A DNA stretch of 64,000 nucleotides from contig JANJGN010000017.1 in the NCBI GenBank assembly GCA_026770705.1, positions 34,596,001 through 34,660,000 of the forward strand. Reading direction: 5' to 3'. Under the pieces are notes generated by a model. It searched no databases and was not told the origin of the DNA. It was given only the letters and a program-made list of their open reading frames with translations. The stretch is from Isurus oxyrinchus. Taxonomy: Eukaryota. This document shows, piece by piece, positions 1 to 64,000 of this stretch. The position numbers and the translations under genes are program-made. Numbering within the stretch: position 1 is the first letter of the stretch; each line of letters begins with the position of its first letter.

Positions 1-290
1 TTTACCACTCTTCTCTGTTTCCTTTCACTAAGCTAAATTGGCATCTGTGCTGCCATTGTCGCTGTTATTCTTTAGGCTTCAACTTTGCTTTCAAGCCATT
101 TATGTGACATTTTATCAATTGTCTTTTGGAAGTCTAGCTACACTATACCAACCACATTACCCTCAACAATCCTCTCTGTCACCTCATCAAAAAACTCAAT
201 CAGGTTAGTCAAACATAATTTTCCTTTAACAAATTCGTGCTGAATTTTCTTAATTAATCCACACATGTCCAATTTTGTCCCAATTTATCA
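1..290 (-). mobile_element. CR1 LINE reverse-transcriptase fragment (degenerate)
   Basis: Minus strand reads ~HEFVKGKLCLTNLIEFFDEVT...LDFQKTIDKMSH, the CR1 'SCLTNLIEFF..V..LDFQKAFDKVPH' RT motif, with stops. Confidence 0.85.
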
Positions 291-459
291 TTTCAAGTCA
301 GAAATTTTACTTCTAATTTCATTCATGGGTTCTCAAAGTGCTTTATGCCATTGTTAGCATGGAACAATGGAAATACCTTTAACTTCTAACATGAAAAGGA
401 CATGATATAAGCTGGATTAGAGGCTTTAAAAATCAGGCCCACAGTAGATAACTTTTCCT

Positions 460-1020
460 ATTCTAATAACCACTCACCAGGGCCCTCTAACCAAGAAAAT
501 ACCACTTCACCTTGTCTGACTATATGTCTCTCCCAATTCTTTGCAGGGGTTATTAGGGAAATACATCAATTATTGACAGAAGATCTGCAGCCCACCTCTG
601 CCAAGAAAACAACATTGTATATACCAGTCAATATCAGTACTGCCTTAAATTTTGTTGCATCTGGATCCTTCCAGGCAGCAGCAAGTCACTTTACCACATG
701 GGTCAGGTAGCTATTTACCACTGCATCAAGAAAGTCACGTTTAGTCTATTCAGAAGGGACGCATAATTCCTACCCTTCCCAATTAATGTAGAAAAACAAA
801 AAGCAAGATCTTTGCAGTCCTACAGATGAACAGGATTCTCAAAAGTTCAAGGAACAATTGATGGAATGCATATGCCACTAAAATTCCCCATGTGACACCC
901 TCTCAATTTCATTAATGGGAAACGATTTCATTCTATTAATTCCCAGCTACAGTGCAATACCAGAAAACTTAGCCCACACCTCAATACCACATACTCATAA
1001 AGCTGCCATAATGCACATAA
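460..1020 (+). pseudogene. PIF/Harbinger (HARBI1-like) DDE transposase relic
   Basis: Plus-strand motifs ALNFVASGSFQAA, GFSKVQGTIDGMH (first catalytic D) and FINGKRFHSINSQLQC; frameshifts and stops. Confidence 0.85.
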
Positions 1021-1049
1021 GTGCAAAAAATAAGGTTAAAAAAAATTAA

Positions 1050-2712
1050 CTTCAGCCAGAATTGCTGAGTGGATGATCCATCTTGGCCTTCTCCAGAGGT
1101 CCCCATCACCACAGATGCCAACTTGATTCACTCTACATGATATGAAGGAACAGCTGAGAGAACTAGATACAGCAAAGGCTAGAGACCCGAACAACATCCC
1201 AGCTGTAGTGCTGAACACCTGTGCTCCAAAACTAGCCGCACTCCTAGCCAAGTTGTTATAGTACAGCTACAACACTGACATCTACTGGACCATATGGAAA
1301 CTTGCCCAGGTGTGAACTATGCACAAAATCAGGACAAATCTAACCTTAGTCATTACCACCTTATTAGCTTCCTCTCAATTGATAGAAGGCGTCAACAGTC
1401 CTATCAAGGGGCACTTACTTACCAATAATCTGCTCACCAATACTCAATTTGGACACAGCCAGGGCCACTTGGCTCCACTTTTCATTATAGCCTTGGTCCA
1501 AAAACAGACATTGGAGCTGAATTCCAGAGCTGAGATGAAAGTGAGTACTCCTGATATCAAGGTAGAATTTGACTGAACCCCATTAAAACTGATCTCATTG
1601 GGAATCAGAGGGAATCAGAGGGAAATGCCTCTACTGGCTGGAGTAATACATGGCACAAGGAAAGATGGATGTGGTTTTTGGAGGCCAATTATGTCAGCCC
1701 AAGGCATCTCTGCTGGTGTTCCTTAGGGTGGCCTACTAGGCTCAATTATCTTCAGTTATTTCATCAATGATCTTTCCTTAATCGTACGGCTAGAAGTGAA
1801 AATGTTCACTGTTCATTGGAAACCCTCAGCTCCATTCACAATTGCTCAGATAATAACAAAAGCAAAAATACTAAAGATGCTGGAAATCTGAAATAAAACA
1901 AAAAAATGCTGGAAATACTCAGCAAGTCTAGTAACATCTGTGGAGAGAGATTCAAAGATAAAAGTTTTTGTGGAGCAAGGCCAAAGGGGGTGGAAATAGG
2001 AAAAGGAAAGAAACAAAGGGTGTGCAACTTCTCTATTTTTTTTCTTTTGCTTTTTGATTGCAGCTCTCAGGATCCTGCCATTCACACCTCCTCTAGGCAT
2101 ATATTCTGTTTATTTACTTGTCCCATTACCATTTGCTTTGGCCATGCACCATGAAACCTTTTATCATTTCATCTCCCCTGCCTACCACCTTGTCACAGAC
2201 CTTCCTTTTCATCCTTTGTCTCACTCTCCCCGCTCATCCCCACCCCTTTCACCTGCTCAGGTTATATTTTTAACTTTTCCCAGTTCTGTTGAAAGGTCAC
2301 AGACTTAAAACATTAACTCTCTTTCTCTCTGCACTGATGTTGCCAGGCCTGCTGAGTATTTCCAGCATTTCCTTTTTTGGACAGATAATGAAGCAGTGCA
2401 TGTCCACATGCAGCAAAACCTGGACAACATAGTGCACTATAGCAACTTGCCAAAGCTTCTTATACAGCAGTTTCCAAATCCGTGACCTCTACCACCTAGA
2501 ATGACAAGGTCAGCAGTAGCATGGGAACACCACCACCTGCAAGTTCTCCCTCCAAATCACACACACAATAGCGCTATAGGAGTGCTTTTGCCACAAGGGC
2601 TTCAGCAATTCAAGAGAGTGACTCGCCATCATTTTCTCAAGGGTGTTTTGGGATGGTAATAAATGCTGGCCTTTCAAGCAATGCCCACATCCCATGAACA
2701 AGTAAAAAAAAC
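1050..2712 (+). mobile_element. LINE-A (Jockey-group, CR1/L2/Crack-like) RT-to-3' end copy, internally deleted and split by a Penelope-derived insert
   Basis: LDTAKARDPNNIPAVVLNTCAPKLA; ORF 1319-1576 (NNLLTNTQFG...DIKVEFD). Resumes at ~2381 (CAGATAATGAAGCAGT) and ends in the family 3' tail plus A-run. Confidence 0.85.
1857..2380 (+). mobile_element. Penelope-like element 3' fragment with an inverted terminal-repeat piece at its 5' end
   Basis: 1905-1950 (AATGCTGGAAATACTCAGCAAGTCT...) is the inverse of 2320-2372. The body resembles the 3' region of the GIY-YIG element at 26600-27050. Confidence 0.75.
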
Positions 2713-2949
2713 CTGATAGTGCTTAAAAGATCATTGGCATGACTCACAGCACATGACAAGATATCACCCACCATATGTGCACCTACCTGGCATGTTGCAC
2801 CTACCTGGCAATGGCTATGGGTAAATGTCTTCACAGAGTCCAGGGTCAGCAGTGAGTCAGATGCAGAGTTGTGCCATCTGCTATAAGGGCACCTGCTGGC
2901 ATGCAGCACAGGGCTGGCAAAGCAAGTGACAGAATCGGTCTGCTGGAGC

Positions 2950-3520
2950 CCCCAGGCTGCACAGAAGCATTCCTTTCCTTCATTTTTATGTGGTGCTTCA
3001 TAGTCTCCTGTTCTTCAGCCTTGGCAAAGCTGCTAATGATTTCAGATGCTTTACTGAGCCTTTCTGAAAGGTTTCAGAATTTTTGATTTCCCATCATGAC
3101 ACTCCTTTTTCTCAATCCTTTTAAACTTCATGCACAGGTATTTTTTACTCTCATAATTGTTTTTGCTCCTTTATTTGTTCACAGGATGTGGGCGTCGCTG
3201 GCTAGGCCAGCATTTATTGCCCATTCCTAGTTGCCCTTGAGAAGGGGTGGTAAACTGCCTTCTTGAACCGCTGCTGTCCATGTGATGTGGGTATCCTTAT
3301 GGTACTGTTAGAGAGAGATTGTATGCTCTTTTTACTTTCCTTTGGCCTGCACATAGCCTTATGAATAACCATGAAGATGAACCAGCTCAAAAAGTGTGAT
3401 TGCTATTAGCAAATTATCATTCAGATGGGACTAGCACCCTGTCTTAATCTTTTCAACATGACTTTACCAGTAGAAGAAATTGGCCCTGGAGTGTGGCTAT
3501 TCAATGTGTGACTTTGAAAG
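2950..3520 (-). pseudogene. Possible hAT transposase C-terminal relic, interrupted by a LINE-A 3' fragment
   Basis: Minus strand near 3420-3465 reads VEKIKTGC*SHLNDNLL, resembling the hAT dimerisation 'KIKTxxRSxL' motif; highly decayed. Confidence 0.3.
3168..3325 (-). mobile_element. LINE-A extreme 3' fragment
   Basis: TTTATTTGTTCACAGGATGTGGGCGTCGCTGGCTAGGCCAGCATTTATTGCCC is the reverse complement of the LINE-A tail. Confidence 0.85.
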
Positions 3521-4124
3521 TTTGAAGTGATGTGTTGCATCTTTAGTTAAAAGAAAATCAAAGGCGCAAAGAAAAGCAGAGGAAAATCGGATAAACTGGG
3601 CAATCACAAAATCGAAAACTTCTCAATTACACATTCCTTCAAAAACTCATCCAGTTCTGCCGTATGCCTTTCTATAGTATTTGGTTACATCACCTTCCCA
3701 AGGCAGCCTGTTCCACACATTCAGCATATTTTGTGTATAAAACTTAAATCTAAAGAAACAAGAGGTATGGCTAGAGGACGGTGTGTATAGCAGAATCTTG
3801 AATAGTCACTACGTGTAAGTGAAGAAAAGGAAATAGGGGAAGTGCAGATCTTTTCTTCATTTACTTGTTTGACTACCACTCCATCCACAATTGGCTCTTT
3901 CTCTTTAACTTATTATTGGGTTTCAATGTGTATGCTCCTTTAAGATCCTTGAATGCTGGAATAATATCTCCCTGAGCCTCTTTTTTTCCAGGGTAAATCC
4001 CAGACTCTTCAACTTTATCCGGAAGAGTTTTTTTTCCAGCAAATGGATTGTGGACTCTTATTTGATCCTGTACTTTCCATATTCTAATACCTAGATTTAC
4101 TATTATTTTCAATTAAAACATAAC

Positions 4125-4307
4125 AGGGGTCATTTTAACTGAGCAATGTTGTAAAATGGATGATGTGGGATTAGCATCCCATTTTACACCATGCCCAAAT
4201 TTCTTTTCCACTGATGTCAATTGAAGGAAAGGTCAGGCAGGGACATAAGGAGCAATCAATTCAATATCACTCGTTTTACATAATTGGATGGATATAAAAT
4301 TGCTCGC
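4125..4307. mobile_element. Short palindromic MITE (~180 bp family)
   Basis: GGGGTCATTTTA...TAAAATTGCTC ends with internal dyad symmetry; similar to 52255-52420 and 62638-62806. Confidence 0.55.
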
Positions 4308-4639
4308 AGCATGTCACCTTATACTTATTATTGCTTAATAAAAAACTAATACCGCTTAGGAATGGTTATTGCAAAAAATGCAATAAAACGTAAAACAAGC
4401 TTCTAGAAAAAAAGTACTTAACCTAGGTATCAGTTTGATTGCCTTTTCTTGCACTGCCTCCAATGGCTGGTTGTTATTGTGGCAGAATAGTGACCAGAAC
4501 TGTAGACAATATTCCAGCTGTGGCCATACCAGTGTCTTGTATAATTACCACAATCTGGGATTTGTACCGTCTGCCTCTGATAGTATGTTTCGCGATCCAG
4601 TTAACTTTTGCTGCTGCTGCACATCGCACTGTTAATTTC

Positions 4640-5085
4640 AGTGAACTATTCACAAAAACTTGCATTCCTCTCCTGTGTTGTGTCCTTTAGCCTGATCCAT
4701 TTAGTTTATATTACCACTTTTTTTCCCCTTCCCTAGTCTCATTAACTTGTATTTGTTGAAATTAAATGCCATCTGCCACTCATCAGCCTACCTTCCCAAC
4801 CTATCCAGATCTCCATGTATTTCATTTGCCAGTTCTCCGTCATTTAAACTCTCTTCTGCAATTTGGCATCTTTCACAAACATAAACAGCTTTGTTTCTGC
4901 CCTTAGCTCAAAGCTGTAAATAGGACTGGGCCCAGCACTGATCACTGTTGCACCTCCCCAGTGACCCCTTTCTATGTCAATTTTGCTCCATTTACAACCA
5001 TCTTTTGCCTTCTCCCGTGTAACCAATTTGGAGGCCACTTTAGAAACTTGCTTCTTATCCCATTTATGCCATTAATTTTCCACAC
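4640..5085 (-). mobile_element. Old CR1 RT fragment
   Basis: TTGAAATTAAATGCCATCTGCCA (WQMxFN), CTGCAATTTGGCATCTTTCACAAAC (FxDD region) and CCCAGCACTGATC (QGSVLG) on the minus strand. Confidence 0.6.
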
Positions 5086-5504
5086 TTAAATTCGCACCAT
5101 TATCTAGTGCGCCTGATCTGTCTGGAAAAATGGTGGGCACCTTATCGGCTTGGGTGCCTTTTAGTTGCCAAGGACAACTGCCTAAAATAGGCTTTAGGCT
5201 ATTTAAATATGAAAATCAAAATCATATGCTGGCTCCCCATGACAACTGGCTGATTCCCACAATCCTCAATTGGTGAGCTGCAGTGGGACATTATTTGGCA
5301 TCTGCAGCTTGCTGGTAGTCTTTAACTGAGGCACAGACCACAGTACAAGGAACAGTTGTTTCTCTAACTCTGTGTCTGTTTTAGGCTCAAGTTGAATTTC
5401 TCCACTGTCAGTTTAGTAATGAACTCCAGGAAATAGGTTGAGCAAGACTTCCCTCTCATTTTCCACATTAACTCTCTCGAACCACAACTATTTAGATGGG
5501 TCAT

Positions 5505-6040
5505 TATTGAATTGCATCAAGCCATCAGAGCACTGATATTTGGCCCAATTAATCACCACCTGCTCCACACAAGCCTTCTCCTATTCCCTTTATCTAGCCC
5601 CATCAACATCCCCTTTTATTATTTTCTCCATCATGTGCTTGTCTAGCTTCCACTTAAATGCATTTATGCGATTTGTCTTGACTACTCCACTCTGGAAAAA
5701 TAAGTTTCTCCTGAATTCTCAATTGGATTTATTAATGACTATCTTATATTTATAGCCCCTAGTTTTTGATTCCTCCACATGTGGAAAACAACTTCTCTGC
5801 TCTATCAAACCTTTCCTCCTTCTAAAGACTTCACAGCCTTCTCTTTTCTAGAGAAAAGAGGCCCAGCCTGTTCAGTCTTTCCAGATCATATAACCTCTCA
5901 TTTCTGGTATCATCCTTGTAAATCTTTTTTGTACTTAAATTCATTTATATATATCCTTCAAATAAAATGAAGACTAGAACTGTGCAGAGTAGTCCAAAAC
6001 TGTGCACCTCTTTTGTGATGCATTCTTCTATGTTACTTGC
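5505..6040 (-). mobile_element. CR1 LINE 3' end (degenerate)
   Basis: Similar to the CR1 3' ends at 30700-31250 and 59545-60150 (AAGTTTCTCCTGAATTCTC, CTTCTCTTTTCTAGAGAAAAGAG, AGAACTGTGCAGAGTAGTCCAA). Confidence 0.7.
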
Positions 6041-6065
6041 AACAGAGGATAGGCTCACTGGCCTG

Positions 6066-7360
6066 TGTAGTATTCAATGGTTTTATTAATCTATGTTTGA
6101 TTATGCTAGTCATCTTTGATCTACATTGACTGTACTTGATTGCTTAAGCTTGTGGGTGGAACTGAAGAGTTAAATAACTGACACAACACAGAAAGTTCCA
6201 GAAAGATCTGGGATCTGGGCTGAGACCATGTGAATATAGAAAACCCTGTAAGTTCTGAGATATCTGTAAATACTGTAAATATGCTTTTGTATATTTAAAA
6301 CAGATGTCATCCCTACATTGAGTTAAAGCTGAGATCTAAGATATACAGCAAACTGGTGAATACACAACAGAAGTGAAGATAAGGAAAGTTAAAAAAAAGT
6401 TTAACTTTACCAGCTCCAGACCCATTTCTTCAATCATCGGGAAATCCTCCCATTTCCTGGGAGCGATGCATTTTGGGTGTCAAGACCTACTTGCTTGCTA
6501 CAGGAATGGACAGTCAGGATGTAGCAATGATCCATAAGAAAGCAATACTTAAACATTGTCTTGGAGCAGAAGGCCAGCGAATATTCAAGCAGCTCACGTT
6601 TGGTACGGCAGTAGGTGCTCTATAAAAATACTTCGGACCAAAGAATAGTGTGATGGTTGAAAGGTATACATTCCATCAGAGATCCCAAAGAAATTGTGAG
6701 CCCATCAAACAATATGTGGCAGCGTTACAGCAATTGGCTTCTACATGTAAATTTGGTACACTAGCCAATGAACTAATTTGTGACCAAATAACTGAAAAGA
6801 CTTTAACTCCTTGAATCAGGGAATCTCTCCGCATGGGGGACAATGATTTAATCTTGGAAAAAGCCACAATGTTGGCAGTCTAACTTGAATCTGCCATATT
6901 AGATTCTAAGACATTACACAGCAATGCATCTTTAGAATCAGAGTTGCAGACACAAGCTTGTCCAACCAGCTCAAGAGAGAGGGTTACGTACATGGAGACC
7001 TCAACAATCTCATCAACACGTGCCTCATCATAGTTGGTTTAAAGGGGGAAAATATGTAGTTTTCAATGCTTTGATTGATCTATGTTTAATTACGTTAGTT
7101 GTTTCTCTGATCTATTTTAACTGTACCTGATTGCTTAAGCCTGTGGGTGGGAGCTAGATAGTTAAGTAATTGACACCATACAGAAAGTTCCAGAAAGATC
7201 TGGGCTGAGACCATGTGTGTGTAGAAAGTCCTGTAAGTTCTGAGATATTTGGAAGTGCAGTAAATAAAACTGTTTTAGATTTAGAACTGGTGTCATCTCT
7301 GCATTGTTCTGAGGTAAATCAGACATCTATGATATACAGCAAACTGGTGAATACACAACA
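6066..7360 (+). mobile_element. Internally deleted Gypsy-type LTR element: LTR (6066-6369) - gag relic - PPT - LTR (7055-7360)
   Basis: Two ~305-bp direct repeats TGTAG...TACACAACA; PPT AAAGGGGGAAAA at 7041-7052. Internal gag reads KAILKHCLGAEGQRIF...VERYTFHQRSQ...YVAALQQLASTCKFG. No pol. Confidence 0.9.
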
Positions 7361-7469
7361 GTCCATAGTTCTTTGGGTCATTTGTGGAGAACATTAACTA
7401 TCTGAGGTTTCTCCAACCATTTAATGAGGTATAGCTGCAGATAAGTCTAACCTCCTCCCCTTCACATTT

Positions 7470-8140
7470 AATATCAGTATCATCATTGAGCCCCCTGCCA
7501 TCAACATCCAGGTGGATTATCATTGACCAGGACTTAACTAAACCAGGTACATGAATACTGTGGCTACAAAAGGTCAGAAATTGGGTATCCTGCACTGAGT
7601 CACACACTTCCTGACTCTCCTAAGACTTCATTCCACCAACAAAGCACAAGTCAGTAGTGTGCTAGAATTCTCCACACTTTCCTGGATGAGTGCAGCTCCA
7701 ACAATACTCAAGAAGCTTGACACCATCCAGGATAAAGCAGCCCACTTGAGTGGCACCCCATCCACTACCATTAACATTCACTCCCTTCACCACTGGTGCA
7801 CCTTGATTGCATTTTGTAACATATACAAGATGTATCAAGGCAACGCACCAAGGATTCTTCAGCAGCACCTTCCAAACCCATGACTCCTTCTATGAGGGCA
7901 GTAGATGCACAGGAATGCCATTACCTCTATGCTTCCTTCCAAGTCACACATCATTCTGTTTGGAAATATTCCTTTACCTGTTCCTTCATCGTCACTAGGT
8001 CAGAATCTTGGAACTCCCTAAAGGTACTGTGGGAGTAGATTCATCACACGGACTGCAACTCAATATCACCTTCTCAAGGACAATTAAGGATGGCAATAAA
8101 GGCTTGCCTTGCCAGCGATGCCCACAGCCATGAATGAGGA
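7470..8140 (+). mobile_element. LINE-A 5'-truncated copy
   Basis: ORF 7659-7883 (WMSAAPTILKKLDTIQDKAAHL) plus the family 3' tail. Confidence 0.9.
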
Positions 8141-8199
8141 AGAAGTGAAGTGCCAACCATGAGAGCTATCTGTTTGTTACTATGCTTTGAGCTACATAT

Positions 8200-8396
8200 T
8201 CTGCTGGAAATTTATTCTGCTCAACTGTTCCCACCTTCGAAAATTTCCTCAAAACCAATCTCAATAACCTTATCTTCCCTCACCTCTCCTAACTCTTATT
8301 CCAACTCTTGCTAGCTATCCTATTCCCACCCTTTTATGTATGATCCTGGCGCAATCTGCTACAATACAGGTGCTATATAAGTGTATATTGTTATTA
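8200..8396 (+). mobile_element. Old L2-type 3' tail
   Basis: CCTTCGAAAATTTCCTCAAAACCAATCTC ... GGTGCTATATAAGTGTATATTGTTATT, typical of an L2 terminus. Confidence 0.5.
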
Positions 8397-8511
8397 TGCT
8401 GTGTTTGCCACAATTTATTCATTCTATTTGGGTAAAATGCACTGAAAGTAAACCAAAGTCAACTGACACTTGTAACTTTTATTGATTGTTATAAATGGCC
8501 ACACACAAACA

Positions 8512-8517
<6 letters not shown>

Positions 8518-8551
<34 letters not shown>

Positions 8552-8562
8552 ATATATATATA
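8518..8562. repeat. (AT)n microsatellite
   Basis: Direct TA dinucleotide run with a short interruption. Confidence 0.95.
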
Positions 8563-8821
8563 GCATCATCCATATGTCACAGATTATGTTCATTCATGCT
8601 TAATCTCATTTCTCACCATAGCACATTTCTTCGAGCCCAATGCCTTCTTCCAAGGAATCCTTACATTCATTTTCTATTCTGATGGATTTATAAGATCCGC
8701 TTCACCCTTCAGAACATTGGTAACAGGCAGAAAAGGGTCTTAGGATATTCATTGATCAGTTGCTATATTTTTACAGTTAACACAAGAGAGTTATGGTAAA
8801 AACAAGCAGGTTTTTTCAAAG

Positions 8822-9412
8822 TAATAAATACAGAAAATGCTGGAAACGCGGATCTGCTCAGGCAGCCTCAATGAAGAGAAAAACAGAGTTAATGGCCTAG
8901 CTATTAACCTTCAACTATGATGGGTGGGAGAGGGTTGGTGGCAGGGGGAAAGTTTAAAAAATGAAATATGGGCAAAACAACCCTAACTCACCACGCACAG
9001 GCACCAACCAGCCCCAACTGTCAGCTTCTCCCCCTGTCCCATATGCTATCCTTCTCTCAGTCCCGTTTGTTGACCCTGCGGCCCTCTAGCTGCTCCTAAT
9101 TATGGGCCTCCTCCCATTCCTGGTTACGATCGCCAAGGGTCGTGGCTGTGACCTCCTGCTGCCAGTATTCCTTCCTGCCCACCAGCCAGGCTGTCCGTCC
9201 AGTCGACTGGCGGGTGGGAGAAGGATCTATAAAGTATTACTTGCCAGGTTTATCAACTTGTTTGGCCTCACCCCGCACCTTCCTATCTCCCTGTCATTGA
9301 CCTGAAATGTTAACTTGGTTTCTCTATCTACTAATGCTACCTGATCTGCCGAACGTTTACTGAATTTCTGTTTTAATTTCAGATTCACAGCTTCCTCATT
9401 ATTTGTTTTTTT
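8822..9412. mobile_element. Penelope terminal-repeat pair in inverted orientation around a ~370-bp unrelated spacer
   Basis: AAATACAGAAAATGCTGGAAAC...AAACAGAGTTAAT (8826-8893) versus GACCTGAAATGTTAACT...TTCTGTTTTAATTTCAGA (9299-9383). Confidence 0.6.
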
Positions 9413-10893
9413 TCAGGGTTCTCCAAAACTTTGCTGGAGATAATCAAGCATAAAACTTAGAGCTTATACTTTGGTTATATAAAGATCATTGCACTTCAAT
9501 TATAGTCGTCACCAGTTTTGGTCACCAGTTACAGCAATGGATTCTGAAGTTCTAGAAAAAGATACAGAAAATGTTAAAAATTATATTTCACCTTGTTTCT
9601 TTTAGTTACAAAGCAGGTTATACCTCTTCCTTACAATGCTAGGCTTAAGCAGTTTATTTATTGAAGTTGTGTATGTTAGATAATTTCATTTGGTCATAGA
9701 TCATTGGTAACCATGGTCTCCTGGAGTTACCTTGATTGCCTCATGTAGTTTTCTTGATTGCCTCACTACAAACATGCTAAACAGAAGAAACATTAGGCTA
9801 AGGACAGGGCTAAGTGACCCCACAACCAACGGATCAAATCAAAATTCTGCAGTTGTGCCACAGACAGTTTTGAATAAGGTGGACGATTTTTTTTTATATT
9901 CACTGCCAAGATGAGTATTTATTGCTCTTCACTAATAGCACTTGAGAAGGTGGTGGTGACCCTCCCTCTTGAACTGCTGCAGTCCATGTGGTATAGGTAC
10001 ACCTATATTGCTGTAGGGAGGGTGTTCAAGTATTATGACCCAGTCACAGTAAAGGAACAGCGATATTGTTCCAAGTCAGGGTGGTGTGTAACTTGGAGGG
10101 GCAACTTGCAGCTGGTGGTGTTTCCATATGACTATTGCTCTTGTTCTTCTAGGTGGTAGAGGTCAAGGTGTTTTGAAGGTGCTGTAGAAGGGGCCTTGAT
10201 GAGTTGCTGCTGTGTACCTTGTAGATGGTACACACTGCTGCTACTGTGCACCGGTGGTGGAGAGAGTGAATGTGTAAGATGATTAATGGATTACTCATCA
10301 AGTGGACTTCTTTGTCCAAGCTTCCTGAGTGTTGTTGAACTGCACTCATCCAGGTTAAGTGGAGGCTATTCCATCATGCTCCTGTCTTGTGCCTTGTAGA
10401 TGGCGGACAGGCTTTGGGGAGTCAAGAAGTGAGCTGCTCATCGCAGAATTTACTGCCTCTGACCTGCTTTTGTAGCCACAGTATCTATATGTCTGGTCCA
10501 GTTCAGTTTCTAGTCAATAGTAACCCCCAGGTTGGTGATGGTGGAGGATTCAGCAATGGAAATGTCCTTGATTGTGAAGAAGAGTTGGTTAGATTCTTGT
10601 TGTTTTCCTTCTGCCAGGTTGCTTTGCTCACAAACAAAGCTGCACACCTATCTACTTGTGGGTGAGTTGGCAAACAATATACAGCAAATGCAGAGACCAA
10701 TATAAGATGAAGCACATGCTGTTTATTTACACCAGTAACAGAACAGTAACACAATGCGTGCTCCTCCAACCAGACCCTATTCTAAACTACTGATTAACAT
10801 TACAGCCTGTGCTACACAGCAATTGGGTAATGCAATCACGTGGTCAATCTGCTCAACTTCTCTTAAAGGTGTGTTGCACCTCAGGTTACCACA

Positions 10894-10905
10894 TCCCTTC
10901 CCCTT
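10894..10905 (-). other. Polypurine tract of the Gypsy element
   Basis: Minus strand AAGGGGAAGGGA immediately before the 3' LTR. Confidence 0.85.
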
Positions 10906-11299
10906 TACTCATAAGTACAATTTACAATCTTTACAATATATCAACTATTTATAAATTCAGTTTCTCTGAATGCTTCCTCAAATGTGTCGAAGGTCATAGT
11001 TCTACGACTTCAGATGGTTTTTCCAAGGCCTCCCTCTCAGGGGTCATCTGTCTACTAGGCTCTCCAGTAGGAACCTGTAAGTTTGTTTCTTTGACTCTCT
11101 CAGGCTCAATGGATCCTACAGGTACATCCAAACCAAGGGGAGTTCCATCTACATGTAGTGTAGGCTCCAATGGGAATGCTTGGCACATCCTTTCTTATAG
11201 ATCTGCTTCCCTTTTCCTGAGGTGATCTAATTGTGATCTAATGTGTCTCCTAATTGTCCAACCTTTGACCAATATGTGATAACACAGGGGTCCTGTCAC

Positions 11300-14093
11300 A
11301 GCATTAACTTCACCTGATAGCTATTTGGGACCATCTCCAAAGTTCTTTGCAAAAACTATGTCTCCAACAGTGAAATTTCTTTCATGACTGTGGTAATCAT
11401 GTCCATTTTTCTGGGCCTCCTGACTTCTCTCTACCCTCCCCTCTAAATTCGGCCTTATGAGACCCAAATGTGTCCTGAGATGTCTCTTCATTAATAATTC
11501 TGCAGGGGCTATACCGGTGGTCGTGTGTGGCGTAGTCCTATAGCTGAGTAGGAAACGTGATAATCTGGTTACAATAGGGTCTGTATCAAGTTGTTTATTC
11601 CAGACATGAAGGTCTGGACTGCTCTCTCAGCCAAACCATTGGATGCAGGGTGGTATGGCGCAGTCTTAACATATGTTATGCCACTGAGACTAGTAAATGT
11701 TTGGAATTTCCCGCTGGTGAATGCCATTCCATTATCAGACACTATTACCTCTAGTAAACCGTGTATCACAAAACTCTGATGCAATCTGTCTCTGGTGGCA
11801 GGTGTGGGTGATTTCACCTTGTATACATCCATCCACTTCAAGTGAGCATCTATAAACAAGAGGAACATTGTGCCTAAAAAAGGCCCCACGTAGTCAATGT
11901 GGAGGCGGACCCATGGTCTTCCTGGCCAATCCCAGGGATGCAATGGCGCAGAAGGCAGCAATTTCTGTACCTGTTGGCACTGCATGCAGCTCTTGACTAA
12001 GTTTTCAATTTCTGTATCCATCCCCGGCTGCCATAAGTAGCTGCATGCCAACATTCTAGAGACGCCAGGGTGAGCAATATGCAATTCAGTCAATAATGGT
12101 TGTCTTCCTCTCGGAGGCACAATGACACTCGATCCCCACAGCAAGAGGCCATCCTGGCGGGTGAGCTTGTATCTCCTACTAAAATAGGGTATCATTTCAT
12201 CTGATTTTGGCTCGTTGGACCATCCCTGCAAGACTTGTTCCCTGATGTGAGACAAAACTGGATTGCGGACTTATCCACTGTTTTATTTGTTTGGCATGCA
12301 CTGATGATGAATCCAGAAAATTTACTAACAAGACAAGTTGTTGACGAATTGGGATGCTCACATTGCTGTCTTTTAGAGGTAATTGGCTCCGTGCGTCGGC
12401 ATTGGCAATCTGGCTTCCTAGCCAGCAGATAAAAGTACATTTGTAAGCAGCTAGAATCAGTGCCTACCTTTGGATGTGTGCTGAGGCAATTGGGGGTATT
12501 GCCTTGTCTTTGCTGAACAAGTGTAGTAGTGGCTTGTGGTCAGATAATGGTAAAGTGGCGACCAAAAGTATATTGGTAAAACTTCTTAACGTCAAATACA
12601 ATGGATAAGCCTTCTTTCTCTATTTGTGAGCATCTTTGTTCTGCCACACTAAGTGTTCTTGTGACGTAACCAATGGGCCGTTCAGAGTCATCCACCACCC
12701 GGAGGGAGAGAGCTGCCCCTAGCCCATAAGGGGAAGCATTGCAGGTTAAAATGAATTCTTTCTTTGGGTTGAAATGTAGCAACAGGGCCAATGAATGTAG
12801 CAACTGCTTTACTGTCATAAAAGCCTGTTGTTGTGGGGCTTGCCAAGTCCGCCTATGGCTTTGCTTGAGTAATCCGTATAATGGAGCCAGTACTGCTGAC
12901 AAATTTGGGAGAAAATGGCCATAGTAGTTAATCTTTCCCAAGAAGGACTTAGTTCTATGTCATTTTTCGGGGCTGGCACCTCACAAGAAGCTCTCACTTT
13001 GTCTTCTACTGGGCAAAGGCCCTGCAAGTCAACCCTATGATCCAGGTAAGCCACTTCTTTTGCTTGGAAGATACATTTTTCTCTTTTCAAACGTACTCCA
13101 GCTTGTGAGAAACGCATCAATACCTCTTCCAAATTAGTCAGGTGTTCGTCATCAGTTAGTCCTGTTACTAGGATATCATCGAGATAAACCACCACATGGG
13201 GTAGACCTTAAAGTAAATTTTCCATGGTCCATTGGAAAATAGCACAAGCCAATGAGACTCCAAAGTGAATCTGGTATACTGGTATAACCCCCTATGTGTG
13301 TTGATAGTCACAAAATTCCAAGAGGACTTTACTAGCTTGACTTGCTGGTAAGCGTGGCTCATGTCAAGATCCGTACATGCGGATCCCCCTGCCAGCTTGG
13401 AATACAATTCATCAATTTTTGGTATAGGATGCCTATAAAGTCTGGCCAATTTGTTAACTGTCAACTTGTAGTCCCTGCATATTCGCACACACTCTGGTCA
13501 GGCTTTAGAACTGAAACCATGGGCACTGCCTGTTTGGAAAACTGTACAGGTTTGAGACTTGCAACCTTTCCAGCCTGTCCAATTCAATATGAACTTTTTC
13601 CCGTAATGCATGTGGGACTGGCCTCACCTTCAAGTATCTGGGTGTTTGCCCTGGGATCCACCTGGATTTTAGTTTGCAGCCCCTGAATCTTCCCGAGCTA
13701 TTCCATGAACACAGAGGCATATTTTTGTAATAATTCTTGCAGATCTTTCATTCTGAGTTGAAAAATCTTGGTCCATTCCAACTTTATTTCCTTAAGCCAG
13801 TTCAAACCAAGTAGGGTTGGACCCTCCCCTGCTACCACTATCAGGGGTAAATTAATAGACTGGCTTCCATACTGTACTGGAAATGTGCACATTACTCTTA
13901 CTTGCATGTCTTCACCAGTATATGTCTTTAAGTTAGCATCTGAATTTTCCAGATTTAGTGAGTGGCTTCCTCCATTCAGATATTCAAATGTACGTACCCC
14001 TATAACTATCGTGGATGCCCCTATATCCACTTCCATTCGGATGGGTTTTCTGTTGACTTCCACTGTCATGTAAATTGGCTCTGTTTTACCCAT
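11300..14093 (-). pseudogene. pol: Gypsy pol (protease, RT, RNase H, integrase), frameshifted
   Basis: MEVDIGAS (protease), VYLDDILVTG (RT), CNASPYGLGA/SQIEKEGLSIVF (RNase H), HIAHPG..CMQC plus HIDY/VSDNG/LAERAV (integrase HHCC and DDE), spread over ORFs 11569-14093. Confidence 0.95.
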
Positions 14094-14099
14094 TTTTAA

Positions 14100-14950
14100 G
14101 TTGCGTAGTGAGTAAATATCTGACTTTGTTTCTTCTGATTCCTCTATTATGTGGATTTCACAATTTTAACCTTTTTGTTTAAAATTTTGTCTTATCCTAT
14201 TTTTACAGTATTGCATAATGTGCCCATTACATTAGCAGTAGAAACACTCAGTTCTTTTAAGTTTTCATTCATTTGCAGGTTGTCTGGATCAATTTCTGCC
14301 ATTACTAATGTGGGTTTTCTCTGTTAAACCATTGCTTTTTGCTGGTCTGTTAATGGTGGTTGTTTCCCACCTTTCCGCAGAGCACAGCATTTCAGCACCA
14401 TTTCTAACCAGTGCCTCTCTCCCGATGCAAAGGATGACACCATTTTGTGCTCCCTCGATTACTTCTGAGTCCCCGACTGCACTTTCCATTGCGAGCGCCA
14501 ACTCCAGCACCTTGCTGAAGTCTACATTTGTTTCTGACAGCAACCTGTTTTTGAATGGCACCTTTGTTAACATGTCGTTTATTGACGTCGCGAAGTCTCA
14601 GTGCTCTGTCAATTGTTTTAAGGCTGCTACATAGCAAGCGACTGTCTCTCCAGGGGTGCAACACCTTGAATTAAATTTAAAACTCTGCGTTGTTACCAAG
14701 GATTTCAGTTGAAAGTGGCTCTTTGCAAACTTTACCAACTCATCAAATCTCTTGGAAGCTAGGGTACTGGGTGCCGCTAGACTATGAATTAGGCCGTATG
14801 TTTTACTGCCACATGTCGACAAGAGGATTGCCTCCCCCTATATGTCATTGGCCAAAAAGAAGAATACAAGGTGTTCAATATATTGTGACCAGTCACTGGT
14901 GGTCTGATCAAATGGTTCGATGTGGCCAAACTGTGGCATACTGAAGGGAG
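14100..14950 (-). pseudogene. gag: Gypsy gag with CCHC zinc knuckle
   Basis: ORFs 14598-14822 (STCGSKTYGLI...FKFNSR..PGETVACYVAALKQL) and 14289-14573; CFYC*CNGHIMQYC at ~14205-14250. Confidence 0.9.
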
Positions 14951-15065
14951 ATATCTTTGACAGCTATGGTGAGGGCTGTACTTACAACTGGACTGCAAGG
15001 CATAGCGGATTCACTTCAGTGGAATTTTTGTGCTTTCCTTTGTGTCATCGACTGGTTGTGTTTTG

Positions 15066-15076
15066 CCTTGTCACCA
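15066..15076 (-). other. Primer-binding site, tRNA-Ser(GCU)-type
   Basis: TGGTGACAAGG 2 nt after the 5' LTR; this is a CpG-decayed form of TGGCGACGAGG, complementary to the 3' end of tRNA-Ser(GCU). Confidence 0.7.
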
Positions 15077-15692
15077 GTTGTCATGTTCCTACTGTCACGT
15101 CATTTTGCTCGCGAACACAGTTGCACATTTATCTACTAGTGGTGTGTTGACAAACAATATACTGCAGATGCAGAGACCAATGTAAGATGAAGCACATGCT
15201 GTTTATTAACAAAAGTCACAGAGCACTAACACAATGTGTGCTTCCCCAACAAGACCCTATTCTAAACTACTGATTAACATTGTAACCCATACTACACAGC
15301 AACTGGATAATACAGTCACGTGGTTAATCTGTTCACATTCTCTTAAATGTGTTATGTATTGCACCTCAGATTACCACAATTCTCTTTAGTTAAAAATGGT
15401 AATTGTCTGGCATTTGTGTGGAGTAAATGTTATGTCCCACTTAGCGGCCCAAGTCTGGATGTTGTATTGATCTTGCTGCAGACAGGCACTGACTGCTTCA
15501 GTATCTAAGGAGTCACAAATGATACTGACTATTGTGCAATCATCAGCGAACAAGCCCCAAATATGATTTTAGGATAGGGGGGTGGGGAGAGGGGTGGTGG
15601 GGGGGAGGTCATTGATGAAGCAGCTCAAGATGTTTGGGCCTAGGATTCTACCCTTTAAACTCCTCCAGCAATATCCTGAGGCTGAGGTGATT

Positions 15693-16662
15693 GGTCCAGG
15701 CCCAAACATCTTCAGCTGCTTCGTCAATGGCCTATCTTCCATTATAAGGTCAGGCATGGGGATGCTCACTGACGATTGCACAATGGTCAGCACCATTTGC
15801 GACTCCTTAGATACTGAAGCAGTCCATGTCCAAAAGCAGCAAGATTTGGACAATATTCAGGCTTGGGCTGACAAGCGACAAGGAACTTTCACACTACACA
15901 AGTGTCAGACAATGACTATCTCCAACAAGAGAGAATCTAACCATTGCCCAGTTACATTCAACAGCATTACCATCACTAAATTCCCCCACTATCAACACCC
16001 TGGGGGTTATAATTGACCAGAAACTGAACTGGACTAGTCATATAAATACTGTGGCTACAAGAGCAGGTCAGAGGCTAAGAAGCCTGTGGTGTGTATCTGA
16101 CCTCCCGACTCTCCAAAGCCTGTCCACCATCTACAAGGCACAAGTCAGGAGCGTGGTGGAACACTCTCCACTTGCCTGGATGACTGCAGCTTCAACAACA
16201 CTCAAGAAGCTTGATACTGTCCAGGCAAAACAGCTCGCTTGATGGCACCCCTTCCACAAACATTCACCACCTCCATCACTGATGCACAGTGACGGCAGTG
16301 TGTACCATCAACAAAATATACTGTGGAAATTCACCAAGGCTCCTTAGGCAGCACCTTCCAAACCCATGATCACTACTAACTAAAAATACAAGGGCAGTAG
16401 ATACATGGGAACACCACCACCTGGAAATTCCCCTCCAAGCCACTCATCATCTTGACTTGGAAATATATCGCCGTTCCTTCACTGTTGCTGGGTCAAAATC
16501 CTGGAACTCCCTTCCTAACAGTACTGTGGGTGTACCTACACCACATGGACTGCAGTGCTTCAAGAAGGCAGCTCACCACCACCTTCTCGAGGGCAATTAG
16601 GGATGGGCTATAAATGCTGGCCTAACCAGCAAAGCCCACATCCTGTAAAGATTAATAAAAAG
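15693..16662 (+). mobile_element. LINE-A 5'-truncated copy, head-to-head with the previous copy
   Basis: ORFs 15582-16016 (GPNIFSCFVN...TDDCTM...WADKRQ) and 16051-16242; 3' tail AATAAAAAGAAA. Confidence 0.92.
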
Positions 16663-16711
16663 AAACCCATCTTCGAGTGGAGAGGTTTCTCCCTGATTCC
16701 CATTGACTTGA

Positions 16712-17210
16712 ATTTTGCATGGATGAGTACAGCAACAACAACATTCAAGAAGCTTGACAAGATCCAAGAGAAAGCAGCACACTTGGGTGCCAACCCATCT
16801 GTCACCTTAAACATTCACTCCATCCGTAACCAGAGCACTCTAGCCGCAGGATGTACGATCTGCAAGGTGCTCTGCAGCAACTCACCAAGACTTCTCGACA
16901 GCACCTCGTAAACCTGCAAGCTTTCTATCACCTAGAAGAACAAGGGCAGCAAGCATATGGGAACACCACCATATCCAAGCTCCCTCCAGGCCACACACCA
17001 CCCTGACTTGGAAATATATCACCATTCCTTTGTCATCACTGGGTCAAAACCCTTGAATCCCTCCCTAACAGCATTGTAAGTGTACTCACACTGTACAGAC
17101 TGCAATGGCTCAAGAAGGCAGCTCATCATCTTCTGAAGGGGAATTTGGGATGGGCATTAAAAGCTGGCCTTGCCAGCGACACAGACATCTCATGAATGAA
17201 TAAAAAGAAA
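16712..17210 (+). mobile_element. LINE-A 3' fragment
   Basis: AWMSTATTTFKKLDKIQEKAAHL and the 3' tail ending ATGAATGAATAAAAAG. Confidence 0.9.
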
Positions 17211-17521
17211 GTAGAAACATTTCCCAGAGCTTTGCTTAAATTAGCCACAAATATTTTCCTTCAGACAATGCTTTTGTAGGAGTTTTTATTCATAGTGGGT
17301 GGGAAGGCCGTTGCCCAGGGTTGTCCCATCTAAAGGATGGGACGGACATTGAAGGGCCTGTTGTTCTTTTCTCATCTGTATTTTCATATGTTTATTTTTT
17401 GGATCTTAATTGATATGTTTTGCGTACCTCTTCCATTTTTACTGGAAATTATGCATTCCACAGCCAGACTGGCTCAATATAACTGTAAGCAAACATAATG
17501 CTGAAGCATCTACTCAGTTGA

Positions 17522-17780
17522 AATAAAAGCAAAATACTGAGGATGTCAGAAATCTGAAATAAAAATGGAAAATGCTGGAAATACTCAGCAGGTCTGGCAG
17601 CATTTGTGGAGAGAGAGAAACAAAGTTAACATTTAAAATCAAATATGACTCTTCTTCAGAGGAGTCCTGCAGTGTTCTGAAGAAGAATCATATTCAAGTC
17701 GAAACTTTAACTCTGTTTCTACCTCTATGGATGCTGTCAGACCTGCTGAATATTTCCAGCACTTGCTGTTTCTGTTTTGA
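17522..17780. mobile_element. Fold-back element made of two inverted Penelope terminal repeats
   Basis: 17565-17660 is the imperfect reverse complement of 17677-17775; spacer ~16 nt. Each arm has a CTGAAGA...(G)AAA hammerhead-like core. Confidence 0.85.
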
Positions 17781-19044
17781 TACCTGTTCAGCTAGTTAGC
17801 TTGCATTCTTATGGGCTGGTCGCTCAGCTGGGCTCCATTTTTATTAGAACACCCTCCCTGAAGCTCCTAGCAACTATACAGACAAAAGCTTTGCATGTCT
17901 GTGAACGCATAAAAAGGGTAAATTAACTCCCATTCCTTGCACTGTGTGGCCACAAACAATAATTTTATCCTCTAGTTAATTTCATGAGGAAAGAAAGGAC
18001 ATAAAGATATTGGATACCCGGTGAAGTCCTTGTATCACACTTCTCTAAATGATCTGTCAAACAATCAATTGAAAGGTGACATTAAGTATCACAAGTGGAA
18101 GTTTGCTCAGCCAAACCCACTTAACTGCACAAAGAATGAATGACTTCAGTTTATTGCCTGCTGGGTACATTCGTTCTTCTTAATCTATGGTAGCGCCTAC
18201 ACTGATAGGCAATATAATTGGATAAACATCTCAGGATATATATATATGCTATTCACAGACACCATTCATATGTCATGCTAAACTGTGGTATTATGAGAAC
18301 TGTAATTGAGTGACATTAGCTGCCTGTTCATCTGTACTAGAGCAAAAGCACTATTCTGCAACTTTATTTTTTAAAGAAATTAATTCCATAGAAGAATTTT
18401 TAAATGATTCAAAGTAACTAATAAATTTCATTTCATTCAATTATACTAACAAAAGCATTCTATCATCTTATAGACAGTAACCCTGGGGTTATATGCATGT
18501 CAGCTATTAGAGCCTTTCATGAAGGAATTATTCATGCAAGGTGAACAATGTATGAAAATCTGGACCTTGGAAAGCTTCAATTTCCTTTGAGCAGTCCTGC
18601 CAATCATAGCAAACCAGTCATAATGGAGCCATGATTATCAGTTTCAGTCCCTAACGAGCAGCAAATAAGCCCCTTTAGTTCTTCCCAATTTTCTGCCCAC
18701 CCCTTTTGTTCCTGAAGAGATTGTGGGGAAAATTGGATAAGGGCTGAAAATGGGCCCAGAGATTGCCATGCATGATTAACTCTTACCGTATGCTCCAATG
18801 CAAGCAGCGTGCAGACATTGTGCTGCTTGCACATTTACATGATTGTTGCATACAGCAGCACTATGTGCATTGTTGAATGCCTGCATGCATGACTAGGGGG
18901 CACAAAATATTGAGAGGCTAGCACAAATTCAAGCTAGTCTTGGAGCAAACCTGTACCTCTTAACAGGAGATGCATTTTGGCTGGAACAAGTGCTAGAATT
19001 TATTGCAGAAGTGAGTTTGACCTGGGGTATATGCAAGGTTAGTA

Positions 19045-20885
19045 CAACATGGCAGAGGTCGGATTCCAAGGTTCTCCAGTCTAGCACTGGAGGCCTTAAT
19101 TCAGGAGTTGAATAGGATGTACGAGGTCCTATATCCACAGGGGAGCAGAAGACCATCCAGACAGACCTGCAAAGTCAGTGAGAGATGATAGCCATCACGC
19201 TCAATGTGAGGAGTGTAATCCTGAACACCTGGGTGCAGTGTCAAAAGAAGTTCAATGACCTCAAATCAATGGCCAAGGTCGGTGTTTGCATCTTCAAATG
19301 TCACATTCCACCAACTGCACCATTAGCCTCACACACAGCTCACTGTATCACATCCCATCACACTCACCCACCAACAGTCTCCATAAATCATGACTCATAC
19401 CTCACATTCATAGCTTCAGCTCACCAGCAAACACTTAGCACTGATTCAAGCCTCAGACTCACATCACACAGCTAAAATAAATAGTCAGTCATATCACCCA
19501 ACAGACAGCCATATCATCCAAACACATTGCACCACAGTCACTGACACACTTACCTCTCTCTTGGAGGACAAGGTTGTGCACAACTGAAGTGAGCAGCACC
19601 TAAATGACAAGGGCTAGGCATGGTTGCATGTCTTCAACCCAGTGGAGGAGATTGTGCTCAACATCATTGAAGCAGCCATGACTGAGAATATAGGTAGGCT
19701 CAATTATGACAGTCTATGTCTACCAAATCCTCTTTCTCACATCCCACTTCCCCTTAACCTGAAGTCTGCTCTGATTTCCAAGCTGCAGATGGTGTAAGTA
19801 TATACCTCTTATTTTGCCTACCCCATCCACCCTCTACTCCCCACTTCACTCACTGCAACCCTGCCCTTTTGTTTTTCTCCTTTCAGATATCCAAGAACTA
19901 CCACCTGGCCAGGCAGTGGTGCAGGAGTGTGAAGTGCAAAGGAAGGAGGAACTGATGACAATGAAATACAGTCACTCAATCTCACACTTGCTGCCATCAG
20001 CTCAGATACTGACACTACAGGTAATTTAGAGAGTAGCACTGAGGCAAGGTCTGCGTGTGGTGAGTCACTGGGCATGGCCTGCAGCCAAGGTAGTGGGAAA
20101 GATGGCACTTCCCAGATGGTGAGGTCATACATGAGTTCTATAACAGAATACTTCAATGAAGACTTTGATGGGACACAATATAGAAAAAAGCCAGCGAACA
20201 TGTGCAATGAAATGTCTGGTGTATTGTCAGACCTGCCAGAAAACTTGTCACTATTAGAGGGCATGGAGGAGTCTGGCACCAACTTGGTAGTGAGCTTTGC
20301 GTAGAGATTGAAACTCATGCTTCCTGCATGGGGGCATTGGCTGACTCCATAAAAACATTTGCAGATCCAGTCATTATGCAATGTCTGATGGCTGACATAT
20401 TAACTTCCATTGCAGAACAAGCAGAATCCACCCAAAGTCTGAGTGTTGCAGTGAAAGCTCAGATTGAAGTTAATCTCAACTTGTTCTCATGCAAGTGCAT
20501 CTTGCCGCCATGCAGACTCAGACTGCTGCCATCATGATTGTGGATAATAGTGCTCAAAGAGGCTTGCAGGGTCCCACAGCAGTCCAGCAACCTCCAACAG
20601 ATTAGTAGAATTGCTGAGGAACCACTTTGAAGGTGTTTGCCTCTATGGGGAACAAACTTGCTGTGGATGATAGCATTGGTCCACCCACCAGTGCCACTTC
20701 TCCAATGCCCTTGATGTTGCCTGTCCACCAGTCACCCCAGACGGCTAGCCAAGGTTGTGCTGTTTTAAGCTGGGCCGTCCAGGCCCAGAGCCTTTTGACT
20801 TCATCCAGCAGGGTCATCCGGACTGTTCACCACAGGAAGTCAGCAGCTTTTCACCGCCATGCTACAATTATTGGGATAAGACTAC
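19045..20885 (+). pseudogene. Harbinger Myb/SANT-like (NAIF1/MSANTD-like) DNA-binding gene relic, about 3 exons
   Basis: RIPRFSSLALEALIQEL...TWVQCQKKFNDLKSMAK|GT. Second exon at ~19567 (DKVVHN..NPVEEIVLNII); third after TTTCAG at ~19887. Confidence 0.8.
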
Positions 20886-20889
20886 ATAG

Positions 20890-21643
20890 TGCCAAAACCA
20901 GGTGAGAAGGGGCCAACTGGCTCCCTTCTATTCAACTTCCTTGGTTGGTCACAACAAAGGTTTAAGTTTCTTTTTCACAAGGATATGCCTTTTCTGAATC
21001 TAAATACATTTAAGCTGTGAGCAATAAGGAGTTTTCTTGAGTTAAAGGAAGAGCAAATTAATTAACCACTAAACCTGAGAAATATAAATAGAAATGTGGC
21101 GTCAAGCATTCGGCTCTCATGCAGTCACACACATACACGCACATACATGCACACACACGTACAAAGGTATGAGAGATAAGGGAAGTTAGAGTCTAATAGC
21201 CAAAAGTTAAAGTAATATATGGTTAATTGTCCTTTGATTGTCCTTGAGGCTTAGATTTTTAAACATTGTGGCCTCTGCTGAAAGCTTTCTTGCAACTCCC
21301 TGCAGTGGTTGCAGCCTGGCTGGAAATACTTCACCCTTTGCGTATTTCCAAAGGCTTTTGGGTGGATCTGACTTGTGGCAGCCATTGTTTCAATATGCAG
21401 CACTTTGCATTTTAAAGTCTCTTCTTTAGACAGTGATGAGGTTGGATGAATCTCTGAATTATCGGAAATGTCTCTCCCTTCGCTCTCCCCTGAGGGCTAT
21501 TTGTTTGTTTTTCACCTTCCTCTTGGAAGATGGCCTTGCATTTTTAAGTAGTTTATTCTATCTCATTTCAAATTGCAAATTTCCAATGAGTTGAAAGTTG
21601 AAAAGTCATATTTTCAAAAATAAAGGGGCATAGCCTCGTGACA
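20890..21643. mobile_element. Solo LTR (754 bp) with 4-bp TSD ATAG
   Basis: ATAG|TGCCA...TGACA|ATAG (20886-20889, 21644-21647); the flanks rejoin as Harbinger sequence. Confidence 0.75.
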
Positions 21644-21789
21644 ATAGGAACACTAGGACAGGCAAAAGCACAGAAAAGATGATGGCATTTTATGTGGTAG
21701 CATAGCTCTAGTTATGTGCATGTTGCGCATGTGTGCTTGAGTTGTGCAGCAGTCATGAGTCATGTGATCAGCTGATGGCCCTTGTTGCT

Positions 21790-22420
21790 CTTTGGTTTGC
21801 CGTGGTGGCTCAGATACTGATGGTAGATGATGGACTGGCGCAGAATACAGGCATCATATCTGCTACCAGGCATTCAACTGTAAGATGTGCTGAGCATGGT
21901 CACAAATCAAGTGACACCTAGGGAATGAAATCCTTTGTGATGATGTAACATCTCTGAATTGAGATGTGGCAGCTACAAAGTAACAGATATGCAGTCAATG
22001 CCACCCTGTACCATGGGGAATCCCATTAGCCTGTCAAAGCCACGTGCATGTTCCATCTGCTTCTCTTCGGCCAGGCAGAGAAAAAATATTTCCCTCCCTT
22101 GCCATACAGAGCCTCAGTCACCTCCACCTGGACAGCAAATAGCAGGATGTTAAAGTTGTTGCCTCCTCCAACCTCAAAGGATCCCGATGCAAAGATGTTC
22201 ATGGCCACAGTCACCCCGCCCCAGCCACTGGCAGTGCCATTCTCACCCAGCTCTGAGGCTGTAGGTCTGCCTGCATCTGCTGCTAGATTTTAATGAGCAC
22301 CTCCTTCATGAAACAGAGACATTGAGCACACCATTCTTTGCTGAGGTTGAGGTAAGATAGTTGCTCCTTTTAGACCCTTGCTGGATATGGCCTCCTGCTG
22401 TGAGCTCTTCTCTCCTTCCT
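21790..22420 (-). pseudogene. Harbinger DDE transposase relic
   Basis: RRPYPARV..SYLNLS, VTVAMNIFASGSF (ORF 22026-22214), GFPMVQGGIDC, KGFHSL, ICDH, YDACILRQS. Confidence 0.88.
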
Positions 22421-22698
22421 CTTCCTCCGTCTTCAAATAGTTTCTCCTCCTCTGTGTTGTTTCTGCACAACCTCAGTGTCATGCTGCAGACCAAGTGGGA
22501 TGGAAACAACAGCAACTATAATTTGGAGCAAGTGGTCTGAGCAGAACCCTTGAAGTGGAAATCATGTTCTCCACCATGGACCACACACTCCTTGTTAACA
22601 TCACCAACTTTAAATAGGAGTAGAAAACACCAAGCAGTCCTACAAACTCAGAAAAAGCCAATAAAAATCAATAAGCAACTAACCTGGAAGTAGCTTAT

Positions 22699-24004
22699 GG
22701 GTGGAAGTTTCTGTCCTCATTGGCATCGGGTGTCATGGCGGGTGTGAGCAGACAATATGGTGGGAAGGCCAAAAAGAGGTTTTACGCCATTGTGAAACTA
22801 GTTTGTGATCATCTGCTCTAACCGGCAATGACAGGCCTTGTTTCCCGCTGCCATGGCACATCAGGGAAGTTATTTTAATACATCTGCATAAAATGATAAG
22901 TCCTGCCCACTGGAATCATTCCCCCCCCCCCCCCCCCCCACACTGGATCATCTGGGCACGTTGTCGTTATTGCACACTGACATGTTTCACATCTGTACAT
23001 AAGCGACATGCACCTGCCGAGCAGCACTTCGCTCTGGAATTTGAGGTTTGTTTGCCTAATTTGCTTGGGGCAGCACTCACAGTCATCAGCACCAAGCTTC
23101 GCCGGCAGCACCACATCACTTTTAGGGGGGCTCACAGGCAGGTTTCTATCTACCAGACCAGCTATAAGGCGGAGGTGGCTTTTCAATGGCTGCAGGGCTA
23201 GGACTTGCTTGGAGTACGGGGGAGAAGTGGCTTCAGGCAGGGGAAGAGGCTGCAGGATGAGGGCTGTACTGGGAAAGGAGGGTATCCCAGGTGTTTTGTG
23301 AGGGGGGGCACATGTTGATCTGTGCAAGTGGCCTCAAGATGGTGAGGGCTGAGGAGGCAGTCTCCAGAGATGAGGCAGTTGGCGATGTGAGGGCGTGTGT
23401 GAGAGAGCAAATGGTGATGTCCCTTGAGCTGGCAGTAAGTGAGATGCCAGTGAATGTGTGATGGGCTTGTGAATGTGAGAGTTTAGAGTGATGAGATGGT
23501 TGCCTTACCCTGGCAGCATGGAAAAGATCATTCATCCTCTTTCTGCACTGGATGTCCAACCTCTTCTGTACAGTATTGGCATTGACCACCACTGCCACCG
23601 CCTCCCAAGCTGGAGTCATGAGGTTGCTGGACCTCCTGCGGCCAGGGGGGGCATGGATGACATCATGGTGGGCCTCCAAAAGGCATTCCAGTGACGGGTC
23701 ACTGACCTCTTCCTGACTTTCAGGGCCATGTCTTCAGTGCAGCAGTCCTAGGCTGCAAGCATTGAGAACTGTGTGTATGGCTACAGTTTAGATATGGCAC
23801 CCAGAGTGAGGAAACGGTGAGGTAACGGCCTGATGGGTGATTCAGAGGCCACCCGCCAGTGAGACAGCATGTTGCCTGTGGCTGCATAATTAATAAGGTG
23901 GGAAAGATGATATAGTATGAAAACAAGTTATTACAACCAACGGGTATAATGTCCTTTATCCCACCCACTACTACACTTACTGCAAATCTGGGACGATTCT
24001 ACCC
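22699..24004 (-). mobile_element. Non-autonomous Harbinger-type element (1.3 kb) carrying only the Myb/SANT first exon
   Basis: TAT|GGGTGGAA...TTCTACCC|TAT; ORF 23233-23679 includes AWEAVAVVVNANTVQKRLDIQCRKRMNDLFHAAR|GTAAG; colinear with 48655-49926. Confidence 0.88.
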
Positions 24005-25774
24005 TATGATTCCTTTAAATAGTGCTTGTGGAGGGCTCTTCCTGCTGCTGAACATGAGCAGCTGTGCAAAGTTAAGAGAAGGAGCTAACTTGAGCAGTGA
24101 GGTCGAAAATGACAGTGCTGGCTTCAAATAGCATTACACACTGATTGATGGCATGATCTGCCTACTCTACTTCCAGTGCACGTTCCTAATGGCCATGGTA
24201 ACACATTCAATGAAATGCTGTCTGACATGGGCTGCACCAGAACTAACCACGCACACCATTTTGCACCCATAACATCATGAGTAATGCCAGAAATAAGGCT
24301 GTTTGGAGCTGAATTTTGCAGCCATTGACTCTTTGCTAGGATACAATGCAATAGGCAACAGATGCTCTCCAGTACTTTGCTTATGCGTGGCTGTTATTGA
24401 TGTGCGACTGAAGAGTGCTGGCAAACAGTCAACAGCCAAGCCTGATACTAGTGGTGAGCAACAAGGACTTACAACATTCATACCAGTGGAGAAAGCCACA
24501 TTCAGAGTGACCTACAGAGTCTGGATTGATGCCCTAAGTTAAAATTAGATTATCCATCAAAGTACCAGGTATATGAATTCCTGTCTGTGTCATATTATCC
24601 ACTGAGCCTTAACTGATGGAAAGTGTGGTCTACATAAGATTCAGCAGATATGCTTTTATCTATGACAGCTTACCACATGGGCAGCATTACCTGCTTTACA
24701 GTACCAATGCCTGAGCAATAGATTTGATTGCAACATGTTACCTCTAGCATTTTTTTTCGCTCCAAAGGGCAACCTCAGATCTAGAGAATTAATGCATAAC
24801 ACAATGCACCTCAAGTCACTCAAACAACCACTGCCACTGTACCTGGTATCAACATAGACAGGGGACACCTGCAACCCCTAAACATAAGGAATCACCAATA
24901 CAGGAATGCTTGCTGAACCTGAAGTTGCAGATACTGTTCCTTACAAGGTGGTTTTGAGAAGTCAAAACATGAGATCCAAAATAAGAAAATGGTGACCATC
25001 GAACTTACTTTCCTGGCCCCCATGCTAGATGACAGTGTAAATGGTTCCCTCTCCTCAGCTACTGTTCCTCTTCCTTTTAAAATCTCTACATCCACCTTCA
25101 TAAAATCTTCCCTTAAACCTCCCTAACTATGCAAACTTCCAAAGCATCTTCAAGTTTTGCTTCCCCTTCAATGTGCTTGAAGTGTGATACCTCCAAAATC
25201 TGTGCCCATACTTCCTGCTACTATGCTTGAATCACCCCAATCAGCTTTCCAACCCTGTCAAAGGACCAAATGGTCCAAACCAAAGTCACAGTCGACAATC
25301 TCCATGACTATGACCTACAGCCTTTGATGCAGTTGACTAATTAATTCTCCTCTAATGCCTTACCTCCATTATCCAGTTCAGTAGGATCAACTCACACTCT
25401 TATCTATCTGACCAAACTTACAGCACCTCCAGCAATGATATCTCTTCCTGCTCCAAGACTGTGATGCCTAGACTCCCTCAAGGGTCTATTCTTGACCTTC
25501 TCCTCTTCCACATCTACATGCTGCGTCTTGATGATATCGTCCACAGTAATGGGGTCAGATTCTAAATATATGCTCCTTTACCTCTGCACCACTTCCCTTG
25601 ATGCCGCCACTGCCATTGTGCTATCAGACTGCTCATCTGGCATCCAGTCATGGGTAAGATGGAAATTCCTCAAGCTAAGCACTGGCAAAACTGAAGCCAC
25701 CATCTTTGATCCTGGCACAAATTTGTATCCTTGCCACCATGTTCCTTTCCTTGGTCACTTTTTCAGGCCAAGCC

Positions 25775-27056
25775 AGATGATGCCATTTTCCAAAACAGTT
25801 CTTCTGACATGTCTTCCTTCTTCCTTAGCCAGGGTTTTCTACCACAGTGGTTGACAGGGCCCTCAACCGTGTCCAGCCCATCTCCTGCACATCCACCCTC
25901 ACACTTTCCTCTCCCTCCCAGAACCATGATAAGGTCCCTTTGTCCTCACTTTTCACCCCACCAGCCTCTGCATTCAAAGGATCATCCTCTGCTATTTCTG
26001 CCAACTCCAGCATGATGCCACCACCAAACACATCTTCCCTTCACCCCCCCTGTTGGCATTCTGTAGGGACCATTCACTCCGGGACACCCTGATCCACTCC
26101 TCCATCACTCCCTGCACCTCAACCTCCTTCCACGGCACCTTCCCATGCAAATGCAGAAGGTGCAACACCTGCCCCTTTTCTTCCCCCCTCCTCACCATCC
26201 AAGGGCCCAAACACTCCTTTCAAGTGAAGCAGCACTTCATTTGCACTTCCCTCAACTTGGCCTACTGCAATCACTACTTTCAATGTGATCTCCTCTACAT
26301 TGGAGAGACCAAACGCAGACTGGGTGAGCGCATTGCGGAACACCTTCGGTCTGCCTGCCAGCATGACCCAGGCCTTCCTGTCGCTTGCCATTTCAACACA
26401 CCACCCTGCTCTCATGCCCACATGTCCCTCTTTGGCCTGCTACAATGTTCCAGTGAAGCTCAACGCAAACTAAAGGAACAGCACCTCGTCTCCGATTAAG
26501 CACTTTACAGCCTTCCGAACTTAACATTGAGTTCAACAACTTCAGATCATGAACTCTCTCCTCCATCCTCACCCTCCTTTTGATCCTCTTTTTTCTAGTA
26601 CTTATTTTGTATATATTTTTTTCTTTTCCCACCTATTTCTATTATTATTCTAAAAATTTATTTCCATGCATTATTTTATCTCCATATTTTAGCCTATTTT
26701 GATCCCTTCCCCCCACCCCATCCCCATTAGGGCCATCTGTCACTTGCTCATCCTGCTTTCTACCCTTAATGTTTCCATTAGCATATCCTTTAGCTAGCAT
26801 CACCACCATCAACACCCCTTTGTCCTTTTGGTTATGACATCTTTGGCAATCTCTTGTTTGCCTCCACCTATCACTGGCCCTCCAGCTCCACCTGTCCCAA
26901 ACCCCCCTCAACCAGCTTATGTTTCACCACATTTCTATTCCTCTTTAGTTCTGATGAAAGTCCATACAGACTCGAAACGTTAACTCTATCTTCGTCTCCA
27001 CAGATGCTGTCAGACCTGCTGAGTTTTTCTAGCAATTTTTTGCTTTTGTTTCAGAC
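25775..27056 (+). mobile_element. Penelope-like element 3' portion: GIY-YIG endonuclease and terminal repeat
   Basis: ORF 26053-26499 has CKCRRCNTC and NLAYC..CDLLYIGETKRRLGERIAEH (PLE GIY-YIG with Cys motifs); terminal repeat at 26945-27056. Confidence 0.92.
26947..26985 (+). ncRNA. Minimal type-I hammerhead ribozyme motif (Penelope-associated)
   Basis: AGTT-CTGATGA-a-AGTC(cataca)GACT-c-GAAAC-GTT-AACT: stem I AGTT/AACT, stem II AGTC/GACT, palindromic AACGTT stem III, GUU cleavage triplet. Confidence 0.8.
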
Positions 27057-28779
27057 ATTCTGCCAGCTTTGCATTCTACTCGACCATGATCTGAGTTTCC
27101 AACCCCATATCCTCTCCAAGGCAAATACAGCCTACTTCTCCCCACCATAATTCACCTGCCTCAGCCCTTCCATCAGTCCATCTTCTGCTGAAACCTCATC
27201 CATGCCTTTGCCATCTACAAATTCAACTATTCCAATGCTCTCCTGCTCAGCATCCCATCCTCCAGGCTTTGTTATATTCAGCTCATCCAACATATTGCAG
27301 CCTTTCTCATATCCTATTCATACTTTACCACTATTCTTTTACCTTAAATGGACGAATGGTCCACCATCATCTTCCATTTTTATCCTCAAGTTTAAATCCT
27401 TTCCTGGCTGCATCCCTTCCCATATCTATAACGTCCTCAAGTTCTAGGTCCTGGGCCTTCCCCAGCACTGAACTGCCTATGCCTCTGAGTCCAGCTCTTT
27501 TATCAGCCCCTCTCAGTGCCCCACTATCACTGACACTATGCTCTGAAATTCTGTCCCTAAACTCTACTGGCTCGCTGCCTTTCCCTTTCCTTTATGACTC
27601 CCTTTAAATCCCACCTCTTCACATATTCTATCTGAGGTATATTACATGCTTCCATTTTAACTTCATTTTTATTTTTCAACACCTCCTGGATGGGTTTTCC
27701 AAGCCTTGGGAAACCTGACAGATGAGGAGAGGTGAGAAAGTCCAGAGCCATCAGGTGAGTGCTTTTAAAGCACTGTTTGTAAGTCAGGAGGAACAAGAAT
27801 GCTTCCCCCTGGCCCACCAAGCAAACCTATTTACACACTGCTTAAGCCCCTGTGTTTGGTCACCCCAACCCACTATTCAAATCCTACAATCCAAATCCAA
27901 ATTCGGCAGTCAGTAAATCCTCCCCTGAATCTCTTCCTGGTTCAGACATATTAGTGCCAGTATCTTTGACCCTTTTTTTCCTTTCTTGTCCAAACTAGTT
28001 ATTCACACATAGGGCTCTGGACCATGACTGCATTTGCATTAGTTGTTTGCATACTGACAATGGGTCCTACAATTTGGATGATTTTGAAAGAGAGTATTGA
28101 AGGGGTAACATGCAGCTTACATTTCAGCATAGGTGCATTATGTCTGCCTAATGTTAGCCTCCCACTGACTAACACCAACAATGGTGCATTTACTTGGATT
28201 TTTCCAAGGAACTCCCTATCAATAAGCTATAATTCACCTGGGCAGCGGTGACAGAGCTGTGAAGCCAGTTGCAATTTGGCCTGTATCCAAATTGCAAGAC
28301 AGACTTTGTAGTGTCGCTGGGTGCTGAGGTGGCTTTGCATTTATAACTCGGGCTTCTTGCAGGCTGCACGGCTGCCTACAGAGTGGCTACTGCAATGCCA
28401 AAGACAGCAACTCCTCTTGCACCTACTCATGCAGCACAACACTTGATTCTATGGGCGCTCCATCACTTTTTCCTTGATTCATACAATACCTCCACATTGT
28501 TGGATTTCCTCTTTGCCATATCAGTTATTTCAACACCTCTTCCCCACCCCACTATGGCCCTTCAACCTTACACAAGGTTTGCTTCCTTCTGGATGAAATG
28601 TCTTTTAAACTTTTCTGAAGTCTGTAAATTTTCTGCACTCTTTTTTTAGTGGCCTCAACCCTTTAAATTAATACATATTTTCCAACTCCCCTTTTAACCT
28701 AACTAGCTCCCTGCAACAGGGCTAAGTTGGAGCTCTGAATAATTACGTGAATCAGTTAACCTGAGGTAATTGTCTGCTG

Positions 28780-29110
28780 TGAGCACATTACACTTCTGGA
28801 TAACTCTGAACCAGCCATTTCAGCAGGTTGATTGCCGTATGCCTACCCCTTTGGGCTGTGAGGAACTGCCCTGTTACAGTACAGTTACAGTAAAGGCCAC
28901 AGGAACCCTGAGCCTTTCTTGCATTTGGCTACACAGTGATACCAGCCAATCTGTACAGTCCATGATGGTATCCTGCAGATGACTAATACTGCACCAAACT
29001 CCTTTCTCACCTTCTCCATGAACATCCGTAAACAGCAGAATAGGATTCTAGAATTTGCAGAGGTAGCAAGAATCCCCAAACATCATAGATTTTGTGCTCT
29101 GCCTACTGTA
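28780..29110 (+). pseudogene. Highly decayed Harbinger transposase fragment
   Basis: VTVKATGTLS...VHDGILQMT...FLTFSMNIRKQQNRILEFAEVARIPK parallels HARBI1-type 'KVTxALN...ISFP...F.RIAGFP'. Confidence 0.5.
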
Positions 29111-30559
29111 GTGTACCCTTCATGAAGCACAATGTTTCCATACAGCCGAATGCAGCTATTCCTATTTTGATCAACACACCTTAACCTTTCTTAAACCTTC
29201 CAATTTTACATTCATAAATCTTTCTCAAATTTTGTAGACTTTCTTGAGCTGTCTGACCACCTAATCATCTTCAAAAGCTCTGCAAAATGTCCCTTAACCT
29301 TCTGCTTTAGTGAACAAAACCTGACCTTAAATGTCATTAAATATCTTAAAATATCACAAAGATAGTCCCACTTCATGTGACATGATGACCAAAGTGACGT
29401 GGATCATTTTCAAAGGCAGCATTCACAGTCATATGTCAGAAACTATAAGGCCAGATTTTAATTAGTTTGACAAAAAACACACTTCCAACTATTTCTTCTC
29501 TGATTTTTCTTCCCAGTGTCTAAATCACTGGAAGGAGACAACACTTGTGATAATAACTCTGTCAAGGCCTTGTTAAAGGTTATCTGTCTAAGAACTATGA
29601 TACATCAATCTGCCTTTGTTCTTCAATTTTAAAAAGCCTTTAGTTTGAACAAATACTAGGGTAGTGATTAGCTACACCTGGCTATACCAGAATATGTATT
29701 TGTTTGACAAGGATTAACCCTTTAACTTGAGGATCTCTTACTATGGCCAAGGAGAGGATTTCAGAGACAAGACTGTTGGAATTCTGGCTCAAGTCTATGC
29801 CTGATGTCAGAAAGCTTGGCTTTACATCTACTGATGCTCCATTTAGACCAGTACACCTTTCGAAATGACATTTTAATGCACTTCTTTCTCTGGTACAGCA
29901 CCATAAAATGTGCCATTGATTTACAGAATATGGGCACGAGAGTGGGAATTCAGGAGTAAGAACATTTTAAAATCATTTTGAAGGAATGTAACAAGTCGCT
30001 CAGGTAATCTTTGCATGTAATAGATAAACATTACTTATGACAGCAAATTCAGGTACTAGAAAGGGAGGCCTAGTAGGACAAAAGAAGAAAAATAGTTCAA
30101 CCATTGCTAATATTTTATTGCCTCATGCTGGCAGTATCAGGTGGGAGTTAAAATCTCCTGGGCTCCAGACTTACAAGGTTGGGATAGTTTGCTGTCCACC
30201 TCTGCCCAGACAATAGATGCTTCAAATTAAAATCAGGGCTTTCTGAGACTACTTACCCATTTAAGGAATAGAAGTCTTTGTGGTTGATGTAGAATTGATT
30301 AAGGGCAATTGAGTGAAATCAATAACAACCAAACATTGAACTTGGCAATAATATAAATTTGCTCCTGTGGTTGTTTGCCACTTAATGGTGACAATCACAT
30401 GTTGAATACAAATGGACAGCATTTTCTGGTTAATTTTTGCCAGATCTCTGAAGATGCTTCAAATAAGGCAATGCTAAAGACTTCAGCACACTTGTGGTCT
30501 TTGCAACTATGGGCAGAGCAGTTCTAGCTACAAAGTAGACACTCAAGTCACCTGCTACT

Positions 30560-31657
30560 ATTTTTTTTTATTCTTTCATGGGACATGGGTGTCGTTGGCT
30601 AGGCCAGCATTTTTTTATTGCCCACCCTTAGTTGCTCTTGAAAAGGTGGTGGTGAGCCAACTTCTTGAACTGTTGCAGACCACGTGGTTTAGGTATGCCG
30701 ACAGAATCACAGAATTGTTACGACGCAGAAGGAGTCATTCAGCCCATCGTGCCTGCAGCAACTCTCCAAAGGAGCATTATGACTTAGTGCCATTCTCCTG
30801 CCTTTTTCCCATATTCCTGTACATTGTTTATATTTTATTAATCATCTAATGCCCTCTTGAATGCCTTGATCGAAGTTGCCTCCACCACACTTCCAGGCAG
30901 CGCATTCCAGACGCAAATCACTCGCTGTATGAAAAAAAAATTTCTCACATCACATTTGCCTCTTTTGCAAATTGCTTTAAATCTGTGCCCTCTTGTTCTC
31001 GATCATTTTACGAGTGGGAACAGTTTCCCCCTATCGACTCTATCCAGCCCCCACATGATTTTAAACACCTCTATCAAAATCCTGTTAGCCTTCTCCTCTC
31101 CAAGGAGAACAGTCCCAACCTCTCCAATCTATGTCTGTAACTCAAGTTTCTCATGCCTGGAACCATTCCTGGAAAACTCTTTTGCACTCTCTCCAGTGCG
31201 ATTACATCCTTCCTATAGTGTGGCACCCAGAACTGAACACAATACTTAGCTGAGGTCTAAGTGTCTTATATAAACTCATCATAATCTCCCTGCTCTTATA
31301 CTCTATGCCTCTATTAATAAAGCCCATGATACTGTATGTTTTATTAACTGCTCTCTCCACCAGTCCTGCCATTTTCAATGACCTATGCACATATACACTC
31401 AAGTCCTTCTGCTCCTGCACACTCTTAAGAATTGTACCCCTTACTTTATATTGCCTCTCCACATTCTTCCCACCAAAGTGCATCACCTCACACTTCTCTG
31501 CATTGAACTTCATCTGCCACCTATCTGCCCACTCCACCAACTTGTCTATGTCCTTTTCAAGTTCTACACTGTCCTCCTCAGAATTTACATTGCTGGGGAG
31601 GGAGTTCCAGGATTTTGATCCAGCAACAGTGAAGGAACGGCAACATTGTTCCAAGTC
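30560..31657 (-). mobile_element. LINE-A 3' fragment (30560-30700, 31590-31657) with a CR1 inserted into it
   Basis: LINE-A tail at 30560; the family sequence resumes at TGCTGGGGAGGGAGTTCCAGGATTTTGATCC. Confidence 0.8.
30701..31589 (-). mobile_element. CR1 LINE, 5'-truncated
   Basis: ORF 31202-31672 core LEKDIDKLVEWADRWQMKFNAEKCEVMHFG...RGIEYKSREIM; tail repeat ACAGAATCACAGAAT. Confidence 0.92.
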
Positions 31658-33729
31658 TACTAATTGGGACATTTCATTAATTACCTCTGCAAAGAAACTC
31701 AGCTTCTTTATATATGGTTCTTCTGTTAGCCACAGTTCAATATTGTGGTGGTATAAGCCCTCTTCCTCAGATACAGTCTTCGCCTGACAGTAGTGTGTCT
31801 GTGTGCCCTTACCTCACCTCCTGTTTCTCCCATTCCTCAGTTGAAAAGAAGATGACAGCCACAATAGAAGCAAAAGCCATTTTGCTGTCTTAGTGACAAG
31901 CTTATTCCATTAGTACAAGCTCTGAACTGAACATACAAGTGACATTTGTATCATCTTTTCAAATGATCCAAAAGTTCAATGTGGCCTACTTTAATTGGAC
32001 CCATCCCATACTTCATGAGCGTAATCAGTATTTTTGCAATAGCTTCACAAAGCCACTTCTAACAGAATGTCAGAAACTGGTAACTTCCATTCACAAAGGT
32101 TGACTGATCTGATTTTCACCAATGCTGCTGGGTGTTGTTAGATAAGAGAAACACCACTGACATCCAAAAGCACAGCTATTCCTTTCTGCCTGATCTAAAA
32201 CAGGAAAATATGAAGTTAAAGATTAAGTGTACTAAACTTGCTACTTTACAAATATCAAGCTTCTCATAAATGTCATTTTTTTTAGAGAACTAATTAATTG
32301 AAAACGCAGTAGTAGTTAGTAGTTAGGAAAGGCATCTCCGCATCTGCAATGAGATCAGTAAATTTTAGCTGAGTTTACAAATAAACCAATTGAGGCTTGC
32401 TTTCTGAATATTGTCATAGGTTAATAGCACTTTTGTGTACCATTCACCTATAATCACTCAAGCTCCCTGTTCCCTCCCATTATTTCAGTTCTCCTATTTT
32501 CAATGACATTTGGACAGCTGATTTTGCCTAATTCTTTTAATAAATGACTCCCTTTTCCACTCTTGTTTCTGAGACTTCATATTCATATTATTTCATTATT
32601 TTGTGACAATACTTTGAATATTAAGCAACAAAGGGATGCATTTACCTCAGTTATTACTGATGTTCGGTACTCTAATGGCAATTTTAGTAACATTAAATAC
32701 CTAATAAAGGCCTTATTGGAATTAATGTTGATTGCAATTCCTACATTTCCCAGGAATCCTGTATGATTTCTGTAAGTCTGGAAACAAATCTTTAGGATCC
32801 TAGAAAGCAAATAATTTGTCACATGATTCACTTCAGCAATGCAAAGATGCTATATAATTAAATTTAGAAAGGAAGAACAGATCCAAAGATGAGCTTCTAA
32901 AAACCCAATATAGCATTCTGCCTTATGTACAAATGATCTTTGCCATTGCATGTACACAATGTTTAGTGCAATCTACCACATCATCTTCTATTCCTGACAC
33001 TATTTCCTTCAGTGACTTTTTAGATTTTACACAGCTCAACATTTGACCTCAATGTTTGGTCCAGAATTGCCTCAACCAAGCCAACACAATTCGGTTGTAT
33101 TTGGCAAGCTGATCTGTTCTGAGCTCATCCCTGTCACTTATCCTCAGTTCTGTTTGCCAGGCTCCTTTGCATCACTTCAGCACAAACAATCTGCTCATAA
33201 AGTGCAGTGTCAACAAAAAGCGGCAGTGACATTTCTCTTTCCACAGCAAGAACAGTATCATTGCCAATATAAAATATATATTCGTAGATAAATTCTTGCC
33301 TTGTGGACAGCTAAAGCTTTATTGTTCTTCTTGCTTTACAGAGTTTGACAATGCAATTGAAAATCTTAAGACAGTACATATGTGAGGCAAACCAACATAA
33401 AGAAGCAAAAGATGAGATTAATATTTAAATACAGTTCTTTTCAAAATACTGGAACACTCCTTTTCAATAATCTCTATGTCAATTATATAAACTCACTACA
33501 AACAAATTATTGATTGTTAAGTGTATAGACTAATTTAAGCTTAGACCTATCATCCAAATAAGTTATGCAATAAGATTCCAGGTGAATTTTATTTTGTTTT
33601 TATTACAGCCCACAATTTTATTCTGTATTCACCTTTTCAGTTGCAGAGACTTTAGGTGGTAAACTCCCAGAACTCTTCCCATTTTCCATCACTCGGCTTC
33701 TAACGAGGTACTAGCCATGAGGACAAAAA

Positions 33730-33831
33730 CAGTAAAAACTGGAAAATAAGAATACTGGTTCAAACTGGCATTCCATTTTAAGGTACACAAGGCCAATTTG
33801 GACCAGTACTCTTATTTCCCAGTTTTTACTG
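33730..33831. repeat. 40-bp inverted repeat with 22-nt loop
   Basis: 33730-33769 versus 33792-33831, with 4 differences, all transitions. Confidence 0.9.
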
Positions 33832-35594
33832 GTTTTTCCTTCTGCCATCCCACTCATTTCCCATCTCAGTTTTTGCTTTGTGCCTTCTACAACATAGTAA
33901 ACAAAATAGTGAATTAAATGTGTAACCTTCCACTCAGCTTACATATAATCATGCAAAAAACGACAGACAGGAAAGACAAGATGGTCCATTCACTCATGTT
34001 GCAATTTAACATCATGAACCCCTCGTTCTCTCACCCATCAGCAACCATGTTTGTGGAGACAATAAACCAGATTTACTGCATTAGTGCTCAACACAGCATC
34101 CTTAACTATCAGAAAGAAATTAGGTTTAAGTAACTACAAAACAATCTACCTGTTTTACACAGGGTAATTGCACTGGAGTAAAAAATGCCAAACTTATTAC
34201 ATGGTTTGATAACACTAAGCAGGAACACATCGCTCTCCTCCATCAGTCCTGTCAGTCTGCCATATTCATATGTTTTATATCAGTATTACTAGTATAATAG
34301 CTTCTTAGCAGAATTAAAATAAAAGAATGACTTTTCTTTCTAAATGGAGACAAATTGTGAATTTTAAAATGTATCTGAGTATTTCTGTTTTTCTATTGAA
34401 TAATGAAGCAAATTATTCACATAACTGTTCTGATTTACAAGTGAAATGAGGAGCAAACGAATACAAGGACACCCAACGAAATCACTAATAAGTTCTGCTA
34501 AAAGTATTTGGAACTTATCACCCAGCCATGCCTACTGACAAGAAGCAACTCATATGGCACAATGCATAATATTAAAGCCTACTGTTAATCCCTACTTAGA
34601 CTTGATAAAACATAGTTATTTGAACCATAACAAAATTATCCTCAGAGATGTTTAATAAACAGAATACTCATTGAGAAACAACATAATATCTAGTCTAGTT
34701 GACTTATAAAGACGATTTTAAGTCACTTGAGGCTTCATTATTTGTATCTTATCAAACATTTCAACTTGTGAAATAAATTGGGGTTCTCACTGTTTGTCAC
34801 TATGCATTCCGCACATCCACTTGCACACACATACATAACAGCCTAGGTGAAGGGATATTGTAATTTCTTTAGACTTTAGAAAGTATTCCAAAATAATAAT
34901 CATGGAAGGAATCAGTTCTCCAAGGAAAAACATTCAGCTTCATACAGTATACATTTTAAAGAATAAATTGTTCTTACTTTAATATCTTTCCTCTAAAACG
35001 AAAATGTACTCACTGTTTTCATGCATAATTAACCACTCACATGCACAATTTCTGCCAAATATCCAGTGTAGCAATCTGTCAAAACATTGTCAAATACTAG
35101 GTCTCCTAATCCACTTGAAATTTTACCGTTGATATCATTGATTGCACAAAATATATCCTGTTATAATTCTGACCAAACTCATATTTTCCCACCATTTAAT
35201 CCTTCTGACTGTCAAAATTTTTAGAGATTAAAATGCTTTTAAGAACGAACATTTAAAATTCAGCCCTCATCAGTAGCAAAAGGAAGCATGCCATTACCAT
35301 TTTAAATGAAAAGTAATATCTGAATTATAGAATAGCAGTCTTGACCTACATACACTTGGGTATATTTTACTCTTAGTGTCAAATATATAGATGTGACTAA
35401 CTGGTGAGCAAAAACAGTAACAGACTTTTCTCCCATTACCACTACTATGCTCATATTTAGTTATAATTTGAAATGTGTGCAAAGTAATGGAAACAATAAA
35501 AAAAATATTATTAAGTGCTTTTAATGACAGTGAAAACTTTGTCAATGCCAATGTTACAAAACAGTCTTGCTTTGAGAGGAATAGAAATAGAGGG

Positions 35595-36368
35595 GGGGGA
35601 ACAGACCCTTGGCCTGACCCCATCTGGCATACTGCATTCAGTTTTGGCCTTGCAAGGGGTGCAGTGCAGATTCACCAGAATGATACCAAAGCTTAAAGGT
35701 TCAATTATGAAGACAGTTGCATAAATGTGGCTTATATCGCCTTGCATTTAGATAGGTGACAGGAATTCAATAAGGTAATTTCAGTTGAACTATTTCCTCT
35801 GGTATTGGAATCCAGAATAAAAAGGTATAGTCTTAAAAATAGAGCTAGACCATTCAGGAGAAAAATCAAGAAGCACTCCTCACATAAAGAGTAGTAGAAA
35901 TCTGGAAATTGTACCCCCAAAAAGTTGTGGACTGGGACAGTTGAAATTTACAAGACTGAAACCAATAGATTTTCATTAGGTAAAGTTGTGCTTACTTAGT
36001 AGACAAACAGCAAGGCGCCAACTATGAATAAGGGGTTGCTTAACACAAAAGTAAGCAGATTCGTTTATTCAGGATCTGAGAAGTTGGTATTACACAGCTG
36101 TGGAACTTGTACACATGTCTGATTTGATAGCTTCTTCAGAACAAATTAAGACTAAGACTGAATAACGTAATACATTGCATAAGTTCCCCTCTAGTGCTGT
36201 ATATAGGAAACATAACAACACCCACTTGAAGGTGTACCACAACAGGGAAGAGTATCAAGGAATAGAATAAAGGCAAGTAAATGAAATTGAAGTGCAGGTC
36301 AACTATGATCCAACTGAATGGCCGAGTAGGCTTGAGGAGCTAAATGGCCTACTCCTGTTCCTATGTTG
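35595..36368 (+). mobile_element. CR1 3' fragment with solo-LTR insertion
   Basis: VLALQGVQCRFTRMIPKLKG; tail GGCTTGAGGAGCTAAATGGCCTACTCCTGTTCCTATGTT. Confidence 0.85.
35984..36244 (-). mobile_element. Solo LTR (~261 bp)
   Basis: GGTAA|aGTTGTG...CACAACA|GGGAA: inverted termini, near-perfect 5-bp TSD, AATAAA on the minus strand at ~36064-36069. Confidence 0.65.
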
Positions 36369-38005
36369 CTACGAAACAGATGGGAGGCTAGAGTCAAAGG
36401 AAGAGAGGATACAGGAAGGGACATAAGGCTACAGCAGGTTGTAAGAGACAGACTGGGGTGAGACCAAAGGGAGATGTGGGCCCACTATCCAGTTAAAGAT
36501 GGTGTGCAGGCTCCTGATGCTGCCGGCCAAATCATAGGACCACCAGGAGGCACCCTTGTAGGGATAAGTACAATTTAAAATTCTGAATAGTAAAGGTTTG
36601 TAATCACTGCTGATTGCAGGGCAAACCCCTCTAGAGGGATTGTTAGGACCATGGAAGTTGCTTTTCCTGCCCGCAGCCCCCTCAGCATGGAGCCTCAGGT
36701 TCCAATGGCCATCTTGATTGCTGCAGGGAGGCTGCCTCCATGACAGCAGGCCCCTTGTCATCACCAATGTGCCTACAGCCTCATAAAATGGCTCTTAATG
36801 GGGTTTTTAATGATGTAACTCAACTGCCCGCCTGCTTGGAGCAGGCAGCCAATTCGCCTTGCAGCCTGCCACTGGCAAACTTCCCCAATGGTGGGACCAT
36901 GCCAGGGAACCATATCTCCCAGCAACTTAACTGGCCCTCCTTGCCTCTGTCTCTGCTACCTGAGGGGCTGGTAACATTCTGGCCAAGGTGTGAGCATTAT
37001 TAAGGTGAATGTTGGGAGTGGAATATGTAAGTGATTTGGTGGGGATAAGGATATTGAATGCAAAAATTTTTAGCACATCAACAGTGACATTAATGCTACA
37101 ATGGGTTAAAGATCAGAGACTGAATTAGTGAAAGAGCAGAAGGCAGTTTTTTTAGAAGGGGCGAAAGCTATGAGTAGTAAATTTGGAGGTAGGCTGAGAT
37201 GAAGGCAGGTAACCAAGGCAGTGATTAATTCAGAGATGGCGGCACAGATCAGGAGTCAAGAGTCACAGAAAAAATGTCCAGGGACAGCAGGGGAGAAAGG
37301 AGGAATCTAGAGCCTATAGGGATTTTGAACTTGTAACTGGCCTTCCGAAATGGCATAGCAAGCCTCTCAATTGTATCAAATCACACAAAAAAATGGTTGA
37401 AAAAGAATAAAATCAGATTGTCCACCCAGTATAACTTAGACACCAGAAATTTCATTGGCACACCCAGCTTAGTTGGCCAGACTAGGTTAATTGACAAGAC
37501 TTAGTTTACAAGACTGGCAGAACAAAAGAAATATGGACAATTGTCCAGTTATGTCCTGTCCAGAAAAAGCAGGGCAAATACAATCCAGCCAATTACCATG
37601 GGCTGAATTTTACGTGCCATAATGGTGGGTGGGAGCCTGAACCGAATGCGCATGACATGCTGACTCCCAACCCTGCCTTTGAAAGACAGAGGATAATACT
37701 TGTAGCAGCCAATCAGTGGCTGCCTGGTGGGAAGCCAGCCAACTATGTGCACGATGAGGTAGTGTGCCATGTCAGCAATTGGAAGGAGTATTATCCAACG
37801 TCTTTCAAAGGCAGAAGTGGGAATCAGCCGTAGGTAAGAGCTTAGTTTTAAATGTGGCTGACTATTCAAGTAGTTTTGAAGCTTTCAGGACCATTGCCAG
37901 GGTAGAAAGAACATTTGAGCGCAGCTGACCAATTCCCGTGATGAACAGTAAGTGTTTAGGGAGATATTCAGAATGATCCCTTTAACACTCTATGTCTCTC
38001 CACAC

Positions 38006-39910
38006 ATGGCCGAGAGTGTGGAGCCAGGAGATGGGAATAGCTCCAAAACAAGAGCAGCTCCAAGGTTTGACAATGGCTCCCTGCAAGTTCTCCTCCAGGC
38101 TGTGAGTGATAGGTGGAAGATCCTCATGCCCACTGGCTGGAAGAGGAGACCTCCCAGCCAGACAAAAGTAGCCTGGACGGAGGTTGCGCCGGAGTTCAGC
38201 AGTCTTGAGGTCATTCAGAAAACCTGACTGCACTGCCGGAAAAGACTCAATGACCTTTTGAGATTTGCAAGGGACAGTGTGTCACCATTCTGGGGATGGA
38301 CGTATATATGGAAGGGTGTGACATGGCTCCATTATAGGATTGCCTTGTGTGCTGCCCAAGTGAGTAAGGCAGCATGATGGAGACATCCCACTCTGCAGGG
38401 CAACATTGGTTATGGAGGGGGTAGGGGGACTGCAATACCTGCTAGTTTGCAAAGAACACTGAGAAATGTGTTCTGGTAACAAAGTACGTGTTGTTCAAAC
38501 ATTTGAAGGCATGAGTCTAACTCAGCATTATCATTACAATTTCCGTCGTTACTTGCAGAAGAGGGGGCACAATGCCCGAGAGAGGAACCAGCGGTGGTGT
38601 ACCAAACATGGCCATCCTGACAGCCATTGAGGAGATTGTCCTGGAGTTGGCTCTGAATGACTGGATCCAGGTCATAGGTCAAGGTGAAGTTGGAGGAAGA
38701 CCCCGGGGTTGTGGTTTTCCAAAGGGCACATACCTAACATTCCTGCAAACATTGCTGAGGGGAGGGGGGGGTGTTATAAACTGAGAAAGCTGGGAAGATA
38801 GCATTGTGTCAATGGCTTGTGATTTTGGAGACTTGTAGAATTCGAAGAGGAAGGTGTGCTTCTATGTTGAAGGGTCAAGGGTTCAAACATTGGTTCACAT
38901 CTCCCAATAATACGAGTTTTTACAATGAGGAAGTATGTGTCTCTGCAAACTCACCTCAAAGGATGAAGATGCCCCTAATTCTCTTTCTTCATGTTTCCAC
39001 TAGGGGTGCAACATCAGCAGCTACAGGCTATGGCCCCGAGGGATTGGCTACAACCTCTGAGGAGGAAGAGGAAGTCTCAGAGTGTGCACATCACATCCCT
39101 GCTCTGAACCTAGCATCAACGCAGATGCATGCACCTCGCTTGGTCTGTGCACTTCGGCTGTGATGAGTAGACACGCTGGTGAGAGCACATCACAGTCACA
39201 GCTATTGGAGACTGAAATGAAGCAGGCCTCTGGCAATCGAAGTTGTGCTGGAGGTGACAAGATGCTGAGCCCCAGTCTCATGATGAGCCTCTGGAGTCAT
39301 TCATCAAGCTACAGATCCTGGACGTACACTTTGAGATTTGTGGAGAGGTGGCGAAGATACCAAAGGGGTTGCACATACTGGCATGAACATTGGAAGAGTC
39401 CATGCAACACAATGCATGGCCTCTTCGATTGACAGACTGGCAACTGTCATGGAGGGCAAACCCAGCAGCTCACTGATGGGATTCTGGGTATGTGTTTTGA
39501 CCTGCACTCCATTGCTTTGTTTCTGAGCTCCGGGGCCCACAGGCAGGGCAAAAGAGGGACAAGGAGTGTGGAATCAAATCTAAGTCCTGGTCCCTCTCAG
39601 GAAAGCAGAGGTGTGAGTGCTTAATGGACCTCATGGTAGCAGATAAGCAGCTGGTGCCATCGGGTGACACCACTCAGTGCTCTTCTGATGGGGACAGCCT
39701 CTCCTCCGCCCCTTGCCATTGGCACAGATGTCTCAGAGTGCATCGGTGACAGATGAATCTTCCTGGCCTCTGGCAACTGTCCTCTCGTTGCCTGAGTCAT
39801 TGCAGGCAAAGGGGTATCAGTGTCAGCAGTCTGTCTCCAGCACAGTTGGCAGCGAGGGGAAAGTACCATGTCACAGCGCCCAGAAAAGAATCAAGCAAAC
39901 CCCTCGGTAA
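38006..39910 (+). pseudogene. Harbinger Myb/SANT-like gene relic (spliced)
   Basis: MAES...RAAPRFDNGSLQVLLQAV...AWTEVA...T*LHCRKRLNDLLR; second exon near 38557 (GGVPNMAILTAIEEIVLELA). Confidence 0.85.
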
Positions 39911-40087
39911 TCACACATGAGCAACTTTCTTATTTGGGAAATTTGAACATTGTTTCGGTTTATCTTTCTTTTCATCTGATTCTATGGCTGCATTGGTCCA
40001 TTATCTCTGCGTGAGGCGATAGATTTGATATGAATTGTTTAGCTGTTGTTATGGGAGTTTTGTGCTCATTTGAGTCTCTCTACTCCA

Positions 40088-40710
40088 TGGGCAGGACTTT
40101 CTGGGAGTGGCCACGATCGACCCCCTGACCGTGATTTCACTTTGGCTGGCCGATTAATGACCAGCCAGTGTGAAACACGTGGTGAGAAGCTCAGTGTTGG
40201 CAGGGGGAGGGTGAGCGGGAAGTCTGCACATGCGTGGGGGCAGGGGACGTGCACTGAGAGCTCCCTGAAGGCAGGGAGCTGCCTCAGGGAGCTGAAGATT
40301 TGCAGAAACAGAAATAAAGATTTTAAAAATGAGAGAAACATGTCCCCACATATGACTCAGTCACATAAACAAGGACATTTTTAAAATGATGCCTAAAAGT
40401 TTTTGCTTTTTTAGAAATTACTGTTGGGACCCTCATCCTGCCTGTGGATGAGGTTTCACAAAAAATCCAAAGGCCGCCTGGCCGATTCACCCACCCGCCA
40501 ACTGTCAGGTTGGAGGGGTAGCAAAAAATTGTTTTTAATTCATTGACTAAGGTCTTAAGAAGCCTCTTAATTGTCGGCAGGCGCGCAGCCGAATCTCTTG
40601 CATGCCCCACCCGACCGAAATATGGCGTGAGTGCATGATGATGCCAGGATGCTCGGCCAACGTCATCGTGTGCTATTTCATGCCCAGTTGGGTCAGGTGC
40701 ATGCCCCATA
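40088..40710. mobile_element. Probable non-autonomous DNA element nested between the two Harbinger genes
   Basis: Abrupt CpG-rich block starting AT|GGGCAGGACTTT, the same terminal style as the local Harbinger TIRs; right TIR not identified. Confidence 0.45.
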
Positions 40711-40779
40711 TTATTTAGTGACTCACTACACGGCCCTGGTTTTCATAGCAGGGAGCTAACAGGAGAAGGTGCCAAGGGC

Positions 40780-41988
40780 CAGGAAGTTGTTATTGAGCTG
40801 GAGACACTCTGCTAATGGAATCTTCTAAGTATCTGACCACCTTGTCTCACGGGTATCTGGATCTTCCCGCGGATCGGCTTGCACAGCGGCTAACCCTCCT
40901 CTCCATCAGACTCGTCCTCAGCGGACTGGGCTGTCTCCATCAATTACTCCTCTGACAGGACTTCCCCTCTCTGGGGGGCAAGGTTTTGCAACGCACAATG
41001 AACAACGACCATAATTGACTCTCTCTCAGGTGCATATTAGACAGTGCCACCTGATCTGTCCAGACTTCTGAAGCACATCTTGAGCAGACCATTGATCTGC
41101 TCAGTGATCACCCTGGTCAATGTGTGGCTTTCATTATACCTATGCTCACGCTCCGTCCGTGAATTCCTTACTGTAGTCACCAGCCATTTTCAAAGGGTGT
41201 CCTTTATCACCGAGCAGCCAGCCGGCGGCTGGTAAACTGGGAGTGTCTCAGGATGTCTGCTTCATGGCTGCTTTCTGCGTAATGAGCAGACACCCGCATT
41301 ACTCCTGGATTGTGATCACACACAATCTGAACATTGATGGAGTGGTATCCTTTTCTGTTTATGATTGCCCCTGGCTGAACAGCTAGTGCTTTTATGGCTA
41401 CATGGGTGCAATCAACTGCCCCTTGTACCCGTGGGAATCCAGCCATGGCAGCAAAGCCTCTAGATGTTTCTGCTTGGTTTGTGTTGCAACATGTAAAAGA
41501 TATAATGATGGGCATAGCTAAACATGGCATCTGTGAATACCTCAATGCAGTGATTGGCTGCAGGCTGGATGATCCCATTAAGGTCTCCACATGCTGCATG
41601 GAATGACCCAGAGGCAAAGAAGCTCAATGCCACAGTGACTTTTAAGGCCTCAGGCATTGGGTGGCCACCCACACAATTCGAGGCCACCTCCCCAGAAAAC
41701 ATGTCACAAAGGGATGTGACTGTCTCCCTCAATAGACACAGTCTTCAGAGGCACAATCATTCTGACATCTACAGATAAGACATCCTGATCCTGTACACTC
41801 GGTTGGCAGGGTAAGGCCAACGCCTACCTCTGCCAGCCTGCTGTTGCTGTCTCCCCTCCACAGCCCCTTGCTCAGCAGCAGCTTGCCCACCTTTCTGCAC
41901 CTCATGGCGCACCTGTCCCTGGCCAGCTGGGCTCCTCCTCCTCCTCCACACTGGAGGAGATGCCTCCAACAGAATGGGCAATTACCAT
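40780..41988 (-). pseudogene. Harbinger (HARBI1-like) DDE transposase
   Basis: YPANRVYRIRMSYL; LKVTVALSFFASGSF; GFPRVQGAVDCTHV; INRKGYHSINVQIVCDH; SHEADIL; GDKGHPL; TRVITEQINGLLKMCFRSLD. Frameshifted. Confidence 0.93.
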
Positions 41989-42461
41989 ACCAGACACTGA
42001 TTTAGAGCACAAATGGTACAGTGCTCAATGTTGGTGAGAACACTTCCTTTTTGCCTCCTTCCCTCAGGAAATGCCTAGCTAAATCTCACAGCTGCAGAAG
42101 CAAACTCTTCTGCTAAAGTCATAGTCCCTCTTGCAGCCTTTATATCTGCCTTTTCAACAGTGCATGAAAGAAAACATACCTCCCACTGACCATGTTTCAC
42201 AAGCACCCAATGCATTATGGTGTGAACAACATTTTATTGCAGTCAATTAACTTCCAAACAAACTTAAAGGCTTGTTAATGGGTTATTTAAAAATGGCTGG
42301 TGGGCAGCCAATTTTGGACCCTCGCCCCACCAACTACCGTATTATGGTGGATCAGCATGAACCATCGGGTTCGCAACCTGGTGTCATGATGCCAGATTTT
42401 ATACATGCGCAGGACTGCAGCAGTCCAGCTTTGCGAATGTAAAATTCAGCTTCATCTCTTC

Positions 42462-43735
42462 AGTCTACACTCAACTATCAGCTAAGTGATGGAAGGTGCC
42501 ATCAACAATTATATCAAGCAGCACTTCCTTAGCAATAAGCTGTTCACTGATGCTCAGTTTGGGATCCACCAAAATCACTTGGCTGTAGACCTCATTATAG
42601 CCTTGGACAAACATGCCAAAAGAGCCGAATTCCAGGGGTGAGGTGACAGTAAATGCCCTGAAAATAAAGGTGGCATTTGACAGAGTGTGACATCAAGGAG
42701 CTTGAGTAAAACTGAAATCAATGGGAATAGGGGAACCTCCACTGGTTGGCGTCAAAGCTGGAACAAAGGGAGATGTGGTTGTTAGAGGTGAATCATCTCA
42801 ATCCCAGGATATCGCTGAAGGTGTTCCTCAGGGTTATGTCCTAGGACAACCAACTTCAGCTGTTTCATCAATGACCTTTCCTCAGTCATAAAGTCAGCAG
42901 TGGGGATATTCATTGATGATTACACAGTGTTCAGTACCATTCGCAACTCCTCAGATAATGAAGCGGTCCGGTGCCTACATAAAGCAAGACCTGGATAACA
43001 TTCAGATTTAGGCTGATAAGTGGCAAATAACACTGGCACCACACAAGTGCCAGGCAATGACCATTTCCAACAAAAGAGAAGCTAACTCTTTGGCATTCAA
43101 TGGCATTACCATCGCTGAATCCTTGACTATCAACATCCTGCAGGTTACCATTGACCAGAAGCTGAATTAGACCAACCACATAAATTCTGTGGTTACAAGG
43201 GCAGGTCAGAGGCTGGGAACCCTGGTGAGTAACACACTTCCTGGCTCCCCAAAGCCTGTAAAAAACTACAAGGCACAAGTCAGGAATATGACCCAATTAC
43301 CCGATAAGTGCAGCTCCAATAGCAACCTGATTGTTTTGCACTCCATGCACAACCTTAATTACTCACTGTCTCCACCACTGGTACACAGTGGCAGCAGTGT
43401 ATACTATTTGCAAAATATACTGCAGCAACTCACCAGGACTCCTTCCATGATAGCTTCCAAACACGTTCTTCACAGTGGTAGATGTCACAAGACCAGCAGC
43501 CACAATGGAACATACCAGCTGTAAGTTCCCTCCACGCCACACAACATCCTGATTTGGGAATATATCGCTGTTCCTTCACTGTCGCTGTGTCAAAATTCCG
43601 GAACTCCCTTCCTAACAGCATTGTGGGTGTATGTACATCACATGGACTGCAGCGGTTCAGGAGGACAGCTAACTATCACCTGCTTAAGGACAATTAATCT
43701 TGCCAGCAATGTCCACATCCCATGAACAAATAAAA
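42462..43735 (+). mobile_element. LINE-A 5'-truncated copy
   Basis: GGTGTTCCTCAGGG (GVPQG), TTCATTGATGAT (FxDD), WQITLAPHKCQAM, and the 3' tail. Confidence 0.9.
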
Positions 43736-44379
43736 GTAAGTACCAGCCACATGTTTGTTTGTCAGATGTGTATGATATTTAAACCTTTACTACCACTGAC
43801 ACATAACGTTGTCACTCTTATGAGTCAAGCCTCTCCATGCTAAGGGTGGGCAGCTTGTCAGTCACAAATTTGTCCAATTAACTGCTTGAGCTGCAATTGG
43901 TAGTCAGGCTGGGTGGAGGCAGGTGGTCAGGACCGTATCAGGAATTTGTTTGCATTAGAAAGATTGGAGTTGGAAGCTATATCAGGTTATCAGGTCTGCC
44001 ATTAGGAGGATGGTCTGGCCTAGAGGCCTGCTATCAGAAATCAGGTTGATCAGGAAGGCTGACATTTAGAGCCAGATAACTTTGCAGTTTTTAAAATTCC
44101 TCACTGGACTAATTCTAATTATTGTTCACTCAACAGCTGGATTTAAGACATTTTCATTAGTCTTCTGGGTAAGCGCCAATTGTGGTGCTCAAGAAGGGAG
44201 AAAACAGCATTAGTTCAGGTGAGATGTAATTGGGCAGTTTGCTGCCATTATCACCGTTAAATTTGTGTTGCACAGATTTGCTGAGAAGGCAGCAACTGCC
44301 AACTGCCATTTTTATTGGTGGCTGTTTAAACCAAAAATAACTTTTCTTCTTTACTCATTTTCCTTAACTCATCTTTGGC

Positions 44380-44865
44380 ATTGGCAGTGGCTCAGTTGGT
44401 AGCACTCTTACCTGAGTTAGAAAACAACTGAGTTCAAGTCCCATTTCAGAGAACTGAGCATAAAAATTAAGGGTAACAGTTAGTCCAGTACTGTGGGAGT
44501 GCTGCACTGTTGGAGATGCTACCTTTCAGATGAGACCTTAAACCAAGGTCCTTTCTGTTCTTCTTGGGTGAATGTAAAAGATCATATAGCACTATTTCAA
44601 AGAAAAGCACGGGATTTAACCCCACACCCACCCCCCTCCCCACCTGTCCCTGTGTCCTGGCCAATACTTGTCCCACAATCTACATCATAAAAACAGATTA
44701 TCTGGCCATTATCATACTGCTGTTTGCAGGAGCTTGCTGTGTGCTAATTGGCTGCCACAATTCTTACATAACACCAGTGATTATACTTCAAAAGTATCTC
44801 ATCGACTGTAAAGTGCTTTGGGCTGTCCTGAAAGGCATTATATAAATGCAAATCTTACTTTTTCT
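44380..44865 (+). mobile_element. tRNA-derived DeuSINE (SacSINE1/AmnSINE1-like)
   Basis: A box TGGCTCAGTTGG (44388), B box GTTCAAGTCC (44432), Deu-domain-like CAGTACTGTGGGAGTGCTGCACTGTTGGAG...GATGAGACCTTAAACC...GTGTCCTGGCCAATA, and L2-like tail TATATAAATGCAA. Confidence 0.88.
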
Positions 44866-46119
44866 TCTTTTCCTCAAGCATTTTTACAGTCAGCTGTAAA
44901 GTAGCTTTTACTACTTTGTATTTGACTGTAAAAATATTTGAGGAAAGTTTGAGTAGCTGATGTGAATGAATTCTGAGTCTCATTATTAAATAGCAGTTGT
45001 GCTTTCCAACTTTCAGAGTTTGCCAAGTTTTCCCTACCCAATATTTTCACTTTAATTGTGCCACTTGAGAAATTTACATGCCTCAAAATATGGCATGAAT
45101 CTTACGCTTATTGCAGTATCATTAGCAGCAACATTTAAGCAACATCTGTGTGCTATAGAACTAATTGAAGTAGCATAAGTGGCAGCTGTAAATCCACAGG
45201 AAGGTGGCAGTTTGCACCAAGCACTGCTGAGCTAGCTAGTAACTGTCAGCCTGTTACTACAATCTGCTTTATATGACTCTGGTACAGTGCACAATGTCCA
45301 AAAAAACACGAAGAGGGGATTGAATGATGCCACTGATAGATAGTGGCAGGCAATTGTTACAGCTAATGTCCAAATAGTATTGTTTTGTAGGCCATTACTC
45401 TTGATATGACTCATGCTTTTAGCACCATAGACATCTTCAAAACAAAACATTAGAATTCGAAGCCAGCAGCTTTTTTTTCCTTAAGTATCCCCATCACACA
45501 TATATAGTGAGTGCTGTCATTCTGCTAAATCGTAGCCAATACTAAAAACTAGGCTAGAGTCACATACAAAAATAAGTTTAAGTGAATGATTACAATGACA
45601 GAAGCTTGCGGAAATTTTGGCCTTCATTCCCAGTGTTTTTGACGGAAGCATTGATCCTTAATCTAGGTTCTTTAGCTGCAGTTTTCGGAATATGGATTTC
45701 AACTTACAGTTACATTGGAATTGCAATGTCAACCCTCACACCCATCTCCTGCATAAAGTTAATCATGGGGAAGGAGTTTTACCAGTGCTCAGGGGGACAG
45801 GCAAGGCCAAGGCTTAAGGAGGTCCAAGGACTACTCCTGAGGACCAGAGGAACAGTCCTGCCCCTTCTGGCTCAAAGGGATTTCACTTAAAATATAATGT
45901 TTTTATTGCACCTGGGCCATTCTGCAACTCTAGCCAGGATTGGCTCTAGGTAGGTTTCCCGAATTCAGCAGTGCATAGCCATTGCAGCACTGATGAAATC
46001 ATCAGGCCAAGACTTTCCTCGGCTTTTCCATGCCTATTCACAGGTCAGTGAAGACAGTGAGGAGTGAGAAGGTGCCAGGAATGGTACAGGACTGCCTCCT
46101 ACCATCTTAACCCTCCTAA

Positions 46120-47462
46120 TTTATTTTTTTATTTATTCACAGGATGTGGGCCTCACTGGCTGGGCCAGCATTTCTTGCCCATCCCTAGCTGCCCTTGAGA
46201 AGGTGGTGGGGAGCTGCATTCTTGAACCACTGCAGTCCATGTAGTGTAGGTACACCCACAGTACTGTTCGGAAGGGAGTTCCAGGATTTTGACCCAGTGA
46301 CACTGAAGGAACTGCAATGCATTTCCAAGTCAGGATGGTGAGTGACTTGGAGGGGAACATCCAGTTGGTGGTATTCCCAACTACCTGTTGCCCTTGTCCT
46401 TCTAGATGGTAGTGGTCATGGGTTTGGAAGGTGCTGTCTAAGGAGCCTTGGTGAATTCCTGCAGTGCATCAGATGCTGAAAATGTCCATGCCCAAAGGCA
46501 GCAAGCCCTGGATAACATCCAGGCTTGGACTGACAAGTGGCAAGTAACATTTGCACCACACAAGTGTCAGGCAATGACCATCTCCAACAAGAGAAAATCC
46601 AACCATCACCCCCTGATGTTCAATGGCATTACCATCACTTAATTCCCCACTATCAACATCCTGGGGGTTACCATTGACCATAATTGAACGGGACTAGCCA
46701 TATAAATACTGTGGCTACAAGAGCAGGTCAGAGGCTAAGAATTCTGCGATGAGTATCTCACGTCCTGACTCCGCAAAGCCTGACCACCATCTACAAGGCA
46801 CAAGTCAGGAGTTTGGTGGAATACTCCCCACTTGCCTGGATGAGTGCAGCTCCCACAATACTCAAGAAGCTTAACACTGTCCAGGACAAAGCAGCCCATT
46901 TGATTGGCACCACATCCATGAACATTCACTCCATCCACCACCGACGCACAATAGCAGCAGTGTATACCATCTACAAGATGCACTGCAGGAATTCACCAAG
47001 ACTCCATAGACAGCACCTTCCAAACCCACAACCAATATCTAGAAGGACAAGGGCAGCAGATAGATGGGAATACCAGCACCTGTTAGTTCCTCTCCAAGTC
47101 ACTCACCATCCTGACTTGGAAATATATCACTGTTCCTTCACTGTCGCTGGGTCAAAATCCGGGAACTCCCCCCTATCAGCACCGTGGTTGTATCTACACC
47201 ACATGGACTACGGCACTTCAAGAAGGCAGCTCACCACCACCTTCCCAAGGGCAATAAATGCTGGCCCAGCCAGCAAAGCCCACATCCTGTGAGTGAATAA
47301 AAAAAATCTTGTAGATGGTACACACTGCTGCTACTGTGCTATTTTTGTGGTGGAGGGAGTGAATGTTTGTGGATGTGGTGCCAATCAAGCGGGCTGCTTT
47401 GTCCTGGACGGTGTCAAGTTTCTTGAATGTTGTGGGAGCTGCACTCATCCAGGCAAGTGGAA
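46120..47462 (-). mobile_element. LINE-A 3' copy (46120-46470 and 47306-47462) split by another LINE-A
   Basis: CTGCAGTGCATC | TTGTAGATGGTACAC rejoin as the family antisense sequence. Confidence 0.88.
46471..47305 (+). mobile_element. LINE-A copy inserted antisense into LINE-A
   Basis: ORFs 46448-46642 and 46813-47292; A-tail; apparent ATC duplication. Confidence 0.9.
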
Positions 47463-48654
47463 AATCATACTGTCAAATCATACTGTTCCTGCCATATGAG
47501 GGTTGGAGGGTTTAAAATCTAGTCCTATCTGTTTGATCTTGTGAGGTGCCATACCTCCTTATTTAAAGTTTTTTTTTCAGTGCATGAATTTGTATTTTAT
47601 TTAGGCTTATGACCTCCTTAGTATTTCTTTTACAGAAGGCCATTTTTCCCTGGGGCCCAGGATGACAGCAGACGTCCCAGCCTTAACTTCCTCCAGTGCA
47701 ATGAGGAAAATCCAGTCTGTGATATTCACCACATTCATTCACCAGGGTGCATCTTCTGGTTTATATTCTAGGAGCAGCAGTCAGCTGAAGACAGTCTGCC
47801 CAATATACAGATCTACAAATGTCTAAACATGTGGCTTGTACAATTTTGAATAAGACCCTAGATCCTACCTTTGTAGTAGTTCTGTGATTTCAAATTAGGT
47901 CACAATGTGCGTATTAGTACTAATTACTATTACTACTCCCACCCCCACTTTTTGCAGGAATCTGCTAGTTTAGATTGCTTTTAGCACTTCACAATGGCTG
48001 CCTTGACGAGATTGATTTAAACTCTGTTCCACATAGTATATAAATAACTCTCTAGAATGTATTCTTTGACACTGGCCTTTGCCAAAGCAAACACAATTTA
48101 ACAAAACAGACTTCAGATCTAAGTGAGATTAAAAACACTGTCTAGATTGTCTTAATTATTTAATGAGATTGAGATATCAGTGTATGCACAGCTGCCATAT
48201 GTGGTATAAGATTCTTTTTTTAACCACAGATGAACCCTACAAAATAAGCAGTGAATGACAAAGCTACTAGTTGGTAATGCTGATCAATTCAAAAATTAAG
48301 TAAAAATACCAACTGGATGCTGTGCATTCTGTTCATTTTGAGCTGAGGGGCATGTGTACGATTTTGATACCTCAGTTTTATCACAGAACCAAGGAAGCAC
48401 AGTGTGCAGCACCCTTCCACATTACCAGAGTGGTGGTTTCTTTTCTCTTATTCATGTGCAATAAGATTGATGAAATAGCAGTTCCCTCAGATGGTTTTAG
48501 TGGGAAATTTCTTTGTTGAAACAATAGTCAGTGCCAAAACAGATTTCCTCAGAAGAAATGTAAAATTAAATGTAGCATGGTCCTGACATTGGATGGTAAA
48601 ACTTTGCTTTTTGTTATTGTAGGCAGTGCAGTGAACAACTTTTTCAGAAATATT

Positions 48655-49926
48655 GGGCAGAATTTTCTGTGCCCGCTAGCGTCAGGCGTGCACAGCAGTA
48701 TGAGCAGACAATATGGTGAGAAGACCAAAAATCGGTTTTGCAACGTCATGAAACCAGTTCGCGATCGTCCACTTAGCCCGTCGATGGCAGGCCATGTTCC
48801 CCACCATTGGACATCAGGAATCTCATTGTAATGCAGCTACATATCATTGTAAGGCCTGCCCGCCGGAATTATCTCCCCCACCCCCCCAACGCTGGACCGT
48901 CCACCCACGTCGGCGTGATTGCATGCCAACATGTTTCACTAGTGCACAGAAGTGGCGTGCATCTGGTGAGCTGCACTTTGCTTGGGATTTTGATGTTTGT
49001 TTGCCTATCTTGCTTCGGGCAGTACTCAACATTTATCAGTGCCAGGCTTTGCAGGCAGCACCACAGCACTGTTAGGCGGGGGGGGCTCACGGGCAGGTCT
49101 CTACCTACCAGACCAACCATAAGGCAGGGTTGGCTTCGTACGGCTGCAGGGCTAGGTCCTGCTTGGGGAAGGGGGAACAGTGGCCTGAGGCAAGGAAAGA
49201 GGGTGAGAGGGTATCTCAGGGTTTGGGTGGGAGCACAAATTGATTGTGCAAGTAGCCTCAAGATGGTGAGGGATGAAGGGGCAGTCTCTGGAGCAGATGA
49301 GGCCAAATGGAGATGTGAGGGTGCGTGTGAAAGAGTGAGTGGTGATGTCCCCTGAGCTGGCAGTGAGTGAGCTGCCAGTGAATGTGTGATGGGCTTGAGT
49401 GTGTGAGTTTAAGACTGATGACATGGCTGCCTTACCCTGGCGGCAGGGATGAGATCATTCATCCTCTTCCTTCGTTGGATGGCCAACCTCTACTGTTCAG
49501 CATTGGCACTGATCACTACTGCCATCGCCTACCAAGGTAATGTTGCTGGCCCTCCTGCGGCCAGAGCAGGGGTAGAGGATAGTTCACTGGGCCTCAACAG
49601 CATCCAAAAGGCACTCAAGGGGCGCATCACTAAACCGGGGGCTGCAGTCTTCTTACCTTTCAAGGCCATGTCTTATTTGCAGCAATTCTGGGCTGAAAAC
49701 ACTGAATGGTGTGCGCACAGCTGTACTTTAAATGTGGCGCCCGACGTGACGAAGCGGCGAGGTGATGGCCTGGCGGGAGAATCGGAGCCCGCCCGCCTGC
49801 CATCGAAATGGTGTGTTTCCCGGGAATGCATAATTAATGCAACGGGTTTGGGATGATTCGACGTGAGAAGTCGACATTGCGGCCGGCAGGTAAAACACTT
49901 AGTGCAAATCTGGGACGATTCTGCCC
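48655..49926 (-). mobile_element. Non-autonomous Harbinger-type element (1.27 kb) with Myb/SANT exon, second copy
   Basis: ATT|GGGCAGAAT...ATTCTGCCC|ATT; minus strand MALKGKKTAAP/(R)FSDAPLECLLDAVEA...AIQRRKRMNDLIPAAR|GTAAG. Confidence 0.92.
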
Positions 49927-50568
49927 ATTGGGTGGGATTTTCATGGAGGAGGCAGGAAGGTCAAATTGGGGGAACTTGCCCACTTGGCAGACCTGTCATT
50001 TGTTTATTGCTGGGGGGGTGGGGATGGATGGAGTCAGGTCTGCCACCTCCAGAGGCAGGCCCAAGTTGACAATGGAGGTGGGCAGGTGGTCTGGCTGGAA
50101 CGCTAGAACACATACCTCGTTTACTGAGACATCAGCCCAGTTTTAACGGTGACTGTCAAGCCCTCAAACTCTCAACCCTCAACCCATTTACCAATCCCAC
50201 CACCCACTCTATATATCCCCTCCATGCCCCAGAATCAGTGACACCATTACAGGCCTATAAGAATGATACATACTTGATCATCAAGTTTTCTTGTTGATCA
50301 GAAGAATGAGAAAATCCAGAAAATAATATATTTCATTTTCTACTAAATAATTTTGCTTTTCAAAATTACCTTGGGTCTATATATCAAGAAAAGAAATTCC
50401 AAGTTTTGTGTTGTAGGGATATCTACTTTTGTTTTGCTAACTACCGGAATACTACACAACATCCTGTGTCACCTGTGTTCCTGGAAAATCTGATGGGGAA
50501 GGCTGAGGCTTAAGAACTATGCACCATTGTCAAATGACCATAGTTTCCTTTTTTGTGCTGAAGACTAT

Positions 50569-51863
50569 GGGCCAGATTTTCATGCCTCCATTTGTGTCGA
50601 AACGGAGGTGGACAGGCTTTAAAAATAATGCATGGGATTCCAGTGCCCATTCCTATCACCAGCTATTTTTAGAGGCATGGGGTAAGGGTATGGGTAGCCC
50701 GCAAGCAGCAATCCCGCCTGTGCCGACTCCATTGCAGGGTTTGGCATTTTAGACCCCATGCTATTTTCATGATGTCAGGCCTGTTTTGGCAGCCATTGTG
50801 GTTCACGGCATCTCAGAGGAGTCATAAATCATGGGGGTACTCTAGTCTGGAGGTGGAAATGTTTTGACAAGAAGTTTGTAAAGTTTTTCCAACTTCACAT
50901 GTCAAACTGTAATGGTATATGATGTGTTAAATATGAACGTATTTAAGGGCAATTTTTAGAAAAGGTAAGTGACCATTAAATTGGCCAGCGTTGTGAAAGT
51001 AGAAATGTCCTCAGATGCATTAGACTACATTATCCACTGGATAAAGTGCTTTTCTGCATTGAAAAGTGTTGAAGTTCAGATTTTACTTTGCGAATTGCAC
51101 ACTGAGCTTTCATCTTTTCATTGATTGACAGGTTAGCCTTATGCTTAGCCTTTGAACCAGTGCAAAGGATGGCCACCTGTTTCACTACTTAAAAGGCCTT
51201 AATGTATTCAACTTACGGCTAATCTGACCCAGTTGTGTAATGGAATTTCATTATGAATGCTTTGTTAAACTCCAAAACCCCACTAATGCATTGAGCTCAT
51301 CAGGGGTTGTAAATACAGCTATCAAGGAGACTGCAAACTTTGTTTTGATTGACAGCTTTATGAATAATTAATAGGATTATTTTTTCAAGTGGCATTTGAA
51401 TGCTTAATTGACAGTTTTATGAGCTGTTAAGAGTATTAAGGTTTTTTCAAGTGGAGTTTGAGTGTTTGTTTATTTTGACAGTTTAATGAACATCTCAAAG
51501 ACTTCTCAATGTTATTTCAGGGCTCATGAGCTCTGTCTATAGTGGATACTGGGTGAGTGGGTTTGAGGGATGGGGTGGCTTTGGGTGTGGGTGGGGTGGT
51601 GGGTGGGTGAGGGTGGTAAGCTGTACACTCATGTACAGAACTTGGTTGATGTCCCACAGGATTGAGATGGGCTTTCTAACCTGCCTGCCATGGCATCCAC
51701 CATTCTTTGCCCTGCTTTGGGAGGTGGCAGCACCAACTCCAGCCCGCTCCCACCACCCTGCAATGAACATAGTTTGGGTGGGCACTGTGGGCTAGGAGGT
51801 GGGGTCACAACATTGGGAAATGTCCTGGCTGTGATTCACACCTTATAAATGAAAATCCAGGCC
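50569..51863. mobile_element. Non-coding Harbinger-type non-autonomous element (1.3 kb)
   Basis: TAT|GGGCCAGATTTTCAT ... ATGAAAATCCAGGCC|TAT. Confidence 0.75.
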
Positions 51864-52251
51864 TATATATCTATTCCACCTCTTCCACTTATGTATCCCA
51901 TAGTCCAGTGGCTTGAGGAGTCATTGGGCTAGGACAAGACTGGTAAACCTATCAAAGCATCTATATGTTGAGCCCCCCTTTTCAATTCTACTAAAGTTTA
52001 TGGACAATTACTGATAAACATAAACTGTATAAGCAAATTATGTTGACAGGCCCTACGCTGTTATCCTACCAACTCTGTGTTCTTTTGCCATATTTTTCAC
52101 TTCTGTCACTAAGACTGGCTGAATAGAGGGGGCAATAATACTTGGTGCCTTCATACCAACCTATAGTCTGCCAACACACTTTGAACGTGCCAATGTTTTT
52201 TGAAGCATTTTCTACAACAATACCTTGTTTTAAAGAACCTTTGATGAATTT

Positions 52252-52420
52252 GAGAGGTAATTTTCAATTTAAGGGAGGAAAATCAACGTAATCAGATTGG
52301 CTGCCATTTACACCTCATCTATTAAATGGAAAATCAGGTGGAGTGAATAATGGATGGTCATTCCATTGTAATCAGTTTTATATGCCCGTTATACGCTAAA
52401 GCAAACATTTCTATTTCTAT
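52252..52420. mobile_element. Short palindromic MITE, degenerate
   Basis: GAGGTAATTTT start and internal similarity to 4125-4307 and 62638-62806. Confidence 0.45.
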
Positions 52421-53029
52421 TATTTGTAGGTCTTTACTTATCTCAATACTGGGTTTGGTGTGTTGGAGACTAATGATTCATGAGAAAAGGATCTGCTCCT
52501 GTTTCGGGGGCAAAATATTTGCCTACCTGGTCCCAGTTATTACTGGTTGTGGCACCATGATCCAACAAATACTGTTTTCTCTGTATGAAGGAAATTTTCT
52601 ACCAAACAGTTGAAATAAACCTGGACAGGACACCTGTGACTTTAGGTATACAAGTCATCAATGTGCTTTCGCTTTCAACCATATCTAAACAATACTTGTG
52701 GAACTGAGCATGATATTCCCCATTTCAAAAAAATCACAACATAATTTTGGAAGGCTATTTGCCCTTCTTAATTTATCTATCCAGATAGATCCTAAAGTTC
52801 CTCATTTGCAGCATTTAATTACATTTCAGGGTTTTATACTTGTCTGGTGCACTTCATATACCACAGTGGGATTTTGTCACTGCCTTATTTTGGTTGCAGT
52901 TGAAAACTCCTCAGCCATGAATCCACAGTGGCAGCTGAAACTCTCCTGGCAATCCCCCGTACCCTTAGGGAGAATCCACTGGTGAACTACCATCAATGGG
53001 AGAGCTGCAACAGGCAATCGAACAGGAAA

Positions 53030-54612
53030 AGAACTCTCCCTGATTTCAAGAACGAGACAATTGCAATTATCTTCAAAAAGGGAGATAAATGATGCTGTGA
53101 AAATTATCAAGATATTTTCCTCTTGTCCACAGCAGGGAAAATCCTGACACACATTCTCCTGAATATCCTACTTCCTGTGGCTGAGGAAAGCCACCCAAAG
53201 ACACAGTGTGGTTTTAGATCTTCCAGAGGAGCATGGTCTTTGTTGCCAGACAAATCGAAGAAAAATGTCGAGACCAAAAGCAGGAACTCTCCCTTGCATT
53301 CATTGACCTAATCAAAGCATTTGACTCAGTAAATCACAAGGCTCTGTGGATTATGCTCCAAAAATTTGGATGTCAAAGGAACTTAATCACAATCTTGTAA
53401 TTGCTTCATGATGATATGACTGCATCTGTTGAATGGGAGATCTGAAACAGACATCTTCAAAATCTGGACTGGGGTTGCACAAGGCTGTATGATAACCCCC
53501 ATACTATTTACAATCTACCTGACAATGGCTATTCACTTCATTAAAGATTAACTCTCCTCTGGTGTCAGTATTAAATACTGTCTAGATGAAAAACTCTTTA
53601 ACCTTAGTCGCTCTGTGCCAAAACTAAACTGACTACCACAGACATACATGATCTACAGTTTGTGGATGACTGCACCAGATTTGCAAACCACTTTTGAACC
53701 CTTCAATTCTGTATACAAGAGACTCGGCCTGTCCTTGAATGTTGCCAAAACAAAACTCATATATCAACCCGCACTTGGTCAGCCAAATATTCCATCTCCC
53801 TTGTATGTTGATGAGACTCTGGATTATGATTGAGCACTTCCCGCACTTTGGCAGCCACCTCTCTTAAAGGCCACCATTGACGTGGAGATCCAATGCCGAA
53901 TCAGCTGTGGCAGTTCAGCCTTCCACTGTAGTGACTGACAACAAAAACCTCCACAAGTCAACAAAAATCCTAACATTCAGAACAGTTGTCATCACTAACC
54001 TCCTGTACTACAGTGAGACCTGGGCTGTGCATAAGTGACACATAAGAGCACCAGAGAAATTCCATCAGCAATGCATCCACTGCATTCTCCGGATTTAATG
54101 GGGGGGACTGTCAAATAAATGCTAGTGTCATTCTTGAAGCGAGCTCTACAAGCATTCAGGCAAAACACCTGAAAAATGGAGTGGACACTATGTCCAGATG
54201 GCTGAAAACCATCTCCCACTCACAGGTTCTTTTCTCTCAACTGGACAATGTTCCAAGCGAATACAATGAAAATGCTTTAAAGACACTCTGAAGGTCTCCT
54301 TGAAGCATGGTGTTATTGAGCATAATGACTGGGAGGAGCTTGCTACCAATTGTTCTGAATGACTACAGCTTGTCCATCACACTGCATTCTCTTTGAGTTC
54401 CAAAGCCTTAATGATGAGGCAGAGAAGCAGCAGAAAAGGAAAGAAAAGCAAGTAAATCCTGCACTCCAGACCCCACTACCTTGTGAGATGCCCTGCCCCA
54501 AGTGCTTAAAATTTGAGGGTTGAGAATCGGCCTGATTGGTCACACAAAGACCCATGACAGAAACTTATGACCATGAGTAGCCATGATCCTCGAATTCAGG
54601 GCCAGCCGATGA
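53030..54612 (+). mobile_element. RTE-clade (BovB-like) LINE, RT to 3' end, decayed
   Basis: IFKKGDK*CCENYQDIFLLSTAGKIL..QCGFRSSRG; RQIEEKC..AFIDLIKAFDSVN; GVAQGC; LQFVDD. Confidence 0.88.
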
Positions 54613-55174
54613 TTTTGGTCACTTGCTGAAATAGCTGATAGGAATTGCACCTTTCTCAATGCAGTAAAGTTTGCAATATATATTTGTGAATATTCACATT
54701 CATCAGGCAAGGTTAACTTGCTTAACCAGTGTGATCATTCAGCATCCCACTATTTAGTAAAGCACAGCCAAATACAAAGTAACATAGATACAAGCCTAAT
54801 GGTATAAAAGGGAACTGTGTAAATTCACAAAGTAAGTTCAAAGGAAAGTTGTTATTCTCCCCTCCAAGTGATTTCTTCTCATTCATAAACTGCTCAAATG
54901 TAAGTAACAAACGTAGCAAGAGAAAATGAGGTTAATAATGTTTGTTGGCTGCTTGTTAATGCCTGGAATGTGTGTCCTGAATTTTTCGCAGACATACATT
55001 CAAGGGGAGACATTTTCAATGAGCACTTCTGCTATGGAGACATCCCAGATGGAAGCAGACTTTGGGAAATTGTCAGGGCATCCCATAATTTCTGTCCATT
55101 CATTTTAATGAATGGAAAGTAGTACGAAGAAAATTGATTATTTCCTGATGTGCAAGGATTCACACTGGGAATGT

Positions 55175-56457
55175 ACATCAACAGTGCTATTAAGCGGCAC
55201 TTGCTTAGAAATAACCTGCTGACTGACGCCCAGTTTGGGTTCTACCAGGGCCACTCAGCTCCTGACGTCAATGAACAAAAGAGCTGAACTCCCAAGGTGA
55301 GGTGAGAGTGACTTCCCTTGACATCAAGGCTGCATTTGACCGCGTGTGGTTCAAGGAGCTCCAGAAAAACTGGAGTCAATGGGAATCAGGGAGAAAACTC
55401 TTCACTGGTTGGAGTCATACCCAGCACAAAGGAAGGAGGTTGTGGTAGTTGGTTGTCAGTCATCTCAGCAACAGGACATCACTGCAGGAGTTCCTTAGGG
55501 TAATTTCCTCAGCCCAACCATCGTCAGCTGCTTCATCAATGACAGTTCTTCCATCATAAGGTCAGAAGTGGGGATGTTCGCTGATGATTGCACAATGTTC
55601 AGCACCATTTGCAACTCCTCAGATACTGAAGCAGGCCATGTCCAAAGGCAGCAAGACCTGGACAATATTTAGGCTTGGGCTGACAGGTAGCAAGTAACAT
55701 TCGCAACACACAAGTGCCAGGCAATGACCATGTTTAACAAGAATGTAACCATTGCCCCTTGACGTTGAATGGTATTACCATCATTGAATCTCCCAATATT
55801 AGCATCCTGAGGGTTACCATTGACCAAAAATTGAACTGGACTAACTATATAAATACTGTGGCTACAAGAGCAGGTCAGAGGCTAGGAATCCTATGACAAG
55901 TAGCTCACCACCCAAATCCCCAAAGCCTGTCCACCATCTACAAGGCACAAGTCAGGATTGTGATGGAGCACTCTCCATTTGCCTGGATGAGTGAAGCTCC
56001 AACAACACTCAAGAAGCTTGACATCATCCAGTCTGCTTGATTGGCACCACATCCACAAACATTCACTCCCTCCACCACCGATGCACAGTAGCAGCAGTGT
56101 ACTGTCTACAAGATGCACTGCAGGAATTCACCAAGGCTCCTTTGATAGCATCTTCCAAACCCAAGACCACTTCCATCGAAAAGGACAAGGGCAGCAGATA
56201 GATGGGAACACCACCACCTGGAAGTTCCTCTCCAAATCACTCACTATCCTGACTTGAAAATATATCACCGTTCCTTCACTGTCACTGGGTCAAAATCCTG
56301 AACTCTCTTCCTAACAGCACTGTGGGTGTACCTACACCACATGGTCTGCAGCAGTTCAAGAAGGCAGCTCACCATCACCTTCTCAAGAGCCACTAGGAAT
56401 GGACAATAAATGCTGGCCCAGCCAGCGAAGCCTATTTCCTGTGAATAAATAAAGAAA
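55175..56457 (+). mobile_element. LINE-A 5'-truncated copy
   Basis: NNLLTDAQFG, DIKAAFDRV, MFADDC and the 3' tail AATAAATAAAG. Confidence 0.92.
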
Positions 56458-56739
56458 ATGTCCCATTGTATTCTTCCATATAGAAAAAAAATTGTGTTAA
56501 TCAGTTAAAGCTGTTATTAATTTTCACACAGAGGTGATGCTGTTCAAGTCTCCGCAGAATGTGTGAAGCAAGTCATGGAATCATATAGCACAGAAGGAGA
56601 CCATTTGGCCCATTGTGCCTGTGTTGTATCTTTGAAAGGGCTTTCCAATTAGATGTACAGTTGTGCTCTTTCCCCATACGCCTGATTTCTTTTCATTTCT
56701 GTATCTGAGCACATTCTGCTATAATTGCTGATCCAATTC

Positions 56740-59470
56740 TTGGTCCCATGGTTCCAACCATCATCTGATCCAAACCGGCCGGATAGAACTAGGTTTGAAG
56801 TACATTAACAAGCAGACTAGATTTTCCAACTGGTCAAAATCTTCAAAGAAAGTGTGGCTTGTCCATACAACCACATTAGGGTTGACATTAAAGATTCTGG
56901 CATCAGTTTCAAAATGATGAAGGCCAGGACCAGGTGTTGTAATTGCCTCCCATTGAGTACTTGTCCATTTCCAGAGTGGGAAAATGCATGTTGCTGGAGT
57001 ATTTGAATGCCTAACGCAGTTTAATGGGCCATGTGCACTTAAAGTCAGCAATGAAAACAGAAGTGGAATACTGGAAAATGCACAAAGCCACCAGTGAAAG
57101 AGTTGTTGGGCCCCATGTTGGGGCAAAGAAAAGATTTGATTTGGATAGACTAATGAAGATCCTCACAGAGATCTGATCAGGGCCAGAAGAAGAAAGTGGC
57201 AAAGACCGTGAGTGCCAACTCCATGACCCCATGTACTGAAACTCAGTACCATAATATGCTTAACAACCTTGCCAAGTTAGGCACACCAGGGGAAGAGACA
57301 CAGCACTCAAAAATTCGCTGTCCTGAGCATGGCTGCCATTTATATCCAACTCCTCCCACAGTTAATATGCTGGAATTGCTTATCATCAATGCTTTGGAAA
57401 TGACAAGGAGCTTTTGACACACCAGCCTTTAACTGGAAGTGTTCCTTCACTCACGCCCTTACGTCTCTGCACCTGTAAAAACCTCAGGAGTGTAAATTCC
57501 GGCTTATCCGCCTGCCATCATCCCATTATGGTCTGTATGCTCACATTTGGGATTGGCTGCATGTCATGGCAACCAGAGAGAGATCATTCTCACTACATCT
57601 CCCATTAACACCAGAGAGATCTGCAACAGGTATAAACTCTGCCATTATCACCCTATACAAGGAGGAGCCAGGCAATAGCAGGAGTCAGGATTGGGGAGTA
57701 GGAGAGTAAGTTCCAACTGCAAGTTGTATAATATTCTGCATAACTTTCTTGCCATCAAATACATCTTGTATTACCCGTCATCAAACTAGATCATAAAAAT
57801 CCTCATTGTAGTATTCAGTTCAACTGTTTGGTATTTGAATGTTTGTCTGTTGTAGGAGTGAGAGAAAGTTGCGAAAAATACTGATGGTAGAGTTTGTTGT
57901 TCAGTATAGATACTTTCACACCAAAATTGATGAGAAGCGACACTGAGATGTCCGCGATCTCAACTGAGCGTTCCTTAAAATGACGTTGTTGCTTTTCTGC
58001 TTGTGATGGAACACAGATGCCGTACCTCACTCTCAGGAAGAGACTTCTCCACGTGTCGACTTGATGAAGTCCTCTTTTTCGACTTGCATAACTTTGCAAT
58101 CTAGTTCCACCTTAAGAATGAATTGCACTTTTCCCCTCGATCTGGACATGGTGTTTGGAATTGACAAATACTTAAACAATTTTGGCACATATTTGAAGGT
58201 AGCTGACCATGGTGGGGCATGTGCTGATGAGACTGCTGAGGTCTGTTTGCCCATGACTCTTGCAGTTGAGTTGTTTGGGCAATCTGTATCTGCAACACTG
58301 AGTCTGAGGGTGCATTTTTGTATTATCTTTCTGAATCTAACATGACAGCACCTTCCGAACCCACATCCACTACCATCTAGAAGGACAAGGGCAGCAGATA
58401 GATGGGAACACCACCACCTCCAAGTCACTCACCATTCTGACTTGGAAATATATCGCCGTCCCTTACTGTCGCTGGGCAAAATCCTGGAACTCTCGTCCTA
58501 ACAGCACTGTGGGTATATCTACACCACATGGACTGCAGCGGTTCAAGAAGGCAGCTCACCACTGCCTTCTCAAGGGCAACTAAGGATGGGCAATAAATGT
58601 TGCCCCTGCCAGCGAAGCCCACATCCCATGAATGAATTTAAAAAAAGGATTCAATTTGGATAGCCAAGGTTATGGCTTTTTCCAAGGTTAAGTCATCATC
58701 CTCTATGAGTAGGAATTCCTTAATTCACAGAATTGAAATCTTTTCAATTGGCCATGAATTGGATCATTGGTTAATGTACCAAATTTACATTTAGAAGCCA
58801 ATTGCTGCAATGCTGCCATTTTATAGGCTCACCATCTCCCTGGCATCTCTGGCAGAATCATTCGACCATCACACCCCTTTTTGCCCCAAAGTATTTTTCG
58901 AGAGCACTTACTGCCTTATCAATCATAGATGTGTCCTCTGTGAGTTGCTTGAATGTTGTCCAGCCTTCCCCTCCAAGACAATGTAAGAGTATCATCTTCT
59001 TGTAGATCGCTGCTACATCCAGACTGTCCATCCCTGTATTGAGCAAGTAGGTCTTGAACCCTAAAATCCATCAGTCCCATGGCATGGGTGGATCTCCCAA
59101 CAAAGAAAGGAGTGGTATTGCAGCCAGTATGTTTAAACCTATCTCTATCATCTTCATTGTCAGTTGTTGTATTTTTTGGCTCAGAGATATGCAGAGGTGA
59201 CGCACTCCAGGTTTTACATATGCAGGAACTTTGTTCACAATGCTTTCAAAATGTCTGCCCCCCTGCTTATAGTAGCTAGCCTCAGTTCAGTCTCCCTCTC
59301 CAAGTGACCACACCCAGGTTTAACTAATCGCACATAGAGAATAGAGAACAGACACACATAATCAAACACTGAACAACTGAACTCTACACTCATATCACTA
59401 TTCTTGCTGAAAGTCACATGAACTCTGCTCCTCAGCAACACAGTTTAACCTCTCCACACCCTCCTCTACA
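56740..59470 (-). mobile_element. Deleted Gypsy element: 5' LTR (59165-59470), gag, protease remnant, integrase tail; 3' LTR not found
   Basis: TGTAG...ACAACA LTR followed by a decayed PBS (TGACAATGAAG). The gag ORF 58858-59046 is homologous to 6400-6900; LLINFGVKVSIL (dead protease); RPVW C-terminal motif. Confidence 0.75.
58345..58647 (+). mobile_element. LINE-A 3' fragment inserted into Gypsy gag
   Basis: GACAGCACCTTCC...CATCCCATGAATGAATTTAAAAAAA. Confidence 0.9.
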
Positions 59471-59544
59471 TGTGGCAGTTGATAAAGAAACAGGCCCTTC
59501 TGCTCCAGGCCTTATCCTCACACAATACCCCCATGAATCAATCT

Positions 59545-60157
59545 TAAGATCATAAGAAATAGGAGCACAACAGGAGTCATTCAGCCCATTGAGCCTGTTC
59601 TGCTGATCAAAAAGATCATGGCTGATCTAATTGTGGCTTTAACTCCACTTTCCTACCTGTCCCTATAACCCTCAAATCCCTGGTAGATCAAAAATCTGTC
59701 TAATTCAGGCTTGAATATATTCAATGATGCAGCCTCCACTGCTCTTTGTGGAAGAGAAGTCCAAAGACAATTGACCCTCCAAGAGAAGAAATTCCTCCTC
59801 ATCTCTACCTTTTATTTTTAAGCAGTGCCCCCTAACTTTGGATTTCCCCATGAGGGGAAAAATCCTCACATCATCTACCATCAAGCCCCTTCAGAATCTT
59901 AAATGTTTCAATAAGGTCACCTTTCATTCTCCTACACTCCAATGAGCATGGGCCCAACCTGATCACCCTTTCCTCATAAGACAATCCCTTCATCCCAGGA
60001 ATCAGCACTGTGAGCCTTTTCTGAACTGCTTCCAAAGCAAATATATCCCTCATTAAGTAAGGAGATCAAAACTCTCTGCAGTACTCTAAGGTGTGGTGTC
60101 ACCAATGCCACCTACAGTTGTAGCAAGACTTCCTTACTTTTATACTTCATCCCCCGT
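59545..60157 (-). mobile_element. CR1 LINE 3' fragment
   Basis: ORF 59871-60053 ALEAVQKRLTVLIPGMKGLSYEER...GDLIETFKILKG. Confidence 0.9.
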
Positions 60158-60297
60158 GCAGAGACATTAGAGAGTAATTAATAGCTGAGTACTCAAGAAT
60201 GAAGCATAGAACATAGCAAGGCTGCCTACTTGGAGGTAGAAGACAAGGGTGAAGATGTTGCTGGTGTGGGTCTCAAGAGACATCACCCTGTGGATGA

Positions 60298-61557
60298 AAC
60301 ATAAAAACATAGAAAATTGCAGCAGGAGTAGGTCATTCGGCCCTTTGAGCCTGCTCCGCCATTCAATATAATCATTGCTGATCCTCTATCTCAACGCCAT
60401 ACCCATTGATGCCTTTAGAGTCTAGAAATCAATCTATTTCCTCCTGAAATATATTCAGTGACTTGGCTTCCACAGCCCCCTGTGGTAGAGAATTCCACCA
60501 GTTCACCACCCTCTTAGTGAAGAAGTCTCTCCTCATCTCAGTCCTAAATGGCCTGCCCCGTATCCTGAGATTGTGACCCTTTGTTCCAGACCCCCAAACC
60601 AAAGAAAACATCAGCCCTGCATCCAGTCTGTCCAAATTTTATACATTTCAATGAGATCCCCTCTCATTCTTCTAAACTCCAGTGAATACAGGCCTAGTCA
60701 GCCCAATCTCTACTCATACAACAATCTTGCCATCCCAGGAATCAATCTGGTGAACCTTAACTGCACATCCTCTATAGTAAAGAAATCCTTTCTTAGATAA
60801 GGAAACCCAAACTGCACACAATACTCCAGGTGTGGTCTCACCAAGGCCCTGTACAGCTGCAATAAGACATCCTTGCTTCTGTACTCAATTCCTCTCGCAA
60901 TGAAGGCCAACATACCATTTGCCTTCTTAACTGCTTGCTGAATCTGCATGCTTGCTTTCAGTGGGTGTACAAGGACACCCAGGTCACTTTGTACATCAAA
61001 ATTTCCCAATCTATCACCATTTAAATACTGCTCTGCCATTCTGTTTTTCCTACCAAAGTGGATAACTTCACAATTATCCACGTTATACTGCATCTGCCAT
61101 GTATTTGCCCACTCACTCAAATTATCTAAATCACCTTGAAGCTTCTAAACATCCTCCTAACCACTCACATTCCCACCTAGTTTTGTGTCCTTTGCAAACT
61201 TGGAAATATTACATTTGTTTCCCTCATCCAAATCATTGATGTATATTGTGAATAGCTGGGGCCCAAGCACTGATCCCTGTGGTACCCCACTAGTCACTGC
61301 CTGCTATTCCAAAAAAAGACCCATTTATTCCTACTCTGTTTCCTGGCTGTTAACCAATTCTCAATTCATGCCAATATAATACCCCCCAATCTCATGTGCT
61401 TTAATTTTGCACACTGACTCTTATGTGGGACTTCATCAAAAGCTTTCTGAAAATCCAAATGCACCACATCCACTGGTTCTCCCTTATCTATTCTGTTAGT
61501 TACATCCTCAAAAAACTCCTGTAGATTTGTCAAACATGATTTCCCTTTCATTAATCC
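60298..61557 (-). mobile_element. CR1 LINE RT to 3' end
   Basis: ORFs 61366-61551 (SCLTNLQEFF..LDFQKAFD), 60710-61120 (LVRPHLEYCVQF) and 60429-60635. Confidence 0.93.
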
Positions 61558-62637
61558 AGAGTGAAGAGTCCAATGACCCCAGTCAAATGGGTCATGCTTT
61601 TAAAAGAAGTTCCTTGCAGAGTATCCAAACGACATGCCGACACTAGGGACACTCTATGCCAATTGTATCAGATGGTGAGTTTACTGAAGGAGCTCACTCC
61701 CTGCATCAGTAGCAATCAGATGGATGGCTTCTTTGCACTGCTGCCCACCCAGGAGAATGCAACACATTGCAGGACAGTCTGCAGAGATCCCAAGTGCAGA
61801 CTGTATTTTTTTACCCTGGATGTTCAGACTGCTGTATTAGATTGCTAGAGTCCCATCCAGAGGGCCATCTCACCAAACCTCAAAGTGACCAGGCGAATGA
61901 CACAGGCAGGTATCACTTAGGACTTAGGTGAGCTCCTTGGTGCCACTTACTTGGTTTTCCATATATTAGTGTCTGTGCGGAGCCATGTTCAGTACTAATG
62001 AAATGACAGAAATATGCACACATGAAGCTGCTGTCCCTCAGGACAGCAACATATATTTGGCCTTCTGCTAAGCCTCTGAGATGCCTACATTGTTGGTAGA
62101 GAGAAGGCAGAGTTAGGCAGTCCCTGTAGTGGCACAAGGTATAATACCGGTAGCAGTTCATCATTGGACATGAGGAATTTCCTAAAACAAGTAATAGGCT
62201 CCTTAAATATATCAACGAGGGGCCTAAAGCCTGTTGTGGAACCTGTCTATAAAATAAGTTCCCAATGGAGAGGGCAGCTGTTGGCCCCATGCATTCAGGA
62301 TCCCTCAGTTGGCCCTCCCTGGTCGCCAAAAGCACAGGGAAGTTTGACATTTTTAAAGAAACCTTTCTGTGTAGTCAGGAGAAGGGGGTGTGCTTCCCCA
62401 CCAACAGTGCAGCAATCCTGGTGACTGCCCCGCCACCCCACCCCCACCCACCCTCCTTTCTGGAACTTACCAGAGGGCCAAAATTGAACTAGTGACTTAT
62501 GTACCAAGCTGCCTGTGGAGACGCAACAGGCACTGACAGTTGGTTTGATTTCCAATTTTAGGATGGCCTCAGGCCTCTCTTTTAGTGTGCGCTGCCCTTG
62601 TCTGGCCTAGGCTCATTTCTATCCCATTGTATCCTCA

Positions 62638-62806
62638 GGAGTAATATTGTTCTTAGGCAATAGTGTAAAACAGCCATGTCGGATCAGCTGCCCATAATAT
62701 GTCTCTCGCAATTTTTAGTTCATTGAATTCCATTGGAAATTTATATAATGTGTAACAGATCCAATATCACCTATTTACAATATTGCCAAAAAATTAAAAT
62801 TACTCC
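62638..62806. mobile_element. Short palindromic MITE
   Basis: GGAGTAAT...GGCAATAGTGTAAA versus TTTACAATATTGCC...ATTACTCC. Confidence 0.7.
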
Positions 62807-63720
62807 CCTCTTTTGATAAAGAGGGGTGATGGGAGTTGAAAAGGGAAGCCCCAGAGCACAAGGCACAAAAGATAGATGGTAAAGCAGGTGTCAAGAGCAA
62901 AAATAAGCTAATTCAGCTTTGTGTCACTTCTTGCAAATACCCTTTAATTCTTCAAATTCACTTCAGCTTTGTCTGTCGTGCTTGGCACCTTGGATACCTG
63001 TTTTACATGGGAGTGATCGGTACTGAATGTAAATTTGGCAGCAAGAGCGGAAGACAGGCATATAACATCATCACATCCTTACCACCTTACATATTAATGT
63101 CCACACATTTAAGGAAGGTACTTCCAGCAACTGCCAGGAATAACAACAGAAAATTGAGGAAATGTTAAAATGGGTGGGGATCCTGTGTGACAGACACTTT
63201 CTCCTAACTGTTTAAATATTCCCCAACCCATGCACTGTTCACATAATCCGGACTGCCCTGTGGCATTTGTTTCATCAACTAAACTTAGACATGCATTGTA
63301 GTAAAATACAAGTAGCAAACTTCTGCAGGCAGCAGGCAAACTGTAAGTCATTCAGTTGGGAATTAAGTTATCATTGACTGCATGATATATTGTACAATGG
63401 CATGAAAACACAAAGTCATACATGTTTAACGACTAATCAATGATGATATCATACCTCACTATCCATCCAAAACAAATAAATCTTCAGGGATGGGTAGTAT
63501 TCATGGTATGGTGCTGAAAGAGATACGGAATGAGAACTATGAGGTGCTGATGACCATTTGGAAACACTCAATGTACACTGGGAGCCCATATTAGATCATA
63601 AATAAGCCAACATGGTATCCAATAGCAAAATGATTGGTAAGATAGACCCACCTATTTGTTGTGGTGACTAGATGAAACCAGCTTCTTAGCTACTTGTGAA
63701 GTGTGGAAATGACTAGCAAT

Positions 63721-63755
63721 GTTCTGATGAAAGGTCATCAACCTGAAACATTAAC
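63721..63755 (+). ncRNA. Minimal hammerhead ribozyme motif in a solo Penelope terminal repeat (repeat extends to ~63845)
   Basis: GTT-CTGATGA-a-AGGT(catca)ACCT-GAAAC-ATT-AAC; core boxes intact, triplet G changed to A (CpG decay). Confidence 0.72.
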
Positions 63756-64000
63756 TCTATTTCTCACTTTCCAGATGTTGCATGACCTGCTGAGCATTTC
63801 TGGCATTTTCTGTTTTTAATTCAGCTATCCAGCATCTGCAGTACTGGTGAGTTCTACATCTCCAATCAAAAAACAGATCTGACACCAGAATTCCAGTTAA
63901 CAGGGAATTCCACTTAGTAGAGTACTGGGTGACAGAAATTTTATCATATTTTGCTTTCATACTCATGTTCCTTTGTTGGTTTCTGCTATGGAAAAGAAAA

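Follow-up and report, generated by a model that had tools for sequence, protein, structure and literature searches.

A head-to-head pair of truncated Penelope-like 3′ ends in a shark genome, very probably a one-off insertion by-product

The palindrome at positions 17522-17781 of the window, by which is meant the whole 64,000-nt stretch of Isurus oxyrinchus DNA analyzed here, is very probably a one-off by-product of Penelope insertion. It is likely to represent a single old insertion in which two 5′-truncated 3′ ends of an abundant Neptune-type Penelope-like element (PLE) were placed head to head, and it is likely inert today. It is thus an ordinary, already described insertion pattern reduced to the size of a stump, and not a new element. 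Its parts are as follows.

17522..17660, minus strand: left arm, a 5′-truncated Penelope-like 3′ end (pseudo-LTR) with tail (alignments, profile, family contigs)
17522..17556, minus strand: tail of about 35 nt, on the left arm only (family contig depth, alignment)
17625..17660, minus strand: dead minimal type-I hammerhead remnant, with CUGANGA present, G12 changed to U, the 5′ strand of helix I lost to truncation (1 of 3 pairs) and G10.1-C11.1 now G-U
17661..17673, no strand: central spacer of 13 nt, not common to the family (contig depth)
17674..17781, plus strand: right arm, a 5′-truncated Penelope-like 3′ end without tail (alignments, profile, family contigs)
17674..17711, plus strand: decayed minimal type-I hammerhead, with core boxes intact, a 3-bp helix I, 3 of 5 helix-II pairs, the 15.2-16.2 palindrome broken (C-U) and a predicted cut after 17708

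An inverted-repeat search delimits a palindrome of about 260 nt with arms at 17557-17660 and 17676-17777, these being 77-78% complementary and made up of the blocks 17557-17616/17718-17777 and 17610-17660/17676-17726. Across the 104 positions of arm pairing there are 79 Watson-Crick pairs, 10 G-U pairs and 15 mismatches. Both strands are predicted to form a single long hairpin with an uninterrupted helix of 27 bp, with minimum free energies of -116 and -114 kcal/mol (z -10.8 and -11.8), and none of 200 shuffles was equally stable. The palindrome of this size reported in a preliminary description of the region is therefore real, and that description's view of the arms as terminal repeats of Penelope that meet immediately upstream of the ribozyme core is correct: the arms lie head to head with their 5′ ends facing across the spacer, and the motifs quoted for them are in place, at 17674-17711 in the plus arm and leftwards from 17659 in the minus arm. 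The left arm begins 1 nt ahead of its CUGA box and matches the terminal-repeat profile with an E-value of 2.5e-33, the profile having been made from these same arms; family contigs span it from 17521 to 17660. The right arm extends 2 nt further 5′, while the left arm is longer overall by the tail of about 35 nt. At E-values up to 10, only generic hairpin models of Rfam were matched around the palindrome and around the repeat copy at 27 kb described below. Plant miRNA models match the palindrome with an E-value of 1e-6, by shape alone and far below their cut-offs.

The window contains eight arms of the terminal repeat, arranged as three inverted pairs (1855-2385, 8820-9415, and 17522-17781) and two single copies (26948-27056 and 63721-63845). 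The copies outside the palindrome and the associated open reading frame are listed here.

1855..2385, no strand: inverted pair, with a short left arm with tail and without ribozyme, a long right arm with a ribozyme remnant and without tail, and an 8-nt direct repeat at both ends
8820..9415, no strand: inverted pair, with the tail on the right arm, an unrelated interior of about 375 nt and a T-rich 8-nt direct repeat at the ends
25933..26499, plus strand: ORF remnant of the parent family, with a Cys-rich linker motif and a GIY-YIG-type endonuclease (Neptune-type PLE; 51 protein relatives)
26948..27056, plus strand: terminal repeat without tail, 3′ of the ORF remnant and a 3′ UTR, with the best-preserved hammerhead in the window
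63721..63845, plus strand: solo terminal repeat with partial tail, starting exactly at the helix-I 5′ strand

The ORF remnant has 51 relatives among 238 candidate proteins (best E-value 3e-59), with identities of 51-58% to predicted proteins of stingray, whale shark, zebra shark and bamboo shark, and its full-length relatives (about 40% identity) have an RVT_1 domain followed by GIY-YIG. A Pfam search of the remnant itself (25933-26499) gave no match. Its Cys-rich motif precedes the endonuclease and aligns with that of the relatives; according to the available text of Craig et al. (2021; PMC8557442), a Cys motif between the reverse transcriptase (RT) and the endonuclease marks the Neptune and Nematis PLEs. 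The remnant thus resembles Neptune-clade PLEs in having this linker motif before a C-terminal GIY-YIG-type domain and relatives with RT then GIY-YIG, but the motif is common to Neptune and Nematis and the RT is absent from this copy. The terminal repeat sits about 450 nt downstream of the remnant. As the same repeat closes a Penelope ORF remnant (25933-27056), the arms of the palindrome are Penelope ends, and the repeat is most likely the 3′ end (pseudo-LTR) of a Neptune-type PLE, the clade being assigned by motif and host with the motif also found in Nematis. In a zebra shark read-through protein (P0004), the terminal residues match the translated hammerhead box, by the author's own reading.

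Some further features of the repeat and its setting can be mentioned. At 17706-17730, and at the equivalent place in other arms, a pyrimidine tract is followed by CAG and then ATG, a splice-acceptor-like arrangement directly after the predicted cut site. Behind it a short open frame, which in the best-kept arms extends across the tail, may be where the PLE ORF begins; this could not be tied to the parent ORF, as none of the seven relatives viewed begins with that peptide. In the region 25000-27600, the Penelope remnant appears to be nested in an older LINE, presumably L2-like, with LINE-like sequence resuming past 27056. By eye, the flank before the 27-kb copy closes (25773-25777) with the same five letters as its tail-less end (27052-27056), with four of the five present at the far side, and the direct repeat of the 2-kb pair (1847-1854/2382-2389) overlaps both ends of the element. 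The end and flank letters of this pair and of the 27-kb copy suggest that there may have been microhomology at the target.

The 2-kb and 9-kb pairs had been given as 1857-2380 and 8822-9412 and credited with the layout of the palindrome. They are indeed inverted pairs of the same repeat and agree with the palindrome in general layout, but their interiors are about 330 and 375 nt long, respectively, and their break points and junctions are different. The 2-kb interior gives a marginal alignment to the 27-kb UTR, with a score of 51 against a shuffle maximum of 50; the 9-kb interior gives no alignment to it, and for the DNA upstream of 63721 the alignment score with this UTR is at shuffle level. 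The 8-nt direct repeats at the ends of the two pairs have a chance probability of about 0.011 each, and no target-site duplication of at least 5 nt was found at 17522-17781, such duplications being optional in PLEs.

Fold-back structures in this window are not limited to Penelope, as long inverted pairs of a different LINE-like repeat, with arms up to 86-92% complementary, lie at 46124-47460, 2655-3221 and 15379-15936. Short near-perfect palindromes with arms of 36-48 nt, unrelated to the Penelope end, are found at 33725-33836, 37659-37828 and 44869-44946. There is also a broken LTR-retrotransposon pol at 11570-14170 (minus strand), with protease, RT, RNase H and integrase domains in several frames, and Pfam identifies Myb/SANT and DDE_Tnp_4 remnants at 23236-23733 and 41210-41623 (minus strand), consistent with Harbinger-type DNA transposons.

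Identification of the ribozyme rests on motif comparison with the minimal type-I hammerheads of metazoan PLEs (Cervera and De la Pena, 2014; PMC4209133). As these are described in the available part of that paper, the terminal repeat shares with them the CUGANGA and GAAA boxes, an extra base between positions 9 and 10.1, a short helix I and the lack of a helix III beyond the palindromic 15.2-16.2 pair; unlike them, both motifs here are damaged, with cores about 17 nt apart. The same source reports opposite-strand hammerhead pairs 100-700 bp apart in Schistosoma, with most motifs linked to truncated PLEs, and the minimal animal PLE hammerhead is thought to work as a dimer and is weakly active in vitro (PMC4209133). 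A pattern consisting of the minimal core plus helix I, scanned over the window, matched three of the eight arms, including the right arm of the palindrome; remnants are present in most of the others, and the left arm of the 2-kb pair has no ribozyme core whatever. Hammerhead positions are numbered in the usual way, and the role of G12 is taken as general background. No Rfam hammerhead was found at the gathering threshold in the window, nor at E-values up to 10 around the palindrome or the 27-kb copy. Matches to the pattern in viral (1) and metagenome (2) collections were set aside as chance, lying in GC-rich DNA with no wider similarity.

The preliminary description spoke of two opposed hammerheads, and this holds in part: the remnants do have opposite orientation, but that of the left arm fails the pattern through the change of G12 to U and the single remaining helix-I pair of three. 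Its observation that both arms are decayed was correct, with G12 and helix I lost on the left, and on the right a helix II of 3 in 5 pairs and a C-U at 15.2-16.2. Even with the right arm folded alone, the pair probability of helix II is at most 0.18. In family contigs the majority letter at 17635 restores the G12 of the left arm, and at the damaged sites of the right arm (17687, 17696, 17706) intact letters are present mostly or often, so that the hammerhead damage at this locus is decay. An active hammerhead would have an intact core, helices I and II and the 15.2-16.2 palindromic pair, and neither arm retains this set. As for the proposal that the ribozyme is sequestered in the hairpin, it agrees with the whole-element fold, where the pairing probability of helices I and II is 0.0; the hairpin would bury the ribozyme in any read-through RNA, though little is left to sequester.

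The two arms differ by the tail. In the tail bins 17521-17548 the family depth is 178,526-390,981; past 17787, beyond the right arm, depth is that of a single copy (at most 23). In all three inverted pairs of the window one arm is about 30-35 nt longer than its partner. An inverted truncated copy and a tail of 30-40 bp on one end are described as a PLE insertion pattern in the accessible parts of several reports (PMC8557442; PMC3846280; PMC8969392), and endonuclease resolution has been proposed as the origin of the tail (PMC8557442). As read from the alignments, a tail on exactly one arm is this published Penelope insertion signature. The palindrome combines a repeat belonging to an element with RT and C-terminal GIY-YIG, an inverted 5′-truncated copy, a one-sided tail of 30-40 bp and a hammerhead motif, which together characterize the inverted-pLTR insertions of EN+ PLEs. 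From what is available of the two main accounts of such complex insertions (Craig et al., 2021, PMC8557442; Arkhipova et al., 2013, PMC3846280), the likeness extends to the head-to-head inverted 3′ ends, the strong 5′ truncation and the pseudo-LTR hammerhead. The present case differs in that both copies are trimmed to the 5′ edge of the ribozyme, with no ORF or UTR, and in being near-symmetric with no target-site duplication found. Another recurring opposite-strand joint, from 17521-17523 to 17558-17561, links a tail end to a tail-less end (tail to tail) and was seen in 1 and 3 contigs of run X1, 1 of X5, and 2 and 1 of X20. Such a joint is in keeping with two RT start sites, and in the literature this orientation is the less frequent one.

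Whether the central junction is shared was the test that the preliminary description itself had put forward, and it was carried out on contigs. The contigs of four public runs were aligned to 17437-17856 at 80% likeness, 76-79% of each run being read; the summed depths obtained are not copy numbers, contigs break at repeats, and an old family less than 80% alike would be missed. Run X1 (organism A, which may be the source of the DNA) gave 35,060 aligned contigs and run X5 (organism B) 45,286, with summed depth in the left arm peaking at 3.1 million and 9.6 million, compared to single-copy depths of about 15-18 and 25, respectively. In the CUGA-box bins the depth is 15,038 and 8,543 (X1) and 36,154 and 11,901 (X5), and in the centre (17664-17670) it is 150-170 and 295-348. 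After subtraction of the locus's own contig, 135 and 263 remain, being in both runs 1.1% of the neighboring bins, and many of the contigs that cross the centre carry other letters. There are 234 joints, the best-supported 15 of which have 1-3 contigs per run, and the best 12 of the 78 joints with letters between the two sides all differ, just as the three pairs of the window have three different centres. The central junction is thus not common to the family. One X5 contig does align across 17585-17695, with 14 substitutions and 6 gaps, and together with the crossing of the centre by about 1% of the ribozyme-level depth this indicates that the layout recurs at other loci.

The 13 nt of the centre have no convincing source in the arms, the flanks or the 27-kb copy (best match 10 of 13, in the 27-kb copy); with up to two mismatches they occur at 7 other sites in the window, 4 of them inside one other repeat. 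Joints at mirror positions (17611-17614 to 17718-17720) were rejected as arm-switching artefacts of a palindromic query. In two of the runs, guessed to be RNA, 3,518 and 1,086 family contigs align to the arms and the unique bins of the outer flanks receive none, which says nothing about expression.

The insertion is old. A contig of organism B spans 17598-17759 with 2 differences and another spans 17742-17856 with 1, placing the junction in that organism also and the insertion before the split from it. Identity between the arms is 77.5%, a value that falls in the range of 64-82% spanned by the remaining 27 pairings of the eight arms. Compared to the majority of the other six arms over 89 columns, both arms match in 63; shared changes occupy 5 of the 89 columns, all of them in the ribozyme region and some alignment-dependent, while private changes number 16 in the right (tail-less) arm and 6 in the left (tailed) arm. 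The latter imbalance may be noise or may reflect a second template. This amounts to independent decay of two arms derived from one subfamily, without indication of conversion or of selection on pairing. A Pfam search of 193 of the 204 frames of at least 72 aa in the window found only transposon domains, in 8 frames; the other 11 overlap pieces of the PLE, and host exons too short for this limit would have escaped detection.

As to how the palindrome formed, the RT-endonuclease would have cut both target strands and primed one cDNA at each end, one from the outer of two start sites (the arm with the tail) and the other from the inner site (the arm without). Synthesis of both cDNAs would have ceased on the 5′ side of the hammerhead, right at its edge, with 13 nt of filler linking the two. 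The arms would then have decayed independently, breaking both ribozymes, and the unit would not have been copied whole. The long imperfect hairpin predicted for a read-through RNA would be incidental, and the outer ends resemble terminal inverted repeats because both are the 3′ end of the element. In the available part of a study of purified anole PLE protein (PMC11167929), the protein nicks and extends both target strands without a need for ribozyme cleavage, starts reverse transcription at two sites bracketing the tail and is predicted to be a dimer. Two-ended priming is deduced from this two-strand cutting and the two RT starts, the available part of that study not spelling out inverted arms. 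The 2-kb pair also favors it, as each arm there holds sequence missing from the other (tail versus ribozyme), so that neither was copied from the other. Taken on its own, this priming route is only somewhat probable.

Several observations sit less easily with a one-off event. No target-site duplication of at least 5 nt is present here, while the other two pairs have 8-nt ones, and the break points of the two arms coincide to within 2-3 nt, as a simple fold-back would produce with no need of a hot spot. About 1% of the ribozyme-reaching depth crosses the centre, with one X5 contig aligning across it, and an old diverged family could be hidden by the 80% filter, the 76-79% of each run read and the restriction to the best of the 234 joints. 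The main competitor for the priming route is a self-primed fold-back, where a single cDNA, that of the tailed left arm, doubled back on reaching the 5′ edge of the ribozyme and copied itself, the endonuclease then resolving the intermediate at the boundary of the tail. This explains the near-symmetric centre more simply, the break points being almost symmetric about a 13-nt loop, and in the available text it is how palindromes at inverted junctions have been interpreted (PMC3846280), endonuclease resolution being the proposed origin of the tail (PMC8557442). It would also explain the ribozyme-region variants common to the arms (5 of 89 columns, some alignment-dependent), but these are equally expected from one template subfamily. 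However, of the two arms of the 2-kb pair only the short one is tailed, a state that copying of a target-primed long arm could not produce, and in the palindrome it is the right arm that reaches 2 nt further 5′. Self-priming is accordingly considered a possible but rather unlikely route. A longer inverted insertion (like 1855-2385) that later lost its middle, or two separate back-to-back insertions, would fit the longer inverted pairs in the window, the 16 private changes on the right arm versus 6 on the left and the missing target-site duplication. Either would have both breaks reach the same ribozyme edge by chance; the pairing of tail with no tail and the common ribozyme-region variants fit a single event, and a related species has the same junction, leaving these histories improbable.

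The preliminary description had seen in the palindrome a MITE-like, retrozyme-like Penelope derivative, which would be a non-autonomous unit copied whole by Penelope proteins, with the ribozyme held shut by the hairpin. Such a unit would have the cis-acting pseudo-LTR at both outer ends, a few contigs do cross the centre, and mobilization in trans between pLTRs is described for a rotifer in the available portion of one report (PMC3846280). Against it are the centre depth of 1.1% of neighboring bins in two species, the differing spacers without a dominant joint, the three centres of the three window pairs and the unequal arms carrying a tail from the time of insertion. MITEs are non-autonomous class II elements that are short, non-coding and hairpin-forming, with inverted ends. 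The palindrome is likewise short and non-coding with inverted ends and a hairpin fold; unlike in MITEs, these ends are retroelement 3′ ends of unequal length, with no common internal sequence and no fixed target duplication. A MITE-like family would show a shared junction and length and symmetric terminal inverted repeats with a fixed duplication, in place of which there are joints of at most 3 contigs among the best listed (80% filter, partial runs) and the asymmetry of the tail. Non-LTR retrozymes are, in the available text of their description, head-to-tail tandems with intact same-strand type-I hammerheads (Li et al., 2026, bioRxiv 10.64898/2026.07.22.740005). The palindrome resembles them in being short, non-coding and PLE-derived with a type-I hammerhead, but it is an inverted pair with broken ribozymes, the left motif being without G12 and helix I. 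With an unshared centre, no target-site duplication of at least 5 nt and an inverted layout where retrozymes are tandem, the earlier classification is not supported, and copying of the unit as a whole is most improbable. Least credible of all is a host function of the hairpin, retained as a substrate of dsRNA, small-RNA or editing pathways. The predicted hairpin is strong, with its 27-bp uninterrupted helix, the locus is retained in a second species, and Penelope repeats are heavily A-to-I edited in a lizard, as stated in the accessible part of PMC5625713. Nevertheless, the arms have no excess identity to each other, and the 193 of 204 long frames searched have no host-gene Pfam domain, short exons being liable to be missed.

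A literature search, with most subscription papers outside its coverage, found nothing on this family among reports of shark Penelope palindromes, MITE-like PLE derivatives or Penelope endo-siRNA, and a search on Penelope twin priming, inversion and hammerhead found none on PLE mechanism, as judged by title and the start of the abstract.

A tentative and rather doubtful extension is that Penelope reverse transcription in sharks breaks preferentially at the hammerhead's 5′ edge. Either the fold of the ribozyme or the ability of helix I to pair with itself would stop or turn the enzyme and so set the size of recurring ribozyme-to-ribozyme fold-back units of 200-260 bp, a few of them maybe re-copied whole. 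Three of the eight arms (both arms of the palindrome and the 64-kb single copy) start at most 3 nt from helix I. Among the 12 best joints with intervening letters, 5 have a side that lies no more than 6 nt from the ribozyme edge, and about 1% of the ribozyme-level depth crosses the centre at other loci; these hints are biased, since the query ends at the edge. Direct strand-switch joints at 17657 and 17660 occur in 2 and 3 contigs, with the same bias. If true, such a hot spot would tie the ribozyme to the structure of insertions.

Penelope end fragments number in the tens of thousands, and the palindrome, as one of them and in an already published layout, matters little on its own. Such stumps do call for caution in annotation, as they mimic MITEs and miRNA hairpins. 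As a class they are fossils of the Penelope transposition cycle, and the positions of their breaks and the side of their tails bear on the choice between two-ended priming and self-priming, and on whether the ribozyme shapes the insertions.

Follow-up and report, generated by a model that had tools for sequence, protein, structure and literature searches.

The window, meaning the whole 64,000-nt stretch of DNA that was analysed, contains a damaged Penelope-like element (PLE) with the following features.

25776–27055, + strand: 5'-truncated, frameshifted PLE copy with the end of the RT region, linker, GIY-YIG and 3' terminal repeat (tblastn; alignment of window copies)
25774–25777, + strand: CAGA, found again at 27052–27055; candidate 4-nt target duplication or microhomology, which at 4 nt may be chance (junction sequences)
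26146–26172, + strand: CX4CXXC cysteine linker of Neptune/Nematis type (C72, C77 and C80 of the frame starting at 25933)
26263–26552, + strand: decayed GIY-YIG endonuclease (homology; the frame breaks near 26490, and the homologous frame ends in a stop at 26550–26552)

The host element

Using shark and ray proteins, tblastn matches were obtained from 25776 to 26490 in three successive frames, the best stretch being 25936–26490 (57%, E 9e-59). Since the matches begin only at 25776 and pass through three frames, the PLE copy is 5'-truncated and frameshifted, and has no RT core. For the 25933–26496 frame, 51 longer homologues were identified among 238 candidates; the best five include four ray or shark proteins (50–58%), and the other named homologues are mostly echinoderm and coral proteins.

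The three linker cysteines are invariant, or nearly so, among 13 aligned proteins. In the available text of Craig et al. 2021 (PMC8557442), a CX2-5CXXC linker is described in Neptune and Nematis elements and as absent from Penelope/Poseidon; we infer that the element is Neptune-like. Three of the four residues of the endonuclease's CCHH motif are kept, while the first cysteine, nearly invariant in relatives, is a tyrosine here. GIY-YIG membership is established via homology (57% to relative P0003, which is itself above the Pfam GIY-YIG cut-off), the Pfam match of the window piece alone being weak and below the cut-off (E 0.12–0.14). P0003 and a second relative, P0012, join RT and GIY-YIG in one protein. 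The GIY-YIG Penelope context proposed in the preliminary description is borne out by this homology to shark and ray PLE proteins.

Alignment with the other window copies places the end of the element near 27055. The left flank matches RVT_1 at E 0.19 and another RT in the window by tblastx at E 0.059; no homologue was found for the right flank. Judged from their sequence, the flanks may be the two parts of an older, putatively L2-like LINE RT that was split.

Anatomy of the hammerhead motif

Approximately 400 nt downstream of the GIY-YIG stop, on the same strand, both the sequence and a covariance model identify a minimal type-I hammerhead motif at 26947–26985. It lies in the PLE terminal repeat, whose matching 5' repeat was lost through truncation. 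The motif had been assigned to the 3' end of the element; it is indeed in the 3' region, within the terminal repeat, but about 75 nt inside the end rather than at it. Its parts are listed below.

26947–26950, + strand: stem I 5' strand, AGTT (sequence, model alignment)
26951–26957, + strand: core box C3–A9, CTGATGA (sequence, model; kept in related DNA-run contigs save for free position 7)
26958, + strand: extra nucleotide A between A9 and 10.1; the G10.1 expected next is missing (model deletion)
26959–26973, + strand: stem II remnant AGTC, loop CATACA and GACT, with C11.1 (26973) unpaired (sequence, model, fold)
26974–26981, + strand: GAAA box, palindromic C15.2–G16.2 without helix III, and GUU triplet (sequence)
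26982–26985, + strand: stem I 3' strand, AACT, overlapping a second palindrome, GTTAAC, at 26979–26984 (sequence, fold)
26986–27055, + strand: conserved stretch 3' of the predicted cut; the optional tail of other copies is absent here (alignments)

A re-reading of the sequence and the independent model alignment agree with the boxes and stems placed here previously. The stem II halves occupy 26959–26962 (AGTC) and 26969–26972 (GACT) and are followed by C26973. The GAAA box (26974–26977) is overlapped by the palindrome AACGTT (26976–26981), which reads as the loop-less AACGUU without an intramolecular helix III noted earlier. The palindrome ends in the triplet GTT (26979–26981), whose placement agrees with the cut expected after 26981. 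This arrangement of GAAA, palindrome and GUU fits the consensus in the supplement to PMC4209133, as far as that supplement is available.

Features of minimal hammerheads found at the site include the CUGANGA core box, an extra nucleotide before 10.1 (A26958, in the family register), a helix II of 4 bp or more (AGTC/GACT), separated from the core by an unpaired C, the GAAA box, a palindromic 15.2–16.2 with no helix III, an NUH triplet and a short helix I. The exception is the G10.1–C11.1 pair closing helix II, which is named as a hallmark of minimal hammerheads in the available text of PMC4209133. Since this hallmark is missing, the 26947–26985 copy is, on sequence grounds, filed as a decayed homologue and not as a complete member of the class.

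The GTTAAC palindrome at 26979–26984, which overlaps the helix III palindrome, is common to the repeat family and is predicted to form a competing, non-productive dimer. Following the motif, 26986–27055 holds two pyrimidine tracts, each with a terminal CAG; an ATG near 27003 immediately follows the first. These tracts resemble splice acceptors or the start of a next tandem ORF.

Detection of the motif

A covariance model built from metagenome PLE loci only, with no window sequence, matched 26943–26989 at 24.4 bits (E 1.6e-5, E-values being rough by the tool's own statement) and placed a deletion at 10.1. The hammerhead search suggested as a check had a divided outcome. The independent model finds the site; Rfam gave nothing at gathering score across the whole window and no hammerhead family match at E up to 10 in 26800–27100, and a strict minimal-hammerhead descriptor had no match in the 64,000 nt. 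A loosened descriptor matched the window twice (26951 and 63724), compared with a mean of 0.01 matches in 500 dinucleotide shuffles, five of which contained any match. This descriptor was loosened post hoc to admit the site, which is why the separate test with the independent model was run.

Relatives in metagenomes

The metagenome scan with protein alignment retained 80 of 294 confirmed loci, in which the strict descriptor found 12 motifs, all with the extra A and G10.1–C11.1. Strict matches on the coding strand and no more than 600 nt downstream were present in 9 of 48 loci and in none of 50 shuffles; searching for the boxes alone gave matches in 41 of 59 loci. Alignment of 33 motifs (11 plus-strand strict matches and 22 boxes-only motifs of similar spacing and distance) gave 29 distinct rows, in which both partners change in seven of the eight pairs. 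The covariation score was 0.668, compared with 0.213 in shuffles (0 of 500 reached the observed score) and at most 0.143 when the alignment was slid; boxes-only motifs of other spacing were excluded, so that the partly pairing-selected alignment favours structure. G10.1–C11.1 is kept in 27 of the 29 rows. Among the training sequences is a family that matches the motif given for Acropora digitifera in the supplement of 2014 (PMC4209133).

When loci with at least 450 nt downstream were considered, 35 of 49 had a coding-strand model match near the endonuclease end, the other 14 having none at the expected place. Among loci outside the training set, the figure was 10 of 24. Eleven inverted model matches were found upstream in metagenome loci.

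These results bear on whether the motif could be a chance resemblance in repeat DNA, with no hammerhead ancestry. Such a resemblance would fit the lack of an Rfam hammerhead match and the predicted lowest-energy fold of the site, which is not a hammerhead. However, the independent model match, the same position in related elements, the covariation in relatives and the rarity of loosened-descriptor matches in shuffles (5/500) largely refute it, and we regard it as barely credible. Homology and the model match together uphold the original class call of a minimal type-I hammerhead of a GIY-YIG PLE. Judged from sequence, the motif is of a kind that would work like, and descends from, the metazoan PLE minimal hammerheads.

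Several further observations were made in this set. About half of the 62 model matches carry C at core position 4 (CCGA for CUGA), and 25 of the 62 read CCGACGA; examples of C4 loci are L001:2394, L003:1881, L007:1337, L023:2703, L043:2644, L049:1736, L050:2088, L064:1495 and L079:587, among others. Supplement file 2 of PMC4209133 does not contain the CCGA form, and U4C is described as a weak but viable viroid variant in the available text of PMC3088659. The C4 subfamily may be a natural variant of the hammerhead core. In addition, loci L038, L039, L040 and L048 share an identical-scoring motif with an ATGAAGA core approximately 970 nt after the endonuclease end, much farther downstream than in other relatives.

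Searching by DNA motif gave no copies of the repeat in viral contigs or in metagenome contigs. One bacterial-genome match and two viral-contig matches shared the motif alone and were judged to be chance. A protein search of viral contigs gave 27 pattern matches, of which none was confirmed.

The repeat family and loss of G10.1

Contigs of four public runs (two of DNA and two of presumed RNA) were placed on 26860–27160 at a likeness of at least 80%, a cut that favours conservation. The DNA runs contributed 32,150 and 22,247 contigs and the presumed RNA runs 2219 and 1614. The numbers in the DNA runs indicate that the repeat is abundant, in agreement with the proposal that a high-copy repeat disperses the ribozyme motif.

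Position 26959 is G in 72% and 64% of the summed depth of the two DNA runs, a measure that does not count copies and in which contig letters are unphased. The loose-end consensus from three runs reads GAGTC, a 5-nt loop, GACTC and GAAAC. No core position besides free position 7 has another letter at 10% or more in the DNA runs, and C11.1 is T in 12% and 2% of their depth. Given the G majority at 26959, what had been described as an A–C mismatch closing stem II is better read as a lesion of the 26947–26985 copy, namely the loss of G10.1, to which the model gap at 10.1 also points.

DNA runs carrying two organism labels both contain the 3' junction of the element (0 and 1 differences in 148 nt), which shows that they have the insertion in common. 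Long relatives are approximately 80–92% alike. The junction bin at 27058–27068 has no depth in the presumed RNA runs, whose contigs report presence only and are not evidence of silence.

A shared insertion whose hammerhead core is intact while its ORF is broken might suggest that the host has kept the copy in order to regulate one of its own transcripts by cleavage. We consider this very improbable, as drift would be expected to produce the stem II defect and 39 mostly intact nucleotides are unremarkable when long relatives are ~80–92% alike. Furthermore, the Pfam matches among 32 ORFs of the window are to mobile-element domains, besides two weak ones far below the cut-off.

Copies of the 3' end within the window

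Eight copies of the PLE 3' end were identified in the window by nhmmer, the 26947–26985 copy included. The other seven are as follows.

63721–63843, + strand: copy starting at stem I; A–U closes stem II; G16.2 changed to A (27.9 bits, E 1e-6)
2282–2378, + strand: copy with A6 and G12 changed (14.9 bits, E 0.032)
17674–17777, + strand: copy with broken stem II, head to head with 17513–17660 (11.4 bits, E 0.55)
17513–17660, − strand: tailed copy, G12 changed (nhmmer, alignment)
9297–9415, + strand: copy with the 3' half of the motif only (nhmmer, alignment)
8823–8915, − strand: copy with a heavily decayed motif (nhmmer, alignment)
1845–1968, − strand: tailed copy without a recognisable motif (nhmmer, alignment)

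The model match to the first of these spans 63716–63760. In each of the seven, a core letter has changed, the palindrome is broken or half of the motif is missing; the 26947–26985 copy has the best preserved core of the eight. Related motifs are dispersed through the window as previously reported.

The same damage affects the claim of two stem II types with compensatory change. None of the AGGTC/GACCT stems cited at 2281, 9295 and 63721 is whole: the 2282 copy reads AGGTC/GACTT, the 63721 copy reads AGGTC/AACCT, and at 9295 the 3' half stands alone, with no CTGANGA box. With the cited stems not intact, and with a U before GAAA that may be CpG decay, compensatory change is not supported by the window copies. 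That U before position 12 could have arisen in the same way as the C15.2–G16.2 changes. An A–U pair closes stem II in two window copies, which hints at a second subfamily.

Three head-to-head pairs are present (1845–1968 with 2282–2378, 8823–8915 with 9297–9415, and 17513–17660 with 17674–17777); as their members are on opposite strands, no cis dimer is possible. Opposite-strand PLE pairs are noted in PMC4209133 and inverted neighbours in PMC8557442, each in its available text. The pair at 17513–17777, with copies 13 nt apart, forms a long imperfect inverted repeat with both motifs central. Within 25700–27150, no repeat of the motif was found, and the same-strand copy nearest to 26947–26985 is 9.3 kb off and broken.

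In all seven copies where position 17 could be placed, the sequence continues 64–115 nt past it, falling into a short class (64–75 nt; four copies, including the 26947–26985 copy) and a tailed class (91–115 nt; three copies). As all seven extend past the predicted cut, their templates were likely uncut. Three of the eight copies start within a few bases of stem I (63721, + strand; 17674, + strand; 17660, − strand), and such starts could be the trace of RT stopping there or of a short non-autonomous unit.

Cleavage mechanism and activity

In the published model (PMC4209133, available text), two motifs pair via the palindrome to form helix III; a single minimal hammerhead was not cleaved, while dimers were cleaved weakly and slowly. 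Cleavage of an anole PLE hammerhead took place only after the element's own protein was added, and it was dispensable for insertion (PMC11167929, available text). In the same element, uncut RNA was the insertion substrate, and RNA-seq gave no reads with ends at the site.

For an intact parent element here, transcription of tandem copies would bring two motifs together, and their ACGU palindromes would pair and supply helix III. Cutting of each motif after its GUH triplet would then be slow and would probably require the element's protein. The 26947–26985 copy was probably reverse transcribed from RNA uncut at the motif, as it runs ~75 nt past the site. The 25776–27055 copy would have been 5' truncated, inserted into an older LINE-like repeat, and would since have drifted.

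With a probability of roughly 0.86, we read the site as a minimal type-I hammerhead that has decayed within its PLE terminal repeat and is most likely inert where it stands. Activity of this copy, implied by the original proposal, is disfavoured by the missing G10.1, the minor share of hammerhead stems in predicted folds and the lack of an intact same-strand partner nearby. In the 39-mer, predicted pair probabilities are 0.03–0.05 for stem I and ~0.10 for stem II. The two-strand prediction gives −15.6 kcal/mol in all for the GUUAAC duplex compared with −8.1 for the helix III arrangement (stem I uncounted), although folding energies (z 0.25 at this site) are poor guides for hammerheads.

An unlikely alternative is that the site remains a weakly active ribozyme, in which A26958/C26973 is tolerated and which cuts in trans with transcribed copies or with the protein of an active element. 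Neither the boxes nor the palindrome nor either 4-bp stem is damaged, a self-duplex of AACGUU has a predicted energy of −3.5 kcal/mol, and partners may be transcribed, given the 2219 and 1614 presumed-RNA-run contigs on the stretch. Protein-assisted cleavage has a precedent in the anole element (PMC11167929). Moreover, engineered hammerheads without any helix II pair are reported to retain some activity (PMC544870, available text), so the loss of G10.1 need not abolish cleavage. However, the G10.1–C11.1 hallmark (PMC4209133) is nearly fixed in relatives, and the competing GUUAAC duplex is predicted to be lower in energy. Even intact dimers are slow (PMC4209133), and only one of nine Xenopus dimer elements was cleaved, eight remaining uncleaved, in the available text of bioRxiv 10.64898/2026.07.22.740005.

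It is also conceivable, but quite improbable, that the family forms a dispersed, retroelement-controlled cleavage system, in which numerous hammerhead halves are scattered through a cartilaginous-fish genome and the transcribed ones, the mismatched 26947–26985 copy among them, pair in trans or are activated by the PLE protein and cut the host RNAs that contain them. The proposed carrier would be a non-autonomous unit of ~110–150 nt starting from stem I, where three of the eight window copies start.

Comparison with known systems

This kind of motif has been known since 2014 (PMC4209133, available text), and the repeat family adds to the known metazoan PLE minimal hammerheads. In common with those described there by Cervera and de la Pena, the motif has CUGANGA, an extra nucleotide after A9, a short helix I, GAAA, a palindromic 15.2–16.2, no helix III and an NUH triplet, GUU being found in many of their listed examples. 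Both also occur mostly as single copies in truncated PLEs, with opposite-strand pairs 100–700 bp apart. By contrast, C11.1 has no partner in the 26947–26985 copy because G10.1 is missing. A search of supplement file 2 of that paper for names of sharks, skates or chimaeras gave no match.

The anole Poseidon element PAc (Frangieh et al. 2024, PMC11167929) likewise carries its motif in the terminal repeat, uses uncut RNA as template and has genomic copies that end well beyond the motif, with an optional tail of 30–40 nt. However, PAc is intact and, in the available text, belongs to the Penelope/Poseidon clade without the cysteine linker, whereas the window copy has the linker and no RT core. Neptune/Nematis EN+ PLEs (PMC8557442, available text) share with the window copy a C-terminal GIY-YIG, a CX2-5CXXC linker, a CCHH motif (three of its four residues in the window copy), a hammerhead in the pLTR and inverted 5'-truncated neighbours; the window copy differs in having lost the first CCHH cysteine and in having no RT core for clade placement.

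Vertebrate non-LTR retrozymes (bioRxiv 10.64898/2026.07.22.740005, available text) are also type-I hammerheads from PLE terminal repeats and were present in the one chondrichthyan genome sampled. They form tandem arrays, unlike the single copy attached to a GIY-YIG remnant here. A retrozyme array at this locus was rejected on the lack of a motif repeat within 25700–27150 and on the distance (9.3 kb) and broken state of the nearest same-strand copy.

In the literature searched, which had most subscription papers outside its reach, no description of the shark family was found. Short PLE hammerhead variants that cleave as dimers have reportedly been described by Lunse, Weinberg and Breaker (RNA Biol 14:1499), and these may already include shark examples.

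Taken alone, the 26947–26985 site matters little, being one worn copy of a described motif. The family is of modest use for the question of what PLE hammerheads do in vivo (PMC4209133, PMC11167929, PMC8557442): with very many copies of graded age, core retention can be compared between young and old copies, and RNA ends can be looked for at the predicted cut.

Other mobile-element remnants in the window

Several other remnants are present in the window. A broken LTR-retrotransposon pol lies on the − strand at 11572–14165, where Pfam matches fragments of protease, RT, RNase H and integrase that are split among separate frames. Myb/SANT-like and DDE_Tnp_4 pieces occur at 23236–23733 and 41210–41623, both on the − strand; these suggest remnants of Harbinger-type DNA transposons. 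The region 22698–23894 matches 48654–49838 at 73%. Another LINE-like 3' end has many copies with 70–87% identity (9914–10604, 15700–16659, 42500–43735, 46124–47307 and 55176–56458), several of which contain inverted pieces.
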